The notes under the pieces: generated by a model
What the model was told of the DNA's origin: nothing
Databases searched by the model: none
Seen by the model: the letters and a program-made list of their open reading frames with translations, nothing else
Translations under genes and position numbers: made by a program
Shown here: one piece after another, positions 1 to 39,517 of the stretch
How positions within the stretch are numbered: the first letter of the stretch is position 1
How the letters are laid out: the number at the start of each line of letters is the position of its first letter
From: an uncultured Bdellovibrionales bacterium
Lineage (GTDB): Bacteria; Patescibacteriota; Minisyncoccia; Moranbacterales; UBA1568
Direction: 5' to 3'
Length of the DNA stretch: 39,517 nt
Assembly: GCA_964500865.1 (NCBI GenBank)
Contig: CAZCQJ010000003.1
Coordinates: forward strand, 33,812-73,328

Positions 1-1
1 G

Positions 2-157
2 GTCCGCTGGACCAAGGGCAAGCAGCCATCGCCGTGGATGTCCCTGGAACAGTGGCAGGCGCTGCCGGAGACAATGCTCCTGCGGGTGATCCGGGCAGCG
101 TTTCGGGAGACGAAAGGGCGGCTCAAGAGTGCCACGCTCATCACGACGCTTGGCCCG
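2..157 (+). mobile_element. Internal fragment of an IS4-like DDE transposase (no start, no IS terminus), G+C-rich
   Basis: Frame-2 translation VRWTKGKQPSPWMSLEQWQALPETMLLRVIRAAFRETKGRLKSATLITTL resembles the conserved '..P.WM...Y.ALPETL.VR..R......TLVTTL' segment I recall from IS4-family transposases. Bases 1-120 are 80/120 G+C versus 26/60 for 181-240. Similarity stops near 150. Confidence 0.4.
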
Positions 158-433
158 ATAAATAATGTACGACTTAGCCAGTTCAAAACGGTTCGCCTTC
201 ACCAGGTTACGTTCTACAATATCCTGAATATCTTCGACACTCGGTACACGGTGTACAAAAATTTCTGTGTACACGTGTTCAATATCATGCACGATACCGT
301 CTACCAAAGTAGGAATAAATGCCTGGTCTGTTTCGCCCGTAGCATCACATGCCAAACGAATTGCCTCTTCGATGCGGCTGCGGTCAAAAGGAATAAGTTC
401 TCCATCTCTTCGTCGTACTTTATCAATAGCCAT
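150..433 (-). CDS. Ribonucleotide reductase, N-terminal ATP-cone only (truncated at the composition break near 150)
   Basis: ATG at 433-431. Own translation: MAIDKVRRRDGELIPFDRSRIEEAIRLACDATGETDQAFIPTLVDGIVHDIEHVYTEIFVHRVPSVEDIQDIVERNLVKANRFELAKSYIIYRAK, a typical ATP-cone. The frame then runs stop-free into G+C-rich sequence with no protein-like character. Not in the ORF track because it has no stop in the window. Confidence 0.6.
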
Positions 434-445
434 AGTTGTTTTTAT

Positions 446-1018
446 TTATGCGGTAAGTCGGTTTGCTACTACGTCCCAATCAATGTGTTTCAAAAAGTTC
501 TGTATATAGTCGGCGCGCTTGATTCCATAGTCTGTAAGAAACGCGTGTTCGAAGACGTCCATGATGAGCAATATTTTTGTGCCTGCCAAGATGCCCATGT
601 CATGCTCATTTACCCACGTGGTAAAAATCTTTTCAGCACTCTCGTCGTAGGTCATTACCACCCAACCGATCCCCCGCATTGTCCCTGTCCCCACAAACTG
701 TGTCTGCCATTCCGCGAAGCTTTCGTACGTGGCGTTCAGTTTTTCTAAAAGTTCTCCACTTGGCTCGGCCGTCACTTCCTTCGTCATGTTCTCGAAGTAC
801 AGCTCGTGTAGACGCATCCCGTTCCATTCCCAGCCGAAGCGTCTTTTGAGCTCAGCGTATTCTGGAGTGCCCGGCGCCATCGTTTCGAGTTTTTCGATGA
901 GCGTATTCGTATTGTTTACGTACCCCTCGTACAACGTAAAGTGATTATTCAGCAGCGTATCCGAGAAGCCTTCCGTACCGAGGAGCGCACTAAAATCTTT
1001 TTTGGTATATGTTGCCAT
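446..1018 (-). CDS. Fe/Mn superoxide dismutase family protein
   Basis: 190-aa ORF. C-terminal MDVFEHAFLTDYG matches the D-x-W-E-H-A-Y-Y metal-ligand motif region. N-terminal HFTLYEGYVNNTN and LHELYFENM resemble the SOD helical hairpin. Confidence 0.75.
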   Translation of the reverse strand: MATYTKKDFSALLGTEGFSDTLLNNHFTLYEGYVNNTNTLIEKLETMAPGTPEYAELKRRFGWEWNGMRLHELYFENMTKEVTAEPSGELLEKLNATYESFAEWQTQFVGTGTMRGIGWVVMTYDESAEKIFTTWVNEHDMGILAGTKILLIMDVFEHAFLTDYGIKRADYIQNFLKHIDWDVVANRLTA

Positions 1019-1328
1019 AATTTTTTGTTTACGAGTTTACTCTTGCTTTCATTTGGGTTTCCGCAGGTCGCATAGCGCAGCACTGGCTAATGGAGTTAAA
1101 AAAAGACGACCAGAACTGTGCTCGGGGCGTTCTTCTTTTGTCTCAAAGATCCGTATCAAAGCTTTTACATCATACAAACATTCAGGTGGCGTGACAATGC
1201 GTCAAGTTTTTGAAAAAAGAAACGCTTGTTCCCCCGAAATCCGGTATATTTATCGTAAAATATACTATATATAGTACATTTATACTATACCGTAATACAA
1301 GAGTACTTTCTAGGCCATCGCGAGGCCA

Positions 1329-1357
1329 TTGACTTTTTTTGCAAAGTTCGGTATAGT
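1329..1357 (+). promoter_or_regulatory. Sigma70-like promoter TTGACT-17-TATAGT
   Basis: TTGACT at 1329-1334, 17-nt spacer, TATAGT at 1352-1357. The ATG at 1365 lies 7 nt after the -10, implying a leaderless or near-leaderless mRNA. The ORF-track TTG start at 1329 is this -35 box. Confidence 0.5.
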
Positions 1358-1364
1358 TTCCTTT

Positions 1365-2354
1365 ATGATAACTTCACCCCTCAACTACAAAATTCCTTTC
1401 GCGCTCGACGGTAAGCGCCTCGATATTGCTGCCCGCAAAATCATTGAGGCAGAACTTGGCCCGGTGAAGCGCGAGTTCATTCAGGCCGCCTTTGCTGCTG
1501 GCACGCTTTTGTATGCCGGCGCCCCTGCCGAGGCCAGTCACCGTGTGGAACGCAGTAAAAAACTGACCCTCACCCCGGACTTCTTAAACTCCCTCCACGC
1601 CGACCAAACCGAGCGTACCGTACCAGAAGGTCCAGAGCCAACTGTTATCTCTGAGCACGAAGACTTTATCGTCCTCAATAAGCCGAGTGGCTGGCTCACG
1701 CACCCTGTGGCGAACTCAACCCGCGAAGTAACCCTTTTGGACTGGGCCCGCACTCATTTTGCCACCGAGGAGCTTTTCTTAGTGCACCGCCTCGACCGTA
1801 ACACCTCTGGCGTCATCCTTTTGGCCAAGAGCACTGATACCGAAGAAGCCCTGCGAGACCTTTTCCAGGCCCGCGACATCCACAAAACCTACGTGGCCCT
1901 CGTCGAAGGGAACCTAGCCGAAGAATCTGGCATCGTAAATGCCCCTCTCCGCCGTAAAAAAGGCTCATTTAAGCGTATTTCTGGTACCACTAAGTGGAAG
2001 GAAGGCGACGGAGCCCTCCGCGAAGCCGAGACCGCCTACCGTGTCATTGGCCGCTTCCCTGGCCACGATATCCTTTTATTAGAGCCAAAAACCGGAAGAA
2101 CCCACCAAATCCGCTCTCACATGAAGTACCTCGGACACCCTATCGTGGGCGATGTTCTCTATGGCAGCAAAGCAGCCTCTTTGGGCCGCCAGTTTCTCCA
2201 TGCTAAAAATATCGCTTTTCTCTACTCTGGAAAAAAGTACAGCTTTGCTGCTCCTCTGCCAGAAACCCTGGCCCTGTACCTCAAAACCCTTGACGGAGTT
2301 TCATTTCTTCGCTATGATGATGAAGCCTTACAGAGCCTCGCAGTAGCGCTATAA
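1365..2354 (+). CDS. RluA-family (RluD-like) 23S rRNA pseudouridine synthase
   Basis: HRLDRNTSGVILLAKS catalytic-Asp motif, TGRTHQIRSH motif, S4-like N-terminus. Start moved to ATG 1365. Confidence 0.85.
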   Translation: MITSPLNYKIPFALDGKRLDIAARKIIEAELGPVKREFIQAAFAAGTLLYAGAPAEASHRVERSKKLTLTPDFLNSLHADQTERTVPEGPEPTVISEHEDFIVLNKPSGWLTHPVANSTREVTLLDWARTHFATEELFLVHRLDRNTSGVILLAKSTDTEEALRDLFQARDIHKTYVALVEGNLAEESGIVNAPLRRKKGSFKRISGTTKWKEGDGALREAETAYRVIGRFPGHDILLLEPKTGRTHQIRSHMKYLGHPIVGDVLYGSKAASLGRQFLHAKNIAFLYSGKKYSFAAPLPETLALYLKTLDGVSFLRYDDEALQSLAVAL

Positions 2355-2386
2355 GAGGCTCATTTTTTGTTTACATTAAGACGGCT

Positions 2387-2884
2387 ATGAATCAGAAACT
2401 TATCGCTTTTAATAAAACGCAGCAGAAGGATATGAATATCCCAGAACTGCGCGCAGGAGACGTTATCAAGGTATACCGTCGTATTAAAGAAGGAGCAAAG
2501 CAGCGTACCCAGATGTTTCAGGGTATGGTAATCGCCATCAACGGCAAGCAGAGCTCATCTCCTTCTATGACTATCCGTAAGGTATCTTCTGGAGTAGGCG
2601 TAGAACTTATTTTGCCTTTGTACAGCCCACAGATCGAAAAGATTGAATTTGTGAAGCGTACTCGTGCTCGTCGCAGCAAGTTGTACTTCGTTCGTGACAA
2701 GTCTGTGAAGGTCCTCAGCAAGAAGCTTAAGGAAATTCCTTTGGCAGCCAGCGTTATGGCTCTTTTGTCAGCCAAGAAGGCCGAGAAAGACGCTGCAGAA
2801 CAGGCCGCCGCAGAAGCAGAGGCTACAGCAACCGAAGAAGTAGCCGAAGTTGCTACAGAAGAAGTTACCGAAACGGCCGCCTAA
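2387..2884 (+). CDS. rplS: 50S ribosomal protein L19 with Ala/Glu-rich C-terminal tail
   Basis: RAGDVIKVYRRIKEG..RTQMFQGMVIA..IRK.SSGVGVE..PLYSP.IEKIEF..R..ARRSKLYF.R is canonical L19. The tail is AEKDAAEQAAAEAEATATEEVAEVATEEVTETAA. Confidence 0.95.
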   Translation: MNQKLIAFNKTQQKDMNIPELRAGDVIKVYRRIKEGAKQRTQMFQGMVIAINGKQSSSPSMTIRKVSSGVGVELILPLYSPQIEKIEFVKRTRARRSKLYFVRDKSVKVLSKKLKEIPLAASVMALLSAKKAEKDAAEQAAAEAEATATEEVAEVATEEVTETAA

Positions 2885-2903
2885 GGCCCTTTCGGTTTCT
2901 TTT
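2867..2903 (+). terminator. Rho-independent terminator of rplS
   Basis: ACCGAAA-c-GGCC / GGCC-c-TTTCGGT hairpin (2867-2896) with the stop codon in the loop, followed by TTCTTTT. Confidence 0.6.
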
Positions 2904-2954
2904 AACGCTTAGAAGAGCTATATTGCCTTCTCTCACGTTCTGTTGTAATTTTAG

Positions 2955-3148
2955 ATATATGCCCAGGTGGTGCAAAGTGACAGATAGCGGTAGACATGCC
3001 GCCTTGCGGTAGAGTATGCTGATTAAAGTCAGAGGAAAGATTAACAATATATGCCCAGGTGGTGCAAAAAACTCTTAGCGGTAGACACACGTGTCTCGCA
3101 ACGATATAATGAGATAACCTTGGTAGGTATAGGTGATTAACAATATAT
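2955..3148 (+). repeat. Two degenerate tandem copies (period 92 and 96 nt) of the tRNA-Leu(GAG) 5' part plus its upstream ATATAT leader
   Basis: GCCCAGGTGGTG occurs at 2961, 3053 and 3149. All three are preceded by (a)tatat and contain GGTAGACA. Only the third copy folds as a tRNA. Confidence 0.8.
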
Positions 3149-3232
3149 GCCCAGGTGGTGGAACTGGTAGACACGCAGCCTTGAGGTGGCTGTGCGGTAA
3201 AACGCGTGGAGGTTCAAGTCCTCTCTTGGGCA
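3149..3232 (+). tRNA. tRNA-Leu(GAG)
   Basis: Hand fold: acceptor GCCCAGG/CTTGGGC, anticodon stem CAGCC/GGCTG, loop TTGAGGT, long variable arm, T-arm GGAGG-TTCAAGT-CCTCT, discriminator A. Confidence 0.9.
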
Positions 3233-3294
3233 CAATGCAGAAAAGAAAAACTGTGGTATACTATTTTCTGCAACGGATAGATGATTAAAAATAT

Positions 3295-3368
3295 GCACGC
3301 TTAGCTCAGTTGGTTAGAGCACCTCGTTTACACCGAGGGGGTCCAAGGTTCGAGTCCTTGAGCGTGCA
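3295..3368 (+). tRNA. tRNA-Val(UAC)
   Basis: Acceptor GCACGCT/AGCGTGC, anticodon stem CCTCG/CGAGG, loop TTTACAC, T-loop TTCGAGT. Confidence 0.9.
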
Positions 3369-3418
3369 CAGATGTGTATAAGTGGGGTTTATACAAGAAT
3401 AGACACATCGGAGTGCCG

Positions 3419-3731
3419 GCCGAGGTAGCTCAGTGGTAGAGCAGAGGACTGAATTTCGGTCCCTCTCATAGTGATATGGGATGAGAAAAATCGGGTGAAT
3501 TCGGGGAAACCTACGTTCAGATATTCTGAATATGGCAATCTCGAGCCAACTCCTAAAGGGCAATATGGTTTTAGGAAAGGTGTAGAGACTAGTAAGTGAG
3601 TCCCAACAATACTCTTACAAAAGCGCCCGACTTCTTAGTAAAGAAGATGAGATAGTCCAATCCTTGGGGAAACTCAAGTAAGTGCGTAAAGGAAAATCCT
3701 TGTGTCGGCAGTTCGATCCTGCCCCTCGGCA
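3419..3731 (+). tRNA. tRNA-Phe(GAA) interrupted by a 241-nt group I intron in the anticodon loop (exons 3419-3450 and 3692-3731)
   Basis: The joined exons GCCGAGGTAGCTCAGTGGTAGAGCAGAGGACT + GAAAATCCTTGTGTCGGCAGTTCGATCCTGCCCCTCGGCA give a perfect cloverleaf close to E. coli tRNA-Phe: acceptor GCCGAGG/CCTCGGC, loop CTGAAAA. Confidence 0.9.
3451..3691 (+). ncRNA. Group I (IC3-like) self-splicing intron, no internal ORF
   Basis: The 5' exon ends in U, and GGACU pairs with the internal guide GGUCC (3458-3462), giving the U-G wobble of P1. The intron ends in G (3691). Core strings AAUUCGGGGAAACCUA, UAUGGCAAUCUCGAGCCAA and AAGGUGUAGAGACUAG match the Azoarcus/cyanobacterial tRNA-intron core as I recall it. 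Confidence 0.85.
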
Positions 3732-3777
3732 CAATAATGAACCCATGGTATACTGATAATATCATGGGTTTTGTTTT

Positions 3778-4470
3778 ATGAATAAAAAAGAGCAGGCAGT
3801 TAAACTTAGACAATTTGGGCTCAGCTATTCTCAGATTCAAAGCGAATTAGGTATTTCAAAAAGCACCCTCAGTCTTTGGCTAAAAACAATAGCCCTTTCT
3901 GATGAAGCCCAAGAAAAAATCAACAAGCGCGTCAATAATACTTCTCGAAAAGCTTTGATTCTCCGCAATAAAGCTCGATCGAGTGTTGTCATGAAAGAGC
4001 ATGGTGTTATTAGAAAAGAAGCTGCCAAAGAGTTCGTTCTTTATTTTCAAGATCCACTCTTTATTGCTGGAATATCCCTCTACTGGGCCGAAGGTTACAA
4101 AAAGGGTGCTTCTGGGAGTCGTTGGAAAAGTATAGATCTTGCCAATTCTGATCCTCAAATGATTCTCTTCATGGTTCATTTCTTTAAAAAGTACTTGGGT
4201 GTATCTTTGGAAAAAATGAAGATCCAAATTATTGCTCATGACAACATAGACATAGATGCATCTGTTAGGTATTGGTCTCAACTCACCGGGATACCATCGG
4301 CACAATTCATAAAAACCTCTGTTCTTAATAGAGAAAGGACTTCAAAAAACCCACGAAAACATTCCTTGACTCATGGCACTATTCACGTTAGGATAAACGA
4401 TGTCAAGCTCTTTTTTCGTCTTATTGGCTGGCTCGATGGATTACAAGATTTCTTAAAAAAGAGCGTTTAA
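3778..4470 (+). CDS. HTH-domain protein with LAGLIDADG-like core (possible free-standing homing endonuclease)
   Basis: The N-terminus LRQFGLSYSQIQSELGISKSTLSLWLK is a resolvase/sigma-r4-type HTH. The middle segment FIAGISLYWAEGYK resembles a LAGLIDADG motif followed by an alpha/beta core. The gene starts 47 nt after the intron-containing tRNA. Confidence 0.4.
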   Translation: MNKKEQAVKLRQFGLSYSQIQSELGISKSTLSLWLKTIALSDEAQEKINKRVNNTSRKALILRNKARSSVVMKEHGVIRKEAAKEFVLYFQDPLFIAGISLYWAEGYKKGASGSRWKSIDLANSDPQMILFMVHFFKKYLGVSLEKMKIQIIAHDNIDIDASVRYWSQLTGIPSAQFIKTSVLNRERTSKNPRKHSLTHGTIHVRINDVKLFFRLIGWLDGLQDFLKKSV

Positions 4471-4474
4471 AATC

Positions 4475-4547
4475 GGGACTGTAGCTCAGGGGTTAGAGCG
4501 CGCGGCTCATAACCGCTTGGTCGTTGGTTCGATTCCAACCAGTCCCA
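4475..4547 (+). tRNA. tRNA(CAU): elongator Met or Ile2 (lysidine); not initiator
   Basis: Acceptor GGGACTG/CAGTCCC with a paired 1-72, loop CTCATAA, T-arm GTTGG-TTCGATT-CCAAC. No GGG/CCC at the base of the anticodon stem. Confidence 0.85.
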
Positions 4548-4585
4548 CAAAGGACCCCTAAGAATGAATATTTATTGTGGTCTTA

Positions 4586-4614
4586 TTGACTTAGGTAAGC
4601 CTGTTTGCTAAACT
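4586..4614 (+). promoter_or_regulatory. Sigma70-like promoter TTGACT-17-TAAACT for tRNA-Gly
   Basis: TTGACT at 4586-4591, 17-nt spacer, TAAACT at 4609-4614. The tRNA starts at 4628. Confidence 0.45.
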
Positions 4615-4627
4615 ATTTTAGTAATTA

Positions 4628-4702
4628 GCGAGTATCGTATAATGGTTATTACACGTCCTTGCCAAGGATGAGATAGGGGTTCGATTCCCCTTACCCGCTC
4701 CA
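4628..4702 (+). tRNA. tRNA-Gly(GCC), CCA encoded
   Basis: Loop TTGCCAA, T-arm AGGGG-TTCGATT-CCCCT, 3' end ...CCCGCTCCA. One A-C mismatch in the acceptor stem. Confidence 0.8.
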
Positions 4703-4801
4703 AGTCAACATAAAGGAAGGCCCCTAGAGGGTCTTTTTTGATACTCTAAAAAAGTAATGCCTCCTGTGATACACTATCAGCAGAAGTGAGCATCTCATAC
4801 T

Positions 4802-4954
4802 ATGAAGGTTGCTATTGTTGGGACAGGATTTCTTGGAGAACAAATCTACATCGATATTAAGGATCGCTGCGAGGAAGTCTTACTCACTCATAGCAGCAAT
4901 CCTAAATATCCCCATTCCAAAACTCACATTAAATTACTGATAATCTCTATTTAA
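4802..4954 (+). pseudogene. 50-codon remnant of a Rossmann-fold (NAD-dependent epimerase/reductase-like) gene
   Basis: Own translation MKVAIVGTGFLGEQIYIDIKDRCEEVLLTHSSNPKYPHSKTHIKLLIISI*. It carries only the G-x-G-x-x-G beta-alpha-beta start. Confidence 0.3.
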
Positions 4955-4958
4955 CTAT

Positions 4959-5591
4959 ATGGAAGACAAAAAGTCTCAACTTACTCATCAGTACAATGAA
5001 ACTATTGAAGCCTATCGTTTCATGGGAAGAAAGTATCTTGATAATATTGCACTACTAACACCGGGCCACTTTTATGAATTTATTAACTATCTACCAAAAG
5101 GAGGATCTGTTTTAGAGATTGGCTGCGCGGGCGGTCGGGATGCAAGAAAACTAGCTGATGCAGGCTTTCTTGTAACTGGCGTCGACACTGTTGACATATT
5201 TATTGATGAAGCAAAGAAACTTGTCCCTGAAGGAGAGTTCCAGGTCAAAAGTGTACTCGAGTTAAATTACACAGAGCAATTTGATGGGGTGTATGCAATG
5301 GCGGTGTTACTCCACCTAACAAAAGAGGATGTTCCGAAAGCAATCAGTGTCCTACATAGAGCACTAAAGCCCCATGGGAAAATATTTATAGCCGTAAAAC
5401 AAGGTACTGGTACCGCCTACGTCACCGACAAGCTCTCTGATCAGAAACGACTATTTACGTACTTTTCTGAACAAGAAATTGATGAACTTTTAAACAATCA
5501 TGGGTTTCATACTATAGGAAAGTGGGTGGTACCGGACGATGCCGGACGAGAAGATACCATATGGATCCGAATTATTGCTGAAAAAGTTTAA
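4959..5591 (+). CDS. Class I SAM-dependent methyltransferase
   Basis: Motif I VLEIGCAGGRDARKLA, acidic loop TGVD, motif post-II GVYAMAVLLHL. Confidence 0.85.
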   Translation: MEDKKSQLTHQYNETIEAYRFMGRKYLDNIALLTPGHFYEFINYLPKGGSVLEIGCAGGRDARKLADAGFLVTGVDTVDIFIDEAKKLVPEGEFQVKSVLELNYTEQFDGVYAMAVLLHLTKEDVPKAISVLHRALKPHGKIFIAVKQGTGTAYVTDKLSDQKRLFTYFSEQEIDELLNNHGFHTIGKWVVPDDAGREDTIWIRIIAEKV

Positions 5592-5636
5592 TCTGAGTAC
5601 TAGGAATCTCGCTCCAAGTAGCTCTACTAGATAAAC

Positions 5637-5666
5637 AAAACCGCCCCTCCCAAGGGTCGGTTTTTT
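5637..5666 (+). terminator. Rho-independent terminator
   Basis: AAAACCG-CCC / GGG-t-CGGTTTT hairpin followed by a T-run. Confidence 0.6.
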
Positions 5667-5771
5667 GGCATCTTTTGAAAAATCACTACAAAAAGCACCA
5701 AGATACCCACAAATACCCCCTTCCAAACAACAGTATTTGCTTTATTTAAGCCATAAAGTTCATATTTAATC

Positions 5772-5800
5772 TTGACAGAATCTGAAAATATTGCTATAAT
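5772..5800 (+). promoter_or_regulatory. Consensus sigma70 promoter TTGACA-17-TATAAT
   Basis: TTGACA at 5772-5777, 17-nt spacer, TATAAT at 5795-5800. About 80-nt 5' UTR before the ATG at 5887. Confidence 0.65.
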
Positions 5801-5886
5801 GGTGGGTTAACAATAAGAAGTCTCTACTTCCGTTGTTGACCGATTGTGTCTCTCGGGGCCCAGTCGCTAATCTGTAAACGCACTCT

Positions 5887-6354
5887 ATGCGTTTCAAAAT
5901 TGTAGCGATTATAGCAGTTTTTGTGGGTTATACAGCTTTAACCACAGGAACTGCCGCAGCAAGTACGTTAGACAAGGCTTTGTGGGTACCCGTAGCCAAG
6001 CCGGCTACCACCTATACTGCCCTGAATAACCCCTTGCTTACCGACCAGGCGTCGGTACAGGTAACCAAAACTACTTTTACGGCTAACTTGTCGGCGTATA
6101 CCGCCGCTGCCGATGAATGTGGTAAATCAGATGGTATTACTGCCTCTGGTAAAAAGGTTACTCCCAAGCGTACGTTGGCTTGTCCAAAGAGTTATGCCAT
6201 GGGGACAAAGGTGTATATCGAAGGAATGGGTGAATATACTTGTGAAGACCGTGGTGGAGCCATCAAGGGAAACAAGTTTGACATCTACGTAGCTACCAAA
6301 GCAGAAGCATTTGCTTTTGGTCGTCAGAACCTCTCGGTAACCGTGATTCAATAA
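5887..6354 (+). CDS. Secreted 3D-domain (MltA/YocH-like) cell-wall protein
   Basis: Signal peptide, then SAYTAAADECGKSDGITASGKKV....LACP...MGTKVYIEGMGEYTCEDRGGAIKGNKFDIY, the three conserved Asp region of 3D domains. Confidence 0.8.
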   Translation: MRFKIVAIIAVFVGYTALTTGTAAASTLDKALWVPVAKPATTYTALNNPLLTDQASVQVTKTTFTANLSAYTAAADECGKSDGITASGKKVTPKRTLACPKSYAMGTKVYIEGMGEYTCEDRGGAIKGNKFDIYVATKAEAFAFGRQNLSVTVIQ

Positions 6355-6371
6355 CAAAAGAAAAGAAGGAA

Positions 6372-6400
6372 GCCTCTGGGAAACCAGGGGCTTTTTGTTT
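6372..6400 (+). terminator. Rho-independent terminator
   Basis: GCCTCTGG-GAAA-CCAGGGGC followed by TTTTTGTTT. Confidence 0.65.
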
Positions 6401-6449
6401 GACTCAAGCCCCCCGTTTTGCTAGGCTAGAGAGGCACTTTGAGGATATA

Positions 6450-6520
6450 GGTCCGATGGCCGAGTGGTTAGGCAGAGGTCTGCAAAACCTTGCACAGCAG
6501 TTCGATTCTGCTTCGGACCT
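6450..6520 (+). tRNA. tRNA-Cys(GCA)
   Basis: Acceptor GGTCCGA/TCGGACC, loop CTGCAAA, T-arm AGCAG-TTCGATT-CTGCT, discriminator U. Confidence 0.9.
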
Positions 6521-6537
6521 CATAGTTAGATAAGTGA

Positions 6538-6618
6538 GGGGCGGTGGTGGAATGGTATACACGCGACACTTAAAATGTTGTGCCTTACGGCTTGAGGGTT
6601 CGAGTCCCTCCCGCCCTA
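6538..6618 (+). tRNA. tRNA-Leu(UAA)
   Basis: Acceptor GGGGCGG/CCGCCCT (G1-U72), loop CTTAAAA, long variable arm, T-arm GAGGG-TTCGAGT-CCCTC. Confidence 0.85.
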
Positions 6619-6628
6619 CAAAAAACTT

Positions 6629-6985
6629 ATGCTACACTGGGATATTTACGAAATTACCTCTGAGAAACATTCTCTAAACGGGGTCATGCTCCGTGGACGT
6701 TTGCGTAAATTTTCCGAAGAACATTCACTTGATTTTTTAGTAGAAAATACTGAGGATAAACCAAATGGCGTCCGCTTTGCGGTACTTGCCGGCCAAGACT
6801 CCACTATTCTTATAGGATACCTTACGAGTATCATTCCTGACGCTGCAGTTACCTTGGTTTTACAAAGCGCTACCAATCCAGTTTTATCGAAACTCAAAGT
6901 AAACCAAGCAGACCGCTATATCCTTCAGAACTATGTCTCCTCAAGAAATATCTTATCCTATTATTGGAATGAGTCCGGGAAATAG
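6629..6985 (+). CDS. Hypothetical protein (weak acylphosphatase-like pattern), overlaps the CDPS start by 53 nt
   Basis: 118-aa ORF starting 10 nt after tRNA-Leu. GVMLRGRLRKFSEEHSLDFLVENTEDKPNGVRF loosely resembles acylphosphatase 'G.VQGV.FR......lgl.G.V.N..dG.V'. Confidence 0.35.
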   Translation: MLHWDIYEITSEKHSLNGVMLRGRLRKFSEEHSLDFLVENTEDKPNGVRFAVLAGQDSTILIGYLTSIIPDAAVTLVLQSATNPVLSKLKVNQADRYILQNYVSSRNILSYYWNESGK

Positions 6986-7571
6986 CTACTTCAAAAAAGA
7001 AACGGTTGTTTTCCTTTTGGAAAAAGTTACTAAAGACTTTGGAAGGGCTAGCGTGCTTATTCCTGATATTCCCGCTATTACTACCTATGTAGCTCTCGGT
7101 TACAGTGAGAGTCGCGCTCGAAAAGACAAAGCCATCCCTAAAGGAAATGCTCTCCGTAATAAAGTAAGCGCGGCCATGCAGGAAAATGCATTAGATGACG
7201 ACCTCGTACGCATTTTTGACTGGGCATCAGAAATTGAACCGAATATACTCTACCAAGAAAAACTCGCCTCTATTAAAAAGCTTTACTCGGAGAACAACTC
7301 ATTTCAAGAAGCTATTCGTTCTGCCACCGAAGAAGTTCTTCTGAGTTCTAAAAAACATATTGATAACCTAGAGAAGGCCGTAAGTATTGCTACACACTAC
7401 ATTCTTTCTGAATTTGCCTGCTTAGAGTTCTTGCCGAAGTATCTCGGCGTTGAAAAGGTAGTTTATATATATCACAAATCCTGGCTCGTATACGAAGATT
7501 ACATTGCTGGAAAATTTGATGGTGTTCCTAAAAATCATCTAGCATTCCTGATTATCAAGAAAGTAAGCTAA
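6933..7571 (+). CDS. tRNA-dependent cyclodipeptide synthase (CDPS), NYH-type
   Basis: IIGMSPGNSYF matches AlbC IGISAGNSYF (catalytic Ser, Asn). HYILSEFACLEF matches NYVLAEAPLF (Tyr, Glu). VYIYHKS matches LCYHID (Tyr-His). The size of 212 aa is typical. Confidence 0.8.
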   Translation: MSPQEISYPIIGMSPGNSYFKKETVVFLLEKVTKDFGRASVLIPDIPAITTYVALGYSESRARKDKAIPKGNALRNKVSAAMQENALDDDLVRIFDWASEIEPNILYQEKLASIKKLYSENNSFQEAIRSATEEVLLSSKKHIDNLEKAVSIATHYILSEFACLEFLPKYLGVEKVVYIYHKSWLVYEDYIAGKFDGVPKNHLAFLIIKKVS

Positions 7572-7590
7572 GACTACCTGACTGCTCTCG

Positions 7591-8367
7591 CTAAAAATAC
7601 TTTTCGATTTTCTGTAAGGCCGTGCTGGCCTTTTTTTGTGAGCGAATAATTTTGAGTGCGAATCGCCCTCTTTGGCTTGGTAGCTGCGGATCAATATTTT
7701 GGCTCGTCAGATTCTCAACGAGCGTTTCGTTTACTTTTTTGTCTAATGAAGCCTCAAAGATCCAGTCCCGCAGTATATTCTTGTACTCCCACTCCTCCTG
7801 GTGCAAAGGATTTTTATCAAACAAAATCTCGTACCCAGAGGCGATATGCTTTTTCCCCTCGGTTTTGTCGATGGCCAAGGGGTGCGTAATAACCATACGC
7901 TGAACCCGCTTTTGTTTACCTACCCACAGAGCATCTGTTTGGGGGCGGAACAAGTTAAACCAGTCATGCGGAATCACAGAATAGACTGGGTATTCCGATG
8001 GAATACTTTTTTCTAAGTACAAAAAGCTTTCGGTCCAGTAGAGGTCGAGTTCCTGAAGGGTCCGAAACCGAAGCGTGAGCGACTCTCCTTCGCGGAGCGT
8101 CGTAAAACTGTAGGGCCGAGAAAGCGCGCCATAGACATTCGACAGTGCATTTACCCGGGCCACTTCGCTTTCGATAAACACCAAAGAAAGCTTTACTTGG
8201 CCTGCTTTTTCCAAAAGCACATCCTGACTCATAAGCTTACGGAGTGCCCTGTATACTGCCTGAAGAGAAGCTCCGGAGTGCTCTTGTGCTTCTTTGAGTA
8301 AAACCTCCTTTGCTACCGGCCCCGCTGCGAGGATTTCGAGAATAACTGATTCTGTTTGCTTCTTCAT
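7591..8367 (-). CDS. Winged-HTH domain protein, unknown C-terminal domain
   Basis: The N-terminus ILEILAAGPVAKEVLLKEAQEHSGASLQAVYRALRKLMSQDVL is MarR/ArsR-like wHTH. The remainder has no motif I recognise. Confidence 0.55.
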   Translation of the reverse strand: MKKQTESVILEILAAGPVAKEVLLKEAQEHSGASLQAVYRALRKLMSQDVLLEKAGQVKLSLVFIESEVARVNALSNVYGALSRPYSFTTLREGESLTLRFRTLQELDLYWTESFLYLEKSIPSEYPVYSVIPHDWFNLFRPQTDALWVGKQKRVQRMVITHPLAIDKTEGKKHIASGYEILFDKNPLHQEEWEYKNILRDWIFEASLDKKVNETLVENLTSQNIDPQLPSQRGRFALKIIRSQKKASTALQKIEKYF

Positions 8368-8419
8368 ATTAAACTTATAGTTTAAATATATACTTAATTA
8401 AAGCACTTATATTTATCTT

Positions 8420-8722
8420 ATGTCAATACAATGGTATTCTTTACTGTTCACAAAGGTGAACAAGGGTGAGAAGCTCTTTAACAATAGGAGAATAATCATG
8501 TGTGGCGTGTTTCGTATGAACAGAGAACCCCTCCCGTGGCTCGGCTGGAAAAAGGAGGTTAAGAACTCCCTTCAGGCTCTGGTACTGACCCTGGTATTCA
8601 TGTCCCCGCTTGGCTATGCCATACGGGACGCATACCAGGAAGACCTACACAACCTGGAGCAACACCTCCAACACCATCCGCAGCGGCCCTGCGGAATGCA
8701 GCACCTACATCGGATTCGATAG
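8420..8722 (+). CDS. Doubtful ORF over a G+C-rich patch
   Basis: Only the ORF track supports it. No recognisable motif. Composition is atypical for the window. Confidence 0.2.
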   Translation: MSIQWYSLLFTKVNKGEKLFNNRRIIMCGVFRMNREPLPWLGWKKEVKNSLQALVLTLVFMSPLGYAIRDAYQEDLHNLEQHLQHHPQRPCGMQHLHRIR

Positions 8723-8779
8723 GTGCACCCTGGGGCGGTATCAATACCTACTGCCCCATCTTTTTGAAAGGAAGTTGTT

Positions 8780-9109
8780 ATGACCGAAGAAGAAAAACAA
8801 GCAGTGATTCGCGAATATCAACATAAGCAACTCATTAATAGCTTACAACAAGGAGTAAGTCAATGTGTTCTCTATAGCGCACTCCTTTTTATTTTAGGAG
8901 TTTTAATGATCATAGTGCTTATTGGTTTGGATATCACTCACACTAAAATCGGGCCCCTAGAAAAAGAGGTTTCACCAGAGACGTATGTGGCATGTCTGAT
9001 CCCCCTTGGAGGGTCATTGTTATTTTATATCCTGATGATTTTGGAAAAGCATATCGTTCGTATCAACGTGAAAACTCCGGAGAAAGAAGATGGAAGTGAA
9101 GTATGGTGA
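8780..9109 (+). CDS. Small two-TM membrane protein, hypothetical
   Basis: Two hydrophobic helices: VLYSALLFILGVLMIIVLIGL and ACLIPLGGSLLFYILMIL. Confidence 0.5.
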   Translation: MTEEEKQAVIREYQHKQLINSLQQGVSQCVLYSALLFILGVLMIIVLIGLDITHTKIGPLEKEVSPETYVACLIPLGGSLLFYILMILEKHIVRINVKTPEKEDGSEVW

Positions 9110-9617
9110 AAATGGGAAAGTTATTGCCCGAGTATGGAAGAAAAGTGATCCCGATTGGATGGGAGGAAACGGTAAAAGAATTGCCCTTCTCCACTTACTC
9201 ATCGTGATTACACTGTCCCTAGGAGCAGCCATTGGACTGGCAGGATACTCAAAATCTAAGAGCCAGAAGGTGCTAGTGAAACTTCCGCGACCAGTACTGG
9301 TGACTGAGGTGGTTCATTCACGGGAAGTTGTACCTACAAGATATAAAACAATCCCCTCTCCGAACCCAAGAACCTGGGATATTGTTGATCCAACGAAACC
9401 AAAGGTTCCAGCAAGATTCTTTATCAAGACAGAACTCATGGTTGATGGGGTATCATGTTACGATAGAGTGATTTTGTATATATGTCCACAACGAACAGCC
9501 TTCAGTTCTCGCTTTAAAGAAAGAGAAGTGACTGCTGATAGAATCAGGATGTATCCAGTGGGAAGTATCTATGAACAGCGCTATCTAACGGAAGTGTGGG
9601 TGCCACAAAATAAATAA
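9090..9617 (+). CDS. Single-TM anchored hypothetical protein
   Basis: TM helix IALLHLLIVITLSLGAAIGLAGY. Overlaps the upstream ORF by 20 nt, suggesting an operon. Confidence 0.5.
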   Translation: MEVKYGENGKVIARVWKKSDPDWMGGNGKRIALLHLLIVITLSLGAAIGLAGYSKSKSQKVLVKLPRPVLVTEVVHSREVVPTRYKTIPSPNPRTWDIVDPTKPKVPARFFIKTELMVDGVSCYDRVILYICPQRTAFSSRFKEREVTADRIRMYPVGSIYEQRYLTEVWVPQNK

Positions 9618-9628
9618 GGGGGTCCCGA

Positions 9629-9660
9629 GAGGGTGGCAAAAATGCTACCCTCTTTTTTCT
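9629..9660. terminator. Bidirectional terminator between convergent genes
   Basis: 10-bp stem AGAGGGTGGC/GCTACCCTCT, then a T-run. Confidence 0.6.
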
Positions 9661-10226
9661 TACTTCAGTAACTTTTGAATTTTAGCAAAGTCTTCTACAA
9701 GAACAGTACGCATGCTGCCGTTGTACAGCGCTGCGGCTGGGTGATAGAGAGCAAAAAATGTTTGCTCACTCATACCAGGAATATCCGCCTTAAATACCTG
9801 TCCATGAGCTTCGCTTATTTTTACTCCCGGGAAAAAATGATTGAGTGAATACCGCCCAAGCGTCACAATCACCTGCGGCTGAATAAACGTGAGCTCGGCA
9901 TGGAGCCACTCCTCACAAGCTGCAATTTCTACTGGCGAGGGATCGCGATTTTCTGGCGGTCTATATTTGACGATATTTGTAATATAAATATCGTCGCGCT
10001 TTAAATTAACTCGAGCAAGCATTTCATTCAAAAACTTTCCAGACGCACCGATGAACGGCTCCCCTGCTTTGTCTTCGTTCTTGCCGGGTGCCTCACCAAT
10101 AAAAACTATTTTTGCACTCGCACTCCCCTTGCCATACACTGCTTGCGTCGCGGTTTCCTTAAGAGCGCAGGTATTGGTATTTGCGTAGTGACTATGGAGT
10201 TCTGCGAGAGAAGTAAATCTCTTCAT
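9660..10226 (-). CDS. Uracil-DNA glycosylase, family 4
   Basis: FIGEAPGKNEDKAGEPFIGASGKFLNEML and the HPAA motif region. ATG at 10226 preferred over the track's TTG at 10262. Confidence 0.85.
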   Translation of the reverse strand: MKRFTSLAELHSHYANTNTCALKETATQAVYGKGSASAKIVFIGEAPGKNEDKAGEPFIGASGKFLNEMLARVNLKRDDIYITNIVKYRPPENRDPSPVEIAACEEWLHAELTFIQPQVIVTLGRYSLNHFFPGVKISEAHGQVFKADIPGMSEQTFFALYHPAAALYNGSMRTVLVEDFAKIQKLLK

Positions 10227-10298
10227 AAAACTTTTGAAGATATTTTTGTTTAAAACGCACAAAATGATTATTAAAAAATCATTTTGTTAAACCAATGA

Positions 10299-11258
10299 CT
10301 ACATTATTAAAAAGGTCTCCCCTGTTTCTACGATTTTTCCAGAGATCTCAAAGCCACTGGCGAGCTTGTGGCCGCCGCCGCCAAACTGGTGTGCCAAAGC
10401 AGAAACATCCATACCACTGTGCTTCATAGCGCGGAGGTTAGCGCGAATAAGCCCAGGCTCGCGTTCCGAAAGCACCATAGCATAACGAATATTCGGCACG
10501 GTACACAGCACGTTTGCGAGTTCGTAAATATCATCTGGGTGCGCCTCACACTCCATGATTTCTTCGTGTGTAATAGCAGTGACGAGCATTGCCTCTTTCT
10601 CTACGTACTTCACTTTATCGAAAGCCTTCCCCCACAAACGCATAGCTGGTAACCCCTGCTGTGTAAAGAGTGTCTTCGAAATTTTTCCGAGTGGCGCGCC
10701 AAGCTTCATAAGCTCCGAAGCGATCTGCATAATTTGTGGACTCACACTAGCATGCTGAAATCCACCAGTATCAAAAAGGATACCGGTCAAAAGAGCGGTC
10801 GCCATTTTTTTTGAAACAGCAATCTTTTGGTGACCAAAAAAGAGATGGAGGATTTCGCAGGTAGAAGAATATTCAGCATCGATGAGTACGATGTCCCCTG
10901 TGAGCGTAATGTCTGGGTGATGATCCACCAGCACAATCACTTGGTCTTCGTGAAATTTATCGCGTAGTAAATGGAAGCCACGATCAACACTGTCACCAGC
11001 AATCACCACGTCGTATGAACCTAGATCGAGCGTATCTGGGTGCACAAATTTTCCAGGGATAAGTTTTTGCAAATGCTCTGGGTAGTCGTTCCAACAAGCA
11101 ACGTCCACTGTTTTCCCGATGGACTCGAGGTAAAAATACAGCGCCATGTTTGCCCCTACGGTGTCTGGGTCTGGTCGGTTATGGGCGAACAAAAGAATCT
11201 TCTCTGCTCGAGCGATGACATAGGCTAAAGTTTTGAATTCTTTTGTAAAGCTCTGCAT
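10299..11258 (-). CDS. DHH/DHHA1 phosphoesterase (NrnA-like oligoribonuclease/pAp phosphatase)
   Basis: HNRPDPDTVGA, GDSVD, VDHHPD and GGGH motifs. Confidence 0.85.
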   Translation of the reverse strand: MQSFTKEFKTLAYVIARAEKILLFAHNRPDPDTVGANMALYFYLESIGKTVDVACWNDYPEHLQKLIPGKFVHPDTLDLGSYDVVIAGDSVDRGFHLLRDKFHEDQVIVLVDHHPDITLTGDIVLIDAEYSSTCEILHLFFGHQKIAVSKKMATALLTGILFDTGGFQHASVSPQIMQIASELMKLGAPLGKISKTLFTQQGLPAMRLWGKAFDKVKYVEKEAMLVTAITHEEIMECEAHPDDIYELANVLCTVPNIRYAMVLSEREPGLIRANLRAMKHSGMDVSALAHQFGGGGHKLASGFEISGKIVETGETFLIM

Positions 11259-11265
11259 ACATTTT

Positions 11266-11601
11266 TTAGAAATCTTCCCGCAGGAGAATTTTCTCTACTT
11301 CGTCGGCGCGGCCCTCGGTGTCGTCCAAAGCAAAACGTAGACGTGGCATAGGGTTCATGTACAGGCGTGAGTGAACACTGTGCTGAATTTTCCCAGCCTC
11401 GTTCTTAAGAGCTGTCATCACATAACGGCTTTCTGTTTCCGGAAAAACACTCACCGCGATACGAGCATGGCGTAAATCTTTAGAAGTTACTACCTTAGCA
11501 ATGGTAATCACTACACCTTTTTTTAAAGAAAGTTCGGTCGTAAAAGCGCTCGCAACGAGGTCGCGGAGCAGGTCATTTACTTTTGTGATGCGTTCAGACA
11601 T
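11266..11601 (-). CDS. rbfA: Ribosome-binding factor A
   Basis: MSERITKVNDLLRDLVA.....ITIAKVVTSKDLRHARIAVSV......L......IQH.V.SRL.M...P.L.F..D is canonical RbfA. Start set to the ATG at 11601. Confidence 0.9.
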   Translation of the reverse strand: MSERITKVNDLLRDLVASAFTTELSLKKGVVITIAKVVTSKDLRHARIAVSVFPETESRYVMTALKNEAGKIQHSVHSRLYMNPMPRLRFALDDTEGRADEVEKILLREDF

Positions 11602-11733
11602 AGTGTTATTCTTAAGAGCAGGAGAAGAGTTAGAATAACAGAAGAATCGTTTTTTGGCAAGGGTCTCGCTAGTATTCCGAGAGAATGACCAGTCACTCAA
11701 AGACTACCGTGCGCACTCTACGAGGAATTCCTG

Positions 11734-11805
11734 TCTCCCTGGCAGGAGTCGAACCTACATCTAGACGTTAGGAGTGTCTTGTTCTATCCATTGAACTACG
11801 GGGAG
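11734..11805 (-). tRNA. tRNA-Arg(CCU)
   Basis: Reverse complement folds: D-arm GTTC/GAAC, loop CTCCTAA, T-arm GTAGG-TTCGACT-CCTGC. One C-A acceptor mismatch and one A-C anticodon-stem mismatch. Confidence 0.7.
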
Positions 11806-11886
11806 ATTGTATCTAAGAAGGCTTTTTGTGTACAAACCCTGTATAAACGCTGATTTTCTGTCTTATACAGGAGTTTTCCACAACTG

Positions 11887-11959
11887 TGGACCCTAGCGGA
11901 CTCGAACCGCTCACCTCTCCCATGCCATGGGAGCGCTCTACCAGATGAGCTAAGGGCCC
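11887..11959 (-). tRNA. tRNA-Ala(GGC)
   Basis: Reverse complement GGGCCCTTAGCTCATCTGGTAGAGCGCTCCCATGGCATGGGAGAGGTGAGCGGTTCGAGTCCGCTAGGGTCCA. G3-U70 identity pair, loop ATGGCAT. Confidence 0.9.
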
Positions 11960-12175
11960 TTATAGAAAGGGTTTTACTTTATTTTTTAAGGCTATACCCA
12001 TTATCTGCGCTCCCATTACTTTTATTGCGAGTGCTCGTCAGATAGCTGGGGCCCTTTTAAAAGGATCTTACTTTATTTTTGTTCTTGCGACACTTATTGG
12101 CCCTCCCCGCATTCCTCTTGCGAGCATCTACTCGGATGACGAAGGCCCTTATGTAAAGGATTTTACTACTTTTTC
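11960..12175 (-). repeat. Two degenerate tandem copies (period about 93-95 nt) of tRNA-Ala plus its leader, upstream of the functional gene
   Basis: GGCCCTT(a/t)T..AAAGG.T(t/c)TTACT..TTTTT occurs at 11953-11987, 12048-12080 and 12141-12175. Copy B retains GGGCCCcAGCTaTCTG..GAGC......GGGAG but has no T-arm. Confidence 0.75.
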
Positions 12176-12325
12176 AGTGTTATACACCGATTTACACACT
12201 TTTTTTGTTCTCGTTGCCTATATTTTTGTGCAACCCAGAAACATATTCTCTAAACAACGCTTCTGTAAGCGCCACTGTATTGTATCAGATATTCCCAAAA
12301 AACGGTATACTATACACAGATACCT

Positions 12326-13960
12326 ATGCAAAAGACTCTCCTGGCCGCCATTCTATTTACACTCCCCTTTTCCCTACGAAAAGTACTTTTTGTGACGAAT
12401 CCACTAGCCCCGGGAGTATTCAACGAATACATGGACACCAGTGTTTTTCTTTTCGATATCCTTATTTTCCTTTTTGTTACTTATATTATATTAGAACATA
12501 TTTTGATATACAAGTCAAGTTCATGGGGATGGGTACGTGGAATGTTCCACGTGGAACAATTCTCCCCTACACAAAAAATGTTCCACGTGGAACATTTTTT
12601 TATCGCTTTGATTCTAGGTCTCAGCACTATTCTTTCCGTGATTCTTTTTGGGAGCTTTTTTCAATTATTTATTCTCGCAAAAATAGTACTCTACGGGATC
12701 TTCTTTCTCTTTGTTTACAATATCCTATTCTCGGATGTTCCACGTGGAACATTTATACACAAAAATACAGTCCAGAATGTTCCACGTGGAACATTCTTTC
12801 GTTATTCCAGTAACTATATTTGTTCCACGTGGAACAAATTAATCAAATCTACGTCAACAAACTGTTCCACGTGGAACATTTTACAGATCATTCTTTTCAT
12901 CAGTACTATTTCTCAAATACTGCTTGGTATTATACAATTACTCCTTCAGAGATCCATTGGTCTGCGCTGGCTCGGTGAACAAGTTCTTAACGTCAATATT
13001 CCTGGAGTTTCAACTATTATTATTAACAAGGTTGAATTCTTACGAGCCTATGGCACCTTTCTGAATCCAAATATCTAGGCAGGATACCTTATATCTAGCC
13101 TATTACTATTCTTTTTACTTAAAAAATGTTCCACGTGGAACAATGGAGATCCTTTTTCCACAATAAATGTTCCACGTGGAACATTTATACACGAGAATAC
13201 AACTGAAGATGTTCCACGTGGAACAATGGAGACTCTTTTTATTGGTATTATTGGTATCGGTATTATTATCTCTTTCTCTAAGGTGGCCTGGCTTGTTTAT
13301 GGATTGTTTCTTATTGAACATTTTTGGAATGTTCCACGTGGAACATTCTTTTCAAAACTAAATACTAACATTGTTCCACGTGGAACAATTCTTAAAAAAG
13401 TCACTGACTTTTGTTCCACGTGGAACACTCGTAAAATATTGCTCAAAAAATGTTCCACGTGGAACATTTTGATATTTTCTCTCATTATTCTTGGGGGAGT
13501 ATTCTTCCTTTCTCAAATAGACTTCTACTATTATATAGTACAACCTATATTAGAACGTAAATTACAGTATTTGTCAATACTTAGTATACCGAGTCTACAT
13601 ATATGGCTTGGCTCTGGCTTTGGAGGCTACATCTCGTGGCTGAGCACTTCGGGATTAGTAGAGGAGAGCTTCCAGTTACAGCCAGTGCATAATTTCTTCC
13701 TCATGGCCCTCCTTGAAGTCGGTATTCTTCCTATTCTTACCCTTCTGTTCTTTTTTTGGCAGGGGATACGCCGGTTTTTGAAAAACACTCTCACTATCGC
13801 AAAGGAGGCTGGAGTACAGTCTTTAATCTTTGGTGTAGTTCTTCTTGGCTCCTTTGATCACTATTTTTGGGATATTGAAGCAACCCAAATTATCCTTGGG
13901 TTTATACTCGTGATTTTTGTAGGTATCTCTAAAAAAACGTTGTACAAAAATAGTCAGTAG
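12326..13960 (+). pseudogene. Wzy/O-antigen-ligase-like membrane protein. One 545-codon frame with four palindrome-array insertions and one in-frame TAG (13076-13078)
   Basis: ORFs 12326..13078 and 13226..13960 share a frame, and I translated 13079-13225 without a stop. Wzy_C-like segments: RAYGTFLNPNI*AGYL, SFSKVAWLVYG, GSGFGGY, PVHNFFLMALLEVGI, which parallel the paralog at 17244..18497. Confidence 0.65.
12543..13466. repeat. 13 identical copies of the 16-bp palindrome TGTTCCACGTGGAACA (parS-like) in 4 clusters
   Basis: 16-mer starts: 12543, 12579 | 12736, 12778, 12821, 12863 | 13127, 13168, 13210 | 13330, 13372, 13412, 13451. Within-cluster spacings are 36; 42, 43, 42; 41, 42; 42, 40, 39. 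No other copy in the window. It differs at one base from B. subtilis parS, TGTTCCACGTGAAACA. Confidence 0.9.
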
Positions 13961-13981
13961 GGTGTATAATAAAAGAAAAAG

Positions 13982-14950
13982 ATGATGAAAGAGAAAAAAA
14001 TTTCCCTCGTTTTGTATATAGTGTTAGTAATTGGTACTTTTTTTGTTTGGTCTTCCTTCCAAACTGTTCGTGGTGAAAGTATTTTTACCGATAGCGATCA
14101 AGATGGTCTTTCAAACGAAGAGGAGCGCCTCTATAAAACAGACCCTCAGAAGAGAGACTCCGATGGTGACAGCTACTCGGACGGTGTAGAAATAAAGAGT
14201 GGCTACGACCCACTCAAGCCAGCGCCTGGCGATAAGATCTTTATAGCTGCCGCTGACATAAGTCGAGCAGGGGAACAAGCGGTAGCAGGGGATAAAGAAA
14301 ACCTCACAAAAGCACTCTCTCAAGAAATTGCTTCCGTAATCACTGAGAAAGGCGCTTCTGGTGAAGATGTTTCGGTAACAGACCTTGATGTCCGTATCCA
14401 AGAACTTCTCAGTGGAAAGGGCTCTGAGGTAGTGCTTCCTCCGATTGACGTAAAAGGACTTCGCATTAAAAACCCAATCTCAAAAGATCTTTCGGATGAA
14501 GAAAAGAAAGTGAAGGAGAAGGAGCAAGCTGTAAAGTACTTGACATCCATGGCCTATATTTTTGCCAATAACTCTCCTCAAAAATTCTCATCAGAAACCG
14601 AACTTGGAACATCACTCGACACACTCTCTACTCAGGTGATGGGAGCCTTCTCTTCTGGGAATAGCGAAATGATCCACGTGCTTGCCGAAAATGGACGCCG
14701 CACCATAGAAGAAACCCGTGACGTAGAGGTTCCAGAGAGCATGCTACCCTTACACATCAAGGCGCTCCAACTTTCTCAGTACGCCATATCTTTAGAGGAT
14801 GAAGTAAAAACAAATACTGGCGATCCACTGCGTGACATTTCATCTATGATGAAAGTTCAGAGTCTCCTTGCTGCAAGTGCCAGTTATATAGCTGAGCTTC
14901 AACAAAAAATGCAGGAGTACGGTATTACTGACTTGCCTGTTTCTCTCTAA
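13982..14950 (+). CDS. Membrane-anchored/secreted protein with thrombospondin-type-3-like Ca-binding repeats
   Basis: N-terminal TM helix, then DSDQDGLSNEEE..DP.KRDSDGDSYSDGVE. Confidence 0.6.
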   Translation: MMKEKKISLVLYIVLVIGTFFVWSSFQTVRGESIFTDSDQDGLSNEEERLYKTDPQKRDSDGDSYSDGVEIKSGYDPLKPAPGDKIFIAAADISRAGEQAVAGDKENLTKALSQEIASVITEKGASGEDVSVTDLDVRIQELLSGKGSEVVLPPIDVKGLRIKNPISKDLSDEEKKVKEKEQAVKYLTSMAYIFANNSPQKFSSETELGTSLDTLSTQVMGAFSSGNSEMIHVLAENGRRTIEETRDVEVPESMLPLHIKALQLSQYAISLEDEVKTNTGDPLRDISSMMKVQSLLAASASYIAELQQKMQEYGITDLPVSL

Positions 14951-14954
14951 GTTT

Positions 14955-16001
14955 ATGCAAAAACAAAATATCATTCGAAACATCCTTCTTACCATAACCC
15001 TCTTTTGTTTTTCGGCATCACCCGCTTTAGCTTGGGGAGATGGTATTCCGGGCGCACTGGTAAACCAGAGCATTCAGAGGATTCGAGAGGGAATCACCGG
15101 AACCATTCTTGGGGCTGTCAAAGCTGCTGCGGTATCTTCCATTATTAATCAGGTAGACCGACTGGTCGGTGGCGTTGGTGGCACTTCTCCGCGCATGATC
15201 CGTAGCTACGATGACTTTCTTCGTCAAAAACCAACTCTTGAAGCACAGACATACGTGTACAACTTTTTAACAAAGGCCTACCGCGGAAAGAGCTCGACAA
15301 CAAACTACGTCTCTGCGAATGGTGACGCGAGCGCCATACGTGGCAACAACGCAACCCTCCTACAAAATGCTGCTTTAAAGAGCGTCCAGAAAAGACCCTA
15401 CCAGTATGACCTCGATCAGTACTGTAAGAATGCTGATAAAGCATTTGCCGAGGATGACTGGCGATGCATGGATGCCATGTTCTCGAATCCTGCAAACAAT
15501 GTATACGGGGCCTCGCTTCGAGCGGAGGCAGAATATATGGCCATGCGTGATGAAATCCGTTACCAAAGACAGATCCTCGCAACCTCTTCTGGATTCCTCC
15601 CAAGTGTTGATGCGCGCGGTAACGTAGTGGCTCCCTCAAGTTCTATCGGGGCCTTATTTAACGATGCGAATACTCTTGCAAGCAAGATTATTACAAATGC
15701 CAAGAACCCGGAAGAGCTTGTAAGTGGTGTTGTCTTTGCTCTCGTGAATCGCTCTATTAATACAATTGCCTATAAGGCTGCCGGCGCTGTCGAAAATGTA
15801 GTCGACAAAACAGTTGGTAAGGCGGTAACCGAAATTAACCGTCTGGCTGGTGACGTTGGTAATACTATCCGTACTGTGGATGGTTATATTCTTACTGCTG
15901 ATGGCTACATTACCGAGGCCGGCTATCAGAAAGAACAGCTCAATGCTCTAAGGCAGAACGCCAATACTTCAACTACGCCGCCGCCCGCAGCAAAACAATA
16001 G
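14955..16001 (+). CDS. Secreted hypothetical protein
   Basis: Signal peptide LLTITLFCFSASPALA. No motif recognised. Starts 5 nt after the upstream gene. Confidence 0.55.
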   Translation: MQKQNIIRNILLTITLFCFSASPALAWGDGIPGALVNQSIQRIREGITGTILGAVKAAAVSSIINQVDRLVGGVGGTSPRMIRSYDDFLRQKPTLEAQTYVYNFLTKAYRGKSSTTNYVSANGDASAIRGNNATLLQNAALKSVQKRPYQYDLDQYCKNADKAFAEDDWRCMDAMFSNPANNVYGASLRAEAEYMAMRDEIRYQRQILATSSGFLPSVDARGNVVAPSSSIGALFNDANTLASKIITNAKNPEELVSGVVFALVNRSINTIAYKAAGAVENVVDKTVGKAVTEINRLAGDVGNTIRTVDGYILTADGYITEAGYQKEQLNALRQNANTSTTPPPAAKQ

Positions 16002-16007
16002 CTTCTT

Positions 16008-16037
16008 AAAAACCCGGCCTCAATACGCCGGGTTTTT
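16008..16037. terminator. Bidirectional terminator
   Basis: 11-bp stem AAAAACCCGGC/GCCGGGTTTTT. Confidence 0.65.
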
Positions 16038-16084
16038 AATATCTTCTTCCAGGGATGAGTATCTCGTATTTTTCCTCTCCAAAA

Positions 16085-17365
16085 TTACTCCTCTTTTTTT
16101 AAAGGGTGCAACAAAAGGAATAAGGGGAGAAAATAGACCAATGCAAGGGCGTTCCCAAAAAGAGGAGTGTCGAAGATTCCGTAAGAAAATATCCCTACAA
16201 ATATTCCAGCCAGAACCTTTTCTTCTTCGGAAATATCTCTCCTCTCTAAAGAACGTATCGCTTGAATCCAGAAAAAAAGCATGCTTAACAAACCAAAGAG
16301 CCCTCCCTGGAGCCACAGTGCCAGCACTAAGTTATGCGGCTGAGGCACTGCCCATTCAAGATATGGCGGAAAAAGCGGTTGTAGATAAAGGTATTCTTGC
16401 TGAAAATTTCCCAGACCGATACCTATCACCGGATGTTCTACAATAAGTACTCCGGCACTGCGCCAAATCATCATACGCGAAGCAAATGATGAGCGAGCAT
16501 CTGTCTCTGTAAGAGTAACGAGCTTTTCCTGAAACGTAGCAAACATAAGGATCGCTACAATAAGCATACTCACAAGCAGTCCCCTTGGAGCTCTACATAC
16601 ATTCCCTAACTGGCGAATCCCCAAAAAGCTATACGTAAGAATACTTGCCAAAACAGCCGCAGAGCTCCCAGCAGAGCGTGTTAAAAAAATACCCATTGCT
16701 ACACTCAGAATCAGCGCGACAGCAGTTTGTCGTATCCAGAAAGTCGGGCGTGTTTTAAACATCCACAAGGAAAGCAGTACCCCCGGAAAAAGAAAAAAAC
16801 CAAGGAAGTTTGGGCTCGTAAATACGCCCTCAAGACGACCATCGAAAGTACGTATCCCCAGCACGAGTGCAGGGAGAGTTGCAAGCAAAACGCCGACAAT
16901 GCCCATTATCCAAATAACAAGCGCCTTTTTGTTTCGGCTACTGTCCGTCTGATATGCTACCGCAAAAAGAAGTGTGGCCACCATTGGAAGAATAATCCAT
17001 GATTTTAACAATCCCCAGGCAGTTGCCGACGGAGAAAAAAGTATTCCCAAAAGGGTGCTTAAAATAAAAAGGGCTACTCCTATAGCTACACTCCTCCTGT
17101 ATTCTTTTTGAATTATCCGATGACGACATACTAAGATGTACCCACTCAGTACAAGAAAAACACTATCCAATAGGTACACGGGGAGCGCCGGAAAAACACG
17201 ATTATTCGCAAGAGGAATAAGTAAAAATGCAATGAGCAAAAAACTATACGGTGTCTTGAGGAGTTGATTCCACATAAAGCAGGGCAAGAAGGGCCAGAAA
17301 AAGCGGAGTGATATGAACAGAGAAGAGGGGATTTTCAAAAAGTGACTGTGCAAAAAATAGTACAA
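16085..17365 (-). CDS. O-antigen ligase (Wzy_C) family membrane protein
   Basis: Polytopic membrane protein. LTRSAGSSAAVLASI, GIGLGNF and PHNLVLALWLQGG are Wzy_C-like. The start could be the internal Met at 17275. Confidence 0.7.
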   Translation of the reverse strand: MYYFLHSHFLKIPSSLFISLRFFWPFLPCFMWNQLLKTPYSFLLIAFLLIPLANNRVFPALPVYLLDSVFLVLSGYILVCRHRIIQKEYRRSVAIGVALFILSTLLGILFSPSATAWGLLKSWIILPMVATLLFAVAYQTDSSRNKKALVIWIMGIVGVLLATLPALVLGIRTFDGRLEGVFTSPNFLGFFLFPGVLLSLWMFKTRPTFWIRQTAVALILSVAMGIFLTRSAGSSAAVLASILTYSFLGIRQLGNVCRAPRGLLVSMLIVAILMFATFQEKLVTLTETDARSSFASRMMIWRSAGVLIVEHPVIGIGLGNFQQEYLYLQPLFPPYLEWAVPQPHNLVLALWLQGGLFGLLSMLFFWIQAIRSLERRDISEEEKVLAGIFVGIFSYGIFDTPLFGNALALVYFLPLFLLLHPLKKEE

Positions 17366-18497
17366 GACTTACCATAACCCAAGTACTAGAAGCTACTGGT
17401 AGTGTAGCAGACTTTTGGCGCTGCGCGAACACGGCTACAAGTAGACCGAGGAAAAGTATCAGTCCCACAAACCCGATTTCCACGGCAATATCAAAATACA
17501 TATTGTGCACATAGATTGGTTCTCGGAATTCGGCCGTCGGCTTTACAAGAAGCGGATAACTTCCCAAGCCAACGCCGGCGAATGGCATTACTTGAATATT
17601 TACTACTGCCTCCCGCAAAAGCCTCACTCGCTCACTCACTGATCCATCTTCTAACGAAAAGCTTGAAGCAAAGCGGCTCGCCACAGGGCTAAACATAAAT
17701 ACACTTACACCAAGAACAACAAATCCTGTACGGAGCGGTGTGACGTAACGAGTCAACAGGGAACGACTCTGCCACATGGCGTATACAGTTGCTATAATCA
17801 GACCAACGTAACCTGAGCGAGAGAAAGAAAGACCGAGCGCAGCAAACATCATGCTGCCAAACAACACCCTTTTCCAGAGCGCAAAACGACGACTCTGCCA
17901 CAAGACCAATGGCAACAACATGCCGACAAAATAGGCAAAAATATGCGGGTCAGGAAAAAATGCCGAGGCTCGTAGTAGAGTCACTCCGTGAATATTTACC
18001 AAAAGACTTGGGTACTCCGCGAGAGTGTTCCCGAGACCACCCCCAACAAAAAAGGCGAGTGTATCTACCCAGAAATGGAAAAGTTGACCGACAGGCAATA
18101 CTAATTGTAGCGAAAATTGAAAAAGCCCTATACCTGCTGCCAGTAGACCTGCAAAAAAAAGTGAGCGATACAGTATCAGACGTAGATATTGCTCACGAAA
18201 GACATCAACAAAAACTAAAAAAAGTGGGAAGATATTCCACCAAAAGGCTACCTTGCGTATGGCCCACATGGGATTTAGTGCCCAAAACACAGAAAGTGTC
18301 GCCCACAGTAAAAAGGCTGACCAAAAGAAGAGGACGGTTGGCTGTGGCAAAAAGAAGCGTCTCTGAATGAGATTTTTGGCCAACCAAAAAAGAATCCATG
18401 CCAATGCCAGTATACGTACCATGGGCACCCCCCAAAGGGCAAACCACACTGGCAGTAGAGCAAAGAAAAAAACTACGAACCACTTATGAACGACCAT
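17244..18497 (-). CDS. O-antigen ligase (Wzy_C) family membrane protein
   Basis: SFSRSGYVGLI, GVGLGSY, VHNMYFDIAVEIGF. Start set to ATG 18497 (MVVHKW). The track's longer N-terminus overlaps the GT2 gene. Confidence 0.75.
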   Translation of the reverse strand: MVVHKWFVVFFFALLPVWFALWGVPMVRILALAWILFWLAKNLIQRRFFLPQPTVLFFWSAFLLWATLSVFWALNPMWAIRKVAFWWNIFPLFLVFVDVFREQYLRLILYRSLFFAGLLAAGIGLFQFSLQLVLPVGQLFHFWVDTLAFFVGGGLGNTLAEYPSLLVNIHGVTLLRASAFFPDPHIFAYFVGMLLPLVLWQSRRFALWKRVLFGSMMFAALGLSFSRSGYVGLIIATVYAMWQSRSLLTRYVTPLRTGFVVLGVSVFMFSPVASRFASSFSLEDGSVSERVRLLREAVVNIQVMPFAGVGLGSYPLLVKPTAEFREPIYVHNMYFDIAVEIGFVGLILFLGLLVAVFAQRQKSATLPVASSTWVMVSLVLFFAQSLFENPLFSVHITPLFLALLALLYVESTPQDTV

Positions 18498-19278
18498 ACG
18501 GATAGAAAAATCGATATATAGCTTGCAATCCAATAAAGAGAGTGCGCGTAGTAGGGGACCAGTGCTTATGGAGGTACCGTCGAAGTGAGGTGTCATAGTA
18601 CTGTTTCTGAGAACGGCGTCCTGTGTGACTCTTCCCAGAAAAATGAGTGAGCGAATAGGCTGTTTCGTAATAAACCCGAGACCCGTTCCGGTTTGCCCGA
18701 AGACACAAATCCATATCCTCGAAGTAAAGAAAGAACTGCTCGTCAAAGCCGTTGAGTTGCCGGAAAAGATCCGCACGAATAGCAAAAGCGGCACCGCTGA
18801 CCCAGTCAACAAGACCTGCTGGTCTATAGCGTGTACGCCAGAAAACGCGTCGTAGAGAATTCTTAACTGTCAAAAAGGTGCCCGCACTAAAGGCTTCTGG
18901 GTTACCTTTTGATGTTCGCAAAGAAACACCTACTACACCAATAGCATTTTCTTTGTTAAAAAACTCTCTCAACCGCTGAAGAAAAGCTTCCTGCCAGCGA
19001 GTATCTGGATTCACAAAGAACAAGATATCTCCTGTTGCGAGCGTAGCCCCTCTGTTGGCAGCAGTCGCGAAACCACCGTTGTCATTTGCCTGATCCACTA
19101 ATATCTGCGGAAATTCACTCTTCATAAGCTCAAGAGCAGACGCCTCATCTCGGTCATTGTTAACAATAATGACTTCAAAAAAAGCCTCTTTTTCATATAA
19201 AAAAAGGCTTTTCAGCGATGCTCTCAGCAGCTGACTACTGCGATAGTTTACGAAAATACAACTTATCTTTGGAACCAT
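18484..19278 (-). CDS. Family 2 glycosyltransferase
   Basis: VNYRS...IIVNNDRDE...NGGFATAANRG......FVNPD. Confidence 0.8.
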   Translation of the reverse strand: MVPKISCIFVNYRSSQLLRASLKSLFLYEKEAFFEVIIVNNDRDEASALELMKSEFPQILVDQANDNGGFATAANRGATLATGDILFFVNPDTRWQEAFLQRLREFFNKENAIGVVGVSLRTSKGNPEAFSAGTFLTVKNSLRRVFWRTRYRPAGLVDWVSGAAFAIRADLFRQLNGFDEQFFLYFEDMDLCLRANRNGSRVYYETAYSLTHFSGKSHTGRRSQKQYYDTSLRRYLHKHWSPTTRTLFIGLQAIYRFFYPYGRS

Positions 19279-20116
19279 ACGTACGGAAGTAGTCTGTATA
19301 CGCCTGTTTTACGCTTGCAGCATCAGGAAGCCCCATCCAAACTTTCACGAAGTTCACAAGTCTTCGTATTATAACATACACACTAAGGTACGGTCGAAAA
19401 AGCACCGGGGTGTGCAGCGCAAAGAAAAGTAGTCCGCTCCTCACTACAAAGTACCACTTTTGGCTATTCTCAGAGCTTTTTTCCTGATGAATAACTCGTG
19501 CTGTAGGCACCACAAAAAGATCTACCTTCTTTTCTCTGGCTCGCCAAGAGAAATCGGCGTCTTCGTAGTACAAGAAAAACCGTTCATCAAGAAGGCCGAC
19601 TTTTTGCACTGCGCTCCTATGCAAAAAAAGTGCGCAGCCCGTCAAAAAGTCAGTCTTGTAGGGGATACTCCCTTCCGTCTGCCGTGCAGTATGCTCTACT
19701 CGCATCTGCCAAAAGTTAACTCGACCACCAGCAAACCACTCCTGCCCAACGGAATCAAGAATCAAGGGGCTCATCAGACAGGCTCCGTAAGATTTATGAG
19801 CAGCCAAAAGAGCAGGGAGCGTCCCTACTTCAACGGTGGCATCAGAGTTCATAAGCCACGTAAAGTCGTACTTCTCAGCAATACCAATATACAACCCCTC
19901 GTTCATACCGGCCGCGAAACCGCCATTTTCTAAACGAGCGAGAAAACGATATTCCGGAAACTGATTTTTTGCCTGCTGAAAAGAATCATCCGTAGAAGCG
20001 TTATCCACTACCAAAACATCTGCGCCCTGAACAAGCGTTACCCGCAAAGAGTTCAGGCAGCCCAAAAGGCAATCCCTACCATTGTAATTTAAAACGACTA
20101 TAAGTACGCGGGGCAT
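19235..20116 (-). CDS. Family 2 glycosyltransferase (rhamnosyltransferase-like)
   Basis: VVLNYNG...VVDNASTDDS...NGGFAAGMNEG......NSD...YYEDADFSWR. ATG at 20116. Confidence 0.8.
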   Translation of the reverse strand: MPRVLIVVLNYNGRDCLLGCLNSLRVTLVQGADVLVVDNASTDDSFQQAKNQFPEYRFLARLENGGFAAGMNEGLYIGIAEKYDFTWLMNSDATVEVGTLPALLAAHKSYGACLMSPLILDSVGQEWFAGGRVNFWQMRVEHTARQTEGSIPYKTDFLTGCALFLHRSAVQKVGLLDERFFLYYEDADFSWRAREKKVDLFVVPTARVIHQEKSSENSQKWYFVVRSGLLFFALHTPVLFRPYLSVYVIIRRLVNFVKVWMGLPDAASVKQAYTDYFRTYGSKDKLYFRKLSQ

Positions 20117-20150
20117 AAGACAATGTGGGGAATCCCTGGGTTCCTTCGCT

Positions 20151-21569
20151 TTACGAAGCAAAGAAAAGAGCCCGAACTTCCTTGAGATTAATCGCACGAA
20201 GAATTGCCAACGATATGACGTATGTTACCGAGGCAGTTGTTCCCGCCACAAAAAATGACTCGTGCTTTAGAAGTACTAAGGCTATTATCATGGCTCCACC
20301 AGCTAAGAATATTCGCCCCGCATGTTCAAATGAGGGTACGTATTTTACATGACGCCATACTAAAATACCCGTTGTAATAGCAACGCAAAGCTCTGTGAAT
20401 AACGATGTATAAGCGGCTCCCATGTAGGAAAACCGAGGAATAACGACAATATTTGCCAAAATGTTCAGGAGAGCAATGACAAATAGAGCTTTCATGAGCT
20501 GCTTCTGCGCATTGCTTACGATAAGAAGCATATTAAAGTAGTTCCCAAAAAAGATACATGCTAGGGCAAAAATAAGAACTCGTAATACCGGGACAGATTC
20601 CATAAAGCCACTGCCGCTGATAATCTGAATGATAAACGGAGCTAAAAACCACGTCCCAATAACTAGCGGCGTAATAAGCACTAAGAATACCTTCGAGGTT
20701 TTGCCTGCAATTTCCTCAAAATACGCCCGATTAGTGTAGATATATCGTGATAATAGGGGAAGAATAAGTCCCGAAAGCATGGCTGGAAAGAAAATGAGGT
20801 TCTCGATTATTTTATAGGCCACATTATAAATACCGACTTCGGCGCTCGACTGCCAAATAGAAAGGAGAATGGTGTCAAATTTAAAGTAAGCAAAAGTAAT
20901 GATGGCCGTAGCACCCAGCGGCAAAGAGTCCCGAAGAAAGGCTCTCCAAAAAGGGACGTCAAACGAGAGCGAGAAATGAACATACTGGCGACTTAAAAAA
21001 TATGCAAGCGAAGCGTTAAACAAGAAGGCTGCCACAATAGTAGCTACAATAAACAAGAATCCTCGCTCCTCTTGAATAAAAAACCAAATAAGGCCTACCT
21101 GAAGGATCTTCCCTCCAAGCTCGATCAGGGCTATTTTATCCATGCTTAAACGCTTTTGAAAAATGCCATTCAAAATGTATGAAAAGGTAGAGAATACCGT
21201 CGCAAGAGCAGCAAAAAAGATACCTACCTTAAGCTCAAAAGCGTATCCAGAAAAATAGAGCATTATTGGCACCAGCATAACCAACAGAGACGAAAAGGTG
21301 AGGCGCAAAGCGAGCACCCGCCCTAAAATAAACTCTTCATCGGCACCCTCGCGAGAAATTTCACGAGCTGTTACTTGTGCTAGTCCGAAGTCAGTAACCG
21401 CCGAAAAAAGCGCGAAAAAGGCCAATACTGTAGCATACATACCGAATCCTTCCTGGCCCAGATATTCCGTAATAAGACGCACCGAAAAAAGCGCCAGAAC
21501 CACTGTCGAAAATATCTTAATGGTGGAATTTAAAGCAACATTATAGGCTAACCGCTTTGCAACAGCCAT
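20151..21569 (-). CDS. Wzx-like polysaccharide flippase (MOP superfamily)
   Basis: 472 aa with about 12-14 TM segments. The N-terminus AYNVALNSTIKIFSTVV....ITEYLGQEGFGMY is typical of polysaccharide biosynthesis protein family members. Confidence 0.75.
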   Translation of the reverse strand: MAVAKRLAYNVALNSTIKIFSTVVLALFSVRLITEYLGQEGFGMYATVLAFFALFSAVTDFGLAQVTAREISREGADEEFILGRVLALRLTFSSLLVMLVPIMLYFSGYAFELKVGIFFAALATVFSTFSYILNGIFQKRLSMDKIALIELGGKILQVGLIWFFIQEERGFLFIVATIVAAFLFNASLAYFLSRQYVHFSLSFDVPFWRAFLRDSLPLGATAIITFAYFKFDTILLSIWQSSAEVGIYNVAYKIIENLIFFPAMLSGLILPLLSRYIYTNRAYFEEIAGKTSKVFLVLITPLVIGTWFLAPFIIQIISGSGFMESVPVLRVLIFALACIFFGNYFNMLLIVSNAQKQLMKALFVIALLNILANIVVIPRFSYMGAAYTSLFTELCVAITTGILVWRHVKYVPSFEHAGRIFLAGGAMIIALVLLKHESFFVAGTTASVTYVISLAILRAINLKEVRALFFAS

Positions 21570-21605
21570 AGAAACACTCTGTTAGTTTTATCTCCCCTTG
21601 GTACT

Positions 21606-22070
21606 TTACCCTTTTCGAGAGACACGCACAACTCGCTGACTTCCAAAACTCTCACTTTCCGTGGCATAGCCTCCGTGGTTTAAGAAAAATTCGTGTACCA
21701 AACGACGCTCATACGCATCCATTGGCCACAGCAAAAGACTTTCATCCACTAATTTTTCCTCAACGTAGGCCAACACTCTCTTGGTAAAGATCTCATCTTT
21801 TTCGGTACGGTAGCCGTTAACATCCAGACGGTAGCGGAATGGCGAGTCTTCCTTGCGAACCACTGCGTTTATAAGCGCCTGAAGGGCGGCTAAGCTTGCT
21901 CCCTGCTTACCAATAACATAGCGCTGTTCTGTTGGAATAGTTACCGAAACAAGCATCTGTTTTCCTGGAATAACCTCGCTGAAGCTTATTTGTGCGTCGT
22001 GAATGGCAAGCGCCTGAAAAAAGTTACCGAGGAGGGTTCGAATGTGCTGCTGGGCTTCCATAGGGGACAT
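21606..22070 (-). CDS. jag: Jag-like KH + R3H RNA-binding protein
   Basis: VIGKQGASLAALQALIN (KH) and ERRLVHEFFLNHGGYATESESFGSQRVVRVS (R3H). Located downstream of yidC. Confidence 0.8.
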   Translation of the reverse strand: MSPMEAQQHIRTLLGNFFQALAIHDAQISFSEVIPGKQMLVSVTIPTEQRYVIGKQGASLAALQALINAVVRKEDSPFRYRLDVNGYRTEKDEIFTKRVLAYVEEKLVDESLLLWPMDAYERRLVHEFFLNHGGYATESESFGSQRVVRVSRKG

Positions 22071-22079
22071 ATTATCTTT

Positions 22080-22901
22080 TTACGGGGTTGGAACCACTGG
22101 AAAATCATGCTCTTTGACATTCTTTACCGGAACCAGTTTCTGCTGCAGGAGCATTAATAGGGTAGAGGCAAGCCAGTAGAGCGTCAGGGCTGCTGGAAAG
22201 GTAACTCCCACAAAGAGGGTAATGGCAGGCAGCATGTAGAGCATCTGCTTATTCATAATGGTGGCAAAATCAGGCTCACCATCCTTATTTGTAGCTGTTT
22301 TCTGCGGCTGCGCCCCAATAATAGACTTCATCTGGAAGTACTGCGCAATAGCCGTAACGATAGCCAAGAATATACTTGGAGTTGTAAGATTGAGTGTTCC
22401 GAGAAAAAGATGGTTAATTGGGCCAGGGTTAGCCACAAACGCATAGAGACTCTCGGTATTTGCCGAGAAGTTATTATGAGCAATGTTAATAATAGACCTA
22501 TAAATAGCCAAGAGCAACACAAGAGAGACTATTGCCGGCAAACAACCCGAAACTGGATTTACGCCATGCTCCTTATAGAGCCCCATCATCACCTTGGCCT
22601 GCTCCTCTTTATTATTCTTGTGTTTTTCTTGAGCCTGCTTAATTTTTGGCTGCAATTCCTGCAGCTTTTTCTGCGAAGAAATCTGTTTTTGGTAAATAGG
22701 GTACAGCAAAAGGCGGATAATGAGTGTGGTTAAAATAATAGCCACACCAAAATCCTTCAGAGGAACAATATTGTACAAGAAAATAAGTACATTGTAGATC
22801 GGTTCGTAGGCGAGGGTTTCGTAGAGCTGAATCATAAGGAAATCTTTATTATCGTCTGAAGTGAGCGAAACAAGAATATTTTTTGTTTCCGAACGAAGCA
22901 A
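22080..22901 (-). CDS. yidC: Membrane protein insertase YidC (short form)
   Basis: GVAIILTTLIIRLLLYP...KMQ.LQPKI..........EQAKVMMGLYKEHGVNPVSGCLP. The start may be the Met at 22835. Confidence 0.9.
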   Translation of the reverse strand: MLRSETKNILVSLTSDDNKDFLMIQLYETLAYEPIYNVLIFLYNIVPLKDFGVAIILTTLIIRLLLYPIYQKQISSQKKLQELQPKIKQAQEKHKNNKEEQAKVMMGLYKEHGVNPVSGCLPAIVSLVLLLAIYRSIINIAHNNFSANTESLYAFVANPGPINHLFLGTLNLTTPSIFLAIVTAIAQYFQMKSIIGAQPQKTATNKDGEPDFATIMNKQMLYMLPAITLFVGVTFPAALTLYWLASTLLMLLQQKLVPVKNVKEHDFPVVPTP

Positions 22902-22923
22902 TCTAGTAAATGGTCAATACCAT

Positions 22924-23286
22924 TTATTTATGGCTTGTTTTATAGCCAGTATACACCTTTTTTACAAAACTTTCTACGGCTTTTTGTAGCTCATCTTGGT
23001 TTGGTGTCAGTTTTTGACTTGGGAGGTAAAAAACCACATCAAATGGTGCCTGCAAAAAAGTCTCGTACTTTTGTAATTCACCAGAAATACGCCGTTTTAA
23101 GCGATTTCTCTCAACAGCCTTCCGAAGGAACTTTTTACCAAAAGAAAAAGCCGCTCGCATGGGCAGCTCTTTATTTGGTTGCGCTAAAAATTTGACAGAG
23201 AAAAATGGCGTATGCCAAACCCCTCCTTTTTGGAACACCACGTTTATTTCCTCGTTTTTCTTTAGGCGGTGCTTCCTGGCTAACAT
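22924..23286 (-). CDS. rnpA: RNase P protein component
   Basis: MLARKHRLKKNEEINVVFQKG.......F.......SFGKKFLRKAVERNRLKRRI. Sits between rpmH and yidC. Confidence 0.9.
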   Translation of the reverse strand: MLARKHRLKKNEEINVVFQKGGVWHTPFFSVKFLAQPNKELPMRAAFSFGKKFLRKAVERNRLKRRISGELQKYETFLQAPFDVVFYLPSQKLTPNQDELQKAVESFVKKVYTGYKTSHK

Positions 23287-23292
23287 AGGGGC

Positions 23293-23427
23293 TTATACCG
23301 AGAGACGCTTGCGTCCGATGGCTCGACGGGCTTTGATAATAGCCTTACCAGACTTGGTACGCATACGCTTCAAAAAGCCGTGGCGACGCGCTCTTTTGCG
23401 TGTTTTTGGTTGATACGTTCTTTTCAT
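23293..23427 (-). CDS. rpmH: 50S ribosomal protein L34
   Basis: Own translation [44 protein letters not shown]. Below the ORF-track size cutoff. Confidence 0.95.
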
Positions 23428-23526
23428 AGGGTTCTTTACAAGTACAATCAACTCTACCGCACTTTTCTTTTTTCGTCAAGAAAATATCCACCCCTCTATA
23501 TAGGGGCTTTTTTAGGACTTCTCCAC

Positions 23527-23588
23527 TTATACACCCCTTATTCACATAAGAAACCTCCGTTTTTTACCTCGTGCTATACTGTGTATAA
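23527..23588. promoter_or_regulatory. DnaA boxes in the rpmH-dnaA intergenic region
   Basis: TTATACACC at 23527-23535 (8/9), TTATTCACA at 23538-23546 (fits TTATNCACA), TGTGTATAA at 23580-23588 (reverse of TTATACACA). Confidence 0.6.
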
Positions 23589-23593
23589 CTCCT

Positions 23594-25045
23594 ATGGACA
23601 AAGAAACTCTCTGGAAATCAGCCTTGGCTCATATTGAACTTTCAATTTCGAAAGCTAATTTTGTGACCTGGTTTAAAAATACCAGTATCTTTGAACATAC
23701 GGACAACGAAGTGAGTATTACTGTCCCTAACGGGTTTGCTAAGGAATGGCTCGAAAATAAGTATAATCACTACATTCTCCAGGCCCTCCAGTCAGTAGAC
23801 CCCTCTGTTACTCGTATTCGCTGCGTTATCAACCCAAGCCCAAACACAGCGCCCAAACTCGATTCTGTCCAGGTAGCTCCCGCACAACAGCAGACACAGA
23901 CATTTCCCGGTGCGCCATTTCAGGGCACAAAAACGGTTGACTTTACACGAAAAAAGATTATCGAGCAGCCAAATTTTCGCCAAGAAGCTGCCCCAGCAAC
24001 CGCTGTTTTTCACCAAAGCAACCTTAATAACCGCTATCATTTCGAGAATTTTATCGTAGCAGAGAACAACGAACTCGCTCGAGCCGCCTGCATGGCCGTA
24101 GCTGATAACCTTGGTGGCGCCTATAATCCACTCTTTATTTACGGGGGCGTCGGTCTCGGAAAAACTCACCTTTTGCAGTCCATTGGGAACAGTGTCGCCA
24201 AAAAACACCCCGAAAAACGCATTAAGTACATTTCTTCCGAAAAATTTACTCGCGAGCTTGTCGAAAGCATCAAAAACCAGAAGATTGATCAATTTAAAGA
24301 CTACTATGAGCAGATGGATCTGCTTATTATTGATGATATTCAATTTCTTTCGGGCCGCGAAAAGACTCAGAACGAATTTTTTCAGATCTTTAACACCCTC
24401 TACCAGATTAACAAGCAAATCGTTATTTCGAGCGACCGCCCACCAAAGGCGATCCCTACCCTCGAAGAACGGCTCCGTTCCCGCTTTGAAGGGGGTATGA
24501 TTACCGACATTAGCCGCCCCTCCCTGGAGACCCGCCTCGCCATATTAGAATCTAAAGTGCTCGAGCGTGGCCTTATAATCGACAAAGATGCTCTTTTTTA
24601 TATCGCTGACAACGTTTCTCAGAATATCCGCGAACTCGAAGGCGCCCTAAATCGCGTTATCGCTTACAGTGAGTTTCAGAAAATTCCTGCCAACCTCGAA
24701 AATACCACAAAAATCCTTGACCAACTCCTTGAGAGTAACAAAAAGACTGTTTCGATCGACGATGTATTCTCACATATTTGCGATCGTTTCCAAATTTCCC
24801 GAGAAGATCTTATTAAAAAGGGACGAAAAAAAGAAGTTGTGTACCCTCGCCAGATTATGATGTATCTTCTTCGCACCGAACTCCAGAATTCATTCTCGTC
24901 CATTGGTGAGGTTTTTAATGGGCGTGACCACACTACTGTCCTTCATGCTGTCGAAAAAATTGAACGGGAAAAGGGAACAAATGAAAAAATAAAGGCTGAT
25001 ATTCTTCACCTTAAAGAGGTTCTCTACTACACTCCACCTGAATAA
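23594..25045 (+). CDS. dnaA: Chromosomal replication initiator DnaA
   Basis: Walker A GGVGLGKTHL, Walker B LLIIDDIQF, sensor and DnaA signature, C-terminal DNA-binding domain (RDHTTVLHA). Confidence 0.97.
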   Translation: MDKETLWKSALAHIELSISKANFVTWFKNTSIFEHTDNEVSITVPNGFAKEWLENKYNHYILQALQSVDPSVTRIRCVINPSPNTAPKLDSVQVAPAQQQTQTFPGAPFQGTKTVDFTRKKIIEQPNFRQEAAPATAVFHQSNLNNRYHFENFIVAENNELARAACMAVADNLGGAYNPLFIYGGVGLGKTHLLQSIGNSVAKKHPEKRIKYISSEKFTRELVESIKNQKIDQFKDYYEQMDLLIIDDIQFLSGREKTQNEFFQIFNTLYQINKQIVISSDRPPKAIPTLEERLRSRFEGGMITDISRPSLETRLAILESKVLERGLIIDKDALFYIADNVSQNIRELEGALNRVIAYSEFQKIPANLENTTKILDQLLESNKKTVSIDDVFSHICDRFQISREDLIKKGRKKEVVYPRQIMMYLLRTELQNSFSSIGEVFNGRDHTTVLHAVEKIEREKGTNEKIKADILHLKEVLYYTPPE

Positions 25046-25273
25046 CCTTGTATAAACCCCTTCTTTCTTGTGTATCCTGTGTATAAAAAACAGTCCTTTG
25101 TGTATAAAAACCTCATTTTCTCACCCCACCTCATTTTACCCACATATATGCACCGAGTTATCCTTTTTAGAAAATCCGTCCACAAAGCCAACAAAACCGC
25201 TTATCCACTTATACACCCTGTAATAACAATAATAAGATTTTAAAAAAGAATACTTACTTTATCACCTACACAT
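25046..25273. other. Candidate oriC (DnaA-box cluster plus AT-rich stretch) between dnaA and dnaN
   Basis: TGTGTATAA at 25078-25086 and 25099-25107 (exact TTATNCACA reversed), TTATCCACT at 25201-25209, TTATACACC at 25209-25217, weaker boxes at 25048 and 25069. AT-rich run at 25221-25270. Confidence 0.6.
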
Positions 25274-26398
25274 ATGAAAATTATTTGTACACAAGAAAAT
25301 CTTCAGAGATACCTCTCATTTATGGATCGAGTAATCGTGAAGCAGGCGAGCCTACCGATCTTAGGAAATATTCTTTTTCAGGTAGAAGTAGGACGCGTAA
25401 AACTTTCAGCTACAAATCTTGAAATTGGGGTAACTGGGTACCTTGGGGCAAAGGTTTTAGAGGATGGACTCATTGCTCTTCCGGCAAGAATTATTGGAAA
25501 TTTTGTGAGTAATCTTCCAGTAGGTGACGTGGTGGAAATTAGCACGGAGGACAAAAAGGTTTTTTTGAGTAGCGGAAAACACACACTGTCTATTTTTGGG
25601 GTGGATGGTAAAGAATTTCCACTTATCCCAAAACTTTCTTTTGAAAAAGCATATACGTTACATGGAGAGCAATTTAAAACTGCGCTCCAGAAGGTTTTTT
25701 ATGCCGTTAGCGTAAATACTATTCGTCCAGAATTAACAGGGGTTTATTGTAAATTAACAGATGGCGTGTTAAAACTTGTTGCTACTGACAGTTTCCGTCT
25801 TGTGGAGGAGAGCGTATTTGGCGTTCAGGGTGATGGAGAGGAAGAAGACATGACACGGGGTATTATTGTTCCACTTAGTACTCTTCAGGAGGTAGCACGT
25901 ATTATTACCCCAGAAACAAAAGAGTTGCAATTGGTTACTCATGAGAACCAGATATTCTTTAATATCGAGGGGGTAGAGGTAACTTCTCGCCTTATTAACG
26001 GAAAATTTCCGGATTACGAGCAGATTATACCAACAAGCTTCTCGGATAGTCTCGAATTCCAAAAAAGCGACCTCCAGAGAGCGCTGAAGATTTCGGCAGG
26101 GCTTTCGAGCTACACATCAGGAGAGGTGGCGCTTATTTGTGATAAAGAGAAGCAGGAGATCCGACTGGTATCGCGCTCACACGACGTTGGTGAAAATGTA
26201 AATGCTATTTCCTTTGAGAATCTTCAGGGAGAGAAAACCTGCACATTCCTTTTTCAGGCCCGCTTCCTTCAGGAATACCTTGGGAGTATAGCAAGTGATA
26301 TTGTGCGTTTCTCGTATAATTCAGAGCAAACACCTTTACTCTTTGAAGAGCATGGAGAAGTAAGTGGTCGCTCAATTATTATGCCAATACGAAAGTAG
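25274..26398 (+). CDS. dnaN: DNA polymerase III beta sliding clamp
   Basis: 374 aa with three-domain clamp pattern (ATDSFRLV, LINGKFPDYEQIIP). Downstream of dnaA. Confidence 0.95.
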   Translation: MKIICTQENLQRYLSFMDRVIVKQASLPILGNILFQVEVGRVKLSATNLEIGVTGYLGAKVLEDGLIALPARIIGNFVSNLPVGDVVEISTEDKKVFLSSGKHTLSIFGVDGKEFPLIPKLSFEKAYTLHGEQFKTALQKVFYAVSVNTIRPELTGVYCKLTDGVLKLVATDSFRLVEESVFGVQGDGEEEDMTRGIIVPLSTLQEVARIITPETKELQLVTHENQIFFNIEGVEVTSRLINGKFPDYEQIIPTSFSDSLEFQKSDLQRALKISAGLSSYTSGEVALICDKEKQEIRLVSRSHDVGENVNAISFENLQGEKTCTFLFQARFLQEYLGSIASDIVRFSYNSEQTPLLFEEHGEVSGRSIIMPIRK

Positions 26399-26399
26399 T

Positions 26400-26702
26400 A
26401 TGCGAGATTTTCAGAGTCTCCTTCAAAAAAAAATTGCCTCACCTGCTACGAGTAGTATAAAGGGAATGGATCAAGCAACGATCACCTTTTTGTTTACAAA
26501 GATTCTTGAAGAGGAATACGGTATCCGGGGTAAAGAAAACGTCTTTGTGGAAAAATTTGAAGAAAAAAAATTGGTGATTATTGTATACAAGTCACTTTGG
26601 TACACGGAACTCTTGCTGCAACGAGAAAGTCTACTAGTAAAGCTCCAGGAGGTTATAGGCTCTGCTCGGGTGGTGCATGACCTTGTTATCCGCAAGAAGT
26701 AG
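26400..26702 (+). CDS. DUF721/DciA-like protein
   Basis: 100 aa immediately after dnaN. The pattern ...EEYGIRGKENVFVEKFEEKKLVIIVYKSLWYTELLLQRESLLVKLQEVIG fits DUF721 ('L.v.v.s..w..EL......il..l'). ATG at 26400. Confidence 0.5.
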   Translation: MRDFQSLLQKKIASPATSSIKGMDQATITFLFTKILEEEYGIRGKENVFVEKFEEKKLVIIVYKSLWYTELLLQRESLLVKLQEVIGSARVVHDLVIRKK

Positions 26703-26720
26703 ATACTCCCAGGAAAACAA

Positions 26721-26749
26721 AAAACCGAAGGTAAGTCTTCGGTTTTTTT
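26721..26749. terminator. Bidirectional terminator
   Basis: 10-bp stem AAAACCGAAG/CTTCGGTTTT, T-run. Confidence 0.65.
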
Positions 26750-26760
26750 GTACCCCTCTG

Positions 26761-29103
26761 CTAGGGGGTTGGTGTTACACTGCCTTGGTCGTTGCTGCTA
26801 CTTTGACCATCTTGATTTTTTGGAAAGTCGTCAGCCTTGCAGTCTTTTTCTGGAGGAGCTTCGAGAATAATCTTATCTTGTTTCTTGTAGTATTCCTCAA
26901 CGCCCTTCTCCCAGGTTTTATACTGAGGGTCTTTGCTTGGGTTGTCTGGTTTTGGACCCTGAGGATTGTCTTTGTCTACATAGTAGAGGATATCGTGAGC
27001 ATTAATAAAGGTACGTTTTTTAGATTGCTTATCAGTACAGTTATCGTTTGCTTTGCAGTAGTTGTCGCTCCCGGGAATTTTGCAGACTTTTATGTCCTCA
27101 CCTTTTTCGATCTCTCCGTTTAGGAGGAACTTTTTGATGTCTTTTAGAGCCTCCTCTTTGTTGTATTCAGGAAAGTCATTACTGGTGGTTCGGGTCATAG
27201 CGTAGTCGAGAAACTGGCGCCAAATAGGGGCTGCAACATTTACACCATCTGCCCCCGTCTTCATTGGGGTATTGTCGTTGTTTCCGGCCCAGACACCGAC
27301 AGCGATACCGGTGGTGTACCCAAGAGTCCATCCATCACGAAACTCGTTTGTGGTGCCCGTTTTTGCAGCCACCTTACGACCTGGGAAGGCAAGTGGAGAG
27401 GAATTACCAAAGACCCAGGCGCGGTTCTCGTTGTTACTGAGAACAGAGTCGAGCATAGTAACGTATTTCTCGTCGATAACACGCTTACCGGTGCTTGGTT
27501 TGTGTTCTTCGAGGAGATTTCCCTTTGAATCCTCTACCTTTAGGATGGATACCTGGTCGTAGCGCACCCCACCGTTCGCGAGGGTTGAGTAGGCGTGTAC
27601 GTGGTCAAGGAGGGTAACCTCGCCACCACCCAAAACAAGAGAGAGTCCAACGCGGTTGGGGTCGTTGATACTGTTAATACCAAGGTTTTTAGCGAGTTCG
27701 ATAGAGCTTTTTACACCGGCAAGGTAGAGGGTTTTTACTGCTGGTACATTGAGTGACCCACCGAGGGCACGTGCCATCGGGATGGGGCCAGAGAAGCTCC
27801 CGTTGTAGTTTTGAGGAGCATAGGTATCACTCCCAGTGTTGAATTCGGTAGGAACGTCATAGAGGATAGTCTCCGGAAAGTAGCCTTTACTAAAGGCGTT
27901 GAGGTATACGTAGGGCTTAAACGAGCTTCCTGGCTGGCGTTCAGCAATAGCAACATTTACCTGGCCATCAATCTCTTTATTGAAGTAGTCTTTAGAGCCA
28001 ACCATAGCCAAGACCTCACCGGTTGGTGGATCAATGGCAACGAGGGCTGCGTTGCTGGCGTTCCAGCGGGTGTTATTCTCGGTTCCCTGACGGACAGCTT
28101 CCTCGGCCTTCTGTTGCATGTCCCAGTCGAGAGTGGTGTATACTTTGTAGCCGCTGTTTTCGAGCGCTTCATCGCCGTATTTTTGGCGGAGGTATTCACG
28201 CACATACATAACAAAATGAGGGGCAGCGATAACGTCTTTTTGGGCACTTACCTTTTTGAGGGTATCGATACTTTTTGCAGCATCGGCCTCTTCTTGGCTG
28301 ATGTACTTGAGACGTGCCATTTGATCGAGGGCATAGTTTTTGCGGCCTACTAAGCGGTCGGTGTGGGTGCCGTAGGGTGAATACAGGGTGGTGCCCCGTG
28401 GTAGGGCGGCAATCATCGCGGCTTCGTCGAGTGAGAGGTCTTTAGCTGATTTATTAAAGAAGGTTTGGGCAGCTGATTCTACACCGTAGGCATTTGAACC
28501 GTAGGGGATTTCATTGAGATAGAAGCCCAGAATCTCATCTTTTGAATAGGCGAATTCGAGCTCGATCGACAAAATAGCCTCTTTAATTTTTCGGGTAAAG
28601 GTACGTTCGTTTGTAAGAAGAGAGTTTTTAACAAACTGCTGTGTAATGGTACTCGCGCCTTGTTCGGCATTGAGAGCGATAACATCTTTAAATATGGCAC
28701 GCAGAATGGCTTTTGGGTGGATGCCGAAGTGTTTGTAGAAGTCCTGATCCTCAAGAGCAAGAGTGGCCTGCTGAACGGTTTTTGGAATTTGGTCTAGCGG
28801 TACCACGGTACGGTTTTCCTCGCCGTGCACTTCGTATAGAATATGTTGTCCAGAACGGTCGTAGATCTTGGTAGATTCCGCGATAAAGCGTTTATTAATA
28901 TTCCCAGAACTTGGGAGGTCTCGCGCAACATAGAGAAAGAGTCCAACAAGAAGGAGGAGTGTGGCCCCGGAGCCGATAAGAAGGGTCTTCCAAAGAGCTG
29001 CTTTGTGTTTGTGGAAGAACCCGCGAAAGCCAGTAGGGGCAGAAGTATCTTCCGTGAGAGAATAGGAGTTACGAAGCCGTCTTTTTTTCTTTAGTAAAGC
29101 CAT
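26761..29103 (-). CDS. Class A penicillin-binding protein (GT51 transglycosylase + transpeptidase) with Cys/polar-rich C-terminal extension
   Basis: EDQDFYKHFGI, GASTITQQ, RKIKE (GT51). SSFKP, SLN and KTGTT (transpeptidase). Confidence 0.93.
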   Translation of the reverse strand: MALLKKKRRLRNSYSLTEDTSAPTGFRGFFHKHKAALWKTLLIGSGATLLLLVGLFLYVARDLPSSGNINKRFIAESTKIYDRSGQHILYEVHGEENRTVVPLDQIPKTVQQATLALEDQDFYKHFGIHPKAILRAIFKDVIALNAEQGASTITQQFVKNSLLTNERTFTRKIKEAILSIELEFAYSKDEILGFYLNEIPYGSNAYGVESAAQTFFNKSAKDLSLDEAAMIAALPRGTTLYSPYGTHTDRLVGRKNYALDQMARLKYISQEEADAAKSIDTLKKVSAQKDVIAAPHFVMYVREYLRQKYGDEALENSGYKVYTTLDWDMQQKAEEAVRQGTENNTRWNASNAALVAIDPPTGEVLAMVGSKDYFNKEIDGQVNVAIAERQPGSSFKPYVYLNAFSKGYFPETILYDVPTEFNTGSDTYAPQNYNGSFSGPIPMARALGGSLNVPAVKTLYLAGVKSSIELAKNLGINSINDPNRVGLSLVLGGGEVTLLDHVHAYSTLANGGVRYDQVSILKVEDSKGNLLEEHKPSTGKRVIDEKYVTMLDSVLSNNENRAWVFGNSSPLAFPGRKVAAKTGTTNEFRDGWTLGYTTGIAVGVWAGNNDNTPMKTGADGVNVAAPIWRQFLDYAMTRTTSNDFPEYNKEEALKDIKKFLLNGEIEKGEDIKVCKIPGSDNYCKANDNCTDKQSKKRTFINAHDILYYVDKDNPQGPKPDNPSKDPQYKTWEKGVEEYYKKQDKIILEAPPEKDCKADDFPKNQDGQSSSNDQGSVTPTP

Positions 29104-29147
29104 AAATAAGGATGGTTAGTACCTTATTTATAACACAAAAAGCGCTT

Positions 29148-30500
29148 CTAGAGAAGTGCTTCAGGGATAACACCGAGCTGAAAAAGAAGCTCTCGGTGAT
29201 TGGCTTTATTCGGGCTGTACTTCCCCAGATATAAGTAGGGGAACCAGTCTGGATTCTGAGAAAATGTCTGCCAGGCAATAATATTTCCCTCTCGGTAAAT
29301 ATGATCTTTGGTAAAGCAGATACCAGGTGTGTGGCAATCTGTGCCACGAAAGGTGCGCACGCAGGCTAGCCAGGCAGCTTCGCGGGCACCCACCAAAAGA
29401 GCATCCCCCGTCTCGTCGACCGTCGGGTCGAGGTAGCGCATAAGTTGGTAGTAAGGCACAAGAATTTCGAAGACACCACGGAAGTCACGCGGAACGCCAT
29501 CGAGCCCAAGAGCCAGTCCAATTGAGAGGGTTCTTTCAGCGCCAGCAAAATCCTCGAAGTTTTTGTGAAGTACCTGTGCCGAAAAAGTAGCGAGACCCTC
29601 CTCGAGGTTATCGTAGTTGGCAAGCCCCAGACTAAGAAGTTTTAGAGGGAGCTTTTCGCCATTCATTTGACGACTTACATGGCAACCAATCTCATGGACT
29701 AAAAGGTCACGAAGTGTTTCAGTGTCCACCTCTCGCTTCTCGGGAATGAAAATAGTTTTTTGCTGGTTGTTAGTGTTAATGGCGCTTTTGCTTGAGCGAC
29801 TAATAACCACCTGCCACTCGGTAAAACCAAGTACTTGGAGGCCCCGAAGGAACACTGTTTGGATTTCGGGTGCAGTATACGTTTTTTCTTCGCGCATATC
29901 TACAAGAGCTGTAAGTGGTGCAAAATATTCCTCGGCATATTTTTTTGCCAAGAGAAAGGCTGCTGGAGCAGAACAGTGAATATCTCGTTCTGTAGGAGTA
30001 TGTATAGGAGGAAGCTTTTCGAGGAGATTTTCAGAGAGCACTTTTGCGACGGTATCGTCACCAGTGATGATTGGCAGTATTTTTTTATGCAAGAAGGATA
30101 GGAGGTTTTCAAAAGTCTCTACCGATGGGCTGCCGTAGAGGAGGGCGCAGTTCTTTTTGAATGTCACCATGTCTCCGGCAGCCACAGAACGGAGTAGATC
30201 AATCTTAGCGAGATCAAGGACGATGTGATTTTGGTAAACCTCCACAACCATATGGTTTGTCTCGCGCTGCCCTATGTCATCATACAGCTCTTTAAGGAGT
30301 CTCTGACGTTCGGTTATTTTTGCAAGATCGATAAAGGGGTATTCGAAAACAGGGTTGTGAATATCTCCAGCAAAAAATTGTTGTTTCGTGTGCTCTCGAG
30401 ATGTAGCATCGCCATCGAGGTATTCGAAGAGAGAAAGATTGCTTGCGGAGAGGAGTTTGGGAAACCATTTCGCATCGAGCTGAAGAGTAGGTTCTGACAT
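29148..30500 (-). CDS. DUF1704 'QEGLA-motif' protein (predicted metallo-carboxypeptidase-like)
   Basis: HEIGCHV (HExxH) followed by LEEGLAT, the QEGLA-motif position. About 450 aa. Confidence 0.7.
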   Translation of the reverse strand: MSEPTLQLDAKWFPKLLSASNLSLFEYLDGDATSREHTKQQFFAGDIHNPVFEYPFIDLAKITERQRLLKELYDDIGQRETNHMVVEVYQNHIVLDLAKIDLLRSVAAGDMVTFKKNCALLYGSPSVETFENLLSFLHKKILPIITGDDTVAKVLSENLLEKLPPIHTPTERDIHCSAPAAFLLAKKYAEEYFAPLTALVDMREEKTYTAPEIQTVFLRGLQVLGFTEWQVVISRSSKSAINTNNQQKTIFIPEKREVDTETLRDLLVHEIGCHVSRQMNGEKLPLKLLSLGLANYDNLEEGLATFSAQVLHKNFEDFAGAERTLSIGLALGLDGVPRDFRGVFEILVPYYQLMRYLDPTVDETGDALLVGAREAAWLACVRTFRGTDCHTPGICFTKDHIYREGNIIAWQTFSQNPDWFPYLYLGKYSPNKANHRELLFQLGVIPEALL

Positions 30501-30586
30501 GTGGAGGTAAAAAGTAAAAAAGAGGGCAGCACCCTCTTCTTTATTGTAATCGCTCTCCAGAAATAAGTGAAGTGAGATAGTAGTAG

Positions 30587-31537
30587 CTAGGGAAGATTCT
30601 TCAGGAAGGCCTGAAAATACGATTCTCGGAGAGCTTCATTACCGAAAGCGTGCAGAAGATCCATTCCAGGAGCAGTGTTCATCTCGACTAAGAAGGGTTT
30701 GCTACTTTCGTCAAACATGAAGTCGAGCGAGTAACTAGCGCCAGGGAAAGCTGAAAGCTTTTGAGTAATTTGTTCTGCGAAGTCAATAACATTTGGTGGG
30801 AGTGCATCTGGCAAAATAATTTCTGCGCTGGCTCCCTGGTGGAAGTTTGTAAACAGCGAACCTTGAGACGCAATTCGTGAAATAGCGTAGGCAAAGGTGT
30901 GGTTGATATAGACGAGACGCAAATCAACAACTTCATCAGGCTGAGAGAGCGGCGGGATGCCAGTGGTCACTACAAATGTTTGTGCAAGGAGCGGAAAGGT
31001 AAGTGGCATCTCGTGGAGCACCGCTTTGTTCTCAATAAGCACGCCGTGTCCACCGGATCCATGAAGAGGCTTTAAGACTGCCTTCTCGCCGATAAGTGTA
31101 TCGAGAGCCATGGTGAGTTCTTGGGGTGTTGTAACCAGAAACGATGGCGCCATAAACTCCTGCAAGAAAAGATATTGCGTAAATTTGTTATCCATTGGTG
31201 TGCGGAAGAGGGGGTGATTCACCATCTTGGTACGTTCTGCCATTTTCATCTTAAGGGCAAAGTAGCGGTAGTTGTGCTTACCGGCCACCTTATCGAGGAT
31301 AAGGTCTGGGGTAACTGGTTCTGGTGCTTTCTGCCAGTGGTTATCGCGAAACATCCAGGCCTTATCGAAAGTGCCTGTGGCGCAGTTATACCACTTTATA
31401 TGGGCTCGATAAAAATGTACACCAAGAATTTCTCCCTTAATATGCCATTCTTCGAAGGCGCGCTTAGTGGGGGTATTTAGTATGGGGAATTCCTCGTTCC
31501 AGTCATCCTTGTTGTAGAGTACGACGATGTGTTTCAC
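30587..31537 (-). CDS. ATP-grasp family ligase
   Basis: VLKPLHGSGGHGVLI, and the LVEMNTAPG C-terminal Mg/ATP-binding region. 4-nt overlap with the upstream gene. Confidence 0.7.
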   Translation of the reverse strand: MKHIVVLYNKDDWNEEFPILNTPTKRAFEEWHIKGEILGVHFYRAHIKWYNCATGTFDKAWMFRDNHWQKAPEPVTPDLILDKVAGKHNYRYFALKMKMAERTKMVNHPLFRTPMDNKFTQYLFLQEFMAPSFLVTTPQELTMALDTLIGEKAVLKPLHGSGGHGVLIENKAVLHEMPLTFPLLAQTFVVTTGIPPLSQPDEVVDLRLVYINHTFAYAISRIASQGSLFTNFHQGASAEIILPDALPPNVIDFAEQITQKLSAFPGASYSLDFMFDESSKPFLVEMNTAPGMDLLHAFGNEALRESYFQAFLKNLP

Positions 31538-32943
31538 AAAATTCCTTTAGTCACATCGATATAGAATTGCCCAAGGTTTTTGGCGCCAATAATTGCCTTG
31601 TAGCGAAGGTGACCACGATCGATAATCGATACGCGTGTATTAAATGATTCTCCACCGAGAATAAGGTTAGTGTTAATCATTGGTCGGTATGAGGTGCCAT
31701 GCGAAGAATTTACGGGCACTTTTCCGGCGAGGTGTTCAATGCCGGCGAAGAGGCGAGCGCGTTCTTTTTGAGTGAGCTCTGCTAAGACGTCACGACCATT
31801 CTGGCGTGATTGAAATTCATCGAGCATGGCTTGGTAGCCGAGTTCATGAGCAAGTTCGGTATCGATAGAGGTTGAGTCGGCGCCGGTGTCGATTTTGGTG
31901 AGGACGTCGATTGTTTTACCATTGATGCCGGTGAAGGTAACGGTTTCGTAAGCACCGATAACACGCTTGCCAGAAATCTCCTCGATCTCCTCTTCAATTT
32001 CTCCACCAAATAAATCCATACCTACGCGAATACCCCGAGCAACACTTTTAATTTTGATACCACTCACGCGTTCAAGACGTTCCTTAAGACCAGCACTGTT
32101 CGCCAGCTGAATAGAAAGTCCTGGGCGGGCATTGAGCTCGATGATGACTGGGCCATGATCACGGTCAATCGCGATGTCGGCACCTAAAAATCCAAGACCA
32201 GAAATTTCCTGGGCCTTAGCAGACAGGTAAAGAATTTCTTTCCAGTGAGGAATTTTCATTCCAGAAAGCAAGAGTTCGCTGTCGGGGACGTATTCGATAG
32301 GGTGACCCTTGCCATAAATAGCGCTGGTAGTAATGCCGGTAGCGAGGTCGATACCAACGCCAATAGCACCTTGCTGGAGGTTGGCCTTACCGCTCGAAGC
32401 GCGAGTTGGGAGGCGGAGCATTGCCATTACCGGTACGCGATTAAACACGATGACACGGATGTCTGGTATACCCTTAAATGAGTATGGTTTAAAAAACTTA
32501 TGGAGTTTGAGGCGCTCTTCAAAAAAAGCCACGTCGGGAGTATTAGCTAGCGAAAAAGAGCCGTCTAAGATGTTACGGATATGGGCCTTAAGATCTTCAA
32601 TGGTCACCATACTGCCGTCGGCTTTAATCCAGGCGTCAGGGCGATTTTTTTTGCGGGCAAAAACTACTAAGATTCCTTCTCCACCAAAACCACGATTTGG
32701 CTTGAGAGCAAAACCGCCGGGTAATGAATTCCAGTTAAAGTTTTCGAGTTCTTCGTAATTACGAATACGCCCAAGTAACGCCGGAACTGCAATGCCATTT
32801 TTATGCAGCACGCGCTTCGAATAAAGCTTCTCGTCAGCCAAGCGACGAGCTCGTTTTTTATTATACGGACGAACATACTGAAGGTTGCGGGAATTCATCC
32901 CGAGAACCTTGTTCCCGTTTATGAGGAATTGAAGAATATTCAT
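31534..32943 (-). CDS. RimK-related alpha-L-glutamate-ligase-like ATP-grasp fused to a RimB-like retropepsin ('ATP-dependent Zn protease') domain
   Basis: The N-terminus LGMNSRNLQYVRPYN..RARRLADEKLYSK and FALKPNRGFGGEGILVV are ATP-grasp. The C-terminus LTKIDTGADSTSID ... SIIDRGHLRYKAIIGAKNL has the DTGA aspartyl-protease fold signature. Confidence 0.7.
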   Translation of the reverse strand: MNILQFLINGNKVLGMNSRNLQYVRPYNKKRARRLADEKLYSKRVLHKNGIAVPALLGRIRNYEELENFNWNSLPGGFALKPNRGFGGEGILVVFARKKNRPDAWIKADGSMVTIEDLKAHIRNILDGSFSLANTPDVAFFEERLKLHKFFKPYSFKGIPDIRVIVFNRVPVMAMLRLPTRASSGKANLQQGAIGVGIDLATGITTSAIYGKGHPIEYVPDSELLLSGMKIPHWKEILYLSAKAQEISGLGFLGADIAIDRDHGPVIIELNARPGLSIQLANSAGLKERLERVSGIKIKSVARGIRVGMDLFGGEIEEEIEEISGKRVIGAYETVTFTGINGKTIDVLTKIDTGADSTSIDTELAHELGYQAMLDEFQSRQNGRDVLAELTQKERARLFAGIEHLAGKVPVNSSHGTSYRPMINTNLILGGESFNTRVSIIDRGHLRYKAIIGAKNLGQFYIDVTKGIL

Positions 32944-32953
32944 AGCCCTCTTA

Positions 32954-33619
32954 TTACAGCTGCTTGAGCACCCGATGGAAGCGCAGGTATTCGCTGACGC
33001 GGAGACCTGACCAGCGACCCAGAATAAAGTTGATCACAAAGGTGAGGAGAATGAGCCAGGGGTATTTCAGGAGTGCCAGTACCAGCCCCTGCCAGTGAAT
33101 AAGGTAATACCCGACGATCGAAATAAGCAGGGTTTCTCCGGCCAAGATAAGGGCAGTTTTAGTACCTTTTTCAATTTGAGTGGCCACAAATTTTTCAGCT
33201 AAGCTAATCATAATGAGGAGCGGGAAAATAGACACTGCAGCGAGACCGGTGCGCTGGTAGAGACCACCAATAGTCAGGACGCCCAAAATAGCGAGCGATA
33301 CTACCGAAAGGGTAATAGCTACACGAGGCAAGTATAAAAGACGAAAGTTTTTCAGGACGTAGCGAGTCACCATCCCGACGACCAGAATACTGACAAAAAT
33401 AGCAACGCCATACTTAAGTCCGTTCGGGTCAAAGGCAAGGAGTGCGAAGGTAAAGATCGATGGTGTATAAATACCGAAGGCTTTAATACCAACTACCTGA
33501 CGGAAAAAAGCCACCAAAGTCGCAATGACTGGCAGCATGAGGAGTAGGGCGACCGTCTGTAGAGGCACGCCCTGAGCAAGAAACAAAGAAACAAGAGCGT
33601 GGTATTCCTGGTAAGCCAT
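32954..33619 (-). CDS. 7-TM membrane protein (7TM domain usually fused to inactive transglutaminase)
   Basis: Seven hydrophobic helices. FRQVVGIKAFGIYTPSIFTFA matches the conserved first-helix region of that family as I recall it. Confidence 0.6.
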   Translation of the reverse strand: MAYQEYHALVSLFLAQGVPLQTVALLLMLPVIATLVAFFRQVVGIKAFGIYTPSIFTFALLAFDPNGLKYGVAIFVSILVVGMVTRYVLKNFRLLYLPRVAITLSVVSLAILGVLTIGGLYQRTGLAAVSIFPLLIMISLAEKFVATQIEKGTKTALILAGETLLISIVGYYLIHWQGLVLALLKYPWLILLTFVINFILGRWSGLRVSEYLRFHRVLKQL

Positions 33620-33630
33620 AGAATTGTAGA

Positions 33631-34122
33631 TTAGTGATCAAGATGCCTATCAAATGTCATTCGAGCCGAGTGACAGAGGGCGAGCGCAAGGGCGTCGGCC
33701 GTATCATCTGGCTTGGGTATCGTTGCAAGGTTTAGCAGGATACGAACCATTTCCTGAACCTGGCGCTTATCGGCGCGCCCGTAGTTCGTCAGGGCCTGCT
33801 TCACCTCGAGCGGTGTGTACCCCGTTACAGTAACAGAAAACGACTGAAGTGTCAAGAGTATAACGCCGCGCGCCTGGGCTACATCAATAACGGTTTTTTG
33901 GTTATTATAAAAGAAAAGTTCCTCGACGGCAGCAGTATCTGGCTTATACAGCTCAATAATATCTGAGAGATCTTGATAAATTTCTAGAAGGCGTTGAGAA
34001 AGAGGGAGATTTTTATCTGTACTAATGTGGCCGTAAGCGACCGACTCATTTTTTTGGCCAGTTTTACGCACAACACCCCATCCGATGGTGGCGAGCCCTG
34101 GATCAATACCAAGAATAATCAT
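33631..34122 (-). CDS. ruvC: Holliday junction resolvase RuvC
   Basis: MIILGIDPGLATIGWGV ... AVEELFF ... DTADALALALCH. Confidence 0.93.
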   Translation of the reverse strand: MIILGIDPGLATIGWGVVRKTGQKNESVAYGHISTDKNLPLSQRLLEIYQDLSDIIELYKPDTAAVEELFFYNNQKTVIDVAQARGVILLTLQSFSVTVTGYTPLEVKQALTNYGRADKRQVQEMVRILLNLATIPKPDDTADALALALCHSARMTFDRHLDH

Positions 34123-34127
34123 GATTG

Positions 34128-34691
34128 TTAGAATTGCTGGTTGGCGTTTTCGTGTCGGCCGGTGGCTTGTTTTACCAGAAGCATAATTTCCTCCTTGTAG
34201 GTTTCTGGATTAGGAACATTGCGAAAGTGAAAGTGAGTTTCTTCGCCGGCGGTCTGAACCACAACATCACCAAAGTCCAGAAGGGTAGGGAAAAATCCCT
34301 CAATAGTGGCCGTAACATCCTGGATACGCGTAAGAGTTACCTCGCTTATGGTGCGAATAAAGAGGTTTTTTTGCTCAATGTTAATGATGCGCTCATTGGT
34401 GATAATCCAGACATCAAAGTAGTAATCGATCCAGGTAATAAAAACATATACCCACAGCAGGAGAAGAAATCCACTCAAAAAGAAAGAAAAAAGTGCTGCA
34501 TCAAGCGTGAGGCCAAAACTTTTTGGTAGGAGCGAGGTAACAATAAGACTCACAAGGATAAGGAGTGATATGGTGCCTACTACAAAAAAATGCGTAGCAA
34601 TATTAAACCAGTGACGGTGGACTATCGAGATAACGCGTTCATTTTGGCGCTGGCCAGGAAAGTTTTTGATAAGAGCCATAGAATTTACCAA
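34128..34691 (-). CDS. Membrane protein with bacterial PH (bPH_2/YdbT-like) domain
   Basis: Two TM helices, then YYFDVWIITNERIINIEQKNLF.R....V.L.RIQDV. Confidence 0.7.
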   Translation of the reverse strand: MVNSMALIKNFPGQRQNERVISIVHRHWFNIATHFFVVGTISLLILVSLIVTSLLPKSFGLTLDAALFSFFLSGFLLLLWVYVFITWIDYYFDVWIITNERIINIEQKNLFIRTISEVTLTRIQDVTATIEGFFPTLLDFGDVVVQTAGEETHFHFRNVPNPETYKEEIMLLVKQATGRHENANQQF

Positions 34692-34972
34692 GGAGTTTTT
34701 TGTGACTTGAACGAGGGCTGTGGAGCAAGGGGTGTACTTGGGAGAAAATTGCTCTGTGATGTTAGCCCAAATATTTTTTGGAGGTTAAGGGCTTTGAAGC
34801 TCACGATGTTCATTATGAGGAGCACACAGAAAAGAACACTAAAAACAACAACCCCTACCAAACCAAAAGCTTTGTTGAGGGAGTAACGTAGTAGGTGATA
34901 CGCAACAAATAATGCGCTGACGCAGAAAATAAACAGAATGAGCGCGTACAAAAAAGTGAAAAGAGTATCCAT
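34685..34972 (-). CDS. Small two-TM membrane protein, hypothetical
   Basis: MDTLFTFLYALILFIFCVSALFVAY... ATG at 34972 chosen to avoid overlap with ruvB. Confidence 0.45.
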   Translation of the reverse strand: MDTLFTFLYALILFIFCVSALFVAYHLLRYSLNKAFGLVGVVVFSVLFCVLLIMNIVSFKALNLQKIFGLTSQSNFLPSTPLAPQPSFKSQKTPW

Positions 34973-35000
34973 GTCTCTATTGTAGCGAGTCCACGAAATG

Positions 35001-36014
35001 TTACAAGAGTTTTTGCTGATGATCCTTAGGTACTTCTTTGCCCACATGGGCGTAGCCCTCTGGCGTTACTACCCGGCCGCGCGGTGTTCGTGCTAAAAAG
35101 CCAAGTTGAATCAGGTAGGGTTCATACACTTCTTCGATGGTCGAGGCCTCTTCGCCAGTAATGGCGGCAAGTGCTTGGATGCCAACAGGCCCACCCTTGT
35201 ATTTTTCGATGAGGGTCGTAAGAATATGGCGGTCGGTTGGCTCGAGACCCAGGTAGTCGACTTCAAAAAGCTTGAGGGCTTCTTGCGTCAGGTCTTCGGT
35301 GATCACGTTATCGCCATGAATCTGAACGTAGTCACGGACACGTTTGAGGATGCGGTTTGCGATACGGGGTGTTTGGCGGCTCGCATGGGCCACAGCAGTA
35401 GCACCGGCCGAGTCGATAGGCACACCCAAGAGGTGCGACGATCGCGTAACGATTTTGCCGATTTCATCCGGGCTGTAGAATTCAAGTTTGTGCGTGGAGC
35501 CAAAACGGTTCCTTAGTGGCTGGCTGAGTGATCCAAGTTTGGTGGTAGCGCCAATCAGGGTAAAGCGTGGTAGGTCGAGCTGTATAGTCCTTGCAGCAGG
35601 GCCTTTACCAATAATGATGTCGAGCTTAAAGTCTTCCATGGCGGGGTAGAGCACCTCCTCGATATTCTTATTCAGGCGGTGGATTTCGTCGATAAACAGC
35701 ACATCACCTGGCTCAAGGTTGGTGAGGATCGAGCCTAAGTCACCGACTTTTTCGATGGCGGGGCCACTGGTAATGCGGATATTTACCCCCATTTCTTTGG
35801 CGATAATGTGTGCCAGGGTGGTTTTCCCAAGTCCGGCTGAGCCATAGAGCAGCACGTGGTCGATATTTTCGCCGCGTTTCTTGGCAGCCTCGATAAATAA
35901 ACCCAGATTGCGCTTGATTTTCTCTTGCCCAACGTATTCGTCAAAGTGTTTCGGACGAAGTGCGTTGTCGATTTGAATGTCTTCTGGTAATACTTGGTCG
36001 CTTTGGGTTATCAT
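35001..36014 (-). CDS. ruvB: Holliday junction branch-migration helicase RuvB
   Basis: [13 protein letters not shown], Walker [12 protein letters not shown], Walker [16 protein letters not shown] near the C-terminus. ATG at 36014. Confidence 0.96.
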
Positions 36015-36103
36015 AGGGGTCTTTTTTTGTAGTATAGCAGTTTTTTGGGGTGCTGACGAACCGTAGGGAAGAAACAATGGCTTACATAAGCCACGCTAAC
36101 CCC

Positions 36104-36132
36104 TTGACAAGATTCTTTTCCTATGCTAAGCT
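36104..36132 (+). promoter_or_regulatory. Candidate promoter TTGACA-17-TAAGCT pointing into the gene-free locus
   Basis: TTGACA at 36104-36109, 17-nt spacer, TAAGCT at 36127-36132. Orientation is opposite to both flanking operons. Confidence 0.4.
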
Positions 36133-36139
36133 ACTTAGT

Positions 36140-36800
36140 CGACTTGAGAAAGTTGGCAATTAAAAATCTTGGAGCGTCTCTTTCTGTGAGTATCTGTATA
36201 CTTTTAGAAAGAGGCGTTTCCATTTCGGTCGGACGCGTCTTCGAGCCCAGGTGACTCGGCGTGATTCCACAATCACGAAGCTTCTGTAGTGAGCCCCCTT
36301 AAGGCAAAACTACAGCACTGATTCCTTGTGGGAGAGGTCGGTGAAAAAAAGCGGGTAGGGCTACGCGGTGTGGTCTTACAAAGATACGAGTCTTTCCATG
36401 GTAGCTCCATAGGACTTGTAGAGGATAGCGTATCGAACCTGTTTAGGTATATTCGTGCGTGAGTGTTCTTGACCGGACAACGAAGGAACGCTGTAGTTTT
36501 GGTCGTAGGCATACGATTGGAACGCAGATGCTTTCTCCTCAGGGTGGTAGTTGGTAACGTTCCAAATGCCGCCCACCCTCATAGGATGCATATCCTATCT
36601 GATGAGTCCAAAAGGACGAAAGGGAAAATATTTCTTTTACATCTGTAGACAGTTTGGAGGGGCTCTATCTTTTCTCTTCAAATATGGGCAGCTGTTTCCA
36701 GACATGGGTAGGGGGGTTTCGGCTCTGCTATTCCTCGATTGGCTGGCTTTCCTGGGGTTCCTATATTCCGGGGTGTGTCTACAGCTTTAAGTGAGATAGC
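36140..36800 (+). ncRNA. Candidate roughly 660-nt structured RNA of unknown class containing the hammerhead
   Basis: No credible ORF. Many local hairpins: 36171-36220 GGAGCGTCTCTTTCT/AGAAAGAGGCGTTTCC; 36284-36315 CTGTAGT/ACTACAG; long-range CTGTAGAC 36643-36650 / GTCTACAG 36777-36784. Bounded by a promoter-like site and a terminator. Confidence 0.3.
36576..36624 (+). ncRNA. Hammerhead self-cleaving ribozyme, type III topology
   Basis: CCCUC^AUAGGAU-GCAU-AUCCUAU-CUGAUGA-GUCC-AAAA-GGAC-GAAA-GGG. All core nucleotides are present (C3 U4 G5 A6 N7 G8 A9, G12 A13 A14, A15.1-U16.1, C17). Closed stems I (7 bp) and II (4 bp), open stem III (4 bp). Predicted cleavage between 36580 and 36581. Confidence 0.8.
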
Positions 36801-36837
36801 AAAAACACGCTTTGTAAAAAGCGTGTTTTTTGTTTGT
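36801..36837. terminator. Bidirectional rho-independent terminator
   Basis: 13-bp perfect stem AAAAACACGCTTT-GTAA-AAAGCGTGTTTTT with T/A runs on both sides. Serves pilB (minus strand) and the plus-strand locus. Confidence 0.7.
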
Positions 36838-36854
36838 CTCTATAGAGTAACTGA

Positions 36855-38660
36855 CTACTTCGTGACTGACGTGGGTTCTTGCGGCGCCTCGGCCAGAATA
36901 TCTTGGTAAAAACTTTCTAAGGATTCTTCCATGCCTGTATGACGGACCACTTCTTCAAGGGTGGTAATGCCTTCGATACATTTAATAACGCCGTCTTCCA
37001 CTAAGCTCATCATGCCCTCTTGTTTAGCAAGGGCCCGAATGGCGGCTTCGCCGGGGTGTGTGGCGAGCAGCGCATTCATGGCCGTGGTAACCGAGAAGAC
37101 TTCGTAGACACCGATGCGGCCTTTGTAGCCAGTGAAGTGACACTGGGCGCAACCGACGGCGGCCGCCAGAGTTTCGACGGTAGTTGGTACGGTGTCGCGG
37201 ACGGCTGGTGAAATATTCTGGAGGATTTTTAAGAAAGCCTCTTTGGTTTTTTCGGCAGGGACGTAGGTGCGCTTGCAGGACGAGCACAGGGTACGTACCA
37301 AGCGCTGGGCGATAAAGATATTTACGGCGCTCCCGATGAGACTGGCGTCGATGCCGAGCTCCTGAAGACGAATGATAGAAGCGGGTGCATCGTTGGTGTG
37401 GAGGGTTGAGAAGACAAGGTGACCAGTGAGCGAGGCATTGAGGGCGATGTTGGCGGTCTCGCCATCACGGATTTCTCCGACGAGGATAACATCTGGGTCT
37501 TGGCGCACGATGGCGCGCAGCGCGTCAGCAAAGCTGTAGCCCACGGCACCCATGTTCATCGCGTTATTCATAGCTTCCATACCAGTGGTTGCCTGGTGGG
37601 CCGTCACCTGAGTCTGCACGATGCCAGCTAAGTGATATTCGATAGGGTCTTCAACCGTAATAATTTTGAGCGAAGGTGAATTAATGCTGTTGAGCAAACT
37701 GTAGAGCGTGGTGGTTTTTCCGCTTCCGGTTGGACCAGTGTTTAAGATAAGGCCGTTTGGTTTGGCGGCCTGCTTTTGAATTTCTTCGAGCACCTTTGGA
37801 CGCATACCAAGCTTACTAATAGATACGAAGATGTCGGTGTCTACTAAGAGTCGCATGTTAATGTTCTCGCCGTACTGGCCAGGAATAACGCTGACGCGAA
37901 TATCGATGCGCTTGCCGTCGACGGTCATTTCGAAGTGGCCATCTTGGGCGCGGTCACGCACATTGAGTTTCATTTTTGCGAGCAGCTTGATGCGCGACAA
38001 AAGCAGGCGGTACAGCACCGTCGGGAGCATGCCAATATCTTGGAGTTCGCCATCAACACGGAAGCGTAGGCGTGCTTCGTCCTCGCTGGTTTCGATATGG
38101 ATGTCGCTCGAATCAAACTGCATGGCACCCGCTAGAATAGTTTCCATGGCGTGAGTGGTCGCGGTGCGGTCGCCGGTGCGAGAAAGCTCGATTAGGGCAC
38201 CAAAATCTTTATCAAAATTTTTGAGATCTTCGCCAGAGAGCGTGACGCGCATACGGTCAAGTTGCTCGATGAAGGGGTGCTCGCGGTATATTTCTAGGGC
38301 GTACTGCAGGGAGTGCTCGGAGGCTACAAAGAACCGGAGTGAAGCGTTTTCTGCTTCGGTCTTCGCCTGGAGCTCAGCAATAACAGGGGCTGACGGCTGG
38401 TGCAGGGCGATGTAAATAGTATCGTTATCGCGGCGAAACGCAATAGCAGAAAGGCGCTCAGCATCTGCTTGCGGGAGCCAGAAGAGATCGTTGGTTTTGA
38501 GAGGGAAGAGTGTGAGGTCAATATAGGAAAGGCCAAGTTGTGCCGCCAGACGCTCTGCTTCGGCCTCGAGTGATTTTGCTTTGAGGTCCGCCAAAACAAC
38601 ATCGGCTTTTTTAGACGTAGTCGAGAGATTGGTTTGACGTGGAGGAACAATAGTAACCAT
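36855..38660 (-). CDS. PilB/GspE-family type IV pilus / T2SS assembly ATPase
   Basis: T2SSE N-domain, Walker A GPTGSGKTTT, Asp box, Walker B ILVGEIRD, His box, tetra-Cys (CSSC...CAQC). Confidence 0.9.
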   Translation of the reverse strand: MVTIVPPRQTNLSTTSKKADVVLADLKAKSLEAEAERLAAQLGLSYIDLTLFPLKTNDLFWLPQADAERLSAIAFRRDNDTIYIALHQPSAPVIAELQAKTEAENASLRFFVASEHSLQYALEIYREHPFIEQLDRMRVTLSGEDLKNFDKDFGALIELSRTGDRTATTHAMETILAGAMQFDSSDIHIETSEDEARLRFRVDGELQDIGMLPTVLYRLLLSRIKLLAKMKLNVRDRAQDGHFEMTVDGKRIDIRVSVIPGQYGENINMRLLVDTDIFVSISKLGMRPKVLEEIQKQAAKPNGLILNTGPTGSGKTTTLYSLLNSINSPSLKIITVEDPIEYHLAGIVQTQVTAHQATTGMEAMNNAMNMGAVGYSFADALRAIVRQDPDVILVGEIRDGETANIALNASLTGHLVFSTLHTNDAPASIIRLQELGIDASLIGSAVNIFIAQRLVRTLCSSCKRTYVPAEKTKEAFLKILQNISPAVRDTVPTTVETLAAAVGCAQCHFTGYKGRIGVYEVFSVTTAMNALLATHPGEAAIRALAKQEGMMSLVEDGVIKCIEGITTLEEVVRHTGMEESLESFYQDILAEAPQEPTSVTK

Positions 38661-38707
38661 ATGGTTCTATTGTAACGCATTTGCGTGTTTGATAAAAGCA
38701 AAGCGAA

Positions 38708-39517
38708 CTACTTTCGTGTGCTCGGATCCAGTAGCGCGAGAATCGTTTCTTCGGCTGCTTCGAGAGAATCTTTTTCTAAAGTGAAGGAAAGAAATTCACC
38801 TTGACGTTCAGCAGTAGCAAAGACGCCACCAGGAGTACGCGTTACTTCCTCGCTGGCACCACCCAAAAGTACCCGCACGAGCTGAGCGCTTTCTTGGTGT
38901 AGCAGCATATACATTTTCGCATCAGTGTAGTTTCCTTTGATTTTTTCGAGGACGAGCGGTAGGTCGCGATTTGAGGCCCTGGCCTGTACGAAGTCAGTAA
39001 TGCTGACGGTGCCCCAAATAAGAGCGAGTTTTTCGTTCCACTTAATGTTGGCCATAACCTTGCCCCACAGCTTAAGGAGGTGCAGTGGCTGTGTTTTGTA
39101 GAGCGCCTTAATAATCTTTTGCTGGTCTGCACCATGATCCATAAGGAGTGATGCCGTTCGGAAGGCCTTTGGTGACGTTGTTTGCTTCTGAAAGCTATTC
39201 GTGCCAGCAATGATGCCCGACAACAGGTATTCGTACACAGTAGCTGGGAGTTCTTTTTTGGTGTCTACTTCAAGAATTTCGCTGACGATTTCGCTGACGG
39301 TTGAGGCGGTGAGGTCGACTACGTTTACTTGCCCGTAGAGTTCGTTAGTACTGGCGTGATCGATATTAATGACCGGGACCTCGTAAAACACGTCCGGGTT
39401 ACTTTCGTAACAGTTCCCCAAGTGTTCTTTGTCGGCGGTGCCTAAAACGATAACCACGTCGTGGGTAAACTGGGCGGGCTGGAACGAAAAGTCACGCGGG
39501 TCGATCGAAGCTTTTTC
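38708..39517 (-). CDS. DHH-family-like protein with degenerate motif (DHA), 5' end outside the window
   Basis: The frame stays open to 39517 (..FTHDVVIVLGTADKEHLG). VINIDHASTNELYG aligns with the NrnA 'INIDHH.sN..fG' motif but carries Ala in place of the second His. Confidence 0.6.
   Translation of the reverse strand, partial: EKASIDPRDFSFQPAQFTHDVVIVLGTADKEHLGNCYESNPDVFYEVPVINIDHASTNELYGQVNVVDLTASTVSEIVSEILEVDTKKELPATVYEYLLSGIIAGTNSFQKQTTSPKAFRTASLLMDHGADQQKIIKALYKTQPLHLLKLWGKVMANIKWNEKLALIWGTVSITDFVQARASNRDLPLVLEKIKGNYTDAKMYMLLHQESAQLVRVLLGGASEEVTRTPGGVFATAERQGEFLSFTLEKDSLEAAEETILALLDPSTRK

Follow-up and report, generated by a model that had tools for sequence, protein, structure and literature searches.

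The tRNA-Phe locus

The stretch of DNA analysed here (the window, 39.5 kb) carries a tRNA-Phe(GAA) gene at positions 3419-3731, in which a 241-nt group I intron (3451-3691) sits after U33, followed by a free-standing open reading frame (ORF) at 3778-4470; all features described below lie on the plus strand. Running ARAGORN on the spliced sequence, and again with the intron allowed, we delimited a 5' exon (3419-3450) that comprises the acceptor 5' strand, D arm, anticodon-stem 5' strand, C32 and U33 (tRNA positions 1-33). The 3' exon (3692-3731), assigned from ARAGORN, the sequence itself and homologues, supplies the anticodon GAA, A37, A38, anticodon-stem 3' strand, variable loop, T arm, acceptor 3' strand and discriminator A (positions 34-73), and does not encode CCA. 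The initial annotation had described the two exon halves as a textbook tRNA-Phe and had proposed an intron-aware tRNA search. Both points held: the joined exons gave a canonical 73-nt tRNA-Phe(gaa) cloverleaf in ARAGORN, and the genomic sequence, with introns allowed, was called as tRNA-Phe with a 241-nt intron, i(34,241). A default ARAGORN run on the window did not call the gene, and no other tRNA-Phe gene was found in the 39.5-kb window. The acceptor and T stems covary across 48 homologues. The predicted ligated-exon junction reads ...GGACU/GAAAAUCC..., or, in longer form, ...GCAGAGGACU/GAAAAUCCUUG... (slashes mark splice junctions throughout). Uninterrupted tRNA-Phe DNA would read GCAGAGGACTGAAAATCCTTGTG, and an intron-less duplex would contain GAGGACTGAAAATCCTT.

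Searching the 241-nt insert against the Rfam Intron_gpI covariance model (RF00028), a check also named in the initial annotation, returned a match over the full model (1-253) with a score of 75.3 bits (E 1.7e-17), above the curated gathering threshold of 50 bits. There is no plus-strand ORF inside 3451-3691. Together with same-site homologues and identity to a published seed sequence, this match identifies the insert as a group I intron without an ORF, of the 'Phe.2Ug' type.

Structure and conservation of the intron

In a DNA-pattern scan, 52 of 56 species-level genome matches carried an intron at the same site of a tRNA-Phe gene; most of these 52 genomes are Patescibacteria, and the introns were 217-283 nt long and each had U-1 and the terminal guanosine (omega-G). 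A broader core pattern, GGGAAACC..GGCAA..GAGCCAA, was discarded as too unspecific, since it gave at least 120 matches in viral contigs, to unrelated phage introns. When 48 genes were aligned, a set skewed toward close relatives, 96.6% of cells were paired, compared with 83% after shuffling and 31-49% when pairing partners were slid, and compensatory changes were found in 41 of 77 pairs, distributed over P2, P3, P5, P6a, an extra hairpin, P8 and P9. P1 and P4 were unable to vary in this set because the scan itself required set guide and J3/4-P4 sequences.

The splice sites could be placed exactly. P1 (3446-3462), read from the sequence, pairs exon GGACU (3446-3450) with the intron guide GGUCC (3458-3462) and places U3450.G3458 at the 5' splice site; its pairs are kept at 99% in the 48 homologues, for which the scan pattern had a fixed guide sequence. 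Just 5' of the P1 guide, a P10 guide UUUC (3454-3457) complements the first four 3'-exon bases, GAAA, and the guide as a whole complements GGACU/GAAA across the ligated junction. The last intron base, the omega-G at 3691, is G in 48/48 homologues and is always followed by GAAAA. Although GAA is repeated at both junctions, the intron starts with GAA, GAU, GGU or GGA in the 48 homologous genes, while ...ACU always precedes it and G before GAAAA always ends it. Since the introns that begin with GAU, GGU or GGA permit only U33/G34, the boundary lies there; a splice site shifted by 3 nt (3453/3454) is ruled out by the same homologues. This comparison settles in favour of the initial annotation the boundaries it had chosen despite the repeated GAA, 3450/3451 and 3691/3692. 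The P1 helix with its U-G pair and the terminal G that it had described recur in 48/48 homologues, and its overall claim, that tRNA-Phe(GAA) is interrupted at U33/G34 by a group I intron, is upheld by RF00028, ARAGORN and covariation in the 48 homologues.

The core helices follow in order along the intron. The P2 hairpin (3464-3481) has compensatory changes in 7/7 pairs and closes with the GNRA loop GUGA (3471-3474), which reads GUAA, GAAA, GCAA or GUGA in homologues. The P3 5' strand UCGGGUG (3491-3497) pairs with CGCCCGA (3624-3630) through 7 pairs that are 99.4% paired, with the two outer pairs alternating between U-A and C-G across homologues. The segment 3501-3544 holds P4 (3501-3506 x 3539-3544) and P5 (3510-3512 x 3533-3535), and a distal hairpin UUCAGA/UCUGAA recognised by eye; among the 48 homologues P4 is invariant and the third pair of P5 covaries. 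The P5 junction reads CCUACG...UAUGG, resembling the canonical 11-nt tetraloop receptor, which we take to be CCUAAG...UAUGG; some homologues read CCUAAG, and the string CCUAAG...UAUGG also occurs in the Azoarcus seed. P6 (GCC x GGU) and P6a (3551-3557 x 3570-3576) occupy 3545-3581, with 7/7 compensatory pairs in P6a. P7, the guanosine-binding helix, forms a pseudoknot with P3 and joins GAGACUA (3585-3591, with a bulged A) to UAGUCC (3653-3658); its 6 invariant pairs are 100% paired in the 48 genes and, being invariant, are uninformative by covariation, neither for nor against pairing. P8 (3631-3646; CUUCUU/AAGAAG, loop AGUA) has 5/6 compensatory pairs and a pairing of 78.5%, a value lowered by slips of the MAFFT register in some rows, and P9 (3663-3678) carries a GAAA tetraloop (3669-3672) on a stem with 6/6 compensatory pairs.

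In addition, a P7.1-like hairpin lies between P7 and P3' (3592-3618), with 5/5 compensatory pairs and a nearly invariant loop, UGAGUCCCAACAAUA. We considered AGUCC in this loop as a second 5'-exon guide and dropped the idea, as some homologues read GAGCCC there. No intron-less tRNA-Phe allele sharing the same anticodon arm was recovered. Judged by these alignments, the intron is recurrent and appears to be under selection; it is old and largely vertically inherited in Patescibacteria.

Relation to known intron types

By sequence comparison, the intron is a Phe.2Ug intron and thus of a type that is not new: among seven seeds compared, it was most similar to Mba55.Phe.2Ug (74% identity), and its insertion site reads CU/g...g/GAAAA. 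Williams 2020 (bioRxiv 10.1101/2020.01.27.920355) distinguishes 21 tRNA-intron types, and the seed alignment includes 'Phe.2Ug'. The initial annotation had noted that a tRNA-Phe host is not among the classical cases, which is correct with respect to the classical set, but the host was already represented by this Phe.2Ug seed.

The assignment to subgroup IC3 requires a similar qualification. The window and the Azoarcus tRNA-Ile seed share all four core strings, GAAACCUA, UAUGGCAA, CGAGCCAA and GGUGUAGAGACUAG, and close variants such as GGUGCAGAGACUAG stand in the single cyanobacterial tRNA-Leu seed that was compared; the initial annotation had pointed to near-identity with both kinds of intron. 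Against the seeds from Azoarcus, Synechococcus and fMet the overall identity is 63-68%, and in its P3-P8 core the intron very closely resembles the classical IC3 tRNA introns. IC3-like peripheral contacts can also be assigned by analogy with the Azoarcus structure, namely L2 GUGA, L9 GAAA and the receptor-like CCUACG...UAUGG. Subgroup IC3 is, however, defined by the absence of a P7.1/P7.2 helix between P7 and P3', and the covarying hairpin at 3592-3618 occupies precisely this position. The Phe.2Ug, Lys.2Ug and Asn.4Ug seeds of Williams have this hairpin as well, and it is absent from the Leu.3Ug, Arg.5Ug, fMet.2Ug and Ile2.5Ug seeds that represent classical IC3. The earlier IC3 label therefore stands for the core strings and seed identity but not for this hairpin, which the classical seeds lack.

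The downstream open reading frame

Downstream of the tRNA-Phe gene, a hairpin GAACCCATGG...CCATGGGTT with a T-run after it (3739-3771) resembles a terminator and contains a promoter-like match, the TG-extended -10-like box TGGTATACT (3746-3754). It ends 6 nt before the ATG of the ORF, and the hairpin recurs, with covarying arms, ahead of the ORF in those related loci that were compared. The ORF (3778-4470) encodes a 230-aa protein whose N-terminal helix-turn-helix (HTH; residues 7-37, Pfam HTH_23 being the only match) is followed by a long helix; the C-terminal domain (~90-230) has no assigned family. The ORF was not among the features flagged in the initial annotation, and the neighbouring gene is not mentioned in the text of Williams 2020 as far as it was available.

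More than 631 homologues of the ORF were found, and the family combining the HTH with the ~140-aa domain comprises ~1,900 clusters at 50% identity. From 80 metagenome loci recovered by the ORF alone, 46 encoded homologues with at least 43% identity and had enough upstream DNA for comparison, and in all 46 an intron-bearing tRNA-Phe gene in the same orientation preceded the ORF by 55-89 nt. Viewed from the tRNA, in the intron-bearing species loci with enough downstream DNA, the spacer after tRNA-Phe held the ORF in ~20 cases and lacked it in ~24. Of the ORF, one such locus (L124) retains no more than its start fused to its end; another (L141) retains only the hairpin, and the ORF has been deleted repeatedly between closely related genomes with identical tRNA-Phe exons. 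Distant homologues adjoin intron-less tRNA-Phe or tRNA-Glu genes, which indicates that the wider family is tRNA-adjacent rather than intron-specific; the family always lies beside a tRNA gene, though the neighbour varies (Phe before, Phe after, or Glu).

Searches of Pfam, NCBIfam, PHROGs and PDB sequences with the ORF or a profile of its close homologues returned HTH matches only, with no nuclease family at threshold. The C-terminal domain occurs singly or, in 8 of the 150 top relatives, as two full copies. In alignment with I-DmoI, its invariant residues E105-G106 fall on the GLYVAEG motif (E 0.013, hhalign probability 61% over 37 columns). The window ORF did not reach any Pfam LAGLIDADG model; LAGLIDADG_3 gave sub-threshold matches only, to 2 two-domain relatives (E 0.027-0.082) and to 2/46 domain segments. 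Modelled with high confidence (pLDDT 92), the domain shows additional helices between its strands, unlike the LAGLIDADG alpha-beta-beta-alpha-beta-beta-alpha fold; no LAGLIDADG structure was present in its top 50 Foldseek PDB matches, the best of which were OmpA-like (TM 0.38-0.44), and Foldseek searches of PDB and BFVD with the full-length model gave no convincing fold match.

Discussion

Taken together, our analysis indicates, with a probability that we put at roughly 85%, that the tRNA-Phe gene of this small-genome, Patescibacteria-like bacterium is interrupted by a genuine self-splicing group I intron of a catalogued type, and that a closely linked neighbour gene may help it spread. We infer from conservation alone that the intron splices. 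The architecture of the proposed mechanism comes from sequence and covariation, and the chemistry from the established group I pathway. The guide 5'-UUUCGGUCC-3' (3454-3462) would pair with the 5'-exon end GGACU to form P1, setting U33 in the U.G wobble, whereupon a free guanosine bound in P7 would attack the bond 3450/3451. With UUUC of the guide holding 3'-exon GAAA in P10, the terminal G3691 would displace the free guanosine in P7, and the 3'-OH of U33 would then attack after G3691, ligating the exons to give a 73-nt tRNA-Phe whose anticodon loop reads CUGAAAA. Splicing would be followed by CCA addition. The P2 GNRA loop and the P9 GAAA loop probably serve to clamp the folded RNA, in the manner of the Azoarcus intron.

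We regard it as very unlikely that the interrupted gene is instead a dead copy, an intron relic in a tRNA-Phe pseudogene whose working counterpart lies elsewhere. A second tRNA-Phe is possible beyond the 39.5 kb of genome in view, and the P5/J5 motif reads CCUACG in the window where the canonical form is CCUAAG. A relic would decay, however, and here the splice-site U.G, omega-G, P7 and all core helices are kept with 41 compensatory pairs; the two exons, for their part, are perfect, with stems that covary across 48 species. Moreover, closed Patescibacteria genomes are reported to have tRNAs for all amino acids, some of these tRNAs carrying group I introns and hence being hard to detect (PMC8172020). 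A self-splicing intron also accounts better for the locus than one that is protein-dependent and requires the ORF as its maturase, an explanation to which we give little credence. Some LAGLIDADG proteins function as maturases, the ORF domain is weakly LAGLIDADG-like, the near-invariant loop of the extra hairpin could bind a protein, and the ORF is very tightly linked to the intron-bearing tRNA-Phe in both position and strand. Nevertheless, about half of the intron-bearing loci, judged at the tRNA-Phe spacer, have no ORF or only remnants of it, the introns at ORF-less loci retain all core helices, the extra hairpin and both splice-site features, and distant family members adjoin tRNA genes that have no intron. 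The ORF is probably not a factor needed by the intron.

For the ORF itself, the likeliest identity is a selfish DNA-binding gene that is dispensable. An ordinary HTH regulator or housekeeping DNA-binding protein, adjacent to tRNA-Phe through gene order conserved in one lineage and unrelated to the intron, seems to us a possible but doubtful alternative. Such a role is consistent with Pfam, NCBIfam and PHROGs recognising nothing but an HTH, with a conserved hairpin or palindrome over a promoter-like site that resembles an autoregulatory operator, and with the failure to recover a nuclease fold. A selfish site-specific element nevertheless fits better than a regulator, given the repeated losses between close genomes with identical tRNA-Phe exons, the persistence of the family beside a tRNA gene when the neighbour differs, the existence of single and tandem two-domain forms, and the invariant E-G that aligns with the I-DmoI catalytic motif. 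Regarding the type of element, the ORF may plausibly encode a free-standing homing endonuclease that works together with the intron, perhaps a divergent LAGLIDADG-like enzyme travelling with it, an arrangement known as collaborative homing. We only tentatively extend this to a two-part mobile unit of intron and ORF, in which the ORF family would consist of unrecognised homing endonucleases, either a divergent LAGLIDADG offshoot or a new fold, that cut the palindromic anticodon-arm DNA of intron-less tRNA-Phe. Because the intron splits the putative cleavage site, a unit of this kind would protect its own allele. If true, this would be a case of collaborative homing in a Patescibacteria tRNA gene, and the ORF remnants would be traces of the usual cycle in which such elements invade, decay and are lost.

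These results have practical consequences for genome annotation. Default tRNA finders miss the gene, and genomes of this group can therefore seem to lack tRNA-Phe; knowing the Phe.2Ug type avoids false calls of a missing tRNA and lowered completeness scores. If this is the sole tRNA-Phe gene, translation depends on the ribozyme. The covariation set from 48 species provides a ready structural model that includes the conserved extra hairpin, and the linked ORF draws attention to a large unannotated family, always tRNA-adjacent and repeatedly lost, that may represent a new or very divergent homing endonuclease.

Among known introns, the Phe.2Ug seed has in common with the window the tRNA-Phe host, insertion after the second anticodon-loop base (U33), U-1, omega-G, the extra hairpin with the loop UGAGUCCCAACAAUAAU and a P3 of the form (C/U)(U/C)GGGUG...CGCCC(A/G)(G/A), but differs in its anticodon stem (exon ...GCCCU, guide GGGGC) and in a P9 that is much shorter than that of the window. 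The classical IC3 introns (Azoarcus tRNA-Ile, cyanobacterial tRNA-Leu(UAA), tRNA-fMet and tRNA-Arg(CCU)) are likewise small, ORF-less anticodon-loop ribozymes that build P1-P10 from the anticodon arm, with near-identical J3/4-P4, P6 and J6/7-P7 strings, GNRA on P2 and GAAA on P9; the tRNA-fMet intron (fMet.2Ug) even occupies the same 33/34 site. They differ from the window intron in their host tRNA and P3 sequence and lack the extra covarying P7-P3' hairpin.

For the ORF, LAGLIDADG endonucleases offer a parallel in having one-domain and two-domain forms, as the ORF family does. The similarity to I-DmoI is weak, with I-DmoI residues 112-147, which include the second LAGLIDADG motif, aligning to LYWAEG-K..(strand)..NSDP..(helix) of the ORF. 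I-Ssp6803I is a PD-(D/E)XK enzyme. It is encoded inside the Synechocystis tRNA-fMet intron in the account given by PMC3984707 (citing Bonocora and Shub 2001), whereas the window ORF lies outside the tRNA gene and combines an HTH with a domain without an assigned family. At our locus we find the layout of collaborative homing, an ORF-less intron and a nearby free-standing gene, with the intron persisting where the ORF is missing. Examples of such homing are F-CphI/psbA of cyanophage S-PM2 and MobE/nrdA of phage Aeh1. Collaborative homing systems (2014, PMC3984707) share with the window an ORF-less intron and a separately transcribed, dispensable gene ~130 bp from the insertion site, and thus close enough for co-conversion with the intron. 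These precedents concern phage protein genes, whereas the window presents a bacterial chromosome, a tRNA gene and an ORF of putative nuclease function.

A group I intron in tRNA-Phe(GAA)

The initial annotation had proposed that a group I (IC3) intron splits a tRNA-Phe(GAA) gene between U33 and G34 at window positions 3419-3731, and direct reading of the sequence bore out this description. With introns allowed, ARAGORN called a tRNA-Phe(GAA) interrupted at position 34 by a 241-nt intron, and in silico splicing of its exons (3419-3450 and 3692-3731) gave a clean 73-nt cloverleaf; run with default settings, the program found eight tRNAs in the window, none of them tRNA-Phe. The Rfam model Intron_gpI, another check suggested by the annotation, was likewise positive, matching at 3441-3679 over its full length with 75.3 bits (E 1.7e-17; gathering score 50), and was the sole non-tRNA RNA family that the Rfam scan detected in the window.

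The P1 helix pairs exon GGACU (3446-3450) with GGUCC (3458-3462) and places U33.G at the junction. Directly 5' of this P1 guide, UUUC (3454-3457) is complementary to GAAA, with which the 3' exon begins, so that the guide UUUCGGUCC spans the ligated junction GGACU-GAAA and gives both P1 and P10. The last intron base is G3691. Homologous introns start with GAA, GAU, GGU or GGA; each is preceded by ...ACU and has a final G followed by GAAAA, which settles the ambiguity caused by the GAA repeat in favor of the boundary, with its terminal G, that the annotation had preferred. Splicing would be expected to follow the standard two-step, guanosine-initiated route and to yield mature tRNA-Phe. A complete, conserved group I architecture sits in a perfect tRNA-Phe gene; the original observation is confirmed and its interpretation supported.

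Elsewhere in the window, tRNA-Leu(UAA) (6538-6619, forward strand), a classical bacterial host of group I introns, is uninterrupted, the intron lying in tRNA-Phe instead. The tRNA-Cys/tRNA-Leu(UAA) pair is directly followed by a cyclodipeptide synthase gene (6933-7571, forward strand; Pfam CDPS, E 2.7e-28), a type of enzyme whose substrates are charged tRNAs. Next to tRNA-Ala, at 11954-12175, a unit of about 33 nt (GGGCCCTTATAGAAAGGGTTTTACTTTATTTTT, with hairpin and T-run) occurs three times in direct orientation at a spacing of 94-95 nt. In the stretch 12543-13466 (37% GC, no convincing gene), the 16-bp palindrome TGTTCCACGTGGAACA occurs thirteen times without mismatch, in clusters spaced about 40-42 nt apart, with none expected by chance; an array of binding sites for a protein is one possible explanation, a miniature repeat element another. 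At about 24000-26000 the cumulative GC skew passes through its minimum and changes sign, which could reflect a replication origin or terminus, or a mere change in gene orientation.

Recurrence and structural conservation of the intron

A single scan of 185,579 species-representative genomes for the guide and the J3/4-P4 core (TTTCGGTCC and AATTNNGGGAAACC, with a gap of 20-50 nt) returned 56 loci, 52 of them tRNA-Phe genes that share the window's interruption site. Complete interrupted genes number 48 of the 52, with introns of 217-283 nt. The remaining four of the 56 loci were chance matches. Record titles are mostly those of Patescibacteria (Moranii-, Falkow-, Magasanikii-, Uhr-, Kuenen-, Buchanan- and Berkelbacteria). 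Some metagenome-assembled genomes (MAGs) are titled Gammaproteobacteria or Bdellovibrionales (loci L124, L127, L131, L141, L148 and others); their tRNA-Phe exons are identical to those of Patescibacteria loci, so these titles may be unreliable, and their introns and neighboring ORFs match too. The nearest intron within the scan set, at 79% identity, belongs to a Moraniibacteriota MAG (L132) that shares the window's gene order of tRNA-Phe, ORF and tRNA-Met. At locus L157 (QKEW01000008.1), ARAGORN called a tRNA-Leu(CAA) with a 627-nt intron directly after the interrupted tRNA-Phe (about 377-1076 of the extracted stretch), and at locus L244 an Intron_gpI match covers 594 nt (1635-2228); these longer introns may contain inserts.

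From an alignment of 48 intron-bearing tRNA-Phe genes, that of the window and 47 from the genome scan, RNAalifold predicted 70 pairs, and compensatory changes occur in 36 of these. In a second count, for which the full group I structure was written out including the P3/P7 pseudoknot and P8, standard pairs occupied 96.6% of cells, compared with 83.0% after column shuffling and 31-49% after displacement of the 3' partners by 1-3 columns. Both sides changed in 41 of 77 pairs, and none of 500 shuffles attained any of the five measures. Covariation was found at every pair of P2, P6a and P9 and partially in P3, P5 and P8. P4 and P7 are invariant and thus neutral as covariation evidence, and P1 and P4 could not vary, their sequences having been set by the scan pattern. 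L2 is a GNRA loop (GUGA in the window), L9 is GAAA, and the P5 junction CCUACG...UAUGG is near the tetraloop-receptor motif CCUAAG...UAUGG; together these fit the clamp arrangement of the Azoarcus intron, whose seed sequence was among those compared.

An extra hairpin lies between the 5' strand of P7 and the 3' strand of P3 (3592-3618; alignment columns 249-309), with covariation at all five pairs. Its loop of 15-17 nt, UGAG(U)CCCAACAAUA, is near-invariant across the 48 species, a conservation unusually strong for a peripheral loop. The Rfam model places this stretch as an insertion, and the hairpin is absent from the classical tRNA introns compared among the seeds of Williams 2020, so that the IC3 label of the initial annotation is strictly valid for the core only. 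The Phe.2Ug seed of that catalog carries the same hairpin loop (ugagucccaacaauaau), and its consensus structure has helices marked at this place (bioRxiv 10.1101/2020.01.27.920355).

Relation to known tRNA introns

IC3 is among the group I subgroups found in bacteria (Hausner et al. 2014, PMC3984707). Williams 2020 (10.1101/2020.01.27.920355) describes a scan of 80,413 bacterial genomes that raised the tRNA/site combinations to 21 from the four classical ones (Leu.3Ug, Arg.5Ug, fMet.2Ug and Ile2.5Ug, named for host tRNA and insertion position in the anticodon loop, and all listed as IC3), and puts the frequency in metagenomic assemblies from unnamed phyla at 0.49 interrupted tRNA genes per genome. 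Group I introns also occur in some tRNAs of the genomes closed by Lui et al. 2021, hampering tRNA detection (PMC8172020). The seed alignment of Williams includes 'Mba55.Phe.2Ug', which at 74% identity to the window intron ranked first among seven seeds compared, above the Lys.2Ug (71%) and Asn.4Ug (69%) seeds, both with the extra hairpin, and the Azoarcus, Synechococcus and fMet seeds (63-68%). In the same numbering the window insertion is at position 2, a classical site in that it is also that of the fMet intron. Phenylalanine is outside the four classical combinations, as the annotation had said, but Phe.2Ug was cataloged in 2020; the window intron is therefore a new member of a cataloged type rather than a new kind of intron, and the claim of novelty was overstated. 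Group I introns in Patescibacteria tRNA genes are reportedly the subject of a 2025 preprint by Nakagawa et al. The intron itself is of modest interest; the only lead with possible novelty is the ORF family linked to it.

An ORF family linked to the intron

This ORF (3778-4470, forward strand; 230 aa) starts 46 nt after tRNA-Phe. It has an N-terminal HTH_23 match, beyond which family-model searches recognized no domain, and more than 631 homologs, about 227-236 aa long, which Patescibacteria records call 'hypothetical' or 'helix-turn-helix domain-containing'. Seen from the intron, an ORF homolog lies between tRNA-Phe and the following tRNA (Pro, Met or Gly) at about 20 of the 48 species loci; it is absent from about 24 others that extend far enough downstream. 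Conversely, ORF peptide motifs matched 80 metagenome loci, in 64 of which a profile of the intron-bearing tRNA-Phe located such a gene adjoining the ORF. Where homologs have at least 43% identity and enough upstream DNA, the interrupted tRNA-Phe lies 55-89 nt upstream on the same strand in 46 of 46 loci. Some more distant homologs (34-40% identity) have it before or just after the ORF, and others adjoin tRNA-Glu or an intron-less tRNA-Phe with a different anticodon arm (L233, L257). Between loci whose tRNA-Phe exons are identical, about 700 bp is present or absent as a clean indel: in L124 only about 35 bases from the start and 55 from the end of the ORF are left, fused together, and in L141 only the hairpin upstream of the ORF. 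Since the intron is intact in such ORF-deleted loci, no ORF is needed in cis; the ORF is tightly linked to the intron-bearing tRNA-Phe yet dispensable.

The upstream hairpin (3739-3771, 5' of the ORF ATG) contains a TG-extended -10-like box, and a T-run comes after it. The hairpin recurs just upstream of the ORF in related loci (L178-L252), where its structure is kept while the arms covary (GAACCCATG, GAACCTATG, GAACTTACG, AAACCCGTG), always enclosing a TATAAT-like box and preceding a T-run. It could act as the terminator of the tRNA, as an operator, or in both roles.

With the C-terminal domain of the ORF as query, an exhaustive HMMER search yielded 1,865 clusters at 50% identity. Two full domain copies occur in 8 of the best 150 of these (P0135, P0138, P0139, P0147, P0149, P0156, P0160 and P0199; 396-576 aa), and P0156 has a second HTH region as well. 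These proteins are Ala/Arg-rich and look unlike those of Patescibacteria, so the family may reach beyond the phylum. Only E105, G106, N123, W166 and G200 are invariant in a diverse alignment of the domain, and the best genuine PDB match to its profile was the LAGLIDADG endonuclease I-DmoI (E 0.013), with LYWAEG.K...NSDP...(helix) of the ORF aligned to GLYVAEGDK...NKNK...(helix) at I-DmoI 112-147. This is the second LAGLIDADG motif of I-DmoI, in which E117 is one of the two catalytic residues. With an I-DmoI sequence whose fragments agree with the PDB match, hhalign gave 61% probability over 37 columns; Pfam LAGLIDADG_3 was seen below threshold only.

The evidence on LAGLIDADG membership is divided: the motif with its invariant acidic residue and the existence of one- and two-domain forms favor it, and the predicted topology and the fold search count against it. 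AlphaFold models of the full-length ORF (pLDDT 87) and of the domain alone on the diverse alignment (pLDDT 92) had no convincing Foldseek match, the best being OmpA-like domains (TM 0.38-0.44), and the Foldseek top 50 included no LAGLIDADG enzyme. The ORF may alternatively be a plain regulator; that it is a maturase for the intron is unlikely, this reading being weakened by the many introns that are intact without it.

We propose that the ORF may encode a free-standing homing endonuclease, the target of which would be the intron-less anticodon-arm DNA. This DNA is by nature an inverted repeat (GAGGA-CTGAAAA-TCCTT), a form of site suited to a dimeric enzyme, and the intron splits it near its center. 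With its start about 130 bp from the insertion site, the ORF is near enough for co-conversion with the intron. Such co-conversion is a feature of collaborative homing, described in two phage systems (Hausner et al. 2014, PMC3984707), and the ORF studied here would likewise be carried along with its intron.

Follow-up and report, generated by a model that had tools for sequence, protein, structure and literature searches.

Several tRNA-dependent cyclodipeptide synthases (CDPSs) of the NYH subfamily, which is defined by an N-Y-H trio at AlbC positions 40/202/203 (PMC5816076), have solved structures: YvmC from B. licheniformis (3oqh), BtCDPS (7azu), Shae-CDPS (6ez3), AlbC (3oqv) and Rv2275 (2x9q). 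NYH enzymes belong for 99% to Actinobacteria, Firmicutes and Proteobacteria (PMC5816076), so the NYH clade found in CPR bacteria is a footnote in the 2018 overview, where roughly a dozen CPR-metagenome CDPSs of the XYP type are also entered (PMC5816076). The CDPS of Parcubacteria RAAC4_OD1_1 (CDPS 90/PcCDPS) is active and makes cyclo(His-Pro) and cyclo(His-Glu) (PMC5816076), and it has been crystallised and engineered (PDB 7qaq-7qb8; PMC7613923). In addition, four NYH CDPSs of CPR bacteria are entered as "unclassified" in the NYH sheet of Data Set 4 of Gondry et al. 2018: Kerfeldbacteria OGY85379.1, Moranbacteria OGI43181.1, Ryanbacteria OGZ44804.1 and Andersenbacteria OGY31047.1. Through full-text literature searches we found no paper on CDPSs in CPR or DPANN biology.

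We analysed one stretch of 39,517 nucleotides, called the window here, in which the initial annotation had recognised an AlbC-type CDPS of the NYH subfamily. Its host is a CPR bacterium, whereas the hosts of the solved NYH enzymes are Firmicutes or Actinobacteria. The CDPS gene and its surroundings contain the following features.

5772-5800: perfect sigma-70-type promoter, upstream of the 3D-domain gene
5887-6354: 3D-domain gene
6367..6396, plus strand: hairpin terminator after the 3D-domain gene, parting that gene from the tRNA-CDPS unit
6450..6521, plus strand: tRNA-Cys(GCA), detected by ARAGORN and Rfam, first gene of the probable tRNA-ORF118-CDPS unit
6538..6619, plus strand: tRNA-Leu(UAA), detected by ARAGORN, ending 10 nt before ORF118
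6629..6985, plus strand: ORF118, conserved small protein of 118 aa, overlapping the CDPS start by 53 nt
6933..7571, plus strand: CDPS ORF, 212 aa, assigned to the NYH subfamily, unfused, beginning at the first possible start past the upstream stop
7591..8367, minus strand: 258-aa ORF, convergent to the CDPS, with a predicted N-terminal winged helix and C-terminal alpha/beta domain

The ORF matched Pfam PF16715 in the profile search with E = 2.7e-28 and 99.7 bits (cut-off 27), its residues 10-209 covering profile positions 21-219 of 220, and matched NCBIfam TIGR04539, named "tRNA-dependent cyclodipeptide synthase", with E = 6e-35 and 120.8 bits (cut-off 45). These scores are 3-4 times the curated cut-offs. 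The catalytic landmarks claimed in the initial annotation are present as G12-M-S14-P-G-N17-S-Y-F, H155-Y156-I-L-S-E160 and Y180-H181. Residues were mapped with HMMER alignments to YvmC, Rv2275, BtCDPS and Shae-CDPS and with a MAFFT alignment including AlbC, whose sequence was checked to be identical to chain 3oqv_A. The catalytic S14, Y156 and E160 sit on AlbC S37, Y178 and E182, and N17, Y180 and H181 correspond to AlbC N40, Y202 and H203. All significant PDB sequence matches were CDPSs (YvmC, Rv2275, BtCDPS, P. gingivalis CDPS, Shae-CDPS and AlbC), although the window CDPS is only 17-23% identical to the closest solved or characterised ones. A profile of its clade (26 members) matched the NYH CDPS structures with E = 5e-19 to 2e-11.

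The AlphaFold2 model of the window CDPS, made from the alignment, reached a mean pLDDT of 95.1 and a pTM of 0.90, and its predicted fold is of the Rossmann type, akin to the catalytic domains of class Ic aminoacyl-tRNA synthetases. In Foldseek comparison with the PDB, the top 47 matches of the model were all CDPS structures, led by the NYH enzymes YvmC, Shae-CDPS, BtCDPS and AlbC (TM 0.78-0.83); TyrRS structures ranked next, as expected for such a fold. Helix alpha4 contains 7 Lys/Arg in 27 residues. With the solved NYH CDPSs the window protein therefore has in common the Pfam/TIGR family, the fold, the Ser/Tyr/Glu/Tyr set, the N-Y-H trio and the basic helix alpha4; profile, fold and the Ser/Tyr/Glu/Tyr set are those of the CDPS family.

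We rejected the XYP subfamily, since position 203 is His181 and not Pro, and the model reaches a TM of only 0.57-0.60 against the XYP enzyme of Parcubacteria. This enzyme, PcCDPS, also comes from a CPR bacterium but has the pockets GAYAWELY/FEWKYTR, and the XYP structures 5ocd, 5mlp and 7qaq all scored below the NYH ones. N17, Y180 and H181, with the best sequence and structure matches all being NYH enzymes, agree with the subfamily first proposed. Profiles, residues and structure model together identify the ORF as a true tRNA-dependent CDPS belonging to the NYH subfamily.

A protein search with the window CDPS returned 126 relatives at 40-67% identity, mostly unnamed metagenome proteins; the few with NCBI names are called "tRNA-dependent cyclodipeptide synthase" (Andersenbacteria, Nomurabacteria, Pacebacteria and Patescibacteria). 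Scanning species-representative genomes, we found the clade in 75 loci. Most are labelled Patescibacteria (Uhr-, Nomura-, Kerfeld-, Moran-, Berkel-, Falkow-, Taylor-, Andersen- and Peribacteria, and Paceibacteria), about 10 are from DPANN archaea (Woesearchaeota, Nanoarchaeota and Micrarchaeota), about 10 from Obscuribacterales or Melainabacteria, and a few carry the labels Dependentiae, Bdellovibrionota, Bryobacterales or proteobacteria. CPR bacteria, like DPANN archaea, are ultra-small episymbionts, so that two domains of such organisms carry the clade.

Two of the four published CPR entries, OGY85379 and OGI43181, are members of the same clade, with the common blocks IIGMSPGNSYF, DIPAISTY, HYLLSE and YIYHKNW. 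The surprise first attached to a CDPS in a minimal genome is thereby lessened, as CPR CDPSs including these two were already published. Our novelty claim is modest: neither a CDPS in CPR nor this kind of enzyme is new, and the window copy is a new unfused member of a catalogued NYH clade. OGY85379 and OGI43181 differ from it in having about 250 aa more at the C-terminus, which form a solute-binding ("ABC transporter") domain. Such an arrangement is frequent: in 37/74 loci the CDPS forms the N-terminal half of a fusion of about 470 aa, with a family-3 solute-binding domain as C-terminal half. Within the window we found no second CDPS and no solute-binding domain of the fused-clade type.

The S-N-Y-E-Y-H signature was kept in 67/68 full-length clade members. 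In the 26-sequence alignment S14, N17, Y156 and E160 were invariant, and Y180 and H181 were at least 90% conserved. On these sequence and model data we consider it likely that the window CDPS is a catalytically competent stand-alone NYH enzyme belonging to a distinct, mainly Patescibacteria clade. For its reaction we take the AlbC mechanism as a basis (summarised in PMC5816076). A first aminoacyl-tRNA would dock with its aminoacyl group in the P1 pocket (I10/G12/L42/P44/W97/C163/L164/Y178), and the aminoacyl group would then pass to Ser14. A second aminoacyl-tRNA would deliver its aminoacyl group through P2 (A131/E134/V135/S138/K182/W184/L185) and produce a dipeptidyl-enzyme, whose dipeptidyl group would cyclise intramolecularly and be released as a 2,5-diketopiperazine. 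Glu160 and Tyr156 (AlbC E182 and Y178) presumably act during acyl transfer, and a helping role in the cyclisation is assumed here for Tyr180 (AlbC Y202).

The protein might instead have the CDPS fold and make no cyclodipeptide, being an inactive remnant or catalysing another acyl transfer from aminoacyl-tRNA. Metagenomic CDPSs are often inactive in E. coli, and several metagenome-derived ones were inactive on expression (PMC5816076). The N-terminus of the window CDPS is also unusually short, by about 20 residues against AlbC and YvmC, as in the whole clade, and genes for tailoring or export are missing near the window CDPS. Against this stand the retained catalytic and subfamily residues, a P1 pocket that is near-invariant across the clade, and a high-confidence model that superposes on active enzymes. 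In comparison with four relatives, pN was low (0.25-0.33) while pS was saturated (0.76-0.83), a substitution pattern which fits long-term purifying selection. We therefore regard loss or change of activity as highly unlikely.

Substrate pockets were read at the published positions, 33, 35, 65, 67, 119, 185, 186 and 200 for P1 and 152, 155, 156, 159, 204, 206 and 207 for P2. The predicted P1 of the window CDPS is I10 G12 L42 P44 W97 C163 L164 Y178 (IGLPWCLY) and the predicted P2 is A131 E134 V135 S138 K182 W184 L185 (AEVSKWL). Position 119 was assigned to W97 following the HMMER alignment and the published clade motifs, the MAFFT alignment being one residue off. The mapping reproduced the published motifs of OGY85379 (VGLAWFLY/TAVGKWT) and OGI43181 (IGFAWFLY/TGVGKWE), which are near-identical to those of the window apart from A and F in place of P44 and C163. 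Across the 68 full-length members the P1 pocket is near-invariant as [IV]-G-[MLF]-[AP]-W-F-[LM]-Y.

The residues of both pockets could be mapped, as the initial annotation had suggested, but no defined specificity group among those published matches them. The cLL group (NYH, Firmicutes), with LGLAFFFL and M.A.RWK, was rejected, having only G35, L65, a basic residue at 204 and W206 in common with the window CDPS. The AlbC pockets (LGVVLLFL and MAVNITP) are also different. The nearest published P1 motifs are those of CDPS 84 from Allokutzneria albata (LGLPWFLF), which makes cyclo(Phe-Ile), and of the cPX group. CDPS 84 is closest, with the G-L-P-W core and L at 186 in common; however, its P2 is IRVTRSP, and it is an actinobacterial enzyme of another branch. 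The window P1 resembles the cPX motif xG[LF]PW[LF]x[FY], though no characterised member stands near the clade. For both, the authors state that this type of P1 motif does not reliably predict specificity. Overall, the nearest pocket motifs belong to enzymes making cyclo(Phe-Ile), cyclo(Pro-X) or cyclo(Leu-X). Considering these motifs and the aromatic and aliphatic residues lining the pockets, the product of the window CDPS is predicted from the sequence to be probably a hydrophobic cyclodipeptide, whose identity is not predictable; we commit to no narrower class, because no group matches and the P1 motif type is called unreliable by its authors.

A reduced, probably episymbiotic genome had been supposed for the host. 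At about 22-26.4 kb of the window we found yidC, a jag-like gene, dnaA and dnaN, indicating that the window is chromosomal and located near the replication origin. The closest named relatives of DnaA are from Patescibacteria, Moranbacteria/Moraniibacteriota and Minisyncoccota, with 64-69% identity, which supports a reduced genome of the CPR type. The two loci closest to the window CDPS (L001 and L068) are labelled "Bdellovibrionales". These labels are doubtful, because L001 is syntenic with the window, whose DnaA is Patescibacteria-like.

The hairpin terminator behind the 3D-domain gene folded with -20.7 kcal/mol (z = -4.3), and 0/200 shuffled sequences were as stable. This strong terminator before tRNA-Cys, and the start of ORF118 only 10 nt past tRNA-Leu, support co-transcription, so tRNA-Cys, tRNA-Leu, ORF118 and the CDPS probably form one transcription unit. 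The stretch from the terminator to tRNA-Cys gave no consensus promoter, no Shine-Dalgarno sequence was recognisable before the CDPS ATG, and the hairpin 3' of the CDPS was not significant in the RNA-fold test. ORF118 belongs to a family with 102 representative homologues (phmmer) and a core of about 100 aa ending ...NPVLSKLKVNxExRYxL. In the window the usual stop codon of the family is lost, and a 19-aa tail reads into the CDPS. The family had no match in Pfam or the PDB. ORF118 was rejected as a partner of the CDPS, since it occurs in 0/73 other CDPS loci and the homologue in the related locus L076 follows tRNA-Leu where there is no CDPS.

Two loci could be compared with the window gene by gene. 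L076 was found through the 258-aa protein.

Window: 3D gene, tRNA-Cys, tRNA-Leu, ORF118, CDPS, 258-aa gene, three small ORFs, UDG, DHH, RbfA
L001: 3D gene, tRNA-Cys, tRNA-Leu, CDPS, UDG, DHH, RbfA; CDPS present
L076: 3D gene, tRNA-Cys, LAGLIDADG ORF, tRNA-Leu, ORF118 homologue, 258-aa homologue, UDG, DHH, RbfA; CDPS absent

In L001 the CDPS ATG lies 7 nt past tRNA-Leu. Its CDPS is 67% identical to that of the window, and the flanking housekeeping proteins are 56-73% identical. The flanking proteins of L076 are 67-75% identical to those of the window. This is most simply read as an ancestral CDPS at the syntenic site which was lost in the L076 lineage. As a relative this close is without the gene at the same locus, the CDPS is not essential. 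We take it to be an accessory gene that can be dispensed with, placed in a variable tRNA islet and vertically inherited at this locus in its lineage.

The same site could also be seen as tRNA-Leu occupied by a recently acquired mobile island with the CDPS as cargo, the gene then being horizontal and not a trait of the lineage. The patchy spread of the clade over CPR, DPANN archaea, Obscuribacterales, Dependentiae and others, and the missing CDPS in L076, would suit such an island. So would the islet itself, which holds homing-endonuclease-like ORFs and a group I intron, and the tRNA genes found upstream of some other clade members. Yet the gene order of the locus, CDPS included, recurs in L001, and the CDPS has diverged as much as the flanking genes. 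GC content around the CDPS is 0.42-0.46 within a range of 0.36-0.54 across the window, thus showing no anomaly. The scanned ORFs around the CDPS included no gene for an integrase or recombinase. We looked for att-like direct repeats and found none, so that an integrative island at tRNA-Leu received no support. Recent acquisition with a mobile island is accordingly quite unlikely, and vertical inheritance is preferred.

The position behind tRNA genes had been pointed out as notable. As described there, tRNA-Cys and tRNA-Leu(UAA) lie upstream, the latter ending 313 nt before the CDPS start, and the islet continues farther upstream with tRNA-Leu(GAG), Val, Met and Gly (ARAGORN). tRNA-Phe is also present; a group I intron interrupts it, and it was therefore missed by ARAGORN. 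For the clade, however, the adjacency has to be toned down. A same-strand tRNA at most 330 bp upstream was found for 6/74 clade CDPS genes against 12/761 other ORFs of the same loci (Fisher one-sided p = 0.003), an enrichment that is probably overstated because the control set includes some spurious ORFs. The upstream tRNAs are of five different identities (Leu/Cys, Gly/Arg, Ser, His and Gln). Adjacency to tRNA is a weak tendency, absent in 92% of members, and does not define the clade; it fits accessory genes settling beside tRNAs, or co-transcription with tRNAs.

CPR bacteria cannot make most amino acids. With this auxotrophy, diverting charged tRNAs into a diketopiperazine would be costly, suggesting that the molecule matters for life on or with a host. 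The small-molecule signal or weapon first suggested is speculative. From the near-invariant P1 and the spread over CPR, DPANN and Obscuribacterales one could go further and suppose that the whole clade makes one specific conserved cyclodipeptide, possibly new from a CDPS, as a shared signal or effector to hosts, with expression in some lineages, such as that of L001, hard-wired to tRNA operons; we think this unlikely. The present results add to the catalogued enzymes the breadth of the clade (CPR, DPANN and Obscuribacterales), the near-invariant P1, the solute-binding fusions in about 50% of loci, and the presence/absence polymorphism of the CDPS at a syntenic tRNA islet. The clade is large and coherent, its substrate pocket is conserved, and its members are often fused to a solute-binding domain. 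It falls in an empty part of the CDPS specificity map, and could lead to a small molecule used by episymbionts.

The neighbours of the window CDPS are as first described, with ORF118 over its start, the convergent gene behind it and a SAM methyltransferase upstream; the reported lack of a nearby oxidase or P450 also held among the scanned neighbour ORFs. Clustering four genes on each side in all loci, we found no neighbour family conserved with the bacterial CDPSs, and a CDPS-dependent biosynthetic cluster with a conserved tailoring enzyme was rejected on this basis. As no tailoring enzyme is conserved beside the gene, the cyclodipeptide produced is probably left unmodified. The end of the class I SAM methyltransferase lies 1342 bp upstream, with one gene and two tRNAs between. 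A role as tailoring enzyme is not supported for it, since only 4 other loci have a weakly similar one at most four genes away from the CDPS, and it has no counterpart in the nearest relative L001.

The 258-aa protein had been called a winged-helix protein, and its AlphaFold2 model (pLDDT 79) indeed shows winged-helix topology at residues 5-60. Foldseek gave weak matches to TrmB (3qph and 2f5t), which the C-terminal domain weakly resembles. On this model the protein is probably a transcription regulator of the TrmB type rather than an enzyme. We rejected it as a specific partner or tailoring enzyme of the CDPS, having found only 5 homologues, with no CDPS in the 3 contexts examined. The only consistent neighbour was seen in the DPANN members, 7/7 of which carry a double regulator of the Lrp/AsnC type, about 345 aa long and divergently transcribed. 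In one Kerfeldbacteria locus (L004) we found a methyltransferase, an aminotransferase, a protein distantly homologous to the 258-aa one which overlaps the CDPS start, a CDPS fused to the solute-binding domain, and a radical-SAM protein; this locus looks like a real gene cluster.

A tRNA-Phe(GAA) gene was overlooked by the tRNA scan because its anticodon loop is split by a group I intron roughly 240 nt long (Rfam RF00028, 75 bits, 3441-3679). Only when the exons were joined did ARAGORN call an uninterrupted tRNA-Phe, and the tRNA-Phe that the initial annotation had placed in the tRNA islet is thus real. Directly 3' of it sits a 230-aa ORF which, because it carries an N-terminal HTH and a LAGLIDADG-like motif ("FIAGISLYWAEG"), is a possible free-standing homing endonuclease. 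Two other loci have homologues of this ORF and a third has a LAGLIDADG_3 ORF (listed below); selfish elements seem to use the tRNA islets as landing pads.

Window 3419-3733, plus strand: split tRNA-Phe(GAA) (Rfam intron match; ARAGORN on joined exons)
Window 3778-4470, plus strand: 230-aa homing-endonuclease-like ORF
L039 5016-5741: homologue of the 230-aa ORF, adjoining a tRNA-adjacent CDPS (cyclodipeptide synthase) gene
L003 1569-2120: homologue of the 230-aa ORF, adjoining a tRNA-adjacent CDPS gene
L076 (relative lacking the CDPS) 6170-6850, minus strand: LAGLIDADG_3 ORF (Pfam) between tRNA-Cys and tRNA-Leu

ORF118 (window 6629-6985, plus strand) belongs to a conserved, unannotated family of about 100 aa with 102 representatives, a C-terminal motif NPVLSKLKVNxExRYxL and no match in Pfam or PDB. 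The window copy no longer has its stop codon; the reading frame extends 19 codons into the CDPS gene.

In 37 of the 74 clade loci, all within L002-L049, the CDPS carries a family-3 solute-binding domain (PF00497) as a C-terminal fusion; the 2018 catalogue (Gondry et al. 2018) mentioned such a fusion merely as a remark. No signal peptide or membrane segment was evident by eye in the example from L004 (5019-6458), and the fused domain may have an amino-acid-sensing regulatory role. This Kerfeldbacteria locus is possibly a true biosynthetic cluster (2292-7906), composed of a methyltransferase, a class I/II aminotransferase, a TrmB-like protein whose gene shares 4 nt with the start of the CDPS gene, the fusion itself and a convergent radical-SAM protein. 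The sole strictly conserved CDPS neighbour found in the clade is a divergently transcribed regulator (about 345 aa) that contains two winged-helix modules of the Lrp/AsnC type and lies directly upstream of the CDPS in all seven archaeal members examined (DPANN loci L059-L063, L065 and L067).

The two closest CDPS loci, L001 and L068, are both labelled "uncultured Bdellovibrionales". L001 shares its gene order with the window, of which the DnaA is Patescibacteria-like, and the labels on these two MAG records look unreliable.

The origin neighbourhood (window 21606-26398) contains the minimum of cumulative GC skew, at about 24-25 kb, and a gap of about 300 bp separates its minus-strand genes from dnaA. 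The 120-aa ORF may be rnpA.

21606-22070, minus strand: jag-like gene
22080-22901, minus strand: yidC
22924-23286, minus strand: 120-aa ORF, candidate rnpA
23594-25045: dnaA
25274-26398: dnaN

A surface-polysaccharide block (window 16085-21569, minus strand) encodes two membrane proteins that resemble O-antigen ligases (Wzy_C), together with a flippase-like Polysacc_synt protein and two glycosyltransferases of family 2.

Follow-up and report, generated by a model that had tools for sequence, protein, structure and literature searches.

An array of 13 identical 16-bp palindromes lies within a single membrane-protein gene near the predicted replication origin of an ultra-small CPR bacterium, and the palindromes are very probably genuine parS sites that together form an ancient, gene-embedded and origin-proximal ParB loading array. 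A motif search of the window (the whole stretch of DNA analysed, 39,517 bp) found exactly 13 copies of TGTTCCACGTGGAACA spanning 12543-13466 (Table 1) and zero further matches when up to two mismatches were allowed. The chance expectation for this sequence is 0.01 copies and a count of 13 was reached in 0 of 100 shuffles. This recount agrees with a preliminary description of the same DNA, which had reported 13 exact 16-mers in 924 bp and nowhere else in the window, and the start positions also bear out the grouping into clusters of two, four, three and four that was given there. Start-to-start spacings are 36 bp in the first cluster, 42, 43 and 42 bp in the second, 41 and 42 bp in the third and 42, 40 and 39 bp in the fourth, and the steps from one cluster to the next measure 157, 264 and 120 bp.

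Table 1. Positions of the parS sites, their host gene and other features of the window.
Feature	Position	Strand	Basis
Host ORF, 545 codons, O-antigen-ligase-like (Wzy_C-related) polytopic membrane protein	12326..13960	+	translation, homologs
parS site 1 (cluster 1), read MFHVEQ	12543..12558	.	motif search and translation
parS site 2 (cluster 1), read MFHVEH	12579..12594	.	motif search and translation
parS site 3 (cluster 2), read VPRGT	12736..12751	.	motif search and translation
parS site 4 (cluster 2), read VPRGT	12778..12793	.	motif search and translation
parS site 5 (cluster 2), read CSTWN	12821..12836	.	motif search and translation
parS site 6 (cluster 2), read CSTWN	12863..12878	.	motif search and translation
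Single in-frame TAG interrupting host ORF	13076..13078	+	translation, alignment with homologs
parS site 7 (cluster 3), read CSTWN	13127..13142	.	motif search and translation
parS site 8 (cluster 3), read VPRGT	13168..13183	.	motif search and translation
parS site 9 (cluster 3), read VPRGT	13210..13225	.	motif search and translation
parS site 10 (cluster 4), read VPRGT	13330..13345	.	motif search and translation
parS site 11 (cluster 4), read VPRGT	13372..13387	.	motif search and translation
parS site 12 (cluster 4), read CSTWN	13412..13427	.	motif search and translation
parS site 13 (cluster 4), read CSTWN	13451..13466	.	motif search and translation
TSP3-repeat (bacterial) protein, downstream neighbour	13982..14950	+	Pfam match
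Conserved downstream neighbour, ~350 aa, no known domain	14955..16001	+	Pfam, synteny
Strong terminator-like hairpin after ~350-aa gene	16006-16039		terminator scan
dnaA	23594..25045	+	Pfam Bac_DnaA, 4.3e-68
Four DnaA-box-like 9-mers in dnaA-dnaN spacer (predicted oriC)	25078..25209	.	box scan, GC skew
dnaN	25274-26398		Pfam

All 13 copies fit the 16-bp palindromic consensus of chromosomal parS, tGTTNCACGTGNAACa (the pattern for counting parS sites genome-wide being TGTTNCACGTGNAACA). The assignment to the parS type made in the preliminary description is upheld, the repeat having the same letters as parS2 and parS3 of P. aeruginosa, which have been experimentally validated, and as the P. putida consensus listed in a review table of parS sites. 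In M. xanthus, TGTTCCACGTGGAACG is present at 22 sites that are clustered. The array therefore resembles the chromosomal parS of other bacteria in its 16-mer, identical to that of P. aeruginosa, in its proximity to the origin and in the presence of several sites per chromosome, and it resembles M. xanthus parS in the clustering of the sites. It differs in that 13 sites (2-18 in relatives) are packed into one gene at approximately one per 70 bp and are all perfect, in that they lie in-frame within the loops of a membrane protein and have been kept in distant relatives, and in that the array is not beside parAB. The location of parS inside coding regions was already known, for example from the B. 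subtilis parS within spo0J.

Pairs and triplets of the exact 16-mer separated by 35-50 bp were common across many phyla among the matches listed from genome and metagenome scans, and the earlier statement that parS on chromosomes normally occurs as scattered single sites was thus too strong. A ParB-like ORF (GERRxRA) was seen within 8 kb of approximately 40 of 120 pair loci, and ParA- or ParB-like ORFs at about two in three of the triplet loci that are not Wzy, in both cases among the matches listed. In the PVC group gidA/mnmG carries 2-4 exact 16-mers in-frame. This is another instance of the same 16-mer within a conserved protein-coding gene, although the copies are few, the host gene is different and the phylum is another. 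The product of gidA/mnmG is a cytoplasmic enzyme and the gene classically adjoins parAB and oriC.

All 13 sites of the window are in-frame in a single ORF, a fact overlooked in the preliminary description. The 16-mer is translated in all three frames, giving FHVEH/Q, VPRGT and CSTWN, and with C at position 5 and G at position 12 it contains no stop codon in any frame of either strand; the sites are in-frame, stop-free insertions into the ORF. They occupy four inter-helix loops of the host protein. Prediction places these loops in the cytoplasm, and in a structure model of a homolog they show little order. It is because the C5/G12 variant is stop-free, and the sites fall in inter-helix loops, that parS can sit in this gene. 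Pfam returned no match for the host protein of the window whether it was searched intact, as the two halves of the annotation or after deletion of the inserts, and its assignment as Wzy_C-like is based on homologs. A query without the inserts matches motif-free PF04932 proteins (E 1e-18 to 1e-9), and PF04932 was found in many of the array-bearing homologs. An AlphaFold model of one such homolog (P0003; pLDDT 77, pTM 0.79) had as its best PDB match WaaL (7TPG) with a probability of 0.98, but with an E of 0.05 and a TM-score of 0.29-0.38.

The in-frame TAG falls within a conserved PNI(L/Y)xGYL motif, at a position that is TAC (Tyr) in a close relative carrying 14 sites (L001) and Leu in other homologs. 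The NCBI annotation of the ORF consists of two CDS of 250 aa and 244 aa, and the halves of the ORF are identical to P0122 and P0121; along with P0001 these are parS-bearing genes that have been split or truncated by gene callers. The protein appears still to be made, since the close relative has an uninterrupted ORF and dN/dS in the core of the gene is 0.16. Thirteen potential roadblocks in one transcribed gene are nevertheless awkward for the reading as a ParB loading array, and the nonsense codon likewise counts against it.

Comparison with the close relative distinguishes constraint on the DNA from constraint on the protein. The sites are identical at 192 of 192 positions, the spacers at 161 of 211 (76%) and the remainder of the gene at 693 of 810. 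Over 51.5 synonymous sites in the site codons there are no synonymous differences, whereas the core of the gene has a dS of 0.77; dN/dS is 0.62 in the spacers, and the value for the core indicates that the host protein is under selection as well. Sequence-specific selection, one of the two explanations that the preliminary description gave for the identity of the copies, is thus supported, and it is strong. The target of this selection is the DNA and not the peptide. The converse reading takes FHVEH, VPRGT and CSTWN as motifs that matter to the protein, the identical DNA being only a consequence, and might draw on the fact that purifying selection acts on the protein whose loops hold them. It is hardly credible, however, given that three unrelated peptides arise from one 16-mer in three frames and that the number of peptide motifs equals the number of exact DNA sites in three related loci (L124, L125 and L126), and the lack of synonymous codon variants refutes a protein-level motif for practical purposes. 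The commonest one-residue variants among homologs are VSRGT (position 5 C to T, 83 cases) and FHVK (position 12 G to A, 28 cases). Positions 5 and 12 are the N positions of the consensus and are known to be degenerate in parS, and this pattern of an invariant core with two tolerant positions is consistent with ParB specificity. Decayed sites also occur, as in P0007.

The arrangement extends well beyond the window. Parcubacteria and Moranbacteria homologs at 30-40% identity carry 2-18 exact sites, some of them at homologous positions, and since these proteins are so divergent the gene-embedded arrangement is, on this comparative evidence, ancient. Each of the best 120 homologs listed contains 2-18 motifs, a figure biased by the word-seeded search from which it derives, and an exhaustive profile search found at least one motif in 97 of 107 new 50%-identity representatives. 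In an alignment of 11 sequences at 32-40% identity the VPRGT and CSTWN columns are invariant, as is the position of site 3, with site 6 invariant or nearly so. In a scan of genome DNA both Patescibacteria loci were Wzy_C ORFs, the sole such loci among the matches listed, and in metagenome DNA 12-13 of the 17 loci with at least nine sites were Wzy-like, again among the matches listed. The TSP3-repeat gene is conserved after the parS-bearing gene in most relatives (synteny at L001, L124, L125, L126 and L129). Across homologs the number of exact sites ranges from 2 to 18, with 13 in the window against 14 in the close relative, from which the 36-bp unit of site 2 is missing. Copy number shifts as entire units, each a site with its spacer and each divisible by three in length, are gained or lost.

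Such gains and losses, which among close relatives amount to whole units of 36, 42 and 51 bp, might be expected of a selfish, stop-free palindromic element (RPE- or MITE-like) that serves no purpose for the cell and has entered a tolerant gene repeatedly and in-frame. The preliminary description had offered a Rickettsia RPE-like element as its alternative, and the stop-free, in-frame insertions in loops and the related spacers shared between clusters would also fit it. RPEs are approximately 100-150 bp long and are scattered over many unrelated genes, and they have no known binding protein. The palindromes described here are like them in adding loop peptides to genes while the ORF survives, and unlike them in having a conserved core of only 16 bp, with nothing longer conserved, and in being confined to one gene. 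All 90 exact sites at eight loci lie within the host gene or at its 5' edge, there are none in approximately 170 kb of flanking DNA at these loci, and the two other Wzy_C paralogs of the window have no sites. This contradicts the RPE-like alternative, and a selfish element in general is very unlikely, as homologous site positions in proteins of 32-40% identity indicate vertical inheritance and the sequence is that of a validated parS that adjoins parAB in other phyla. A DNA uptake sequence was also considered and rejected, such sequences being scattered over the genome and these copies being confined to one gene.

The preliminary description had compared the array to sopC of the F plasmid. sopC is a true tandem of conserved 43-bp units that is non-coding, stands beside sopAB and contains a different, SopB-bound site. 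The two are alike in having many 16-bp palindromes spaced by approximately 40-44 bp and in the expectation that a large ParB-type complex forms on them. The spacers of the present array are, in contrast, coding and mostly unrelated, and its four clusters are split by coding sequence. Repeat families in the array depend on the 16-mer itself, spacer-spacer identity reaches 60-86% in a few pairs only, and Tandem Repeats Finder reported no tandem repeat. Related spacers turn up in different clusters. With spacers mostly unrelated and no par genes nearby the array is not sopC-like, and the analogy fails further on the comparison of close relatives, in which spacers are 76% and sites 100% identical, and on the lack of par genes within 10 kb at eight loci. 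A sopC-like array of the same parS does exist at another locus (L169), where at least 18 units of 44 bp lie beside a parA-like gene. The helical phasing at approximately 42 bp that had been proposed is limited to the window, and strict phasing is ruled out as a conserved trait by main spacings of 37 and 49 bp across 128 homologs. Features of TIGR (Tas) guide-RNA arrays (PMC12045711) were used for a further comparison. A CRISPR or TIGR array was rejected, since the present array is coding and has no box C motif, and neither Cas nor Nop-domain proteins were found in the window.

An artefact of assembly, in which a repeat has been collapsed or expanded and mis-joined, has to be weighed for a metagenome-assembled genome in which identical 16-mers could confuse assemblers and an unexpected nonsense codon lies nearby. 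It is nonetheless extremely improbable. The spacers are unique, which leaves only one path through the array; three independent JGI assemblies give the same 14-site array in the close relative, with both flanks covered; and homologous arrays are found in one intact ORF in hundreds of independent assemblies, with such arrays present in three JGI contigs and in NCBI, ENA and Logan.

The cumulative GC-skew minimum, at approximately 25 kb, coincides with the cluster of DnaA boxes, and both agree with the origin-proximal position, some 10 kb from dnaA, that had been noted previously. The predicted oriC is approximately 11.6-12.7 kb from the array and dnaA is 10 kb from it. The close relative has the same origin-proximal layout; in more distant relatives no dnaA was found within 10 kb of the array, and origin proximity is therefore shown for the window and this relative only. 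It had also been stated that neither parA nor parB lies in the window, and a Pfam search of every sizeable ORF indeed found no ParA or ParB domain there. Genes for ParB, ParA and SMC were likewise absent from within 10 kb of the array at eight related loci and in the window. In a survey of 2321 CPR genomes, 1717 have the ParB family, 1010 ScpA and 1006 ScpB, and only 617 a ParA-type family (PMC6744442 Table S2).

This lack of ParB in the window and in the 10-kb flanks of eight loci could be taken to favour a role that does not involve ParB, with the sites serving either as operators for another DNA-binding protein that regulates the envelope operon or as mRNA hairpins (stem of 6 bp, loop ACGU) acting on translation, stability or termination. 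The sites do lie within a transcribed region, and some form the centre of longer palindromes (20-24 bp) with a T-rich tract behind them, which appear as matches in a terminator scan; site 4 is the core of the 24-bp perfect palindrome AGAATGTTCCACGTGGAACATTCT and site 13 that of the 24-bp palindrome AAAATGTTCCACGTGGAACATTTT. An RNA stem would, however, allow compensatory changes, whereas hundreds of homologs keep the sequence unchanged and such variants as occur are single-sided and concentrated at the positions that ParB tolerates. As the 16-mer equals the canonical parS and most CPR genomes have a ParB family, a non-ParB role of either kind is clearly unlikely.

For the preferred reading, as parS, the proposed mechanism follows what has been established for ParB elsewhere among bacteria, and by this analogy we infer ParB binding, clamp loading and a role of the array in SMC recruitment or segregation. 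ParB dimers would recognise each 16-mer, bind CTP and close into clamps, and the closed clamps would then slide to flanking DNA. Thirteen sites in 924 bp would multiply the rate of ParB loading at one locus approximately 12 kb from oriC, and the resulting complex would organise and segregate the origin region, probably mainly through loading of SMC-ScpAB, given that few CPR genomes have ParA. Since the gene bears an array in distant relatives too, it appears to double as a centromere. A further suggestion, which is doubtful at present, is that centromere and envelope gene are functionally coupled. In one version transertion of the putative 12-helix protein would anchor the origin region at the membrane in ParA-poor CPR cells; in the other, occupancy by ParB would tie expression of the Wzy-TSP3 envelope operon to the cell cycle.

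A literature search, with subscription journals mostly outside its coverage, found no published description of such an arrangement. If the reading as parS is correct, a DNA-protein recognition site has long been held inside a gene in all three frames, a form of dual coding that is possible because the C5/G12 variant of parS is stop-free. For annotation it matters that the VPRGT, CSTWN and FHVEH loop peptides are footprints of DNA sites rather than protein motifs. A CPR-enriched Wzy_C family that is unusually long (median 706 aa) has been listed (PMC6744442 Table S2), and we infer that this is the parS-bearing family. The array may explain its odd length and, if the coupling is real, the family would owe both its extra length and its conservation to a centromere role. 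The chromosome biology of the Patescibacteria/CPR, a huge and almost uncultured group, is essentially unstudied. The locus offers a target for ChIP of ParB, for assays of ParB-parS in a heterologous host and for tools that mark the origin and, if the reading is true, the centromere of this large group has been located.

A motif search of the window placed all exact copies of the 16-mer TGTTCCACGTGGAACA in a single array (Table), against a chance expectation of 0.01 copies, and found no copy elsewhere in the 39,517 bp with up to two mismatches allowed. The clusters of 2, 4, 3 and 4 copies noted in the preliminary description were recovered, with start-to-start spacings of 36 bp; 42, 43 and 42 bp; 41 and 42 bp; and 42, 40 and 39 bp respectively. 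The 16-mer is identical to the validated parS2/parS3 of P. aeruginosa and to the P. putida consensus; M. xanthus carries TGTTCCACGTGGAACG at 22 sites. Among one-residue variants of the site-encoded peptides in 274 family proteins, VSRGT (83 cases; C to T at position 5) and FHVK (28 cases; G to A at position 12) are the most frequent and fall at both degenerate positions of tGTTNCACGTGNAACa; positions 8 and 9 rank next, with CpG-type changes. The identification of the repeat as a parS-type site is thus upheld, and the same observations disfavour the alternative that it serves another binding protein or forms an RNA hairpin. Each of two sites forms the centre of a perfect 24-bp palindrome with a T-rich tract on its 3' side; both were flagged in a terminator scan and might act in intragenic transcription attenuation.

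Table. Positions of features in the window and at comparison loci (L numbers) from DNA scans
Feature	Position	Strand	Detail
tRNA-Val(tac)	3295-3369
Group I intron match (Rfam)	3441-3679	+	75 bits, E 1.7e-17; ~70 bp 3' of tRNA-Val(tac)
ORF with HTH_23 domain	3778-4470		3' of intron match
Cyclodipeptide synthase ORF	6933-7571	+	PF16715, E 2.7e-28
Host gene	12326-13960	+	545 codons
parS array	12543-13466		13 exact copies
Sites read as FHVEQ/FHVEH			2
Sites read as VPRGT			6
Sites read as CSTWN			5
Palindrome AGAATGTTCCACGTGGAACATTCT	12774-12797
TAG in host frame	13076
Palindrome AAAATGTTCCACGTGGAACATTTT	13447-13470
Wzy_C paralog	16085-17365		no site
Wzy_C paralog	17244-18812		no site
dnaA	23594-25045		dnaN next
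Four DnaA-box-like 9-mers	25078-25209		cumulative GC skew minimum
Putative peptide-modification cluster	29148-33619	-
L169 (Ga0256914_1002894)	12271-14014		parA/soj-like ORF at 12444-13217
L184	2211-3749		14 sites in 1.5 kb, 63% G+C
L216	2201-3768		14 sites in 1.5 kb, 63% G+C
L195	8113-8909		16 exact parS in 800 bp
L246	3-622		14 exact parS in 620 bp, 62% G+C

Translation showed that one reading frame holds 13/13 sites, a coding context that had been overlooked, and that the palindrome is translated in each of the three phases. The 16-mer is stop-free in every frame, whereas the classical TGTTTCACGTGAAACA has TGA in one. The host frame is broken by a single TAG, either a recent mutation or an error, and is annotated at NCBI, on a 75,438-bp contig, as two CDS that equal P0122 and P0121. 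The product is a predicted polytopic membrane protein. Neither of its annotated halves gave a Pfam match, nor did the protein without its inserts; the insert-free sequence matches motif-free Wzy_C (PF04932) proteins with E down to 1e-18, and PF04932 is present in many array-bearing homologs. The window encodes two further Wzy_C paralogs. For an AlphaFold model of the homolog P0003 (pLDDT 77, pTM 0.79) the best match was 7TPG, the O-antigen ligase WaaL, and it was weak (probability 0.98, E 0.05, TM-score 0.29-0.38). Three of the four stretches that bear sites are modelled with low confidence, between confident helices, and the lone first site lies at a helix start. WaaL has 12 helices, with the N-terminus inside and the conserved His loop outside. 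By analogy with this layout the four insert positions would correspond to the loops joining helices 2/3, 4/5, 6/7 and 8/9, all cytoplasmic.

The locus of a close relative, L001 (a JGI metagenome contig), shares the gene order of the window: UDG, DHH, RbfA, host gene, TSP3-repeat protein, a ~350-aa protein, two Wzy_C, two GT2, flippase, Jag, YidC, RnpA and dnaA. Its host gene is an intact ORF of 561 codons, with TAC in place of the TAG, and carries 14 exact sites; copy number therefore varies at the orthologous locus. Whole units of 36, 51 and 42 bp, each a multiple of three, account for the difference between the two arrays. Independent assemblies show such arrays, which disfavours an assembly artefact. 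Nucleotide identity is 192/192 in the sites, 161/211 in the spacers and 693/810 in the remainder. In core codons dS is 0.77 and dN/dS 0.16, indicating purifying selection on the host protein; in spacer codons the values are 0.44 and 0.62, and the spacer peptides are relaxed, nearly unconstrained. In site codons dS is 0 (dN/dS undefined): the 51.5 synonymous sites show no synonymous difference, against about 25 expected at the core rate. The 16-mers are therefore frozen by purifying selection at the DNA level, and a motif maintained for its peptide is disfavoured.

A homology search for the host protein returned 464 proteins, the best 120 of which all have 2-18 of the three peptide motifs. This search was word-seeded and hence biased. 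An exhaustive profile search over 1.84 billion representatives gave 5,647 matches at E <=1e-30; of the best 150, 107 were new proteins, and 97 of these have one or more motifs (median 4, maximum 13). Named members belong to Patescibacteria, Parcubacteria, Moranbacteria/Moraniibacteriota and Minisyncoccota. Relatives of ~400-470 aa without motifs also exist, for example one from Blackburnbacteria, consistent with the segments that bear the sites having been added. Among 11 aligned sequences (32-40% identity) one VPRGT block shows no variation and two CSTWN blocks show little or none, placing some sites at homologous positions. In the DNA of six distant loci (L124 to L129) there are 11, 9, 18, 4, 11 and 10 exact sites, every one inside the host gene or at its 5' edge, with none in the flanks (up to two mismatches for L124-L126, exact only for L127-L129). 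Peptide-motif and exact DNA-site counts agree in L124, L125 and L126, so there are no synonymous versions. With the window and L001, this makes 90 exact sites at the host gene against none in ~170 kb of flanks, and such restriction to one gene disfavours the selfish, RPE-like in-frame repeat that had been proposed as an alternative. In P0007, a homolog from a Logan assembly, most sites are degraded in the peptide (VFLVEH, CSTRN, LFHAEH, VLRGT, CSTGN) and three exact ones are left, reflecting either a lineage losing sites or poor assembly.

The spacings in the window lie near four helical turns, as had been pointed out, but same-face phasing is not conserved: across 128 homologs (1,234 sites) spacings of 37 and 49 bp predominate, then 46, 43, 41 and 40 bp, with no 10.5-bp periodicity. 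Among spacings of 70 bp or less, 78% leave a remainder of 1 when divided by 3, so that the frame rotates between successive sites. The pattern probably reflects largely shared ancestry, and 36-37 bp, the shortest common spacing, may represent a steric limit. The comparison with sopC holds for site density but not for anatomy. Tandem Repeats Finder detected no array, the 16-mer is the sole sequence common to all units, and a few spacers are mutually alike (60-86%), the others being unrelated. A genuinely sopC-like architecture, made from chromosomal parS, was seen at L169, where four exact parS precede a parA/soj-like ORF and 18 or more follow it as a true tandem array (~44-bp conserved unit) that runs off the contig end. 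L239 has seven units of 43-44 bp adjoining a ParB-like ORF.

Unbiased DNA scans found pairs and triplets of the exact 16-mer in many phyla among the matches listed. Within these, a GERRxRA (ParB-like) ORF lies within 8 kb in about 40/120 pair loci, and ParA-/ParB-like ORFs share the short contig in roughly two-thirds of non-Wzy triplet loci. Patescibacteria show a different pattern: only two of their loci were among the matches listed in the genome scan, both Wzy_C ORFs. Among the 17 loci with at least nine sites listed from the metagenome scan, 12-13 are Wzy-like. No par gene was found near any Wzy-type locus examined. Dense arrays outside clear Wzy-like genes occur at L246, L195, L184 and L216, the last two with parA or parAB just downstream. 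At L062, L081, L083, L095, L099 and L115, PVC-group genomes among them, 2-4 exact 16-mers lie inside a gidA/mnmG ORF whose Pfam GIDA match is split into 2-3 stretches, a second case of in-frame parS within a conserved gene.

Other features of the window include a group I intron match; at the syntenic L124 an ORF of 226 aa close by gives a faint LAGLIDADG_3 match. The cyclodipeptide synthase domain is clear, and unexpected for such a small genome. A further gene cluster, with the appearance of a peptide-modification module, encodes ATP-grasp proteins (ATPgrasp_ST), a 7TM_transglut membrane protein and a protein with a MATCAP-like carboxypeptidase domain.

The DnaA-box cluster and GC-skew minimum at ~25 kb place the array ~12 kb from the predicted oriC, in line with the origin proximity first suggested for this lineage. 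As also reported initially, the window lacks parA and parB, no ParA or ParB domain being found in any of its sizeable ORFs. Among 2321 CPR genomes, the ParB family (PF02195/K03497) is present in 1717, ScpA in 1010, ScpB in 1006 and the ParA-type family (K03496), marked depleted, in 617; a Wzy_C family (median 706 aa, 12 TM helices), marked enriched, is present in 1657 against 122 other bacteria (Méheust et al., 2019; PMC6744442, Table S2). We infer that this family is the array-bearing one. Whilst parS, parS clusters and parS within genes are already known, we found in the searchable literature no description of 2-18 conserved perfect sites, in three frames, in the loops of a membrane-protein gene. 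The best-supported reading is that the 13 sites form an ancient, gene-embedded, origin-proximal parS array at which ParB clamps would be loaded. By analogy with other bacteria, the array would then organise the DNA around the origin. SMC-ScpAB would be the most likely route, favoured because ParA is scarce in CPR.

Follow-up and report, generated by a model that had tools for sequence, protein, structure and literature searches.

A predicted chromosomal centromere lying in frame within the loops of a Wzy_C-like membrane-protein gene in Patescibacteria

The locus described here raises the question of what a dense set of identical short palindromes is doing inside a gene that appears to encode a polytopic membrane protein, and how the reading frame of that gene has stayed almost uninterrupted across them. 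It lies in a 26-contig MAG of a 760-kb Patescibacteria genome, on a stretch of 39,517 nucleotides that we analysed as a whole and refer to as the window. Our overall reading, which we consider highly probable, is that the palindromes make up the sole parS centromere of the chromosome, and that this centromere is carried in frame within loops of a Wzy_C-like membrane-protein gene and is translated as part of it.

Palindromes, parS sequence and the likely origin

The window contains 13 exact copies of GTTCCACGTGGAAC, all between positions 12544 and 13465, where 0.15 copies would be expected by chance, as estimated from shuffles. Every one of the 13 is preceded by T and followed by A, and the repeat unit is thus the 16-mer TGTTCCACGTGGAACA. 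The copies fall into groups of two, four, three and four, to which no strand is assigned: array 1 at 12543..12594, array 2 at 12736..12878, array 3 at 13127..13225 and array 4 at 13330..13466. Within the arrays, the sites are spaced 36-43 bp apart. On inspection of the sequence, the spacers of different arrays are related to one another. When the 759,934-base assembly was searched, TGTTCCACGTGGAACA was found 13 times in total, always at this locus, and a scan of the whole assembly with three parS consensus forms (the TGTTCCACGTGGAACA form, the B. subtilis form and canonical TGTTTCACGTGAAACA) gave no further 16-mers with two or fewer mismatches.

All 13 sites fit the parS palindrome pattern TGTTNCACGTGNAACA. 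More specifically, TGTTCCACGTGGAACA is identical, base for base, to parS2 and parS3 of P. aeruginosa (PMC4368675 Table 1); it is also the sequence of a P. putida site, and the M. xanthus consensus shares 15 of its 16 bases (PMC7022226). The same genome encodes an adjacent parA-parB pair (operon) on another contig (C7). The ParB scores 110.7 bits against ParB_N and 182.7 bits against TIGR00180 (cut-off 58.45) and contains a GERRFQA box, and the adjacent ParA has the Walker motif KGGVGKTT. A dnaA gene, recognized by its Bac_DnaA domain match, lies on the forward strand at 24023..24508 (contig C3, 57834-58319), ~11 kb from the arrays. Cumulative GC skew reaches its minimum at 24-25 kb of the window, and the parS sites are at 12.5-13.5 kb, a distance of 11-12 kb from dnaA and the skew minimum. 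The position of dnaA and the turn in GC skew together place the sites about 11 kb from the likely origin. On these grounds we identify all 13 palindromes as parS sites; within this assembly they are the only ones of the chromosome.

From what is established for ParABS systems, ParB dimers would bind each 16-mer and load as CTP-dependent clamps, the loaded sites would form one compact partition complex beside oriC, and ParA would segregate this complex. Binding by ParB would also hold the 16-mers fixed at the nucleotide level, in whichever codon phase they happen to lie. This provides a compact, sequence-defined predicted centromere for a large uncultivated phylum that is not known to have had prior study of chromosome segregation.

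A reading frame open through the arrays

The host of the arrays is a Wzy_C-like polytopic membrane-protein gene at 12326..13960 on the forward strand, collinear with its orthologs in the N-terminal, middle and C-terminal parts. The initial annotation had described this interval as a single frame with one stop, and it does run for 545 codons, counting the TAG at its end, with a single further TAG inside it at 13076-13078. The parS sites occur in all three phases of the frame and read VPRGT, CSTWN or MFHVE depending on phase. In array 1 both sites read MFHVE (phase 2; residues 73-90), while the four sites of array 2 are in phases 0, 0, 1 and 1, giving VPRGT twice and CSTWN twice (residues 137-185). 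The three sites of array 3 are in phases 1, 0 and 0 (residues 267-300), and the four of array 4 in phases 0, 0, 1 and 1 (residues 335-381). The TGTTCCACGTGGAACA core has no stop in any of the six frames, as can be read directly from the sequence, and because the C5/G12 variant of the palindrome is stop-free in every frame, any phase is allowed. Both this property and the three peptide readings had been pointed out before, and both are seen in the DNA.

The spacers tell a similar story. The nine that lie within arrays, 241 bp in total at 25% G+C, contain no stop in the frame used, versus two to nine in each of the other five frames. Shuffled spacers carry a mean of 5.9 stops, and the probability of finding none is 0.001-0.002 (20,000 trials); the earlier suggestion that stop-free spacers are unlikely by chance is thus borne out, with 0.1-0.2% of shuffling trials matching the observation. 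The spurious ORFs ascribed to the arrays are all present as well, at 12205..12813 and, on the minus strand, at 13115..13321, 13297..13485 and 13358..13543. Annotators and gene callers would otherwise misread loci of this kind as odd 'O-antigen ligases' or as spurious ORFs.

The same 14-mer is found in 46 of 61 related genomes, in 12 families, and within the genus in 32 of 41. For the genomes with listed sites, all copies of a genome fall within a single locus of ~1 kb. There are 24 fetched loci in which the orthologous gene runs without interruption through 2-18 sites, the ORFs being 449-719 aa long. Eighteen of the fetched loci have 7-18 sites in one open frame of 472-719 aa, with 10-40 stops in the other five frames; 17 of these loci belong to the genus and the remaining one to another family. 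Three more families contribute four further loci, whose open frames of 483-573 aa contain 2-6 exact sites. In tblastn, the N-terminal, middle and C-terminal parts of the host protein each have collinear matches in the relatives, which marks the relatives' proteins as its orthologs. Their alignment reveals five conserved array positions with 0-6 sites each, four of which are used in the window. The host gene is probably functional in most relatives.

Selection on the gene differs between its core, where dN/dS between orthologs is 0.11-0.19, and the arrays, where it is roughly 0.6-1. In the arrays dN is close to dS, and dS itself is lowered by the sites, in which every codon position is held fixed. 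Spacing carries a further signature of translation. Of 166 short distances between sites in coding clusters, 146 are 1 mod 3, and noncoding clusters show a 27/24/14 spread over the three classes, counts that come from kin genomes and overstate the number of independent events. Where the DNA is translated, spacers therefore appear to change in length by whole triplets alone.

The canonical palindrome provides another view of the same constraint. In one phase, TGTTTCACGTGAAACA reads C-F-T-stop (TGA), and the C5/G12 variant has TGG instead. Two species of the genus carry TGTTTCACGTGAAACA and have intact orthologs of 664 and 449 aa with 14 and 8 sites, respectively. None of the 22 TGTTTCACGTGAAACA sites of these two species is in the TGA phase, all being in the two harmless phases, while in orthologs with the C/G variant 66 of 252 sites use the phase that would be TGA in TGTTTCACGTGAAACA; these phase counts, too, are drawn from kin genomes and overstate independent events. 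In one of the TGTTTCACGTGAAACA species, gaps of 98-101 bp replace the two gaps of ~49 bp that elsewhere flank a third-phase site.

If the arrays are translated, ribosomes would read through them to make flexible loop peptides, MFHVE, VPRGT or CSTWN by phase, with the poorly conserved, AT-rich spacers joining one peptide to the next. Translation would keep the spacers free of stops and restrict their length changes to triplets. Arrays would grow and shrink by duplication or deletion of whole site-plus-spacer units, which would be tolerated only in loops.

The protein had also been called a recognisable O-antigen ligase. This holds for the orthologs, since 15 of the 19 that were aligned match Wzy_C (PF04932; best E 2.4e-11), and PF04932 is precomputed for most database homologs. 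It does not hold for the window protein, which is below every Pfam threshold: searched as two halves, as a read-through product and with the arrays deleted, it matched no Pfam family at E up to 1. An AlphaFold2 model from a 125-sequence alignment has a pLDDT of 78.5 and a pTM of 0.82 (a first run with 19 sequences gave a poor model, pLDDT 53.7). With the good model, Foldseek found no hit in the PDB at E <0.1, RodA appearing at E 0.19; with the weak one, WaaL (7tpg) came first at E 0.41, and an A3 sequence profile had no match among PDB sequences. The likeness to the O-antigen ligase-like proteins (PF04932; WaaL, Wzy) lies in the HMM matches of the orthologs and in a polytopic helical membrane protein that has conserved loop motifs such as RxYG.FPHPN and QP.HN; the window copy is below threshold and gave no significant structural match. 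The paralogs encoded in the window, which had been suggested as insert-free references, proved unsuitable, as hhalign aligns only 72 C-terminal columns; they are too distant to place the insertions, and orthologs were needed for that purpose.

In the better model, residues with pLDDT <50 make up most of 65-84 at array 1, between helices 42-72 and 88-108; most of 139-179 at array 2, between helices 111-136 and 182-207; and most of 339-376 at array 4, between helices 319-334 and 378-397. At array 3, pLDDT is <50 at 271-274 and 283-293, blocks of 271-300 average 47-54, and helices 248-267 and 300-316 flank the region. In the model, the four arrays coincide with four low-pLDDT, non-helical stretches between confident helices, that is, with predicted loops. 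The arrays have a mean hydropathy of -0.25 to -0.92, versus +1.12 for the core, and no 15-residue window inside the arrays has a hydropathy >0.5. The arrays are in alternate inter-helix loops and would thus all be exposed on one side of the membrane. In the orthologs, the spacers carry 275 K+R versus 142 D+E residues, an excess that would be in keeping with a cytoplasmic location of the array loops but may also stem from AT-rich codons.

The open orthologs, the dN/dS values, the triplet indels and spacing, and the loop placement all support the proposal of the initial annotation that the arrays are translated loop insertions of a DNA-level cis element. To judge from the orthologs, the flanking segments belong to one gene rather than to separate genes; the arrays lie outside the predicted helices, and composition does not account for the stop-free spacers. 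One and the same stretch of DNA is, as far as sequence analysis can tell, both parS centromere and coding sequence. Centromere and gene would thereby share bases over long evolutionary time with both constraints still readable, the signatures being frozen 16-mers in any phase, triplet-only spacer changes, avoidance of the stop phase, and a variant that is stop-free in all frames.

The internal stop codon and loss of the host gene

The sole interruption of the frame, seen on translation of the forward strand, is the in-frame TAG at 13076..13078. The closest relative of the window, a sister lineage (L084) with 87% DNA identity from three JGI metagenome samples (3300045398, 3300045394 and 3300045392), has an intact ORF of 561 codons, which shares its start codon with the window gene. 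The codon at the position of the TAG is TAC (Tyr) in the sister and Leu in the wider family, and TAC-to-TAG is therefore the most likely change here. Three indels of whole units distinguish window and sister. Each is a multiple of 3: array 1 differs by 36 bp, array 2 by 51 bp and array 3 by 42 bp. The sister has one, five and four sites in arrays 1, 2 and 3, and the same number as the window in array 4. Between the two, dN/dS is 0.14 in the core upstream of the TAG, 0.17 downstream and 0.61 in the array spacers, and 4 of 72 parS codons differ.

Low dN/dS on both sides of the TAG argues that the gene was under purifying selection until very recently, and the intact sister gene with TAC suggests that the TAG is either recent or an error. 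It is thus either a fresh nonsense mutation, the first step of gene loss, or an assembly, consensus or strain variant. An exact look-up of a 250-aa fragment returned no match, and neither did a metagenome scan with a pattern across the TAG site, in which the records of this DNA itself may have been left out. Given the premature TAG, the full-length protein may not be made from the window copy.

The fate of the gene in related genomes bears on this question. Throughout the genus the cluster occupies a conserved slot. Its left flank in nearly all genus loci is rbfA, in the window at 11266..11700 on the minus strand (PF02033, E 6.6e-19), and tRNA-Arg(CCT) and tRNA-Ala(GGC), predicted with ARAGORN at 11733..11959 on the minus strand, lie between rbfA and the host gene. 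The conserved right flank consists of a TSP3-repeat secreted protein at 13982..14950 (PF18884) and a 348-aa protein at 14955..16001, both on the forward strand, and the synteny is kept in loci with coding and with noncoding clusters. All genus loci share the order rbfA, tRNA genes, cluster, TSP3-repeat protein and ~350 aa protein, and tRNA-derived translations also adjoin the cluster in relatives.

Ten sampled members of the genus, along with several genomes of other families, have clusters of 3-16 sites with no overlying ORF of at least 140 aa. No remnants of the membrane protein were detected in these ORF-less clusters, where masked-query tblastn gave only translations of the neighbouring tRNA genes. 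A 288-bp gap that resembles a conserved 289-bp coding segment was set aside, as the similarity is not significant (z about 2). In a tree built from the three flanking proteins, loci with and without the ORF are intermingled, and the well-supported branches require at least four changes. It is not plausible that a Wzy_C-like ORF formed around arrays that were already there, so the simplest reading is that the genus has lost the gene repeatedly while retaining parS. Two loci look like intermediates of this loss: that of G022, with three overlapping frames, and that of the window, with its one stop. As ORF-less genomes of the genus keep the parS cluster, coding is not needed for the centromere. 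The series from intact gene to one stop, to frameshifts and to no gene could serve as a natural test of how important the coding context is to the centromere.

We give appreciable, though minority, weight to the possibility that the host gene is already dead in this genome, the TAG being fixed, the frame a recent pseudogene relic, and the arrays purely noncoding parS. The TAG itself points that way, as does the use of TAG as the gene's own terminator; moreover, the ORF has been lost at least four times in the genus while the parS cluster kept its slot, and G022 shows a frameshifted intermediate. Against this, the lesion is a single one in 545 codons, dN/dS downstream of it (0.17) is as low as upstream, the sister lineage, 87% identical in DNA, is intact, and in a 26-contig MAG a single-base consensus or strain variant is possible. 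It is very improbable that the TAG is recoded or read through and the frame truly uninterrupted. The frame and the signature of selection do continue past the TAG, but TAG also terminates this same gene, the codon of the sister is an ordinary TAC, and relatives keep the ORF open without recoding.

Why parS and this gene should be associated at all is most simply explained by history, an ancestral in-gene parS having been amplified locally where the protein tolerated it. Alternatively, the placement could be functional, although we regard this as improbable: transertion of the nascent membrane protein might tether parS/ParB and the origin to the membrane, or ParB loading might set the expression of a surface-glycan gene once per cell cycle. 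In that case selection, not chance inheritance, would account for the link of all parS sites with this one gene in at least five families. If this were true, a transertion tether could replace the dedicated origin anchors that are absent from these reduced genomes. The existence of ORF-less lineages implies that any functional coupling of gene and parS is non-essential.

Comparison with known systems

The components of this system are themselves textbook ParABS. What is new is a whole chromosomal centromere laid out as in-frame loop arrays of one gene, with rules of phase and of triplets. Our literature search found no paper linking parS arrays to this gene or to these bacteria, and none describing the arrangement. 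Single parS sites inside genes are ordinary in P. aeruginosa, M. xanthus and B. subtilis-type species. To our knowledge, published chromosomal parS clusters span kilobases to tens of kilobases and are not in-frame arrays. The present locus resembles the chromosomal parS/ParABS systems (P. aeruginosa parS1-4, the 22 sites of M. xanthus, the Spo0J sites of B. subtilis) in its 16-bp sequence, which is that of P. aeruginosa parS2/3, in its proximity to the origin and in having cognate parAB, but differs from them in that all sites are in four loops of one gene, with translated spacers, triplet spacing and avoidance of the stop phase. The parS mutations in PMC4368675 (Table 1) change scattered single bases, which we read as an attempt to preserve the overlapping coding sequence.

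In the density of its sites, the locus recalls plasmid centromeres, which likewise form dense arrays of ~10 or more binding sites at ~40-bp spacing and assemble one compact partition complex. Iteron-type centromeres of plasmids include F sopC (12 x 43-bp repeats), P1 parS and R1 parC. Those arrays are on plasmids, do not encode protein and are recognized by other types of ParB or ParR, whereas the arrays described here are chromosomal, are split into four blocks by transmembrane-coding segments and, on our reading of the frame, are translated. Of the plasmid centromeres, sopC is named in PMC3597684.

The initial annotation had compared the arrays with Rickettsia palindromic elements (RPEs), and similarities do exist: both are palindromic repeats carried within ORFs and read through in frame, and both end up at the surface or in loops of the protein that hosts them. 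RPEs are selfish elements of 100-150 bp, dispersed over many genes and with no known host function. Here only 16 bp are conserved, all copies are in one gene, and the cellular role, that of a centromere, is known. Since the elements are parS sites confined to one locus, the analogy holds for a palindrome translated in frame and fails for dispersal and selfishness.

We regard it as highly unlikely that the palindromes are selfish mobile elements, comparable to RPEs or MITEs, that are merely tolerated in frame. Their palindromic, multicopy nature, the gain and loss of units between close relatives, and the relatedness of spacers between arrays would all be expected of such elements. On the other hand, there are no dispersed copies, this genome (G000) and each relative with listed sites having them at a single locus; conservation is confined to the 16-mer, which is base for base a validated parS; and this 16-mer is unchanged across 12 families while its surroundings diverge. 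Hardly credible, finally, is selection at the protein level for MFHVEH, VPRGT and CSTWN as functional loop motifs with the DNA palindrome as a by-product, because, although the peptides recur in all 120 best homologs (a set biased by shared words), the same nucleotides are read in three phases to give three unrelated peptides, synonymous positions of the sites are as frozen as nonsynonymous ones, and noncoding clusters keep the identical DNA motif.

Some other readings of the repeats were considered and rejected: a CRISPR-like mini-array, as the repeat has just 16 bp, corresponds to a known parS and is located within an ORF; a shufflon or invertase site, as there is no recombinase in the neighbourhood and different species share the same order; and translational bypass, which is unneeded because the frame is open. 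As for the parS centromere translated in frame, the tryptic peptides predicted to span its sites include ...NTTEDVPR and CSTWNNGDPFSTINVPR.

Genomes without the host gene

In genomes whose parS cluster lacks an overlying host-gene ORF, a Wzy-like ORF of 482–497 aa that is free of parS sites is found at a separate locus, as at L087:851-2344 in genome G006 and at L088:758-2206 in genome G033. In a comparison limited to five genomes with ORF-less clusters and five ORF-bearing ones, the parS-hosting gene itself gave the best match to this ORF on the ORF-bearing side, with 35–47% identity in the conserved loop, and the ORF-bearing genomes showed no homolog closer than that gene. The parS-free ORF and the parS-hosting gene may have a complementary distribution, with another locus supplying the function after loss of the host gene.

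The ortholog at locus L048 (genome G005) carries an additional insert of 34 residues at approximately 349–379, QTKRAKRKFTFVSLPTGRQASRSAGKIGFNTRYK, the translation of which matches DNA within two ORF-less parS clusters (the L076 and L074 cluster regions); the matches cover 30 aa and are 64% and 53% identical. The element that this ortholog has in common with the two clusters may be a small RNA or a repeated sequence.

parS-like sequence in a conserved protein core

In other families (loci L061 and L078–L081), NVSRGT occupies a conserved core position, in the motif ..NVSRGTF.. that precedes the G.G.GQ loop. The DNA encoding it, TGTTTCACGTGGAACA, is the reverse complement of the parS of Bacillus subtilis spo0J. 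A parS with mixed half-sites therefore appears to have become fixed in a conserved region of this protein, and not just in its variable loops.

Stems, spacing and reading frames

Several parS sites form, together with their A/T flanks, stems of 6–10 bp followed by T-rich runs, and score as terminator-like: window 12774-12797 and 13447-13470, and, on the (-) strand, 13370-13389, 13127-13142 and 12863-12878. Eight terminator-like structures were found, versus 2.0 ± 1.7 in shuffles. Attenuation of the host-gene transcript is a possibility.

Within the arrays at window 12544-13465, sites are spaced by 36–43 bp, most commonly 42, or about four helical turns. As intra-array spacings in most relatives are 37 and 49 bp, helical phasing is not kept across the genus.

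The open frames of several orthologs (L044, L049, L055, L056) extend upstream through a tRNA gene, yielding tRNA-derived "peptides" ahead of the ortholog starts, such as GFEPVTS and MPDSNRLP; because of this read-through, lengths of 694–719 aa taken from the first start codon exceed those of the real proteins.

Follow-up and report, generated by a model that had tools for sequence, protein, structure and literature searches.

The spacer between ruvB and pilB in the window, that is, the whole 39,517-nt stretch of DNA from an uncultured Moranbacterales bacterium analysed here, is a composite of three parts, a small RNA (sRNA) gene, an insertion and a hammerhead ribozyme that ends the insertion, and not one 660-nt RNA. 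On balance, it is probably a conserved sRNA gene whose leader has been interrupted by a foreign, non-autonomous 457-nt cassette, recently mobile or recombined in, with a hammerhead at its tip that would free the sRNA.

The ruvB-pilB spacer and its sRNA gene

Homology to RuvB sets in near residue 22 of the long ORF, and the start of ruvB was therefore placed at the ATG at 36014, so that the true ruvB–pilB spacer covers positions 36015-36854 (840 nt). A consensus scan placed a predicted ruvB promoter upstream of this start on the minus strand (36031..36059; TCGTCA, 17 nt, TGcTATACT), divergent from the sRNA promoter on the plus strand. The synteny of the locus is ruvB(-)/sRNA(+)/pilB(-). The sequence-only reading, an earlier annotation made without database searches, had called this region by far the longest ORF-free stretch. 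The locus indeed holds no credible ORF, those present being junk-like and 30-79 aa long, but among the stretches of the window that lack an ORF of 110 aa or more it ranks second in length, after 2885-3777 (893 nt), which contains tRNAs and a group I intron.

The locus is non-coding, and judging from its signals the plus strand appears to be transcribed as one unit from promoter to terminator, as had been proposed. The promoter (36104..36132, +) has TTGACA at 36104-36109, a 17-nt spacer and TAAGCT at 36127-36132, the latter preceded by TGC to give an extended -10 element (TGcTAAGCT), and the predicted transcription start lies at about 36139. In 21/21 related loci examined, a promoter of the form TTGAC-N14-16-TGnTAnnnT was found at the same position. 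The predicted transcript opens with a 5'-terminal leader hairpin (36139..36156, +; UCGACUU-GAGA-AAGUUGG), and a homologous hairpin stands directly 3' of the promoter in the relatives G068, G073, G035, G030 and G015. The sRNA core (36643..36784, +, 142 nt) is made of a 10-bp closing helix and three hairpins, with the conserved loops CUAUCUUUU and UCCUAU. The long-range helix noticed in the earlier annotation, CTGTAGAC (36643-36650) with GTCTACAG (36777-36784), lies at the ends of this core and encloses 126 nt; across Moranbacteria-like CPR sRNA genes, the closing helix is also given as CUGUAGAC/GUCUACAG. The core is followed by an intrinsic terminator (36801..36838, +), in which a 13-bp hairpin with a 4-nt loop (36801-36830) precedes a T run, again in agreement with the earlier annotation. 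Relatives have terminators at the same position, and the terminator probably also ends pilB on the opposite strand.

The core was located in relatives by blastn and synteny. Its alignment contains 36 pairs, with 96.9% of cells paired and compensatory change at 12 pairs, a result reached by 0/500 shuffles, and slid controls of the alignment were only about 45% paired. A covariance model of the sRNA (R2) scored 123.6 bits at the locus, whose sequence is in the training set of the model, and 142.4 bits on G068, which is outside that set. With R2, a single copy was detected in this genome and the sRNA was found in 142/151 genomes and 73/77 genera of the order, almost always in one copy. Its neighbours are ruvB and a pilB-type ATPase gene, both encoded on the other strand; it has its own promoter and terminator and a core of about 140 nt whose closing helix and three hairpins are supported by covariation. 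Promoter, 5' hairpin, 142-nt core and terminator together constitute a single-copy, order-wide structured sRNA gene, and this conserved, single-copy sRNA is apparently essential or important.

The absence of RNase P RNA, tmRNA and SRP RNA from the locus, to which the sequence-only reading had already pointed, was borne out by Rfam searches and a genus profile. RNase P RNA is recognized by RF00010 and its clan and by CR-I GAGGAAAGUCCGG and CR-V ACAGAAUCCGGCUUA, which form P4. No clan model matched the region at E <= 10, and neither RF00010, searched against the genome, nor a genus-specific nhmmer profile of 20 canonical relatives gave a match. The genome's own RNase P RNA gene probably falls in an assembly gap, since the gene next to it in relatives is truncated here by the end of contig C21. 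SRP RNA has a helix 8 with a GNAR tetraloop, conserved internal loops and the Ffh M domain as partner; neither RF00169 nor RF01854 matched in this genome or in 41 genomes of the order, no Ffh M domain was found in the 41 genomes, and no SRP54-type GTPase was found in this genome or five complete relatives. The tmRNA, defined by a tRNA-like domain and a tag ORF, is located elsewhere (C10:1231-1627). For 6S RNA, RF00013 had no match, and the locus folds as a multi-hairpin junction, whereas 6S RNA is a long rod with a central bubble.

The insert and its terminal hammerhead

The sRNA leader is 42-97 nt long in 19 relatives, compared with 504 nt in this genome and 482 nt in G068. Here it contains an insert of 457 nt (36168..36624, +), a highly structured, ORF-less RNA cassette in sense orientation. 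Of the 34 genus genomes in which one contig holds both ruvB and the sRNA, two carry an insert, namely this genome and, as the only one of the 33 others with a comparable insert (+409 nt), G068; outgroup families lack it. Checked for conservation and covariation in relatives, as had been suggested, the sRNA core proved conserved and covarying, whereas the insert is shared with G068 only. The two inserts (457 nt here, 440 nt in G068) are homologous at their ends only, that is, in a long 5' hairpin and in the hammerhead, and their interiors do not align. A tblastx comparison with the G068 insert matched the hammerhead segment and two short stretches at 21-38% identity, with no conserved ORF evident. 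No promoter was found inside the insert by consensus scan; the sRNA, with no alternative promoter in the insert, thus depends on read-through.

The strong structure noted earlier was confirmed by folding. The stretch 36168-36629 (462 nt) folds at -175.1 kcal/mol, compared with -139.9 +/- 6.3 for shuffles (z = -5.6), and 0/100 shuffles were as good. The plus-strand value of z = -5.6 was obtained in both species, this genome and G068, against z = -2.8 only for the opposite strand of the insert stretch, which suggests that the plus-strand RNA of the insert is under selection. The conserved 5' hairpin (36170..36222, +; about 23 bp, CGUnUnUUUCUG...UAGAAAnAnGCG) aligns to the first hairpin of the G068 insert with a score that 0/2000 shuffles reached, and two pairs have changed from C-G to A-U by compensation. 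Among 319 genomes of the order, this motif was found only in this genome and G068, and its matches in viral contigs were rejected as chance. The minimum free energy (MFE) fold also contains a small hairpin (36283..36314, +), in which the stem CUGUAG/CUACAG repeats the six outermost base pairs of the helix that closes the sRNA core, and a strong hairpin (36542..36574, +) one base 5' of stem III of the hammerhead. The sRNA model matched the small hairpin weakly and non-significantly (7.1 bits, E = 0.55). As this single small hairpin was its only match, at about 7 bits, the insert was not considered a duplicated copy of the sRNA. The motif UGUAG occurs three times in each insert body (p ~0.01-0.02 each, post hoc).

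The 49 nt at the end of the insert (36576..36624, +) form a type III hammerhead, whose 3' end coincides with that of the insert. It has stem III CCCU/AGGG, a 7-bp stem I with loop GCAU, the core CUGAUGA, stem II GUCC-AAAA-GGAC and then GAAA. The hammerhead core is defined by C3-U-G-A-U-G-A9, G12-A-A14, an A15.1-U16.1 pair and H17 (not G). All of these are present, with CUGAUGA at 36599-36605, GAAA at 36618-36621, U36579 paired with A36621 and C36580 at position 17. Loops cap stems I and II, stem III is left open, and this three-helix fold is kept in the MFE fold of the whole insert. The hammerhead reported in the earlier annotation is hence credible at the same position, with the predicted cut between C36580 and A36581, which would divide the transcript. 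In the Rfam comparison that had been proposed, the sRNA had no match at all, and the hammerhead stayed below the gathering threshold of RF00008 (17.6 vs 48.5 bits, E = 1.2 on 1 kb), in an alignment that left the short stem I and stem III unplaced. The family model R1 gave 73.6 bits on this hammerhead, a sequence of its own training set.

In an alignment of 12 family sequences, 97.9% of cells were paired and 10/16 pairs were compensatory; both sides had changed in 5/5 pairs of stem III and 5/7 pairs of stem I, and 0/500 shuffles reached the score. Stem III has only 4 pairs here, and loop 1 is GCAU versus GUGU or GAGU in relatives. Between G068 and the window, compensatory changes were seen in stems I and III. 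The same hammerhead subtype with its abutting hairpin was found in 36 IMG/VR phage contigs and also between genes elsewhere in the order, where hammerheads stand after protein genes; the upstream hairpin occupies the same place before nearly every family member, both in the order and in the phage contigs. Variants include G071, with a swapped 15.1-16.1 pair, and two members with CCGAUGA. A reversed control pattern of the hammerhead had no match in 319 genomes. The hammerhead, which is the sole one in this genome and lies on the plus strand, is a member of a covarying family that is common both in the order and among phage contigs. No paper joining hammerhead ribozymes with Patescibacteria, nor Moranbacteria with SRP, was found in the literature searched.

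G068 and G073 are sisters in the RuvB tree (support 100/98), and the flanks of the filled site of G068 and of the empty site of G073 are nearly identical; compared in this way, the G073 site looks ancestral. The G068 copy is homologous but very divergent and lies within about 10 nt of the same insertion place. The AU test on the window and G068 as one clade gave p = 0.03 with 20 rows and p = 0.12 with 29 rows, and such a clade is not firmly excluded. When laid on the empty site of G073, the flanks overlap by 5 nt, giving direct copies of AAAAT on the left (36163..36167, +) and right (36625..36629, +) of the insert. This repeat may be a target-site duplication, or it could be chance, since the flanking sequence is A/T-rich; the insertion points were mapped through short, low-complexity alignments. 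The insert family has two known members. Homologues of the insert body were found neither in 60 relatives, 50 genus genomes and 319 genomes of the order nor in phage records. A pattern joining hammerhead and sRNA had G068 as its only other match among 185,579 species genomes and no match in JGI metagenome contigs, and the four matches of a looser pattern were all chance. In the same spacer, MITE-like insertions were seen in G017, G020 and perhaps G019.

Several classes of mobile elements were considered for the insert and rejected. No Intron_gpI or group II match was obtained at E <= 10, in keeping with the earlier failure to find group II domain V, and the same Rfam search did detect the tRNA group I intron (3441-3679). 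By eye, a single P7-like pairing could be drawn, and the 84 nt on its 5' side are too few for P1-P6; the U before the insert and the G at its end fit group I boundaries, and the exclusion of group I is incomplete. Elements derived from IS200/IS605 have subterminal hairpins, a Y1 (HUH) TnpA in the genome and a fixed 4-5-nt target 5' of the insertion, with no duplication. No PF01797 protein, that is, no Y1 transposase, was found in this genome, G068 or G073, the left flanks differ (AAAAT vs GTTGAA), and there is one copy per genome. A MITE derived from a DDE transposon was rejected for its lack of terminal inverted repeats, by inspection of the ends, and for the single copy. The insert is not a retrozyme either, with one hammerhead on the plus strand only and no reverse transcriptase (RVT_1) in this genome or G068. 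Readings of the ends by eye as integron attC-like, IS91-like or terminal inverted repeats were dropped because the flank motifs were inconsistent.

Fate of the transcript and rival explanations

According to the preferred explanation, transcription from the sRNA promoter would read through the cassette, and the hammerhead would then cut at C36580/A36581. The 5' product of about 440 nt would comprise the leader hairpin and the cassette body and finish with a stable hairpin bearing a 2',3'-cyclic phosphate. The 3' product of about 258 nt would carry a 5'-OH, open with the ribozyme's stem I hairpin and contain the intact sRNA core and terminator. Its predicted length is within the estimated range of about 235-290 nt of the sRNA of uninterrupted relatives, with 62 nt of ribozyme and spacer left on the sRNA. 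The ribozyme would thereby insulate an essential-looking sRNA from the insert, which would explain how the insert survives in a 760-kb genome; the host would tolerate the cassette because a sRNA of near-normal size is freed. The cassette itself is most likely a non-autonomous element, recently mobile or moved by recombination, as suggested by the comparison of filled and empty sites. A bolder proposal is that it represents an undescribed protein-less mobile insertion of CPR bacteria, which lands in sense orientation in the leader of a highly expressed sRNA and neutralises itself through ribozyme cleavage, the two acquisitions within about 10 nt reflecting target preference and not shared descent. 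We consider this possible but put it forward tentatively. If true, the cassette would be a cleaving counterpart of self-splicing introns.

Of the other explanations, the least credible is that of the sequence-only reading, in which a single novel large ncRNA spans the whole 660-nt transcript and the hammerhead is an internal maturation step. One promoter and one terminator do bracket the region, and structure is strong throughout. Conservation in relatives, however, is confined to the 3' third (142-nt core, promoter and terminator), which stands alone with the same promoter and terminator in 142/151 genomes, whereas the 5' 457 nt are an insertion, missing in nearly all of them and with junctions that are sharp against the empty site. 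It is unlikely, but deserves weight, that the insert body is a functional, lineage-specific ncRNA and that the hammerhead splits the transcript of a dicistronic ncRNA operon into two mature RNAs. The similar lengths of the inserts (457 and 440 nt), their exceptional fold on the plus strand only and the compensatory changes that keep the 5' hairpin agree with such a function, a protective hairpin would terminate the upstream product, and 450 nt of useless DNA would be unexpected in a genome of 760 kb. On the other hand, the interiors cannot be aligned between the two species, no related body occurs elsewhere in the order, and the insert appears dispensable, since it is absent from 32/34 genus genomes, the sister species of G068 included. 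Moreover, the strong fold could serve simply to prevent misfolding with the sRNA or the ribozyme.

Integration classically occurs at stable-RNA genes, phage contigs commonly carry this hammerhead subtype, protein genes precede the hammerheads found elsewhere in the order, and the spacer seems to tolerate junk, as G017, G020 and perhaps G019 carry MITE-like insertions there. These points would suit an inert relic, either a scar of phage or island integration or a decayed small-gene cassette, vertically inherited from the ancestor of the subclade and precisely lost in several lines, in which the ribozyme may no longer matter. Such an origin is quite unlikely. The earlier suggestion of a decayed mobile or phage-derived remnant came nearer the truth for the insert part than that of a single RNA, but no decay is visible: in two species the ends are conserved with compensatory changes and the fold is far above chance, although the interior has diverged past alignment. 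The two inserts have no ORF remnant in common, the empty G073 site is collinear with the outgroups, unlike the product of a simple deletion in G068, and repeated precise loss is less likely than gain. It is very unlikely that the hammerhead motif is a non-functional look-alike and that the transcript remains uncut or is processed by host RNases only. The Rfam score below threshold, the short stem III, the swapped pair of G071 and the two CCGAUGA members could be taken in this sense, and activity of every copy is not required. Nevertheless, the sequence here has all invariant core positions, the A15.1-U16.1 pair and C17, the core is retained in the G068 copy while both variable stems have changed by compensation, and the reversed control pattern had no match in 319 genomes. 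That so information-rich a motif should stand exactly at the insert end in two species by chance is very improbable.

Comparison with known systems

Type III hammerheads flank genes in bacterial and prophage transcripts, and their known role is to cut long transcripts (Perreault et al. 2011, PMC3088659). The hammerhead described here has the same catalytic core, three-helix fold and open stem III, it lies within a long transcript, and its cleavage would separate functional units. Its stem II GUCC-AAAA-GGAC recurs together with the abutting upstream hairpin in the 36 phage contigs. Unlike the gene-flanking hammerheads, it is not placed between protein genes but forms the 3' tip of an insert that has no ORF and interrupts the leader of a conserved ncRNA. 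Equally, this locus and that of G068 differ from the ordinary ruvB-adjacent sRNA genes of relatives in that the leader is interrupted by a hammerhead-tipped cassette.

Retrozymes are non-autonomous hammerhead retroelements (Cervera et al. 2016, PMC4918200). Like them, the cassette is protein-less, hammerhead-bearing, highly structured, a few hundred nucleotides long and flanked by short direct repeats. Retrozymes, however, are eukaryotic and multicopy, contain two hammerhead-bearing repeats and spread through circular RNA and reverse transcriptase, whereas here there is one hammerhead in one copy, with no reverse transcriptase in this genome or G068.

The intervening sequences (IVS) of bacterial rRNA are excised by RNase III without re-ligation, and CPR rRNA genes carry ORF-less insertions. 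The cassette resembles these IVS as a structured RNA inside a stable-RNA gene, co-transcribed, removed by cleavage and not by splicing, and patchy among close relatives. Its removal would differ in being autocatalytic, through the hammerhead, and in a one-sided cut, and the insert is in the leader and not in the mature RNA. IStrons consist of a group I intron fused to an IS605-type transposon. In common with IStrons and self-splicing mobile introns, the cassette would be a sense-oriented selfish insert whose own ribozyme limits the damage to the host transcript, but cleavage is predicted without ligation, and it has no transposase, homing endonuclease or group I or group II features.

In synthetic ribozyme-gRNA-ribozyme designs, a guide RNA is flanked by ribozymes. 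Here too a hammerhead stands upstream of a small functional RNA and would free it from a longer transcript, but the arrangement is natural, and the type III topology would leave the ribozyme on the 5' end of the released RNA. Bacterial hammerheads have been regarded as punctuation between the genes of phage-like operons, with a benefit that is still under debate. In the present locus, a benefit can be read from the anatomy, in that the sRNA would be made only by read-through of a 457-nt insert and the cut would restore its normal size. The locus may thus be a simple example from nature in which a ribozyme insulates a non-coding RNA, and may illustrate a new strategy of persistence for selfish or accessory RNA cassettes whose hosts have extremely compact genomes. 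G068 and G073 offer a natural pair of filled and empty sites in which the movement of such cassettes can be studied.

The ruvB-pilB spacer and its conserved sRNA gene

The genome carrying the window (G000; 760 kb, 26 contigs, 93% complete) contains a long spacer between ruvB and a pilB-type ATPase gene, both on the minus strand. Since similarity to RuvB starts around residue 22 of the long ORF, the ruvB start was placed at 36014 and the non-coding spacer at 36015-36854. The sequence-only reading saw no credible ORF there, and the spacer indeed contains only junk-like ORFs of 30-79 aa. Each feature it had listed was found on the plus strand, namely the TTGACA-17-TAAGCT promoter (36104-36132), the hammerhead (36576-36624), the CTGTAGAC/GTCTACAG helix (36643-36650 and 36777-36784) and the 13-bp terminator (36801-36830). 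The Rfam search it had proposed yielded no family that passes threshold for the spacer, and Hammerhead_3 (17.6 bits) was the sole relevant match at E <= 10.

When the spacer was compared with relatives by blastn, matches (70-80% identity) were confined to query positions ~555-760 and lay between ruvB and pilB every time. The conserved core (36643-36784, 142 nt) folds across relatives into a 10-bp closing helix and three hairpins. In the alignment, 96.9% of cells at its 36 pairs are paired and 12 of these pairs show compensatory change; no shuffle attained the pairing values, and slid controls were ~45% paired. The plus strand was assigned on the basis of G-U pairs and the terminator. R2, the covariance model built here for the core, detected exactly one copy in G000 at 123.6 bits, a score that is circular, as are the E-values of our own models on their training sequences generally. 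R2 matched 142 of the order's 151 genomes with a completeness of 90% or more, representing 73 of 77 genera. The strong promoter TTGAC-N14-16-TGnTAnnnT is common to all 21 loci examined, and the predicted leader measures 42-97 nt in 19 relatives. By these results, the 3' third of the spacer is a conserved sRNA gene. A single large non-coding RNA, as proposed earlier, is not supported: conservation in relatives covers the 142-nt core with its promoter and terminator, and the middle 457 nt correspond to an insertion.

In one clade of the genus, among relatives L008-L021, the transcript's 5' bases UUUCGCUU could pair with the pre-terminator segment AAGCGAAA, with compensatory differences among species as judged by eye. 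This pairing suggests a terminal helix outside the 142-nt core model.

Known RNA families

Family searches had the same outcome as the sequence-only reading, which had not found RNase P RNA, SRP RNA or tmRNA at the locus. SRP RNA, 6S RNA and tmRNA were excluded as its identity, and there was no Rfam signal for a group I or group II intron. Elsewhere in the window, a group I intron (75.3 bits) adjoins a tRNA gene cluster at 3441-3679. RNase P RNA, canonical in 37 of 41 relatives, was undetectable in G000 even with a genus profile. The gene flanking it in five relatives has its match at the very end of contig C21, at 10383; because this neighbour runs off the contig, an assembly gap is most likely, rather than gene loss.

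The SRP/FtsY targeting pathway is otherwise near-universal. Of 41 genomes of the order, none had RF00169 and none had the Ffh M domain PF02978; RF01854 was not found in G000. No SRP54-type GTPase was detected in G000, nor the GxxGxGKTT...DTAGR signature in its six frames, and five 100%-complete relatives gave only sub-threshold P-loop matches. Judging from these searches, the whole order appears to be without this pathway; our literature search found no paper on its absence in the order.

The insertion in the sRNA leader

The leader is 504 nt long in G000 and 482 nt in G068 (contig CAYHND010000008.1), the only other species with a homologous insert. A query fusing the ruvB 5' end to the insert-less sRNA had both parts on a single contig in 33 genomes of the genus. 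Relative to the insert-less window, ruvB-sRNA spacing differed by -44 to +56 nt in 29 of them, +89 to +146 nt in three and +409 nt in G068. Outgroup families have short leaders, indicating that the uninterrupted state is ancestral. Joining the window flanks left of 36168 and right of 36624 restores a normal leader, and these flanks overlap by a 5-nt AAAAT (36163-67 and 36625-29). By this comparison, the middle 457 nt (36168-36624) are an insertion.

Insertions of ~150 nt resembling MITEs were also seen in G017, G020 and perhaps G019, upstream of the sRNA promoter, in the promoter region. Those of G017 and G020, two of the three genomes with +89 to +146 nt, carry terminal inverted repeats CCCCGGTnACAAAT...; TTGAC is duplicated in them, which re-forms the -35 box. 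Small elements seem to have landed repeatedly in the ruvB-sRNA spacer.

The window insert folds at -175.1 kcal/mol, and its shuffles at -139.9 +/- 6.3; z is -5.6 for this insert and likewise for that of G068, and only -2.8 for the reverse strand of the window insert. Folding models thus describe the insert as an RNA-level object. The family has two known members, window and G068, whose interiors share neither alignable sequence nor a conserved reading frame; their ends are homologous. The first hairpin (36170-36222) aligned with its G068 counterpart better than all 2000 shuffles, with C-G to A-U double changes at two stem positions, and both inserts terminate, within ~3 nt, at the 3' strand of hammerhead stem III. 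None of the other genomes among 319 of the order contained the 5' hairpin motif, and no relative of the insert body was found in the order, phage records or pattern scans. The inserts lack terminal inverted repeats, and neither a Y1-type transposase nor a reverse transcriptase was found in G000 or G068. Each insert body contains three copies of UGUAG, the sequence with which the sRNA core invariably begins (p ~0.01-0.02 each, post hoc), related sites in the window lying at 36283-36314, 36417 and 36492. One copy sits in a CUGUAG/CUACAG mini-helix mimicking the sRNA closing helix. These copies may serve as a protein-binding motif or have arisen by chance.

Two histories were considered: either related cassettes entered one small target on two or more occasions, or one ancient gain was followed by several precise losses. 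In the RuvB tree, G068 and its sister species G073 are joined by very short branches (support 100/98). The site is empty in G073, whose flanks, sRNA included, hardly differ from those of G068 and whose leader is collinear with the leaders of G030, G015 and G035. In this pair the presence/absence difference is therefore recent, and the empty state looks ancestral. The window has a long branch without firm placement; forcing it together with G068 cost 10-16 log-likelihood units (p-AU 0.03 and 0.12). On the empty leader, short A/T-rich alignments put the insertion points at about position 36 (window) and 26-30 (G068), close and possibly not identical. Taken together, tree, empty site and insertion points favour at least two acquisitions as the more probable history.

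The hammerhead ribozyme

The motif has every invariant position: CUGAUGA, G10.1-C11.1, GAAA, A15.1-U16.1 and C17. A search for stem II GUCC-NNNN-GGAC hit 12 of 319 genomes of the order, the reversed control pattern none of them. In the alignment of 12 sequences, 97.9% of cells are paired, with compensatory changes in 5/5 stem III and 5/7 stem I pairs. The G068 core is identical to the window's and both variable stems differ. On this comparative evidence the hammerhead is genuine, its sub-threshold Rfam score being due to short stems and not to a defective core.

No promoter-like site was found between insert and core, so that the sRNA would have to be transcribed through the insert. Transcription from the sRNA promoter would read across it into the core, and cleavage at 36580/81 would release a ~440-nt upstream RNA ending in a hairpin. 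The downstream product (~258 nt) would start with the stem I hairpin and contain the complete core and terminator; sRNA length in relatives, estimated from leader, core and tail, is ~235-290 nt. The ribozyme would most likely insulate the conserved sRNA from the insert.

Some hammerheads of the order have altered cores with otherwise perfect stems, namely a swapped U15.1-A16.1 pair in G071:C43 (L050) and CCGAUGA (U4 to C) in G182 (L058) and G191 (L059). Such copies may be dead, or the changes may be tolerated. Five loci, three of them in genus g52 and one in G191 of another family, have in common a ~35-nt conserved extension, AAGGTTYGCGAAGTTATCCTYGGTCAAAACTTCGC, 5' of the ribozyme. In G131 (C2:38143-42499, L056/L064), the conserved sRNA gene (38618-38759, plus strand) has two hammerheads of a minus-strand operon ~0.9 and 2.2 kb away.

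G000 has a single hammerhead copy. The same subtype occurs in 36 IMG/VR viral contigs (L088-L123), several times in some, with the exact segment CUGAUGAGUCCAAAAGGACGAAA, a 7-bp stem I and a GNGU-type loop, and always with a strong hairpin 5' of it, separated from stem III by one or two bases. In other genomes of the order the subtype lies between same-strand genes, placed as in the prophage transcripts for which Perreault et al. described such a between-gene arrangement (PMC3088659).

What the first reader, a model, noticed from the sequence alone, without database searches (positions are those of the whole stretch)
36576..36624. Canonical type III hammerhead ribozyme in an intergenic region, antisense to both flanking operons
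- All invariant hammerhead nucleotides are in place: CUGAUGA, G10.1-C11.1 closing a GUCC/GGAC stem II with an AAAA loop, GAAA, an A15.1-U16.1 pair and C17.
- Stem I is a perfect 7-bp hairpin (AUAGGAU/AUCCUAU, GCAU loop) directly abutting the core.
- Stem III is short: A-U plus three G-C pairs.
- An upstream AGGGUGG (36541-36547) can alternatively pair with CCACCCU (36574-36580). That pairing would sequester the cleavage-site strand, giving a possible on/off conformational switch.
- The ribozyme is on the plus strand, while ruvB and pilB are both on the minus strand. It therefore needs its own transcript.
- A near-consensus promoter at 36104 and a terminator at 36801 bracket it.
Basis: partly seen in the sequence, partly recalled or inferred. 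Interest (0 to 1): 0.7.

Follow-up and report, generated by a model that had tools for sequence, protein, structure and literature searches.

The report
Hammerhead ribozyme ahead of a small RNA
A textbook self-cutting RNA (a type III hammerhead ribozyme) sits just in front of a conserved, previously undescribed small RNA gene in an uncultivated Patescibacteria bacterium, and it probably trims a long, lineage-specific leader off that small RNA.

Summary
The motif is real and lies at 36576-36624 (+). All hammerhead core nucleotides are present, with three helices and C17 at 36580. The predicted cut is between 36580 and 36581.

- **Not chance:** a loose descriptor found no hit in 120 Mb of composition-matched random sequence.
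- **Under selection:** a relative (L009, flanks 83-88% identical) has the same core, stem II and stem III. Its stem I carries two compensatory pair changes.
- **Rfam:** the hammerhead type III model stays below its gathering score of 48.5 bits. It gives 17.6 bits here (misaligned) and 29.7 bits in L009 (correctly aligned).

The ribozyme is not an orphan. It ends 4 nt before a ~170-nt structured small RNA (36629-36798) that has no Rfam family. This RNA has its own conserved promoter (36104-36132) and terminator (36801-36835). It lies between ruvB and pilB in nine related lineages (60 predicted pairs, 14 with compensatory changes).

Seven outgroup lineages lack a hammerhead: five have short leaders and two carry an unrelated ~400-nt insert. 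The hammerhead occurs only in one clade, with leaders of ~100 nt (L009) and ~440 nt (window). A sister lineage has deleted it.

Best reading: it works as a natural 5'-leader-removing "insulator". Cleavage itself is untested. The hammerhead is a new member of a known class, in an unusual context.

The parts
36104..36132 (+). Sigma-70-type promoter of the small-RNA transcription unit: TTGACA, 17 nt, extended -10 TGcTAAGCT. The inferred transcription start is near 36139.
   Evidence: Read from the sequence. TTGACA-17 nt-TAnnnT is found at the same place in all relatives (L004, L009, L010, L011, L014, L015, L020, L022, L023).
36138..36157 (+). 5'-terminal hairpin of the transcript (GUCGACUU GAGA AAGUUGGC). 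It is shared with L009.
   Evidence: Predicted folds; alignment A2.
36158..36541 (+). Lineage-specific, highly structured leader. It is absent from L004-type relatives, replaced by about 70 unrelated nt in L009, and absent from the outgroups.
   Evidence: Indel against relatives. The whole transcript folds with z = -8.7. Outside one hypervariable hairpin, 11 of 12 paired-site differences between strains keep the pairing. No consistent ORF: there is a 2-nt indel between strains.
36542..36574 (+). Hairpin directly abutting the hammerhead: GGGUGGUA/UGCCGCCC plus UUGG/CCAA.
   Evidence: Minimum-energy folds. Two strain substitutions keep the pairing: 36548 U-G to C-G and 36571 G-U to A-U.
36576..36624 (+). 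Type III hammerhead ribozyme motif. Predicted cleavage is between C36580 and A36581. Stem III 36576-79/36621-24; stem I 36581-87/36592-98; core 36599-605 and 36618-20; stem II 36606-09/36614-17.
   Evidence: Rfam RF00008 gives a sub-threshold match.
36629..36798 (+). Conserved structured small RNA with no Rfam family. Helices: P1 36629-39/36788-98, P2 36643-51/36776-84, P3 36652-62/36674-83, P4 36686-94/36740-48, P5 36701-17/36722-36, P6 36750-58/36765-73.
   Evidence: About 99-100% identical to relatives whose coding genes are about 87% identical. Consensus structure with 60 pairs, 14 of them with compensatory changes, in 9 lineages. Indels are not multiples of 3. No Rfam match at E<=10.
36801..36835 (.). 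Bidirectional intrinsic terminator. It ends the small-RNA transcript on the plus strand and lies just downstream of pilB on the minus strand.
   Evidence: The stem sequence differs in relatives but pairing is kept at the same position.
35001..36014 (-). ruvB, transcribed divergently from the small RNA. It has its own promoter-like site TGCTATACT at 36039-36031.
36855..38660 (-). pilB / GspE-family ATPase, convergent with the small RNA.

Best explanation
**What it is.** The element is a cis-acting type III hammerhead ribozyme in the 5' leader of a conserved, independently transcribed small RNA. The host is a Moranbacteria-like member of the Patescibacteria.

**The transcript.** Transcription starts near 36139 from the promoter at 36104-36132. 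It runs through a ~440-nt lineage-specific structured leader, then the hammerhead, then the ~170-nt small RNA, and stops at the terminator at 36801-36835.

**Proposed cleavage (inferred).** The hammerhead folds and cleaves between C36580 and A36581. This releases:
- the leader, carrying a 2',3'-cyclic phosphate;
- the small RNA, carrying a 5'-OH and a short, constant 48-nt 5' extension (the ribozyme body plus AAAA).

That extension is similar in size to the 25-40-nt native leaders of relatives that have no ribozyme.

**Proposed role.** The ribozyme acts as a natural insulator. It uncouples the conserved small RNA from variable sequence that has accumulated between its promoter and its body. 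It may equally serve to release two separate non-coding RNAs from one promoter.

**Shown here:**
- the motif, its conservation and its covariation;
- the transcription-unit signals;
- the small RNA and its structure;
- the presence or absence of the ribozyme across lineages.

**Inferred only:** cleavage itself, the chemistry of the ends, and the benefit to the cell.
For: **Motif**
- It is complete and not a chance match.
- The hammerhead fold is the energy minimum both in isolation and within the full transcript. In the full transcript it coexists with the consensus fold of the small RNA.

**Conservation in L009**
- L009's flanking DNA is 83-88% identical to the window.
- It has an identical core, stem II and C17, and a longer 6-bp stem III.
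- Stem I shows A-U to C-G at 1.1/2.1 and U-A to A-U at 1.2/2.2. The loop also changes. The sequence upstream of the ribozyme cannot be aligned.
- Rfam RF00008 aligns the L009 copy correctly at 29.7 bits, E = 2e-4.

**Position and distribution**
- The ribozyme ends 4 nt before P1 of a small RNA supported by 14 covarying pairs.
- Promoter and terminator are conserved in every relative.
- The hammerhead is present in one clade only, with leaders of about 440 nt (window, L005-L008) and about 100 nt (L009).
- It is absent from short-leader lineages L010, L011, L014, L020 and L023.
- It is also absent from L004/L017-L019. There the leader is about 35 nt, and the ribozyme appears to have been deleted between GAAAAT repeats.

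**Background**
- Type III hammerheads cut near their own 5' end, so almost nothing of the ribozyme stays on the upstream piece (established hammerhead knowledge).
Against: - No cleavage or transcript data are available.
- The Rfam score is below the gathering threshold in both lineages.
- Only two independent hammerhead sequences exist, so the covariation statistics are weak: 56 of 500 shuffles reach the observed value.
- The invariant core adjoins a small RNA that is itself about 100% conserved. Core identity is therefore not independent evidence.
- Stem III in the window has only 4 bp and about 10% ensemble probability in the full transcript.
- In L009 the minimum-energy fold of the full transcript disrupts the hammerhead.
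- No loop I-loop II tertiary contact could be identified, and loop I is not conserved (GCAU versus GUGA).
- L015 and L022 carry a comparably long leader insert without any hammerhead. A long leader therefore does not strictly require a ribozyme.
- L004-type strains lost the ribozyme, so it is dispensable.
Confidence: 0.6

Rival explanations
1. **Regulated ribozyme switch.** The long leader senses a signal (a ligand, a protein or temperature). Through alternative pairing it decides whether stem III forms. Cleavage would then control the level or form of the small RNA.
For: - Alternative pairings exist.
- GAAAGGGA can pair with the small RNA's UUUCUUUU.
- In L009, AUUUUCC pairs with GGGAAAAU in the centroid fold.
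- Stem III has low ensemble probability.
- The leader looks to be under selection for structure.
Against: - Strain substitutions support the non-competing register 36542-49/36567-74.
- The full-transcript energy minimum already contains the active fold, with no energy penalty for enforcing it.
- The leaders of the two hammerhead-bearing lineages are unrelated in sequence, so no conserved sensor exists.
- No riboswitch or other Rfam family matches.
Confidence: 0.15
2. **Inactive or structural relic.** The two hairpins and the core-like sequence are kept as a structural 5' module of the small RNA, or are simply young. They do not self-cleave in the cell.
For: - The Rfam score is sub-threshold.
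- Stem III is short and no tertiary contact is evident.
- The ribozyme was lost without loss of the small RNA in L004/L017-L019.
- The conserved core adjoins an ultra-conserved small RNA.
Against: - Every one of the roughly 13 invariant core positions, H17 and the A15.1-U16.1 and G10.1-C11.1 pairs are intact in two lineages that differ at 7 of 18 stem I/loop positions.
- All stem I changes are compensatory.
- A structural hairpin module would not need the CUGAUGA...GAAA core.
Confidence: 0.15
3. **Ribozyme brought in by an inserted element.** The hammerhead arrived as the 3' end of an inserted, possibly mobile, RNA-encoding element. It serves that element by defining its 3' end or limiting harm to the host gene, rather than serving the small RNA.
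For: - The hammerhead lies exactly at the 3' edge of the indel relative to L004.
- It is restricted to one clade, while the outgroups lack it.
- The same leader position has taken up unrelated inserts in other lineages.
- Many bacterial hammerheads are associated with prophages and integrases (PMC3088659).
Against: - There is no second copy of the insert in the window or in any fetched locus.
- There are no matches in the phage or plasmid collections or in viral contigs.
- No integrase or transposase lies nearby, and there are no terminal repeats.
- The sequence upstream of the ribozyme differs completely between the two hammerhead-bearing lineages. The unit that is conserved is therefore the ribozyme plus the small RNA, not the insert plus the ribozyme.
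Confidence: 0.08
4. **Chance match.** The sequence matches the hammerhead consensus by accident in an intergenic region.
For: The first stage scanned many windows, and the Rfam score here is only 17.6 bits.
Against: - 0 hits to a much looser descriptor in 120 Mb of random sequence.
- Conservation with compensatory changes in L009.
Confidence: 0.02

Closest known systems
Bacterial type III hammerhead ribozymes (Rfam RF00008, clan CL00010; Perreault et al. 2011, PMC3088659)
   Same: - Identical catalytic core: CUGAUGA, GAA, H17, and the A15.1-U16.1 and G10.1-C11.1 pairs.
- Stems I and II are closed by loops and stem III is open.
- It lies in a bacterial intergenic region.
   Different: - The score is below the family's gathering threshold. 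Stem III is very short (4 bp) and the loops are 4 nt each, with no recognisable loop-loop contact or pseudoknot.
- It is not near an integrase or prophage, the common bacterial context.
- The host is a Patescibacteria (candidate phyla radiation) bacterium. The literature search found no hammerhead report for this group.
- It is fused to a conserved small RNA.
RiboJ-type synthetic ribozyme insulators: a hammerhead plus a hairpin placed between a promoter and a gene to normalise the 5' end (described in PMC7536230)
   Same: - A type III hammerhead sits directly upstream of the functional RNA.
- It would remove variable upstream sequence and leave a constant 5' end.
- It is flanked by a stabilising hairpin.
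   Different: - This one is natural rather than engineered.
- The downstream cargo is a non-coding small RNA, not an mRNA.
- Activity is unmeasured.
HDV-like ribozymes at the 5' end of R2 and other non-LTR retrotransposon transcripts (from my own knowledge, not checked here)
   Same: A self-cleaving ribozyme that cuts at its own 5' edge, freeing the downstream RNA from an upstream co-transcript.
   Different: - A different ribozyme class.
- A eukaryotic mobile element.
- Here there is no sign of mobility.
glmS ribozyme (5'-UTR self-cleaver in bacteria)
   Same: A self-cleaving RNA in a 5' leader whose cut yields a 5'-OH downstream RNA.
   Different: - glmS is a distinct fold that depends on a metabolite cofactor and controls an mRNA.
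- No ligand pocket or regulatory logic is evident here.

Membership tests
Hammerhead ribozyme (type III) | Invariant core C3 U4 G5 A6 N7 G8 A9 and G12 A13 A14 | tested here: met
   CUGAUGA at 36599-36605 and GAA at 36618-36620. Identical in L009 and L005-L007.
Hammerhead ribozyme (type III) | Cleavage-site nucleotide H17 (not G), preceded by U16.1 paired to A15.1; G10.1-C11.1 closing stem II | tested here: met
   C36580; U36579-A36621; G36606-C36617.
Hammerhead ribozyme (type III) | Three helices around the core, with stems I and II capped by loops and stem III open (type III topology) | tested here: met
   Minimum-energy fold; descriptor hit.
Hammerhead ribozyme (type III) | Helices supported by covariation | tested here: inconclusive
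   Stem I has 2 compensatory pairs, and 100% of cells are paired against 24-51% when the partners are slid. Stems II and III do not vary. Only 2 independent lineages are available, so the shuffle control is weak (56/500).
Hammerhead ribozyme (type III) | Rfam RF00008 covariance-model score at or above the gathering threshold (48.5 bits) | tested here: not met
   17.6 bits, E = 1.1, misaligned in the window. 29.7 bits, E = 2e-4, correctly aligned in L009. No hit at the gathering threshold.
Hammerhead ribozyme (type III) | Loop I-loop II tertiary contact or pseudoknot needed for fast cleavage at physiological Mg2+ (PMC3088659) | tested here: inconclusive
   Loop II (AAAA) is conserved. Loop I differs (GCAU versus GUGA). 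No Watson-Crick pseudoknot is possible between them. Non-canonical contacts cannot be assessed with these tools.
Hammerhead ribozyme (type III) | Site-specific Mg2+-dependent self-cleavage giving 2',3'-cyclic phosphate and 5'-OH ends | not testable with these tools
   Needs an in vitro assay or end-specific RNA sequencing.
Known Rfam small-RNA or riboswitch families (for the downstream 170-nt RNA) | A match to any of the 4227 Rfam 15 covariance models | tested here: not met
   Over 36626-36800 the only match at E<=10 is a weak Trp_leader hit (36734-36834, 19.4 bits against a cut-off of 41, E = 0.4) that is driven by the terminator hairpin. The L009 and L015 copies likewise give no real match.

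The most novel reading that the evidence does not exclude
The locus may be a natural modular non-coding-RNA operon.

- A conserved small RNA specific to these Patescibacteria repeatedly acquires large structured RNA modules between its promoter and its body. Three unrelated kinds of leader sequence were seen (window, L009, L015/L022).
- In one clade a hammerhead was recruited as a built-in insulator. It releases the small RNA, and possibly a second functional ~440-nt RNA, from the common transcript.
- This would be a natural counterpart of RiboJ.
- It would also be one of the few cases where the biological role of a bacterial hammerhead can be read from naturally occurring allelic states: long leader with ribozyme, short leader with ribozyme, and short leader with the ribozyme deleted.
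Probability: 0.35. Interest if true: 0.65.

Novelty: new member of a known kind. Interest (0 to 1): 0.5.

Why it matters
- **An open question becomes testable.** The functions of the hundreds of bacterial hammerheads are still largely unproven (PMC3088659). Here the ribozyme's position points to a concrete role: removing the 5' leader of a small RNA, or separating two non-coding RNAs. It lies 4 nt upstream of a strongly conserved small RNA. It is present only in the clade whose leaders are about 100 nt and about 440 nt, and it has been cleanly deleted in a sister lineage whose leader is about 35 nt.
- **New host group.** It adds a ribozyme to the Patescibacteria (candidate phyla radiation), where I found no prior hammerhead report.
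- **A new RNA.** It exposes an undescribed, well-supported structured small RNA family, together with a hot spot for RNA-module insertion.

Tried and rejected
**Searches that found nothing useful**
1. Rfam at gathering threshold over the whole window: no ribozyme.
2. Genome-contig scan with PilB: only 33-39% identical relatives, no help.
3. Metagenome scan with a 20-mer from the small RNA: 0 hits, because the collection lacks these samples. A second scan with the most conserved 23-mer gave one true distant homologue (L020, no hammerhead) and one chance hit (L021).
4. Viral-contig scan for the hammerhead sequence: 0 hits.
5. blastn of the whole transcript against the phage and plasmid collections: no match.
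6. Literature searches for hammerhead plus candidate phyla radiation or Patescibacteria: nothing relevant.

**Readings considered and rejected**
7. The 62-aa ORF called by JGI at about 36602-36790 is not a gene. Its ATG is the AUG inside CUGAUGA, and it has one database cluster with 2 members. L004 opens a different frame, and the outgroups have 1-nt indels.
8. The ~480-nt indel is not a group I or group II intron. There is no Rfam hit at E<=10. The boundaries are not a clean insertion, because L004 has 18 other nt that are homologous to the L009 leader.
9. The L015/L022 leader insert is not homologous to the window's leader (no blastn similarity). It carries no hammerhead or other Rfam ribozyme.

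**Technical note**
10. A first attempt at the strain-difference analysis failed on a coordinate bug and was redone.

Full report
**1. The observation**

The sequence at 36576-36624 (+) reads CCCU C AUAGGAU GCAU AUCCUAU CUGAUGA GUCC AAAA GGAC GAA AGGG. This is a complete type III hammerhead:
- stem III, 36576-79 with 36621-24 (U16.1-A15.1 plus three C-G pairs);
- C17 at 36580;
- a 7-bp stem I hairpin;
- the CUGAUGA and GAA core strands;
- a 4-bp stem II closed by G10.1-C11.1.

The isolated 61-mer folds into exactly this junction. A descriptor search I wrote finds it as the only type III hammerhead in the window. The same search, with looser limits than the observed motif, found none in 120 Mb of composition-matched random sequence. 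An even looser version run over all 160 kb fetched found only the orthologous copies and two obviously weak hits.

**2. Covariance models**

- Rfam 15 reports no ribozyme at gathering thresholds.
- With permissive settings RF00008 gives 17.6 bits (gathering score 48.5, E = 1.1) with a wrong alignment that skips stem I.
- On the orthologous copy in L009 the same model gives 29.7 bits, E = 2e-4. That alignment places stem I, the C3-G8 core, stem II and GAAA correctly.
- The family threshold is therefore not met. The model does recognise the architecture, and the deficit comes from the very short stem III and the 4-nt loops.

**3. Organism and relatives**

- PilB and RuvB homologues place the window in the Patescibacteria, close to Moranbacteria.
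- Contigs of the same population (L005-L008, 98% identical) carry the identical hammerhead.
- Three allelic forms occur among organisms whose RuvB proteins are 99-100% identical but whose DNA is only 83-94% identical:
  1. the window type, with about 440 nt between the transcription start and the ribozyme;
  2. L009, with about 100 nt;
  3. the L004/L017-L019 type, with a leader of about 35 nt and no hammerhead.
- In L009 the core, stem II, C17 and stem III are unchanged, and stem III is even extended to 6 bp.
- Stem I in L009 is CAAGGAU-GUGA-AUCCUUG, against AUAGGAU-GCAU-AUCCUAU in the window. Both closing pairs have changed on both sides and the loop has changed. All 45 pair cells remain standard pairs.
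- The sequence upstream of stem III cannot be aligned between the two lineages.
- With only two independent sequences the formal statistics are weak. Four stem substitutions all falling into two compensated pairs is still unlikely under neutrality; my rough estimate is 0.5-2%.
- The L004-type allele keeps a piece of the L009 leader (AAGGGUYGUYAU). It lacks exactly the segment bounded in L009 by GAAAAT...GGGAAAAT. This is consistent with a deletion of the ribozyme (inference).

**4. What the ribozyme is attached to**

- The 170 nt downstream (36629-36798) are 99-100% identical between lineages whose neighbouring genes are about 87% identical.
- Using RuvB relatives of 82-87% identity and one metagenome hit, I recovered the same locus from six further lineages (L010, L011, L014, L015, L022, L020) and a partial copy (L023).
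- Every one has the arrangement pilB (convergent), terminator, small RNA, strong TTGACA-17 nt-TAnnnT promoter, ruvB (divergent).
- The RNA has a consensus structure of 60 pairs in six helices. Fourteen pairs show compensatory changes among nine sequences.
- Indels of 1 nt, and the lack of a common reading frame, exclude a protein.
- The JGI-called 62-aa ORF starts at the AUG inside CUGAUGA and has a single database cluster.
- No Rfam family matches this RNA. It is therefore an undescribed structured small RNA with its own promoter and a bidirectional terminator shared with pilB.
- The hammerhead ends 4 nt before its outer helix P1.

**5. Distribution and the leader**

- Outgroup lineages L010, L011, L014, L020 and L023 have leaders of about 25-90 nt and no hammerhead.
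- The ribozyme is therefore a gain on the branch leading to the window/L009/L004 clade, followed by one loss.
- The same position in the leader holds an unrelated ~415-nt structured insert in L015 and L022. That insert has no hammerhead and no Rfam ribozyme.
- The window's own leader is highly structured: the whole transcript folds with z = -8.7.
- Outside one hypervariable hairpin, 11 of 12 strain-level substitutions at predicted paired sites keep the pairing. The leader may therefore be functional RNA rather than junk.
- It has no other copy in the window or the loci, and no relatives in the phage, plasmid or viral collections.

**6. Folding context**

- With a start at 36139, the minimum-energy structure of the whole transcript contains three elements side by side: the hairpin 36542-36574, the complete hammerhead, and the consensus fold of the small RNA. 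Enforcing the hammerhead costs 0.0 kcal/mol.
- Stems I and II are highly probable in the ensemble. Stem III is only about 10% probable.
However, the two strain substitutions in this hairpin (36548 and 36571) fit the register 36542-49/36567-74, which leaves stem III free.
- In L009 other competitors appear in the predicted folds.
- A switch can be neither established nor excluded. No conserved sensor exists, because the two leaders are unrelated.

**7. Interpretation**

- The best-supported reading is a self-cleaving hammerhead that cuts the primary transcript at 36580/36581.
- A type III hammerhead leaves only its 5-nt stem III strand on the upstream product. The small RNA would therefore emerge with a constant 48-nt 5' extension and a 5'-OH. 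The variable leader would be released with a cyclic phosphate.
- This is what synthetic RiboJ insulators do. It also resembles the role of HDV-like ribozymes at the 5' ends of R2 elements (my own knowledge).
- Points in favour: the presence/absence pattern, and the juxtaposition of ribozyme and small RNA as the conserved unit.
- Points against: the absence of activity data, the weak stem III, the missing tertiary contact, and the ribozyme-free long leaders of L015/L022.
- Rivals, scored in the rival explanations: a regulated switch, an inactive relic, a ribozyme brought in by an inserted element, and chance.

**8. Novelty**

- Hammerheads of all three topologies are known in bacteria by the hundreds, often near prophage integrases, with functions unproven (PMC3088659).
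- This one is a new member of that class. It occurs in a phylum with no prior report in the searched literature and in an unusual, informative context.
- The accompanying small RNA and the insertion-prone leader are, as far as these tools show, new.

**Verdict:** a real, canonical hammerhead motif under selection. It is probably active as a 5'-processing element, and the result is of moderate interest.

Noticed in passing
window 36629-36798 (+), with promoter 36104-36132 and terminator 36801-36835: An undescribed, strongly conserved structured small RNA of about 170 nt with six helices. Fourteen of its 60 predicted pairs covary across 9 lineages. It always lies between ruvB and pilB in a Moranbacteria-like clade. 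No Rfam family matches it. Notable features are an invariant CU-rich hairpin (CUAUCUUUUCUCUUC) and a G-rich hairpin (GGGUAGGGGGGUUUCGGCUCUGCUAU). Its function is unknown.
   Followed up: partly
L015:173-586 (-) and L022:~175-600 (-); the equivalent position in the window is 36158-36575: The leader of this small RNA is a hot spot for large lineage-specific structured inserts. L015 and L022 share a ~415-nt insert unrelated to the window's leader. It has a conserved 5' long hairpin (GACUAAUCGACUUUGUCGC...) and a conserved 3' GC-rich hairpin followed by UUUCCC. It has no hammerhead and no Rfam match. L023 has a ~50-nt insert.
   Followed up: partly
window 36158-36541 (+): The ~380-nt lineage-specific leader itself looks like a functional structured RNA. 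The transcript folds with z = -8.7. Strain-level substitutions are mostly wobble-preserving transitions in predicted stems, and there is one hypervariable hairpin at about 36353-36379. It has no homologue anywhere else that was searched.
   Followed up: partly
window ~3419-3733 (+): A tRNA gene with a GAA anticodon (tRNA-Phe by eye) is interrupted in its anticodon loop by a group I intron (Rfam RF00028, 75 bits, 3441-3679). ARAGORN does not report this tRNA. It sits in a cluster of tRNA genes (Leu, Val, Met, Gly, Cys, Leu).
   Followed up: partly
window 36855-38660 (-): PilB here is 601 aa. Nearly all of its best database homologues from other Patescibacteria are about 1005-1015 aa, roughly 400 aa longer.
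   Followed up: no
window 36031-36039 (-): ruvB appears to have its own extended -10 promoter (TGCTATACT) only about 17 nt upstream of its ATG at 36014. The motif is conserved in relatives, which suggests a very short or leaderless mRNA.
   Followed up: no
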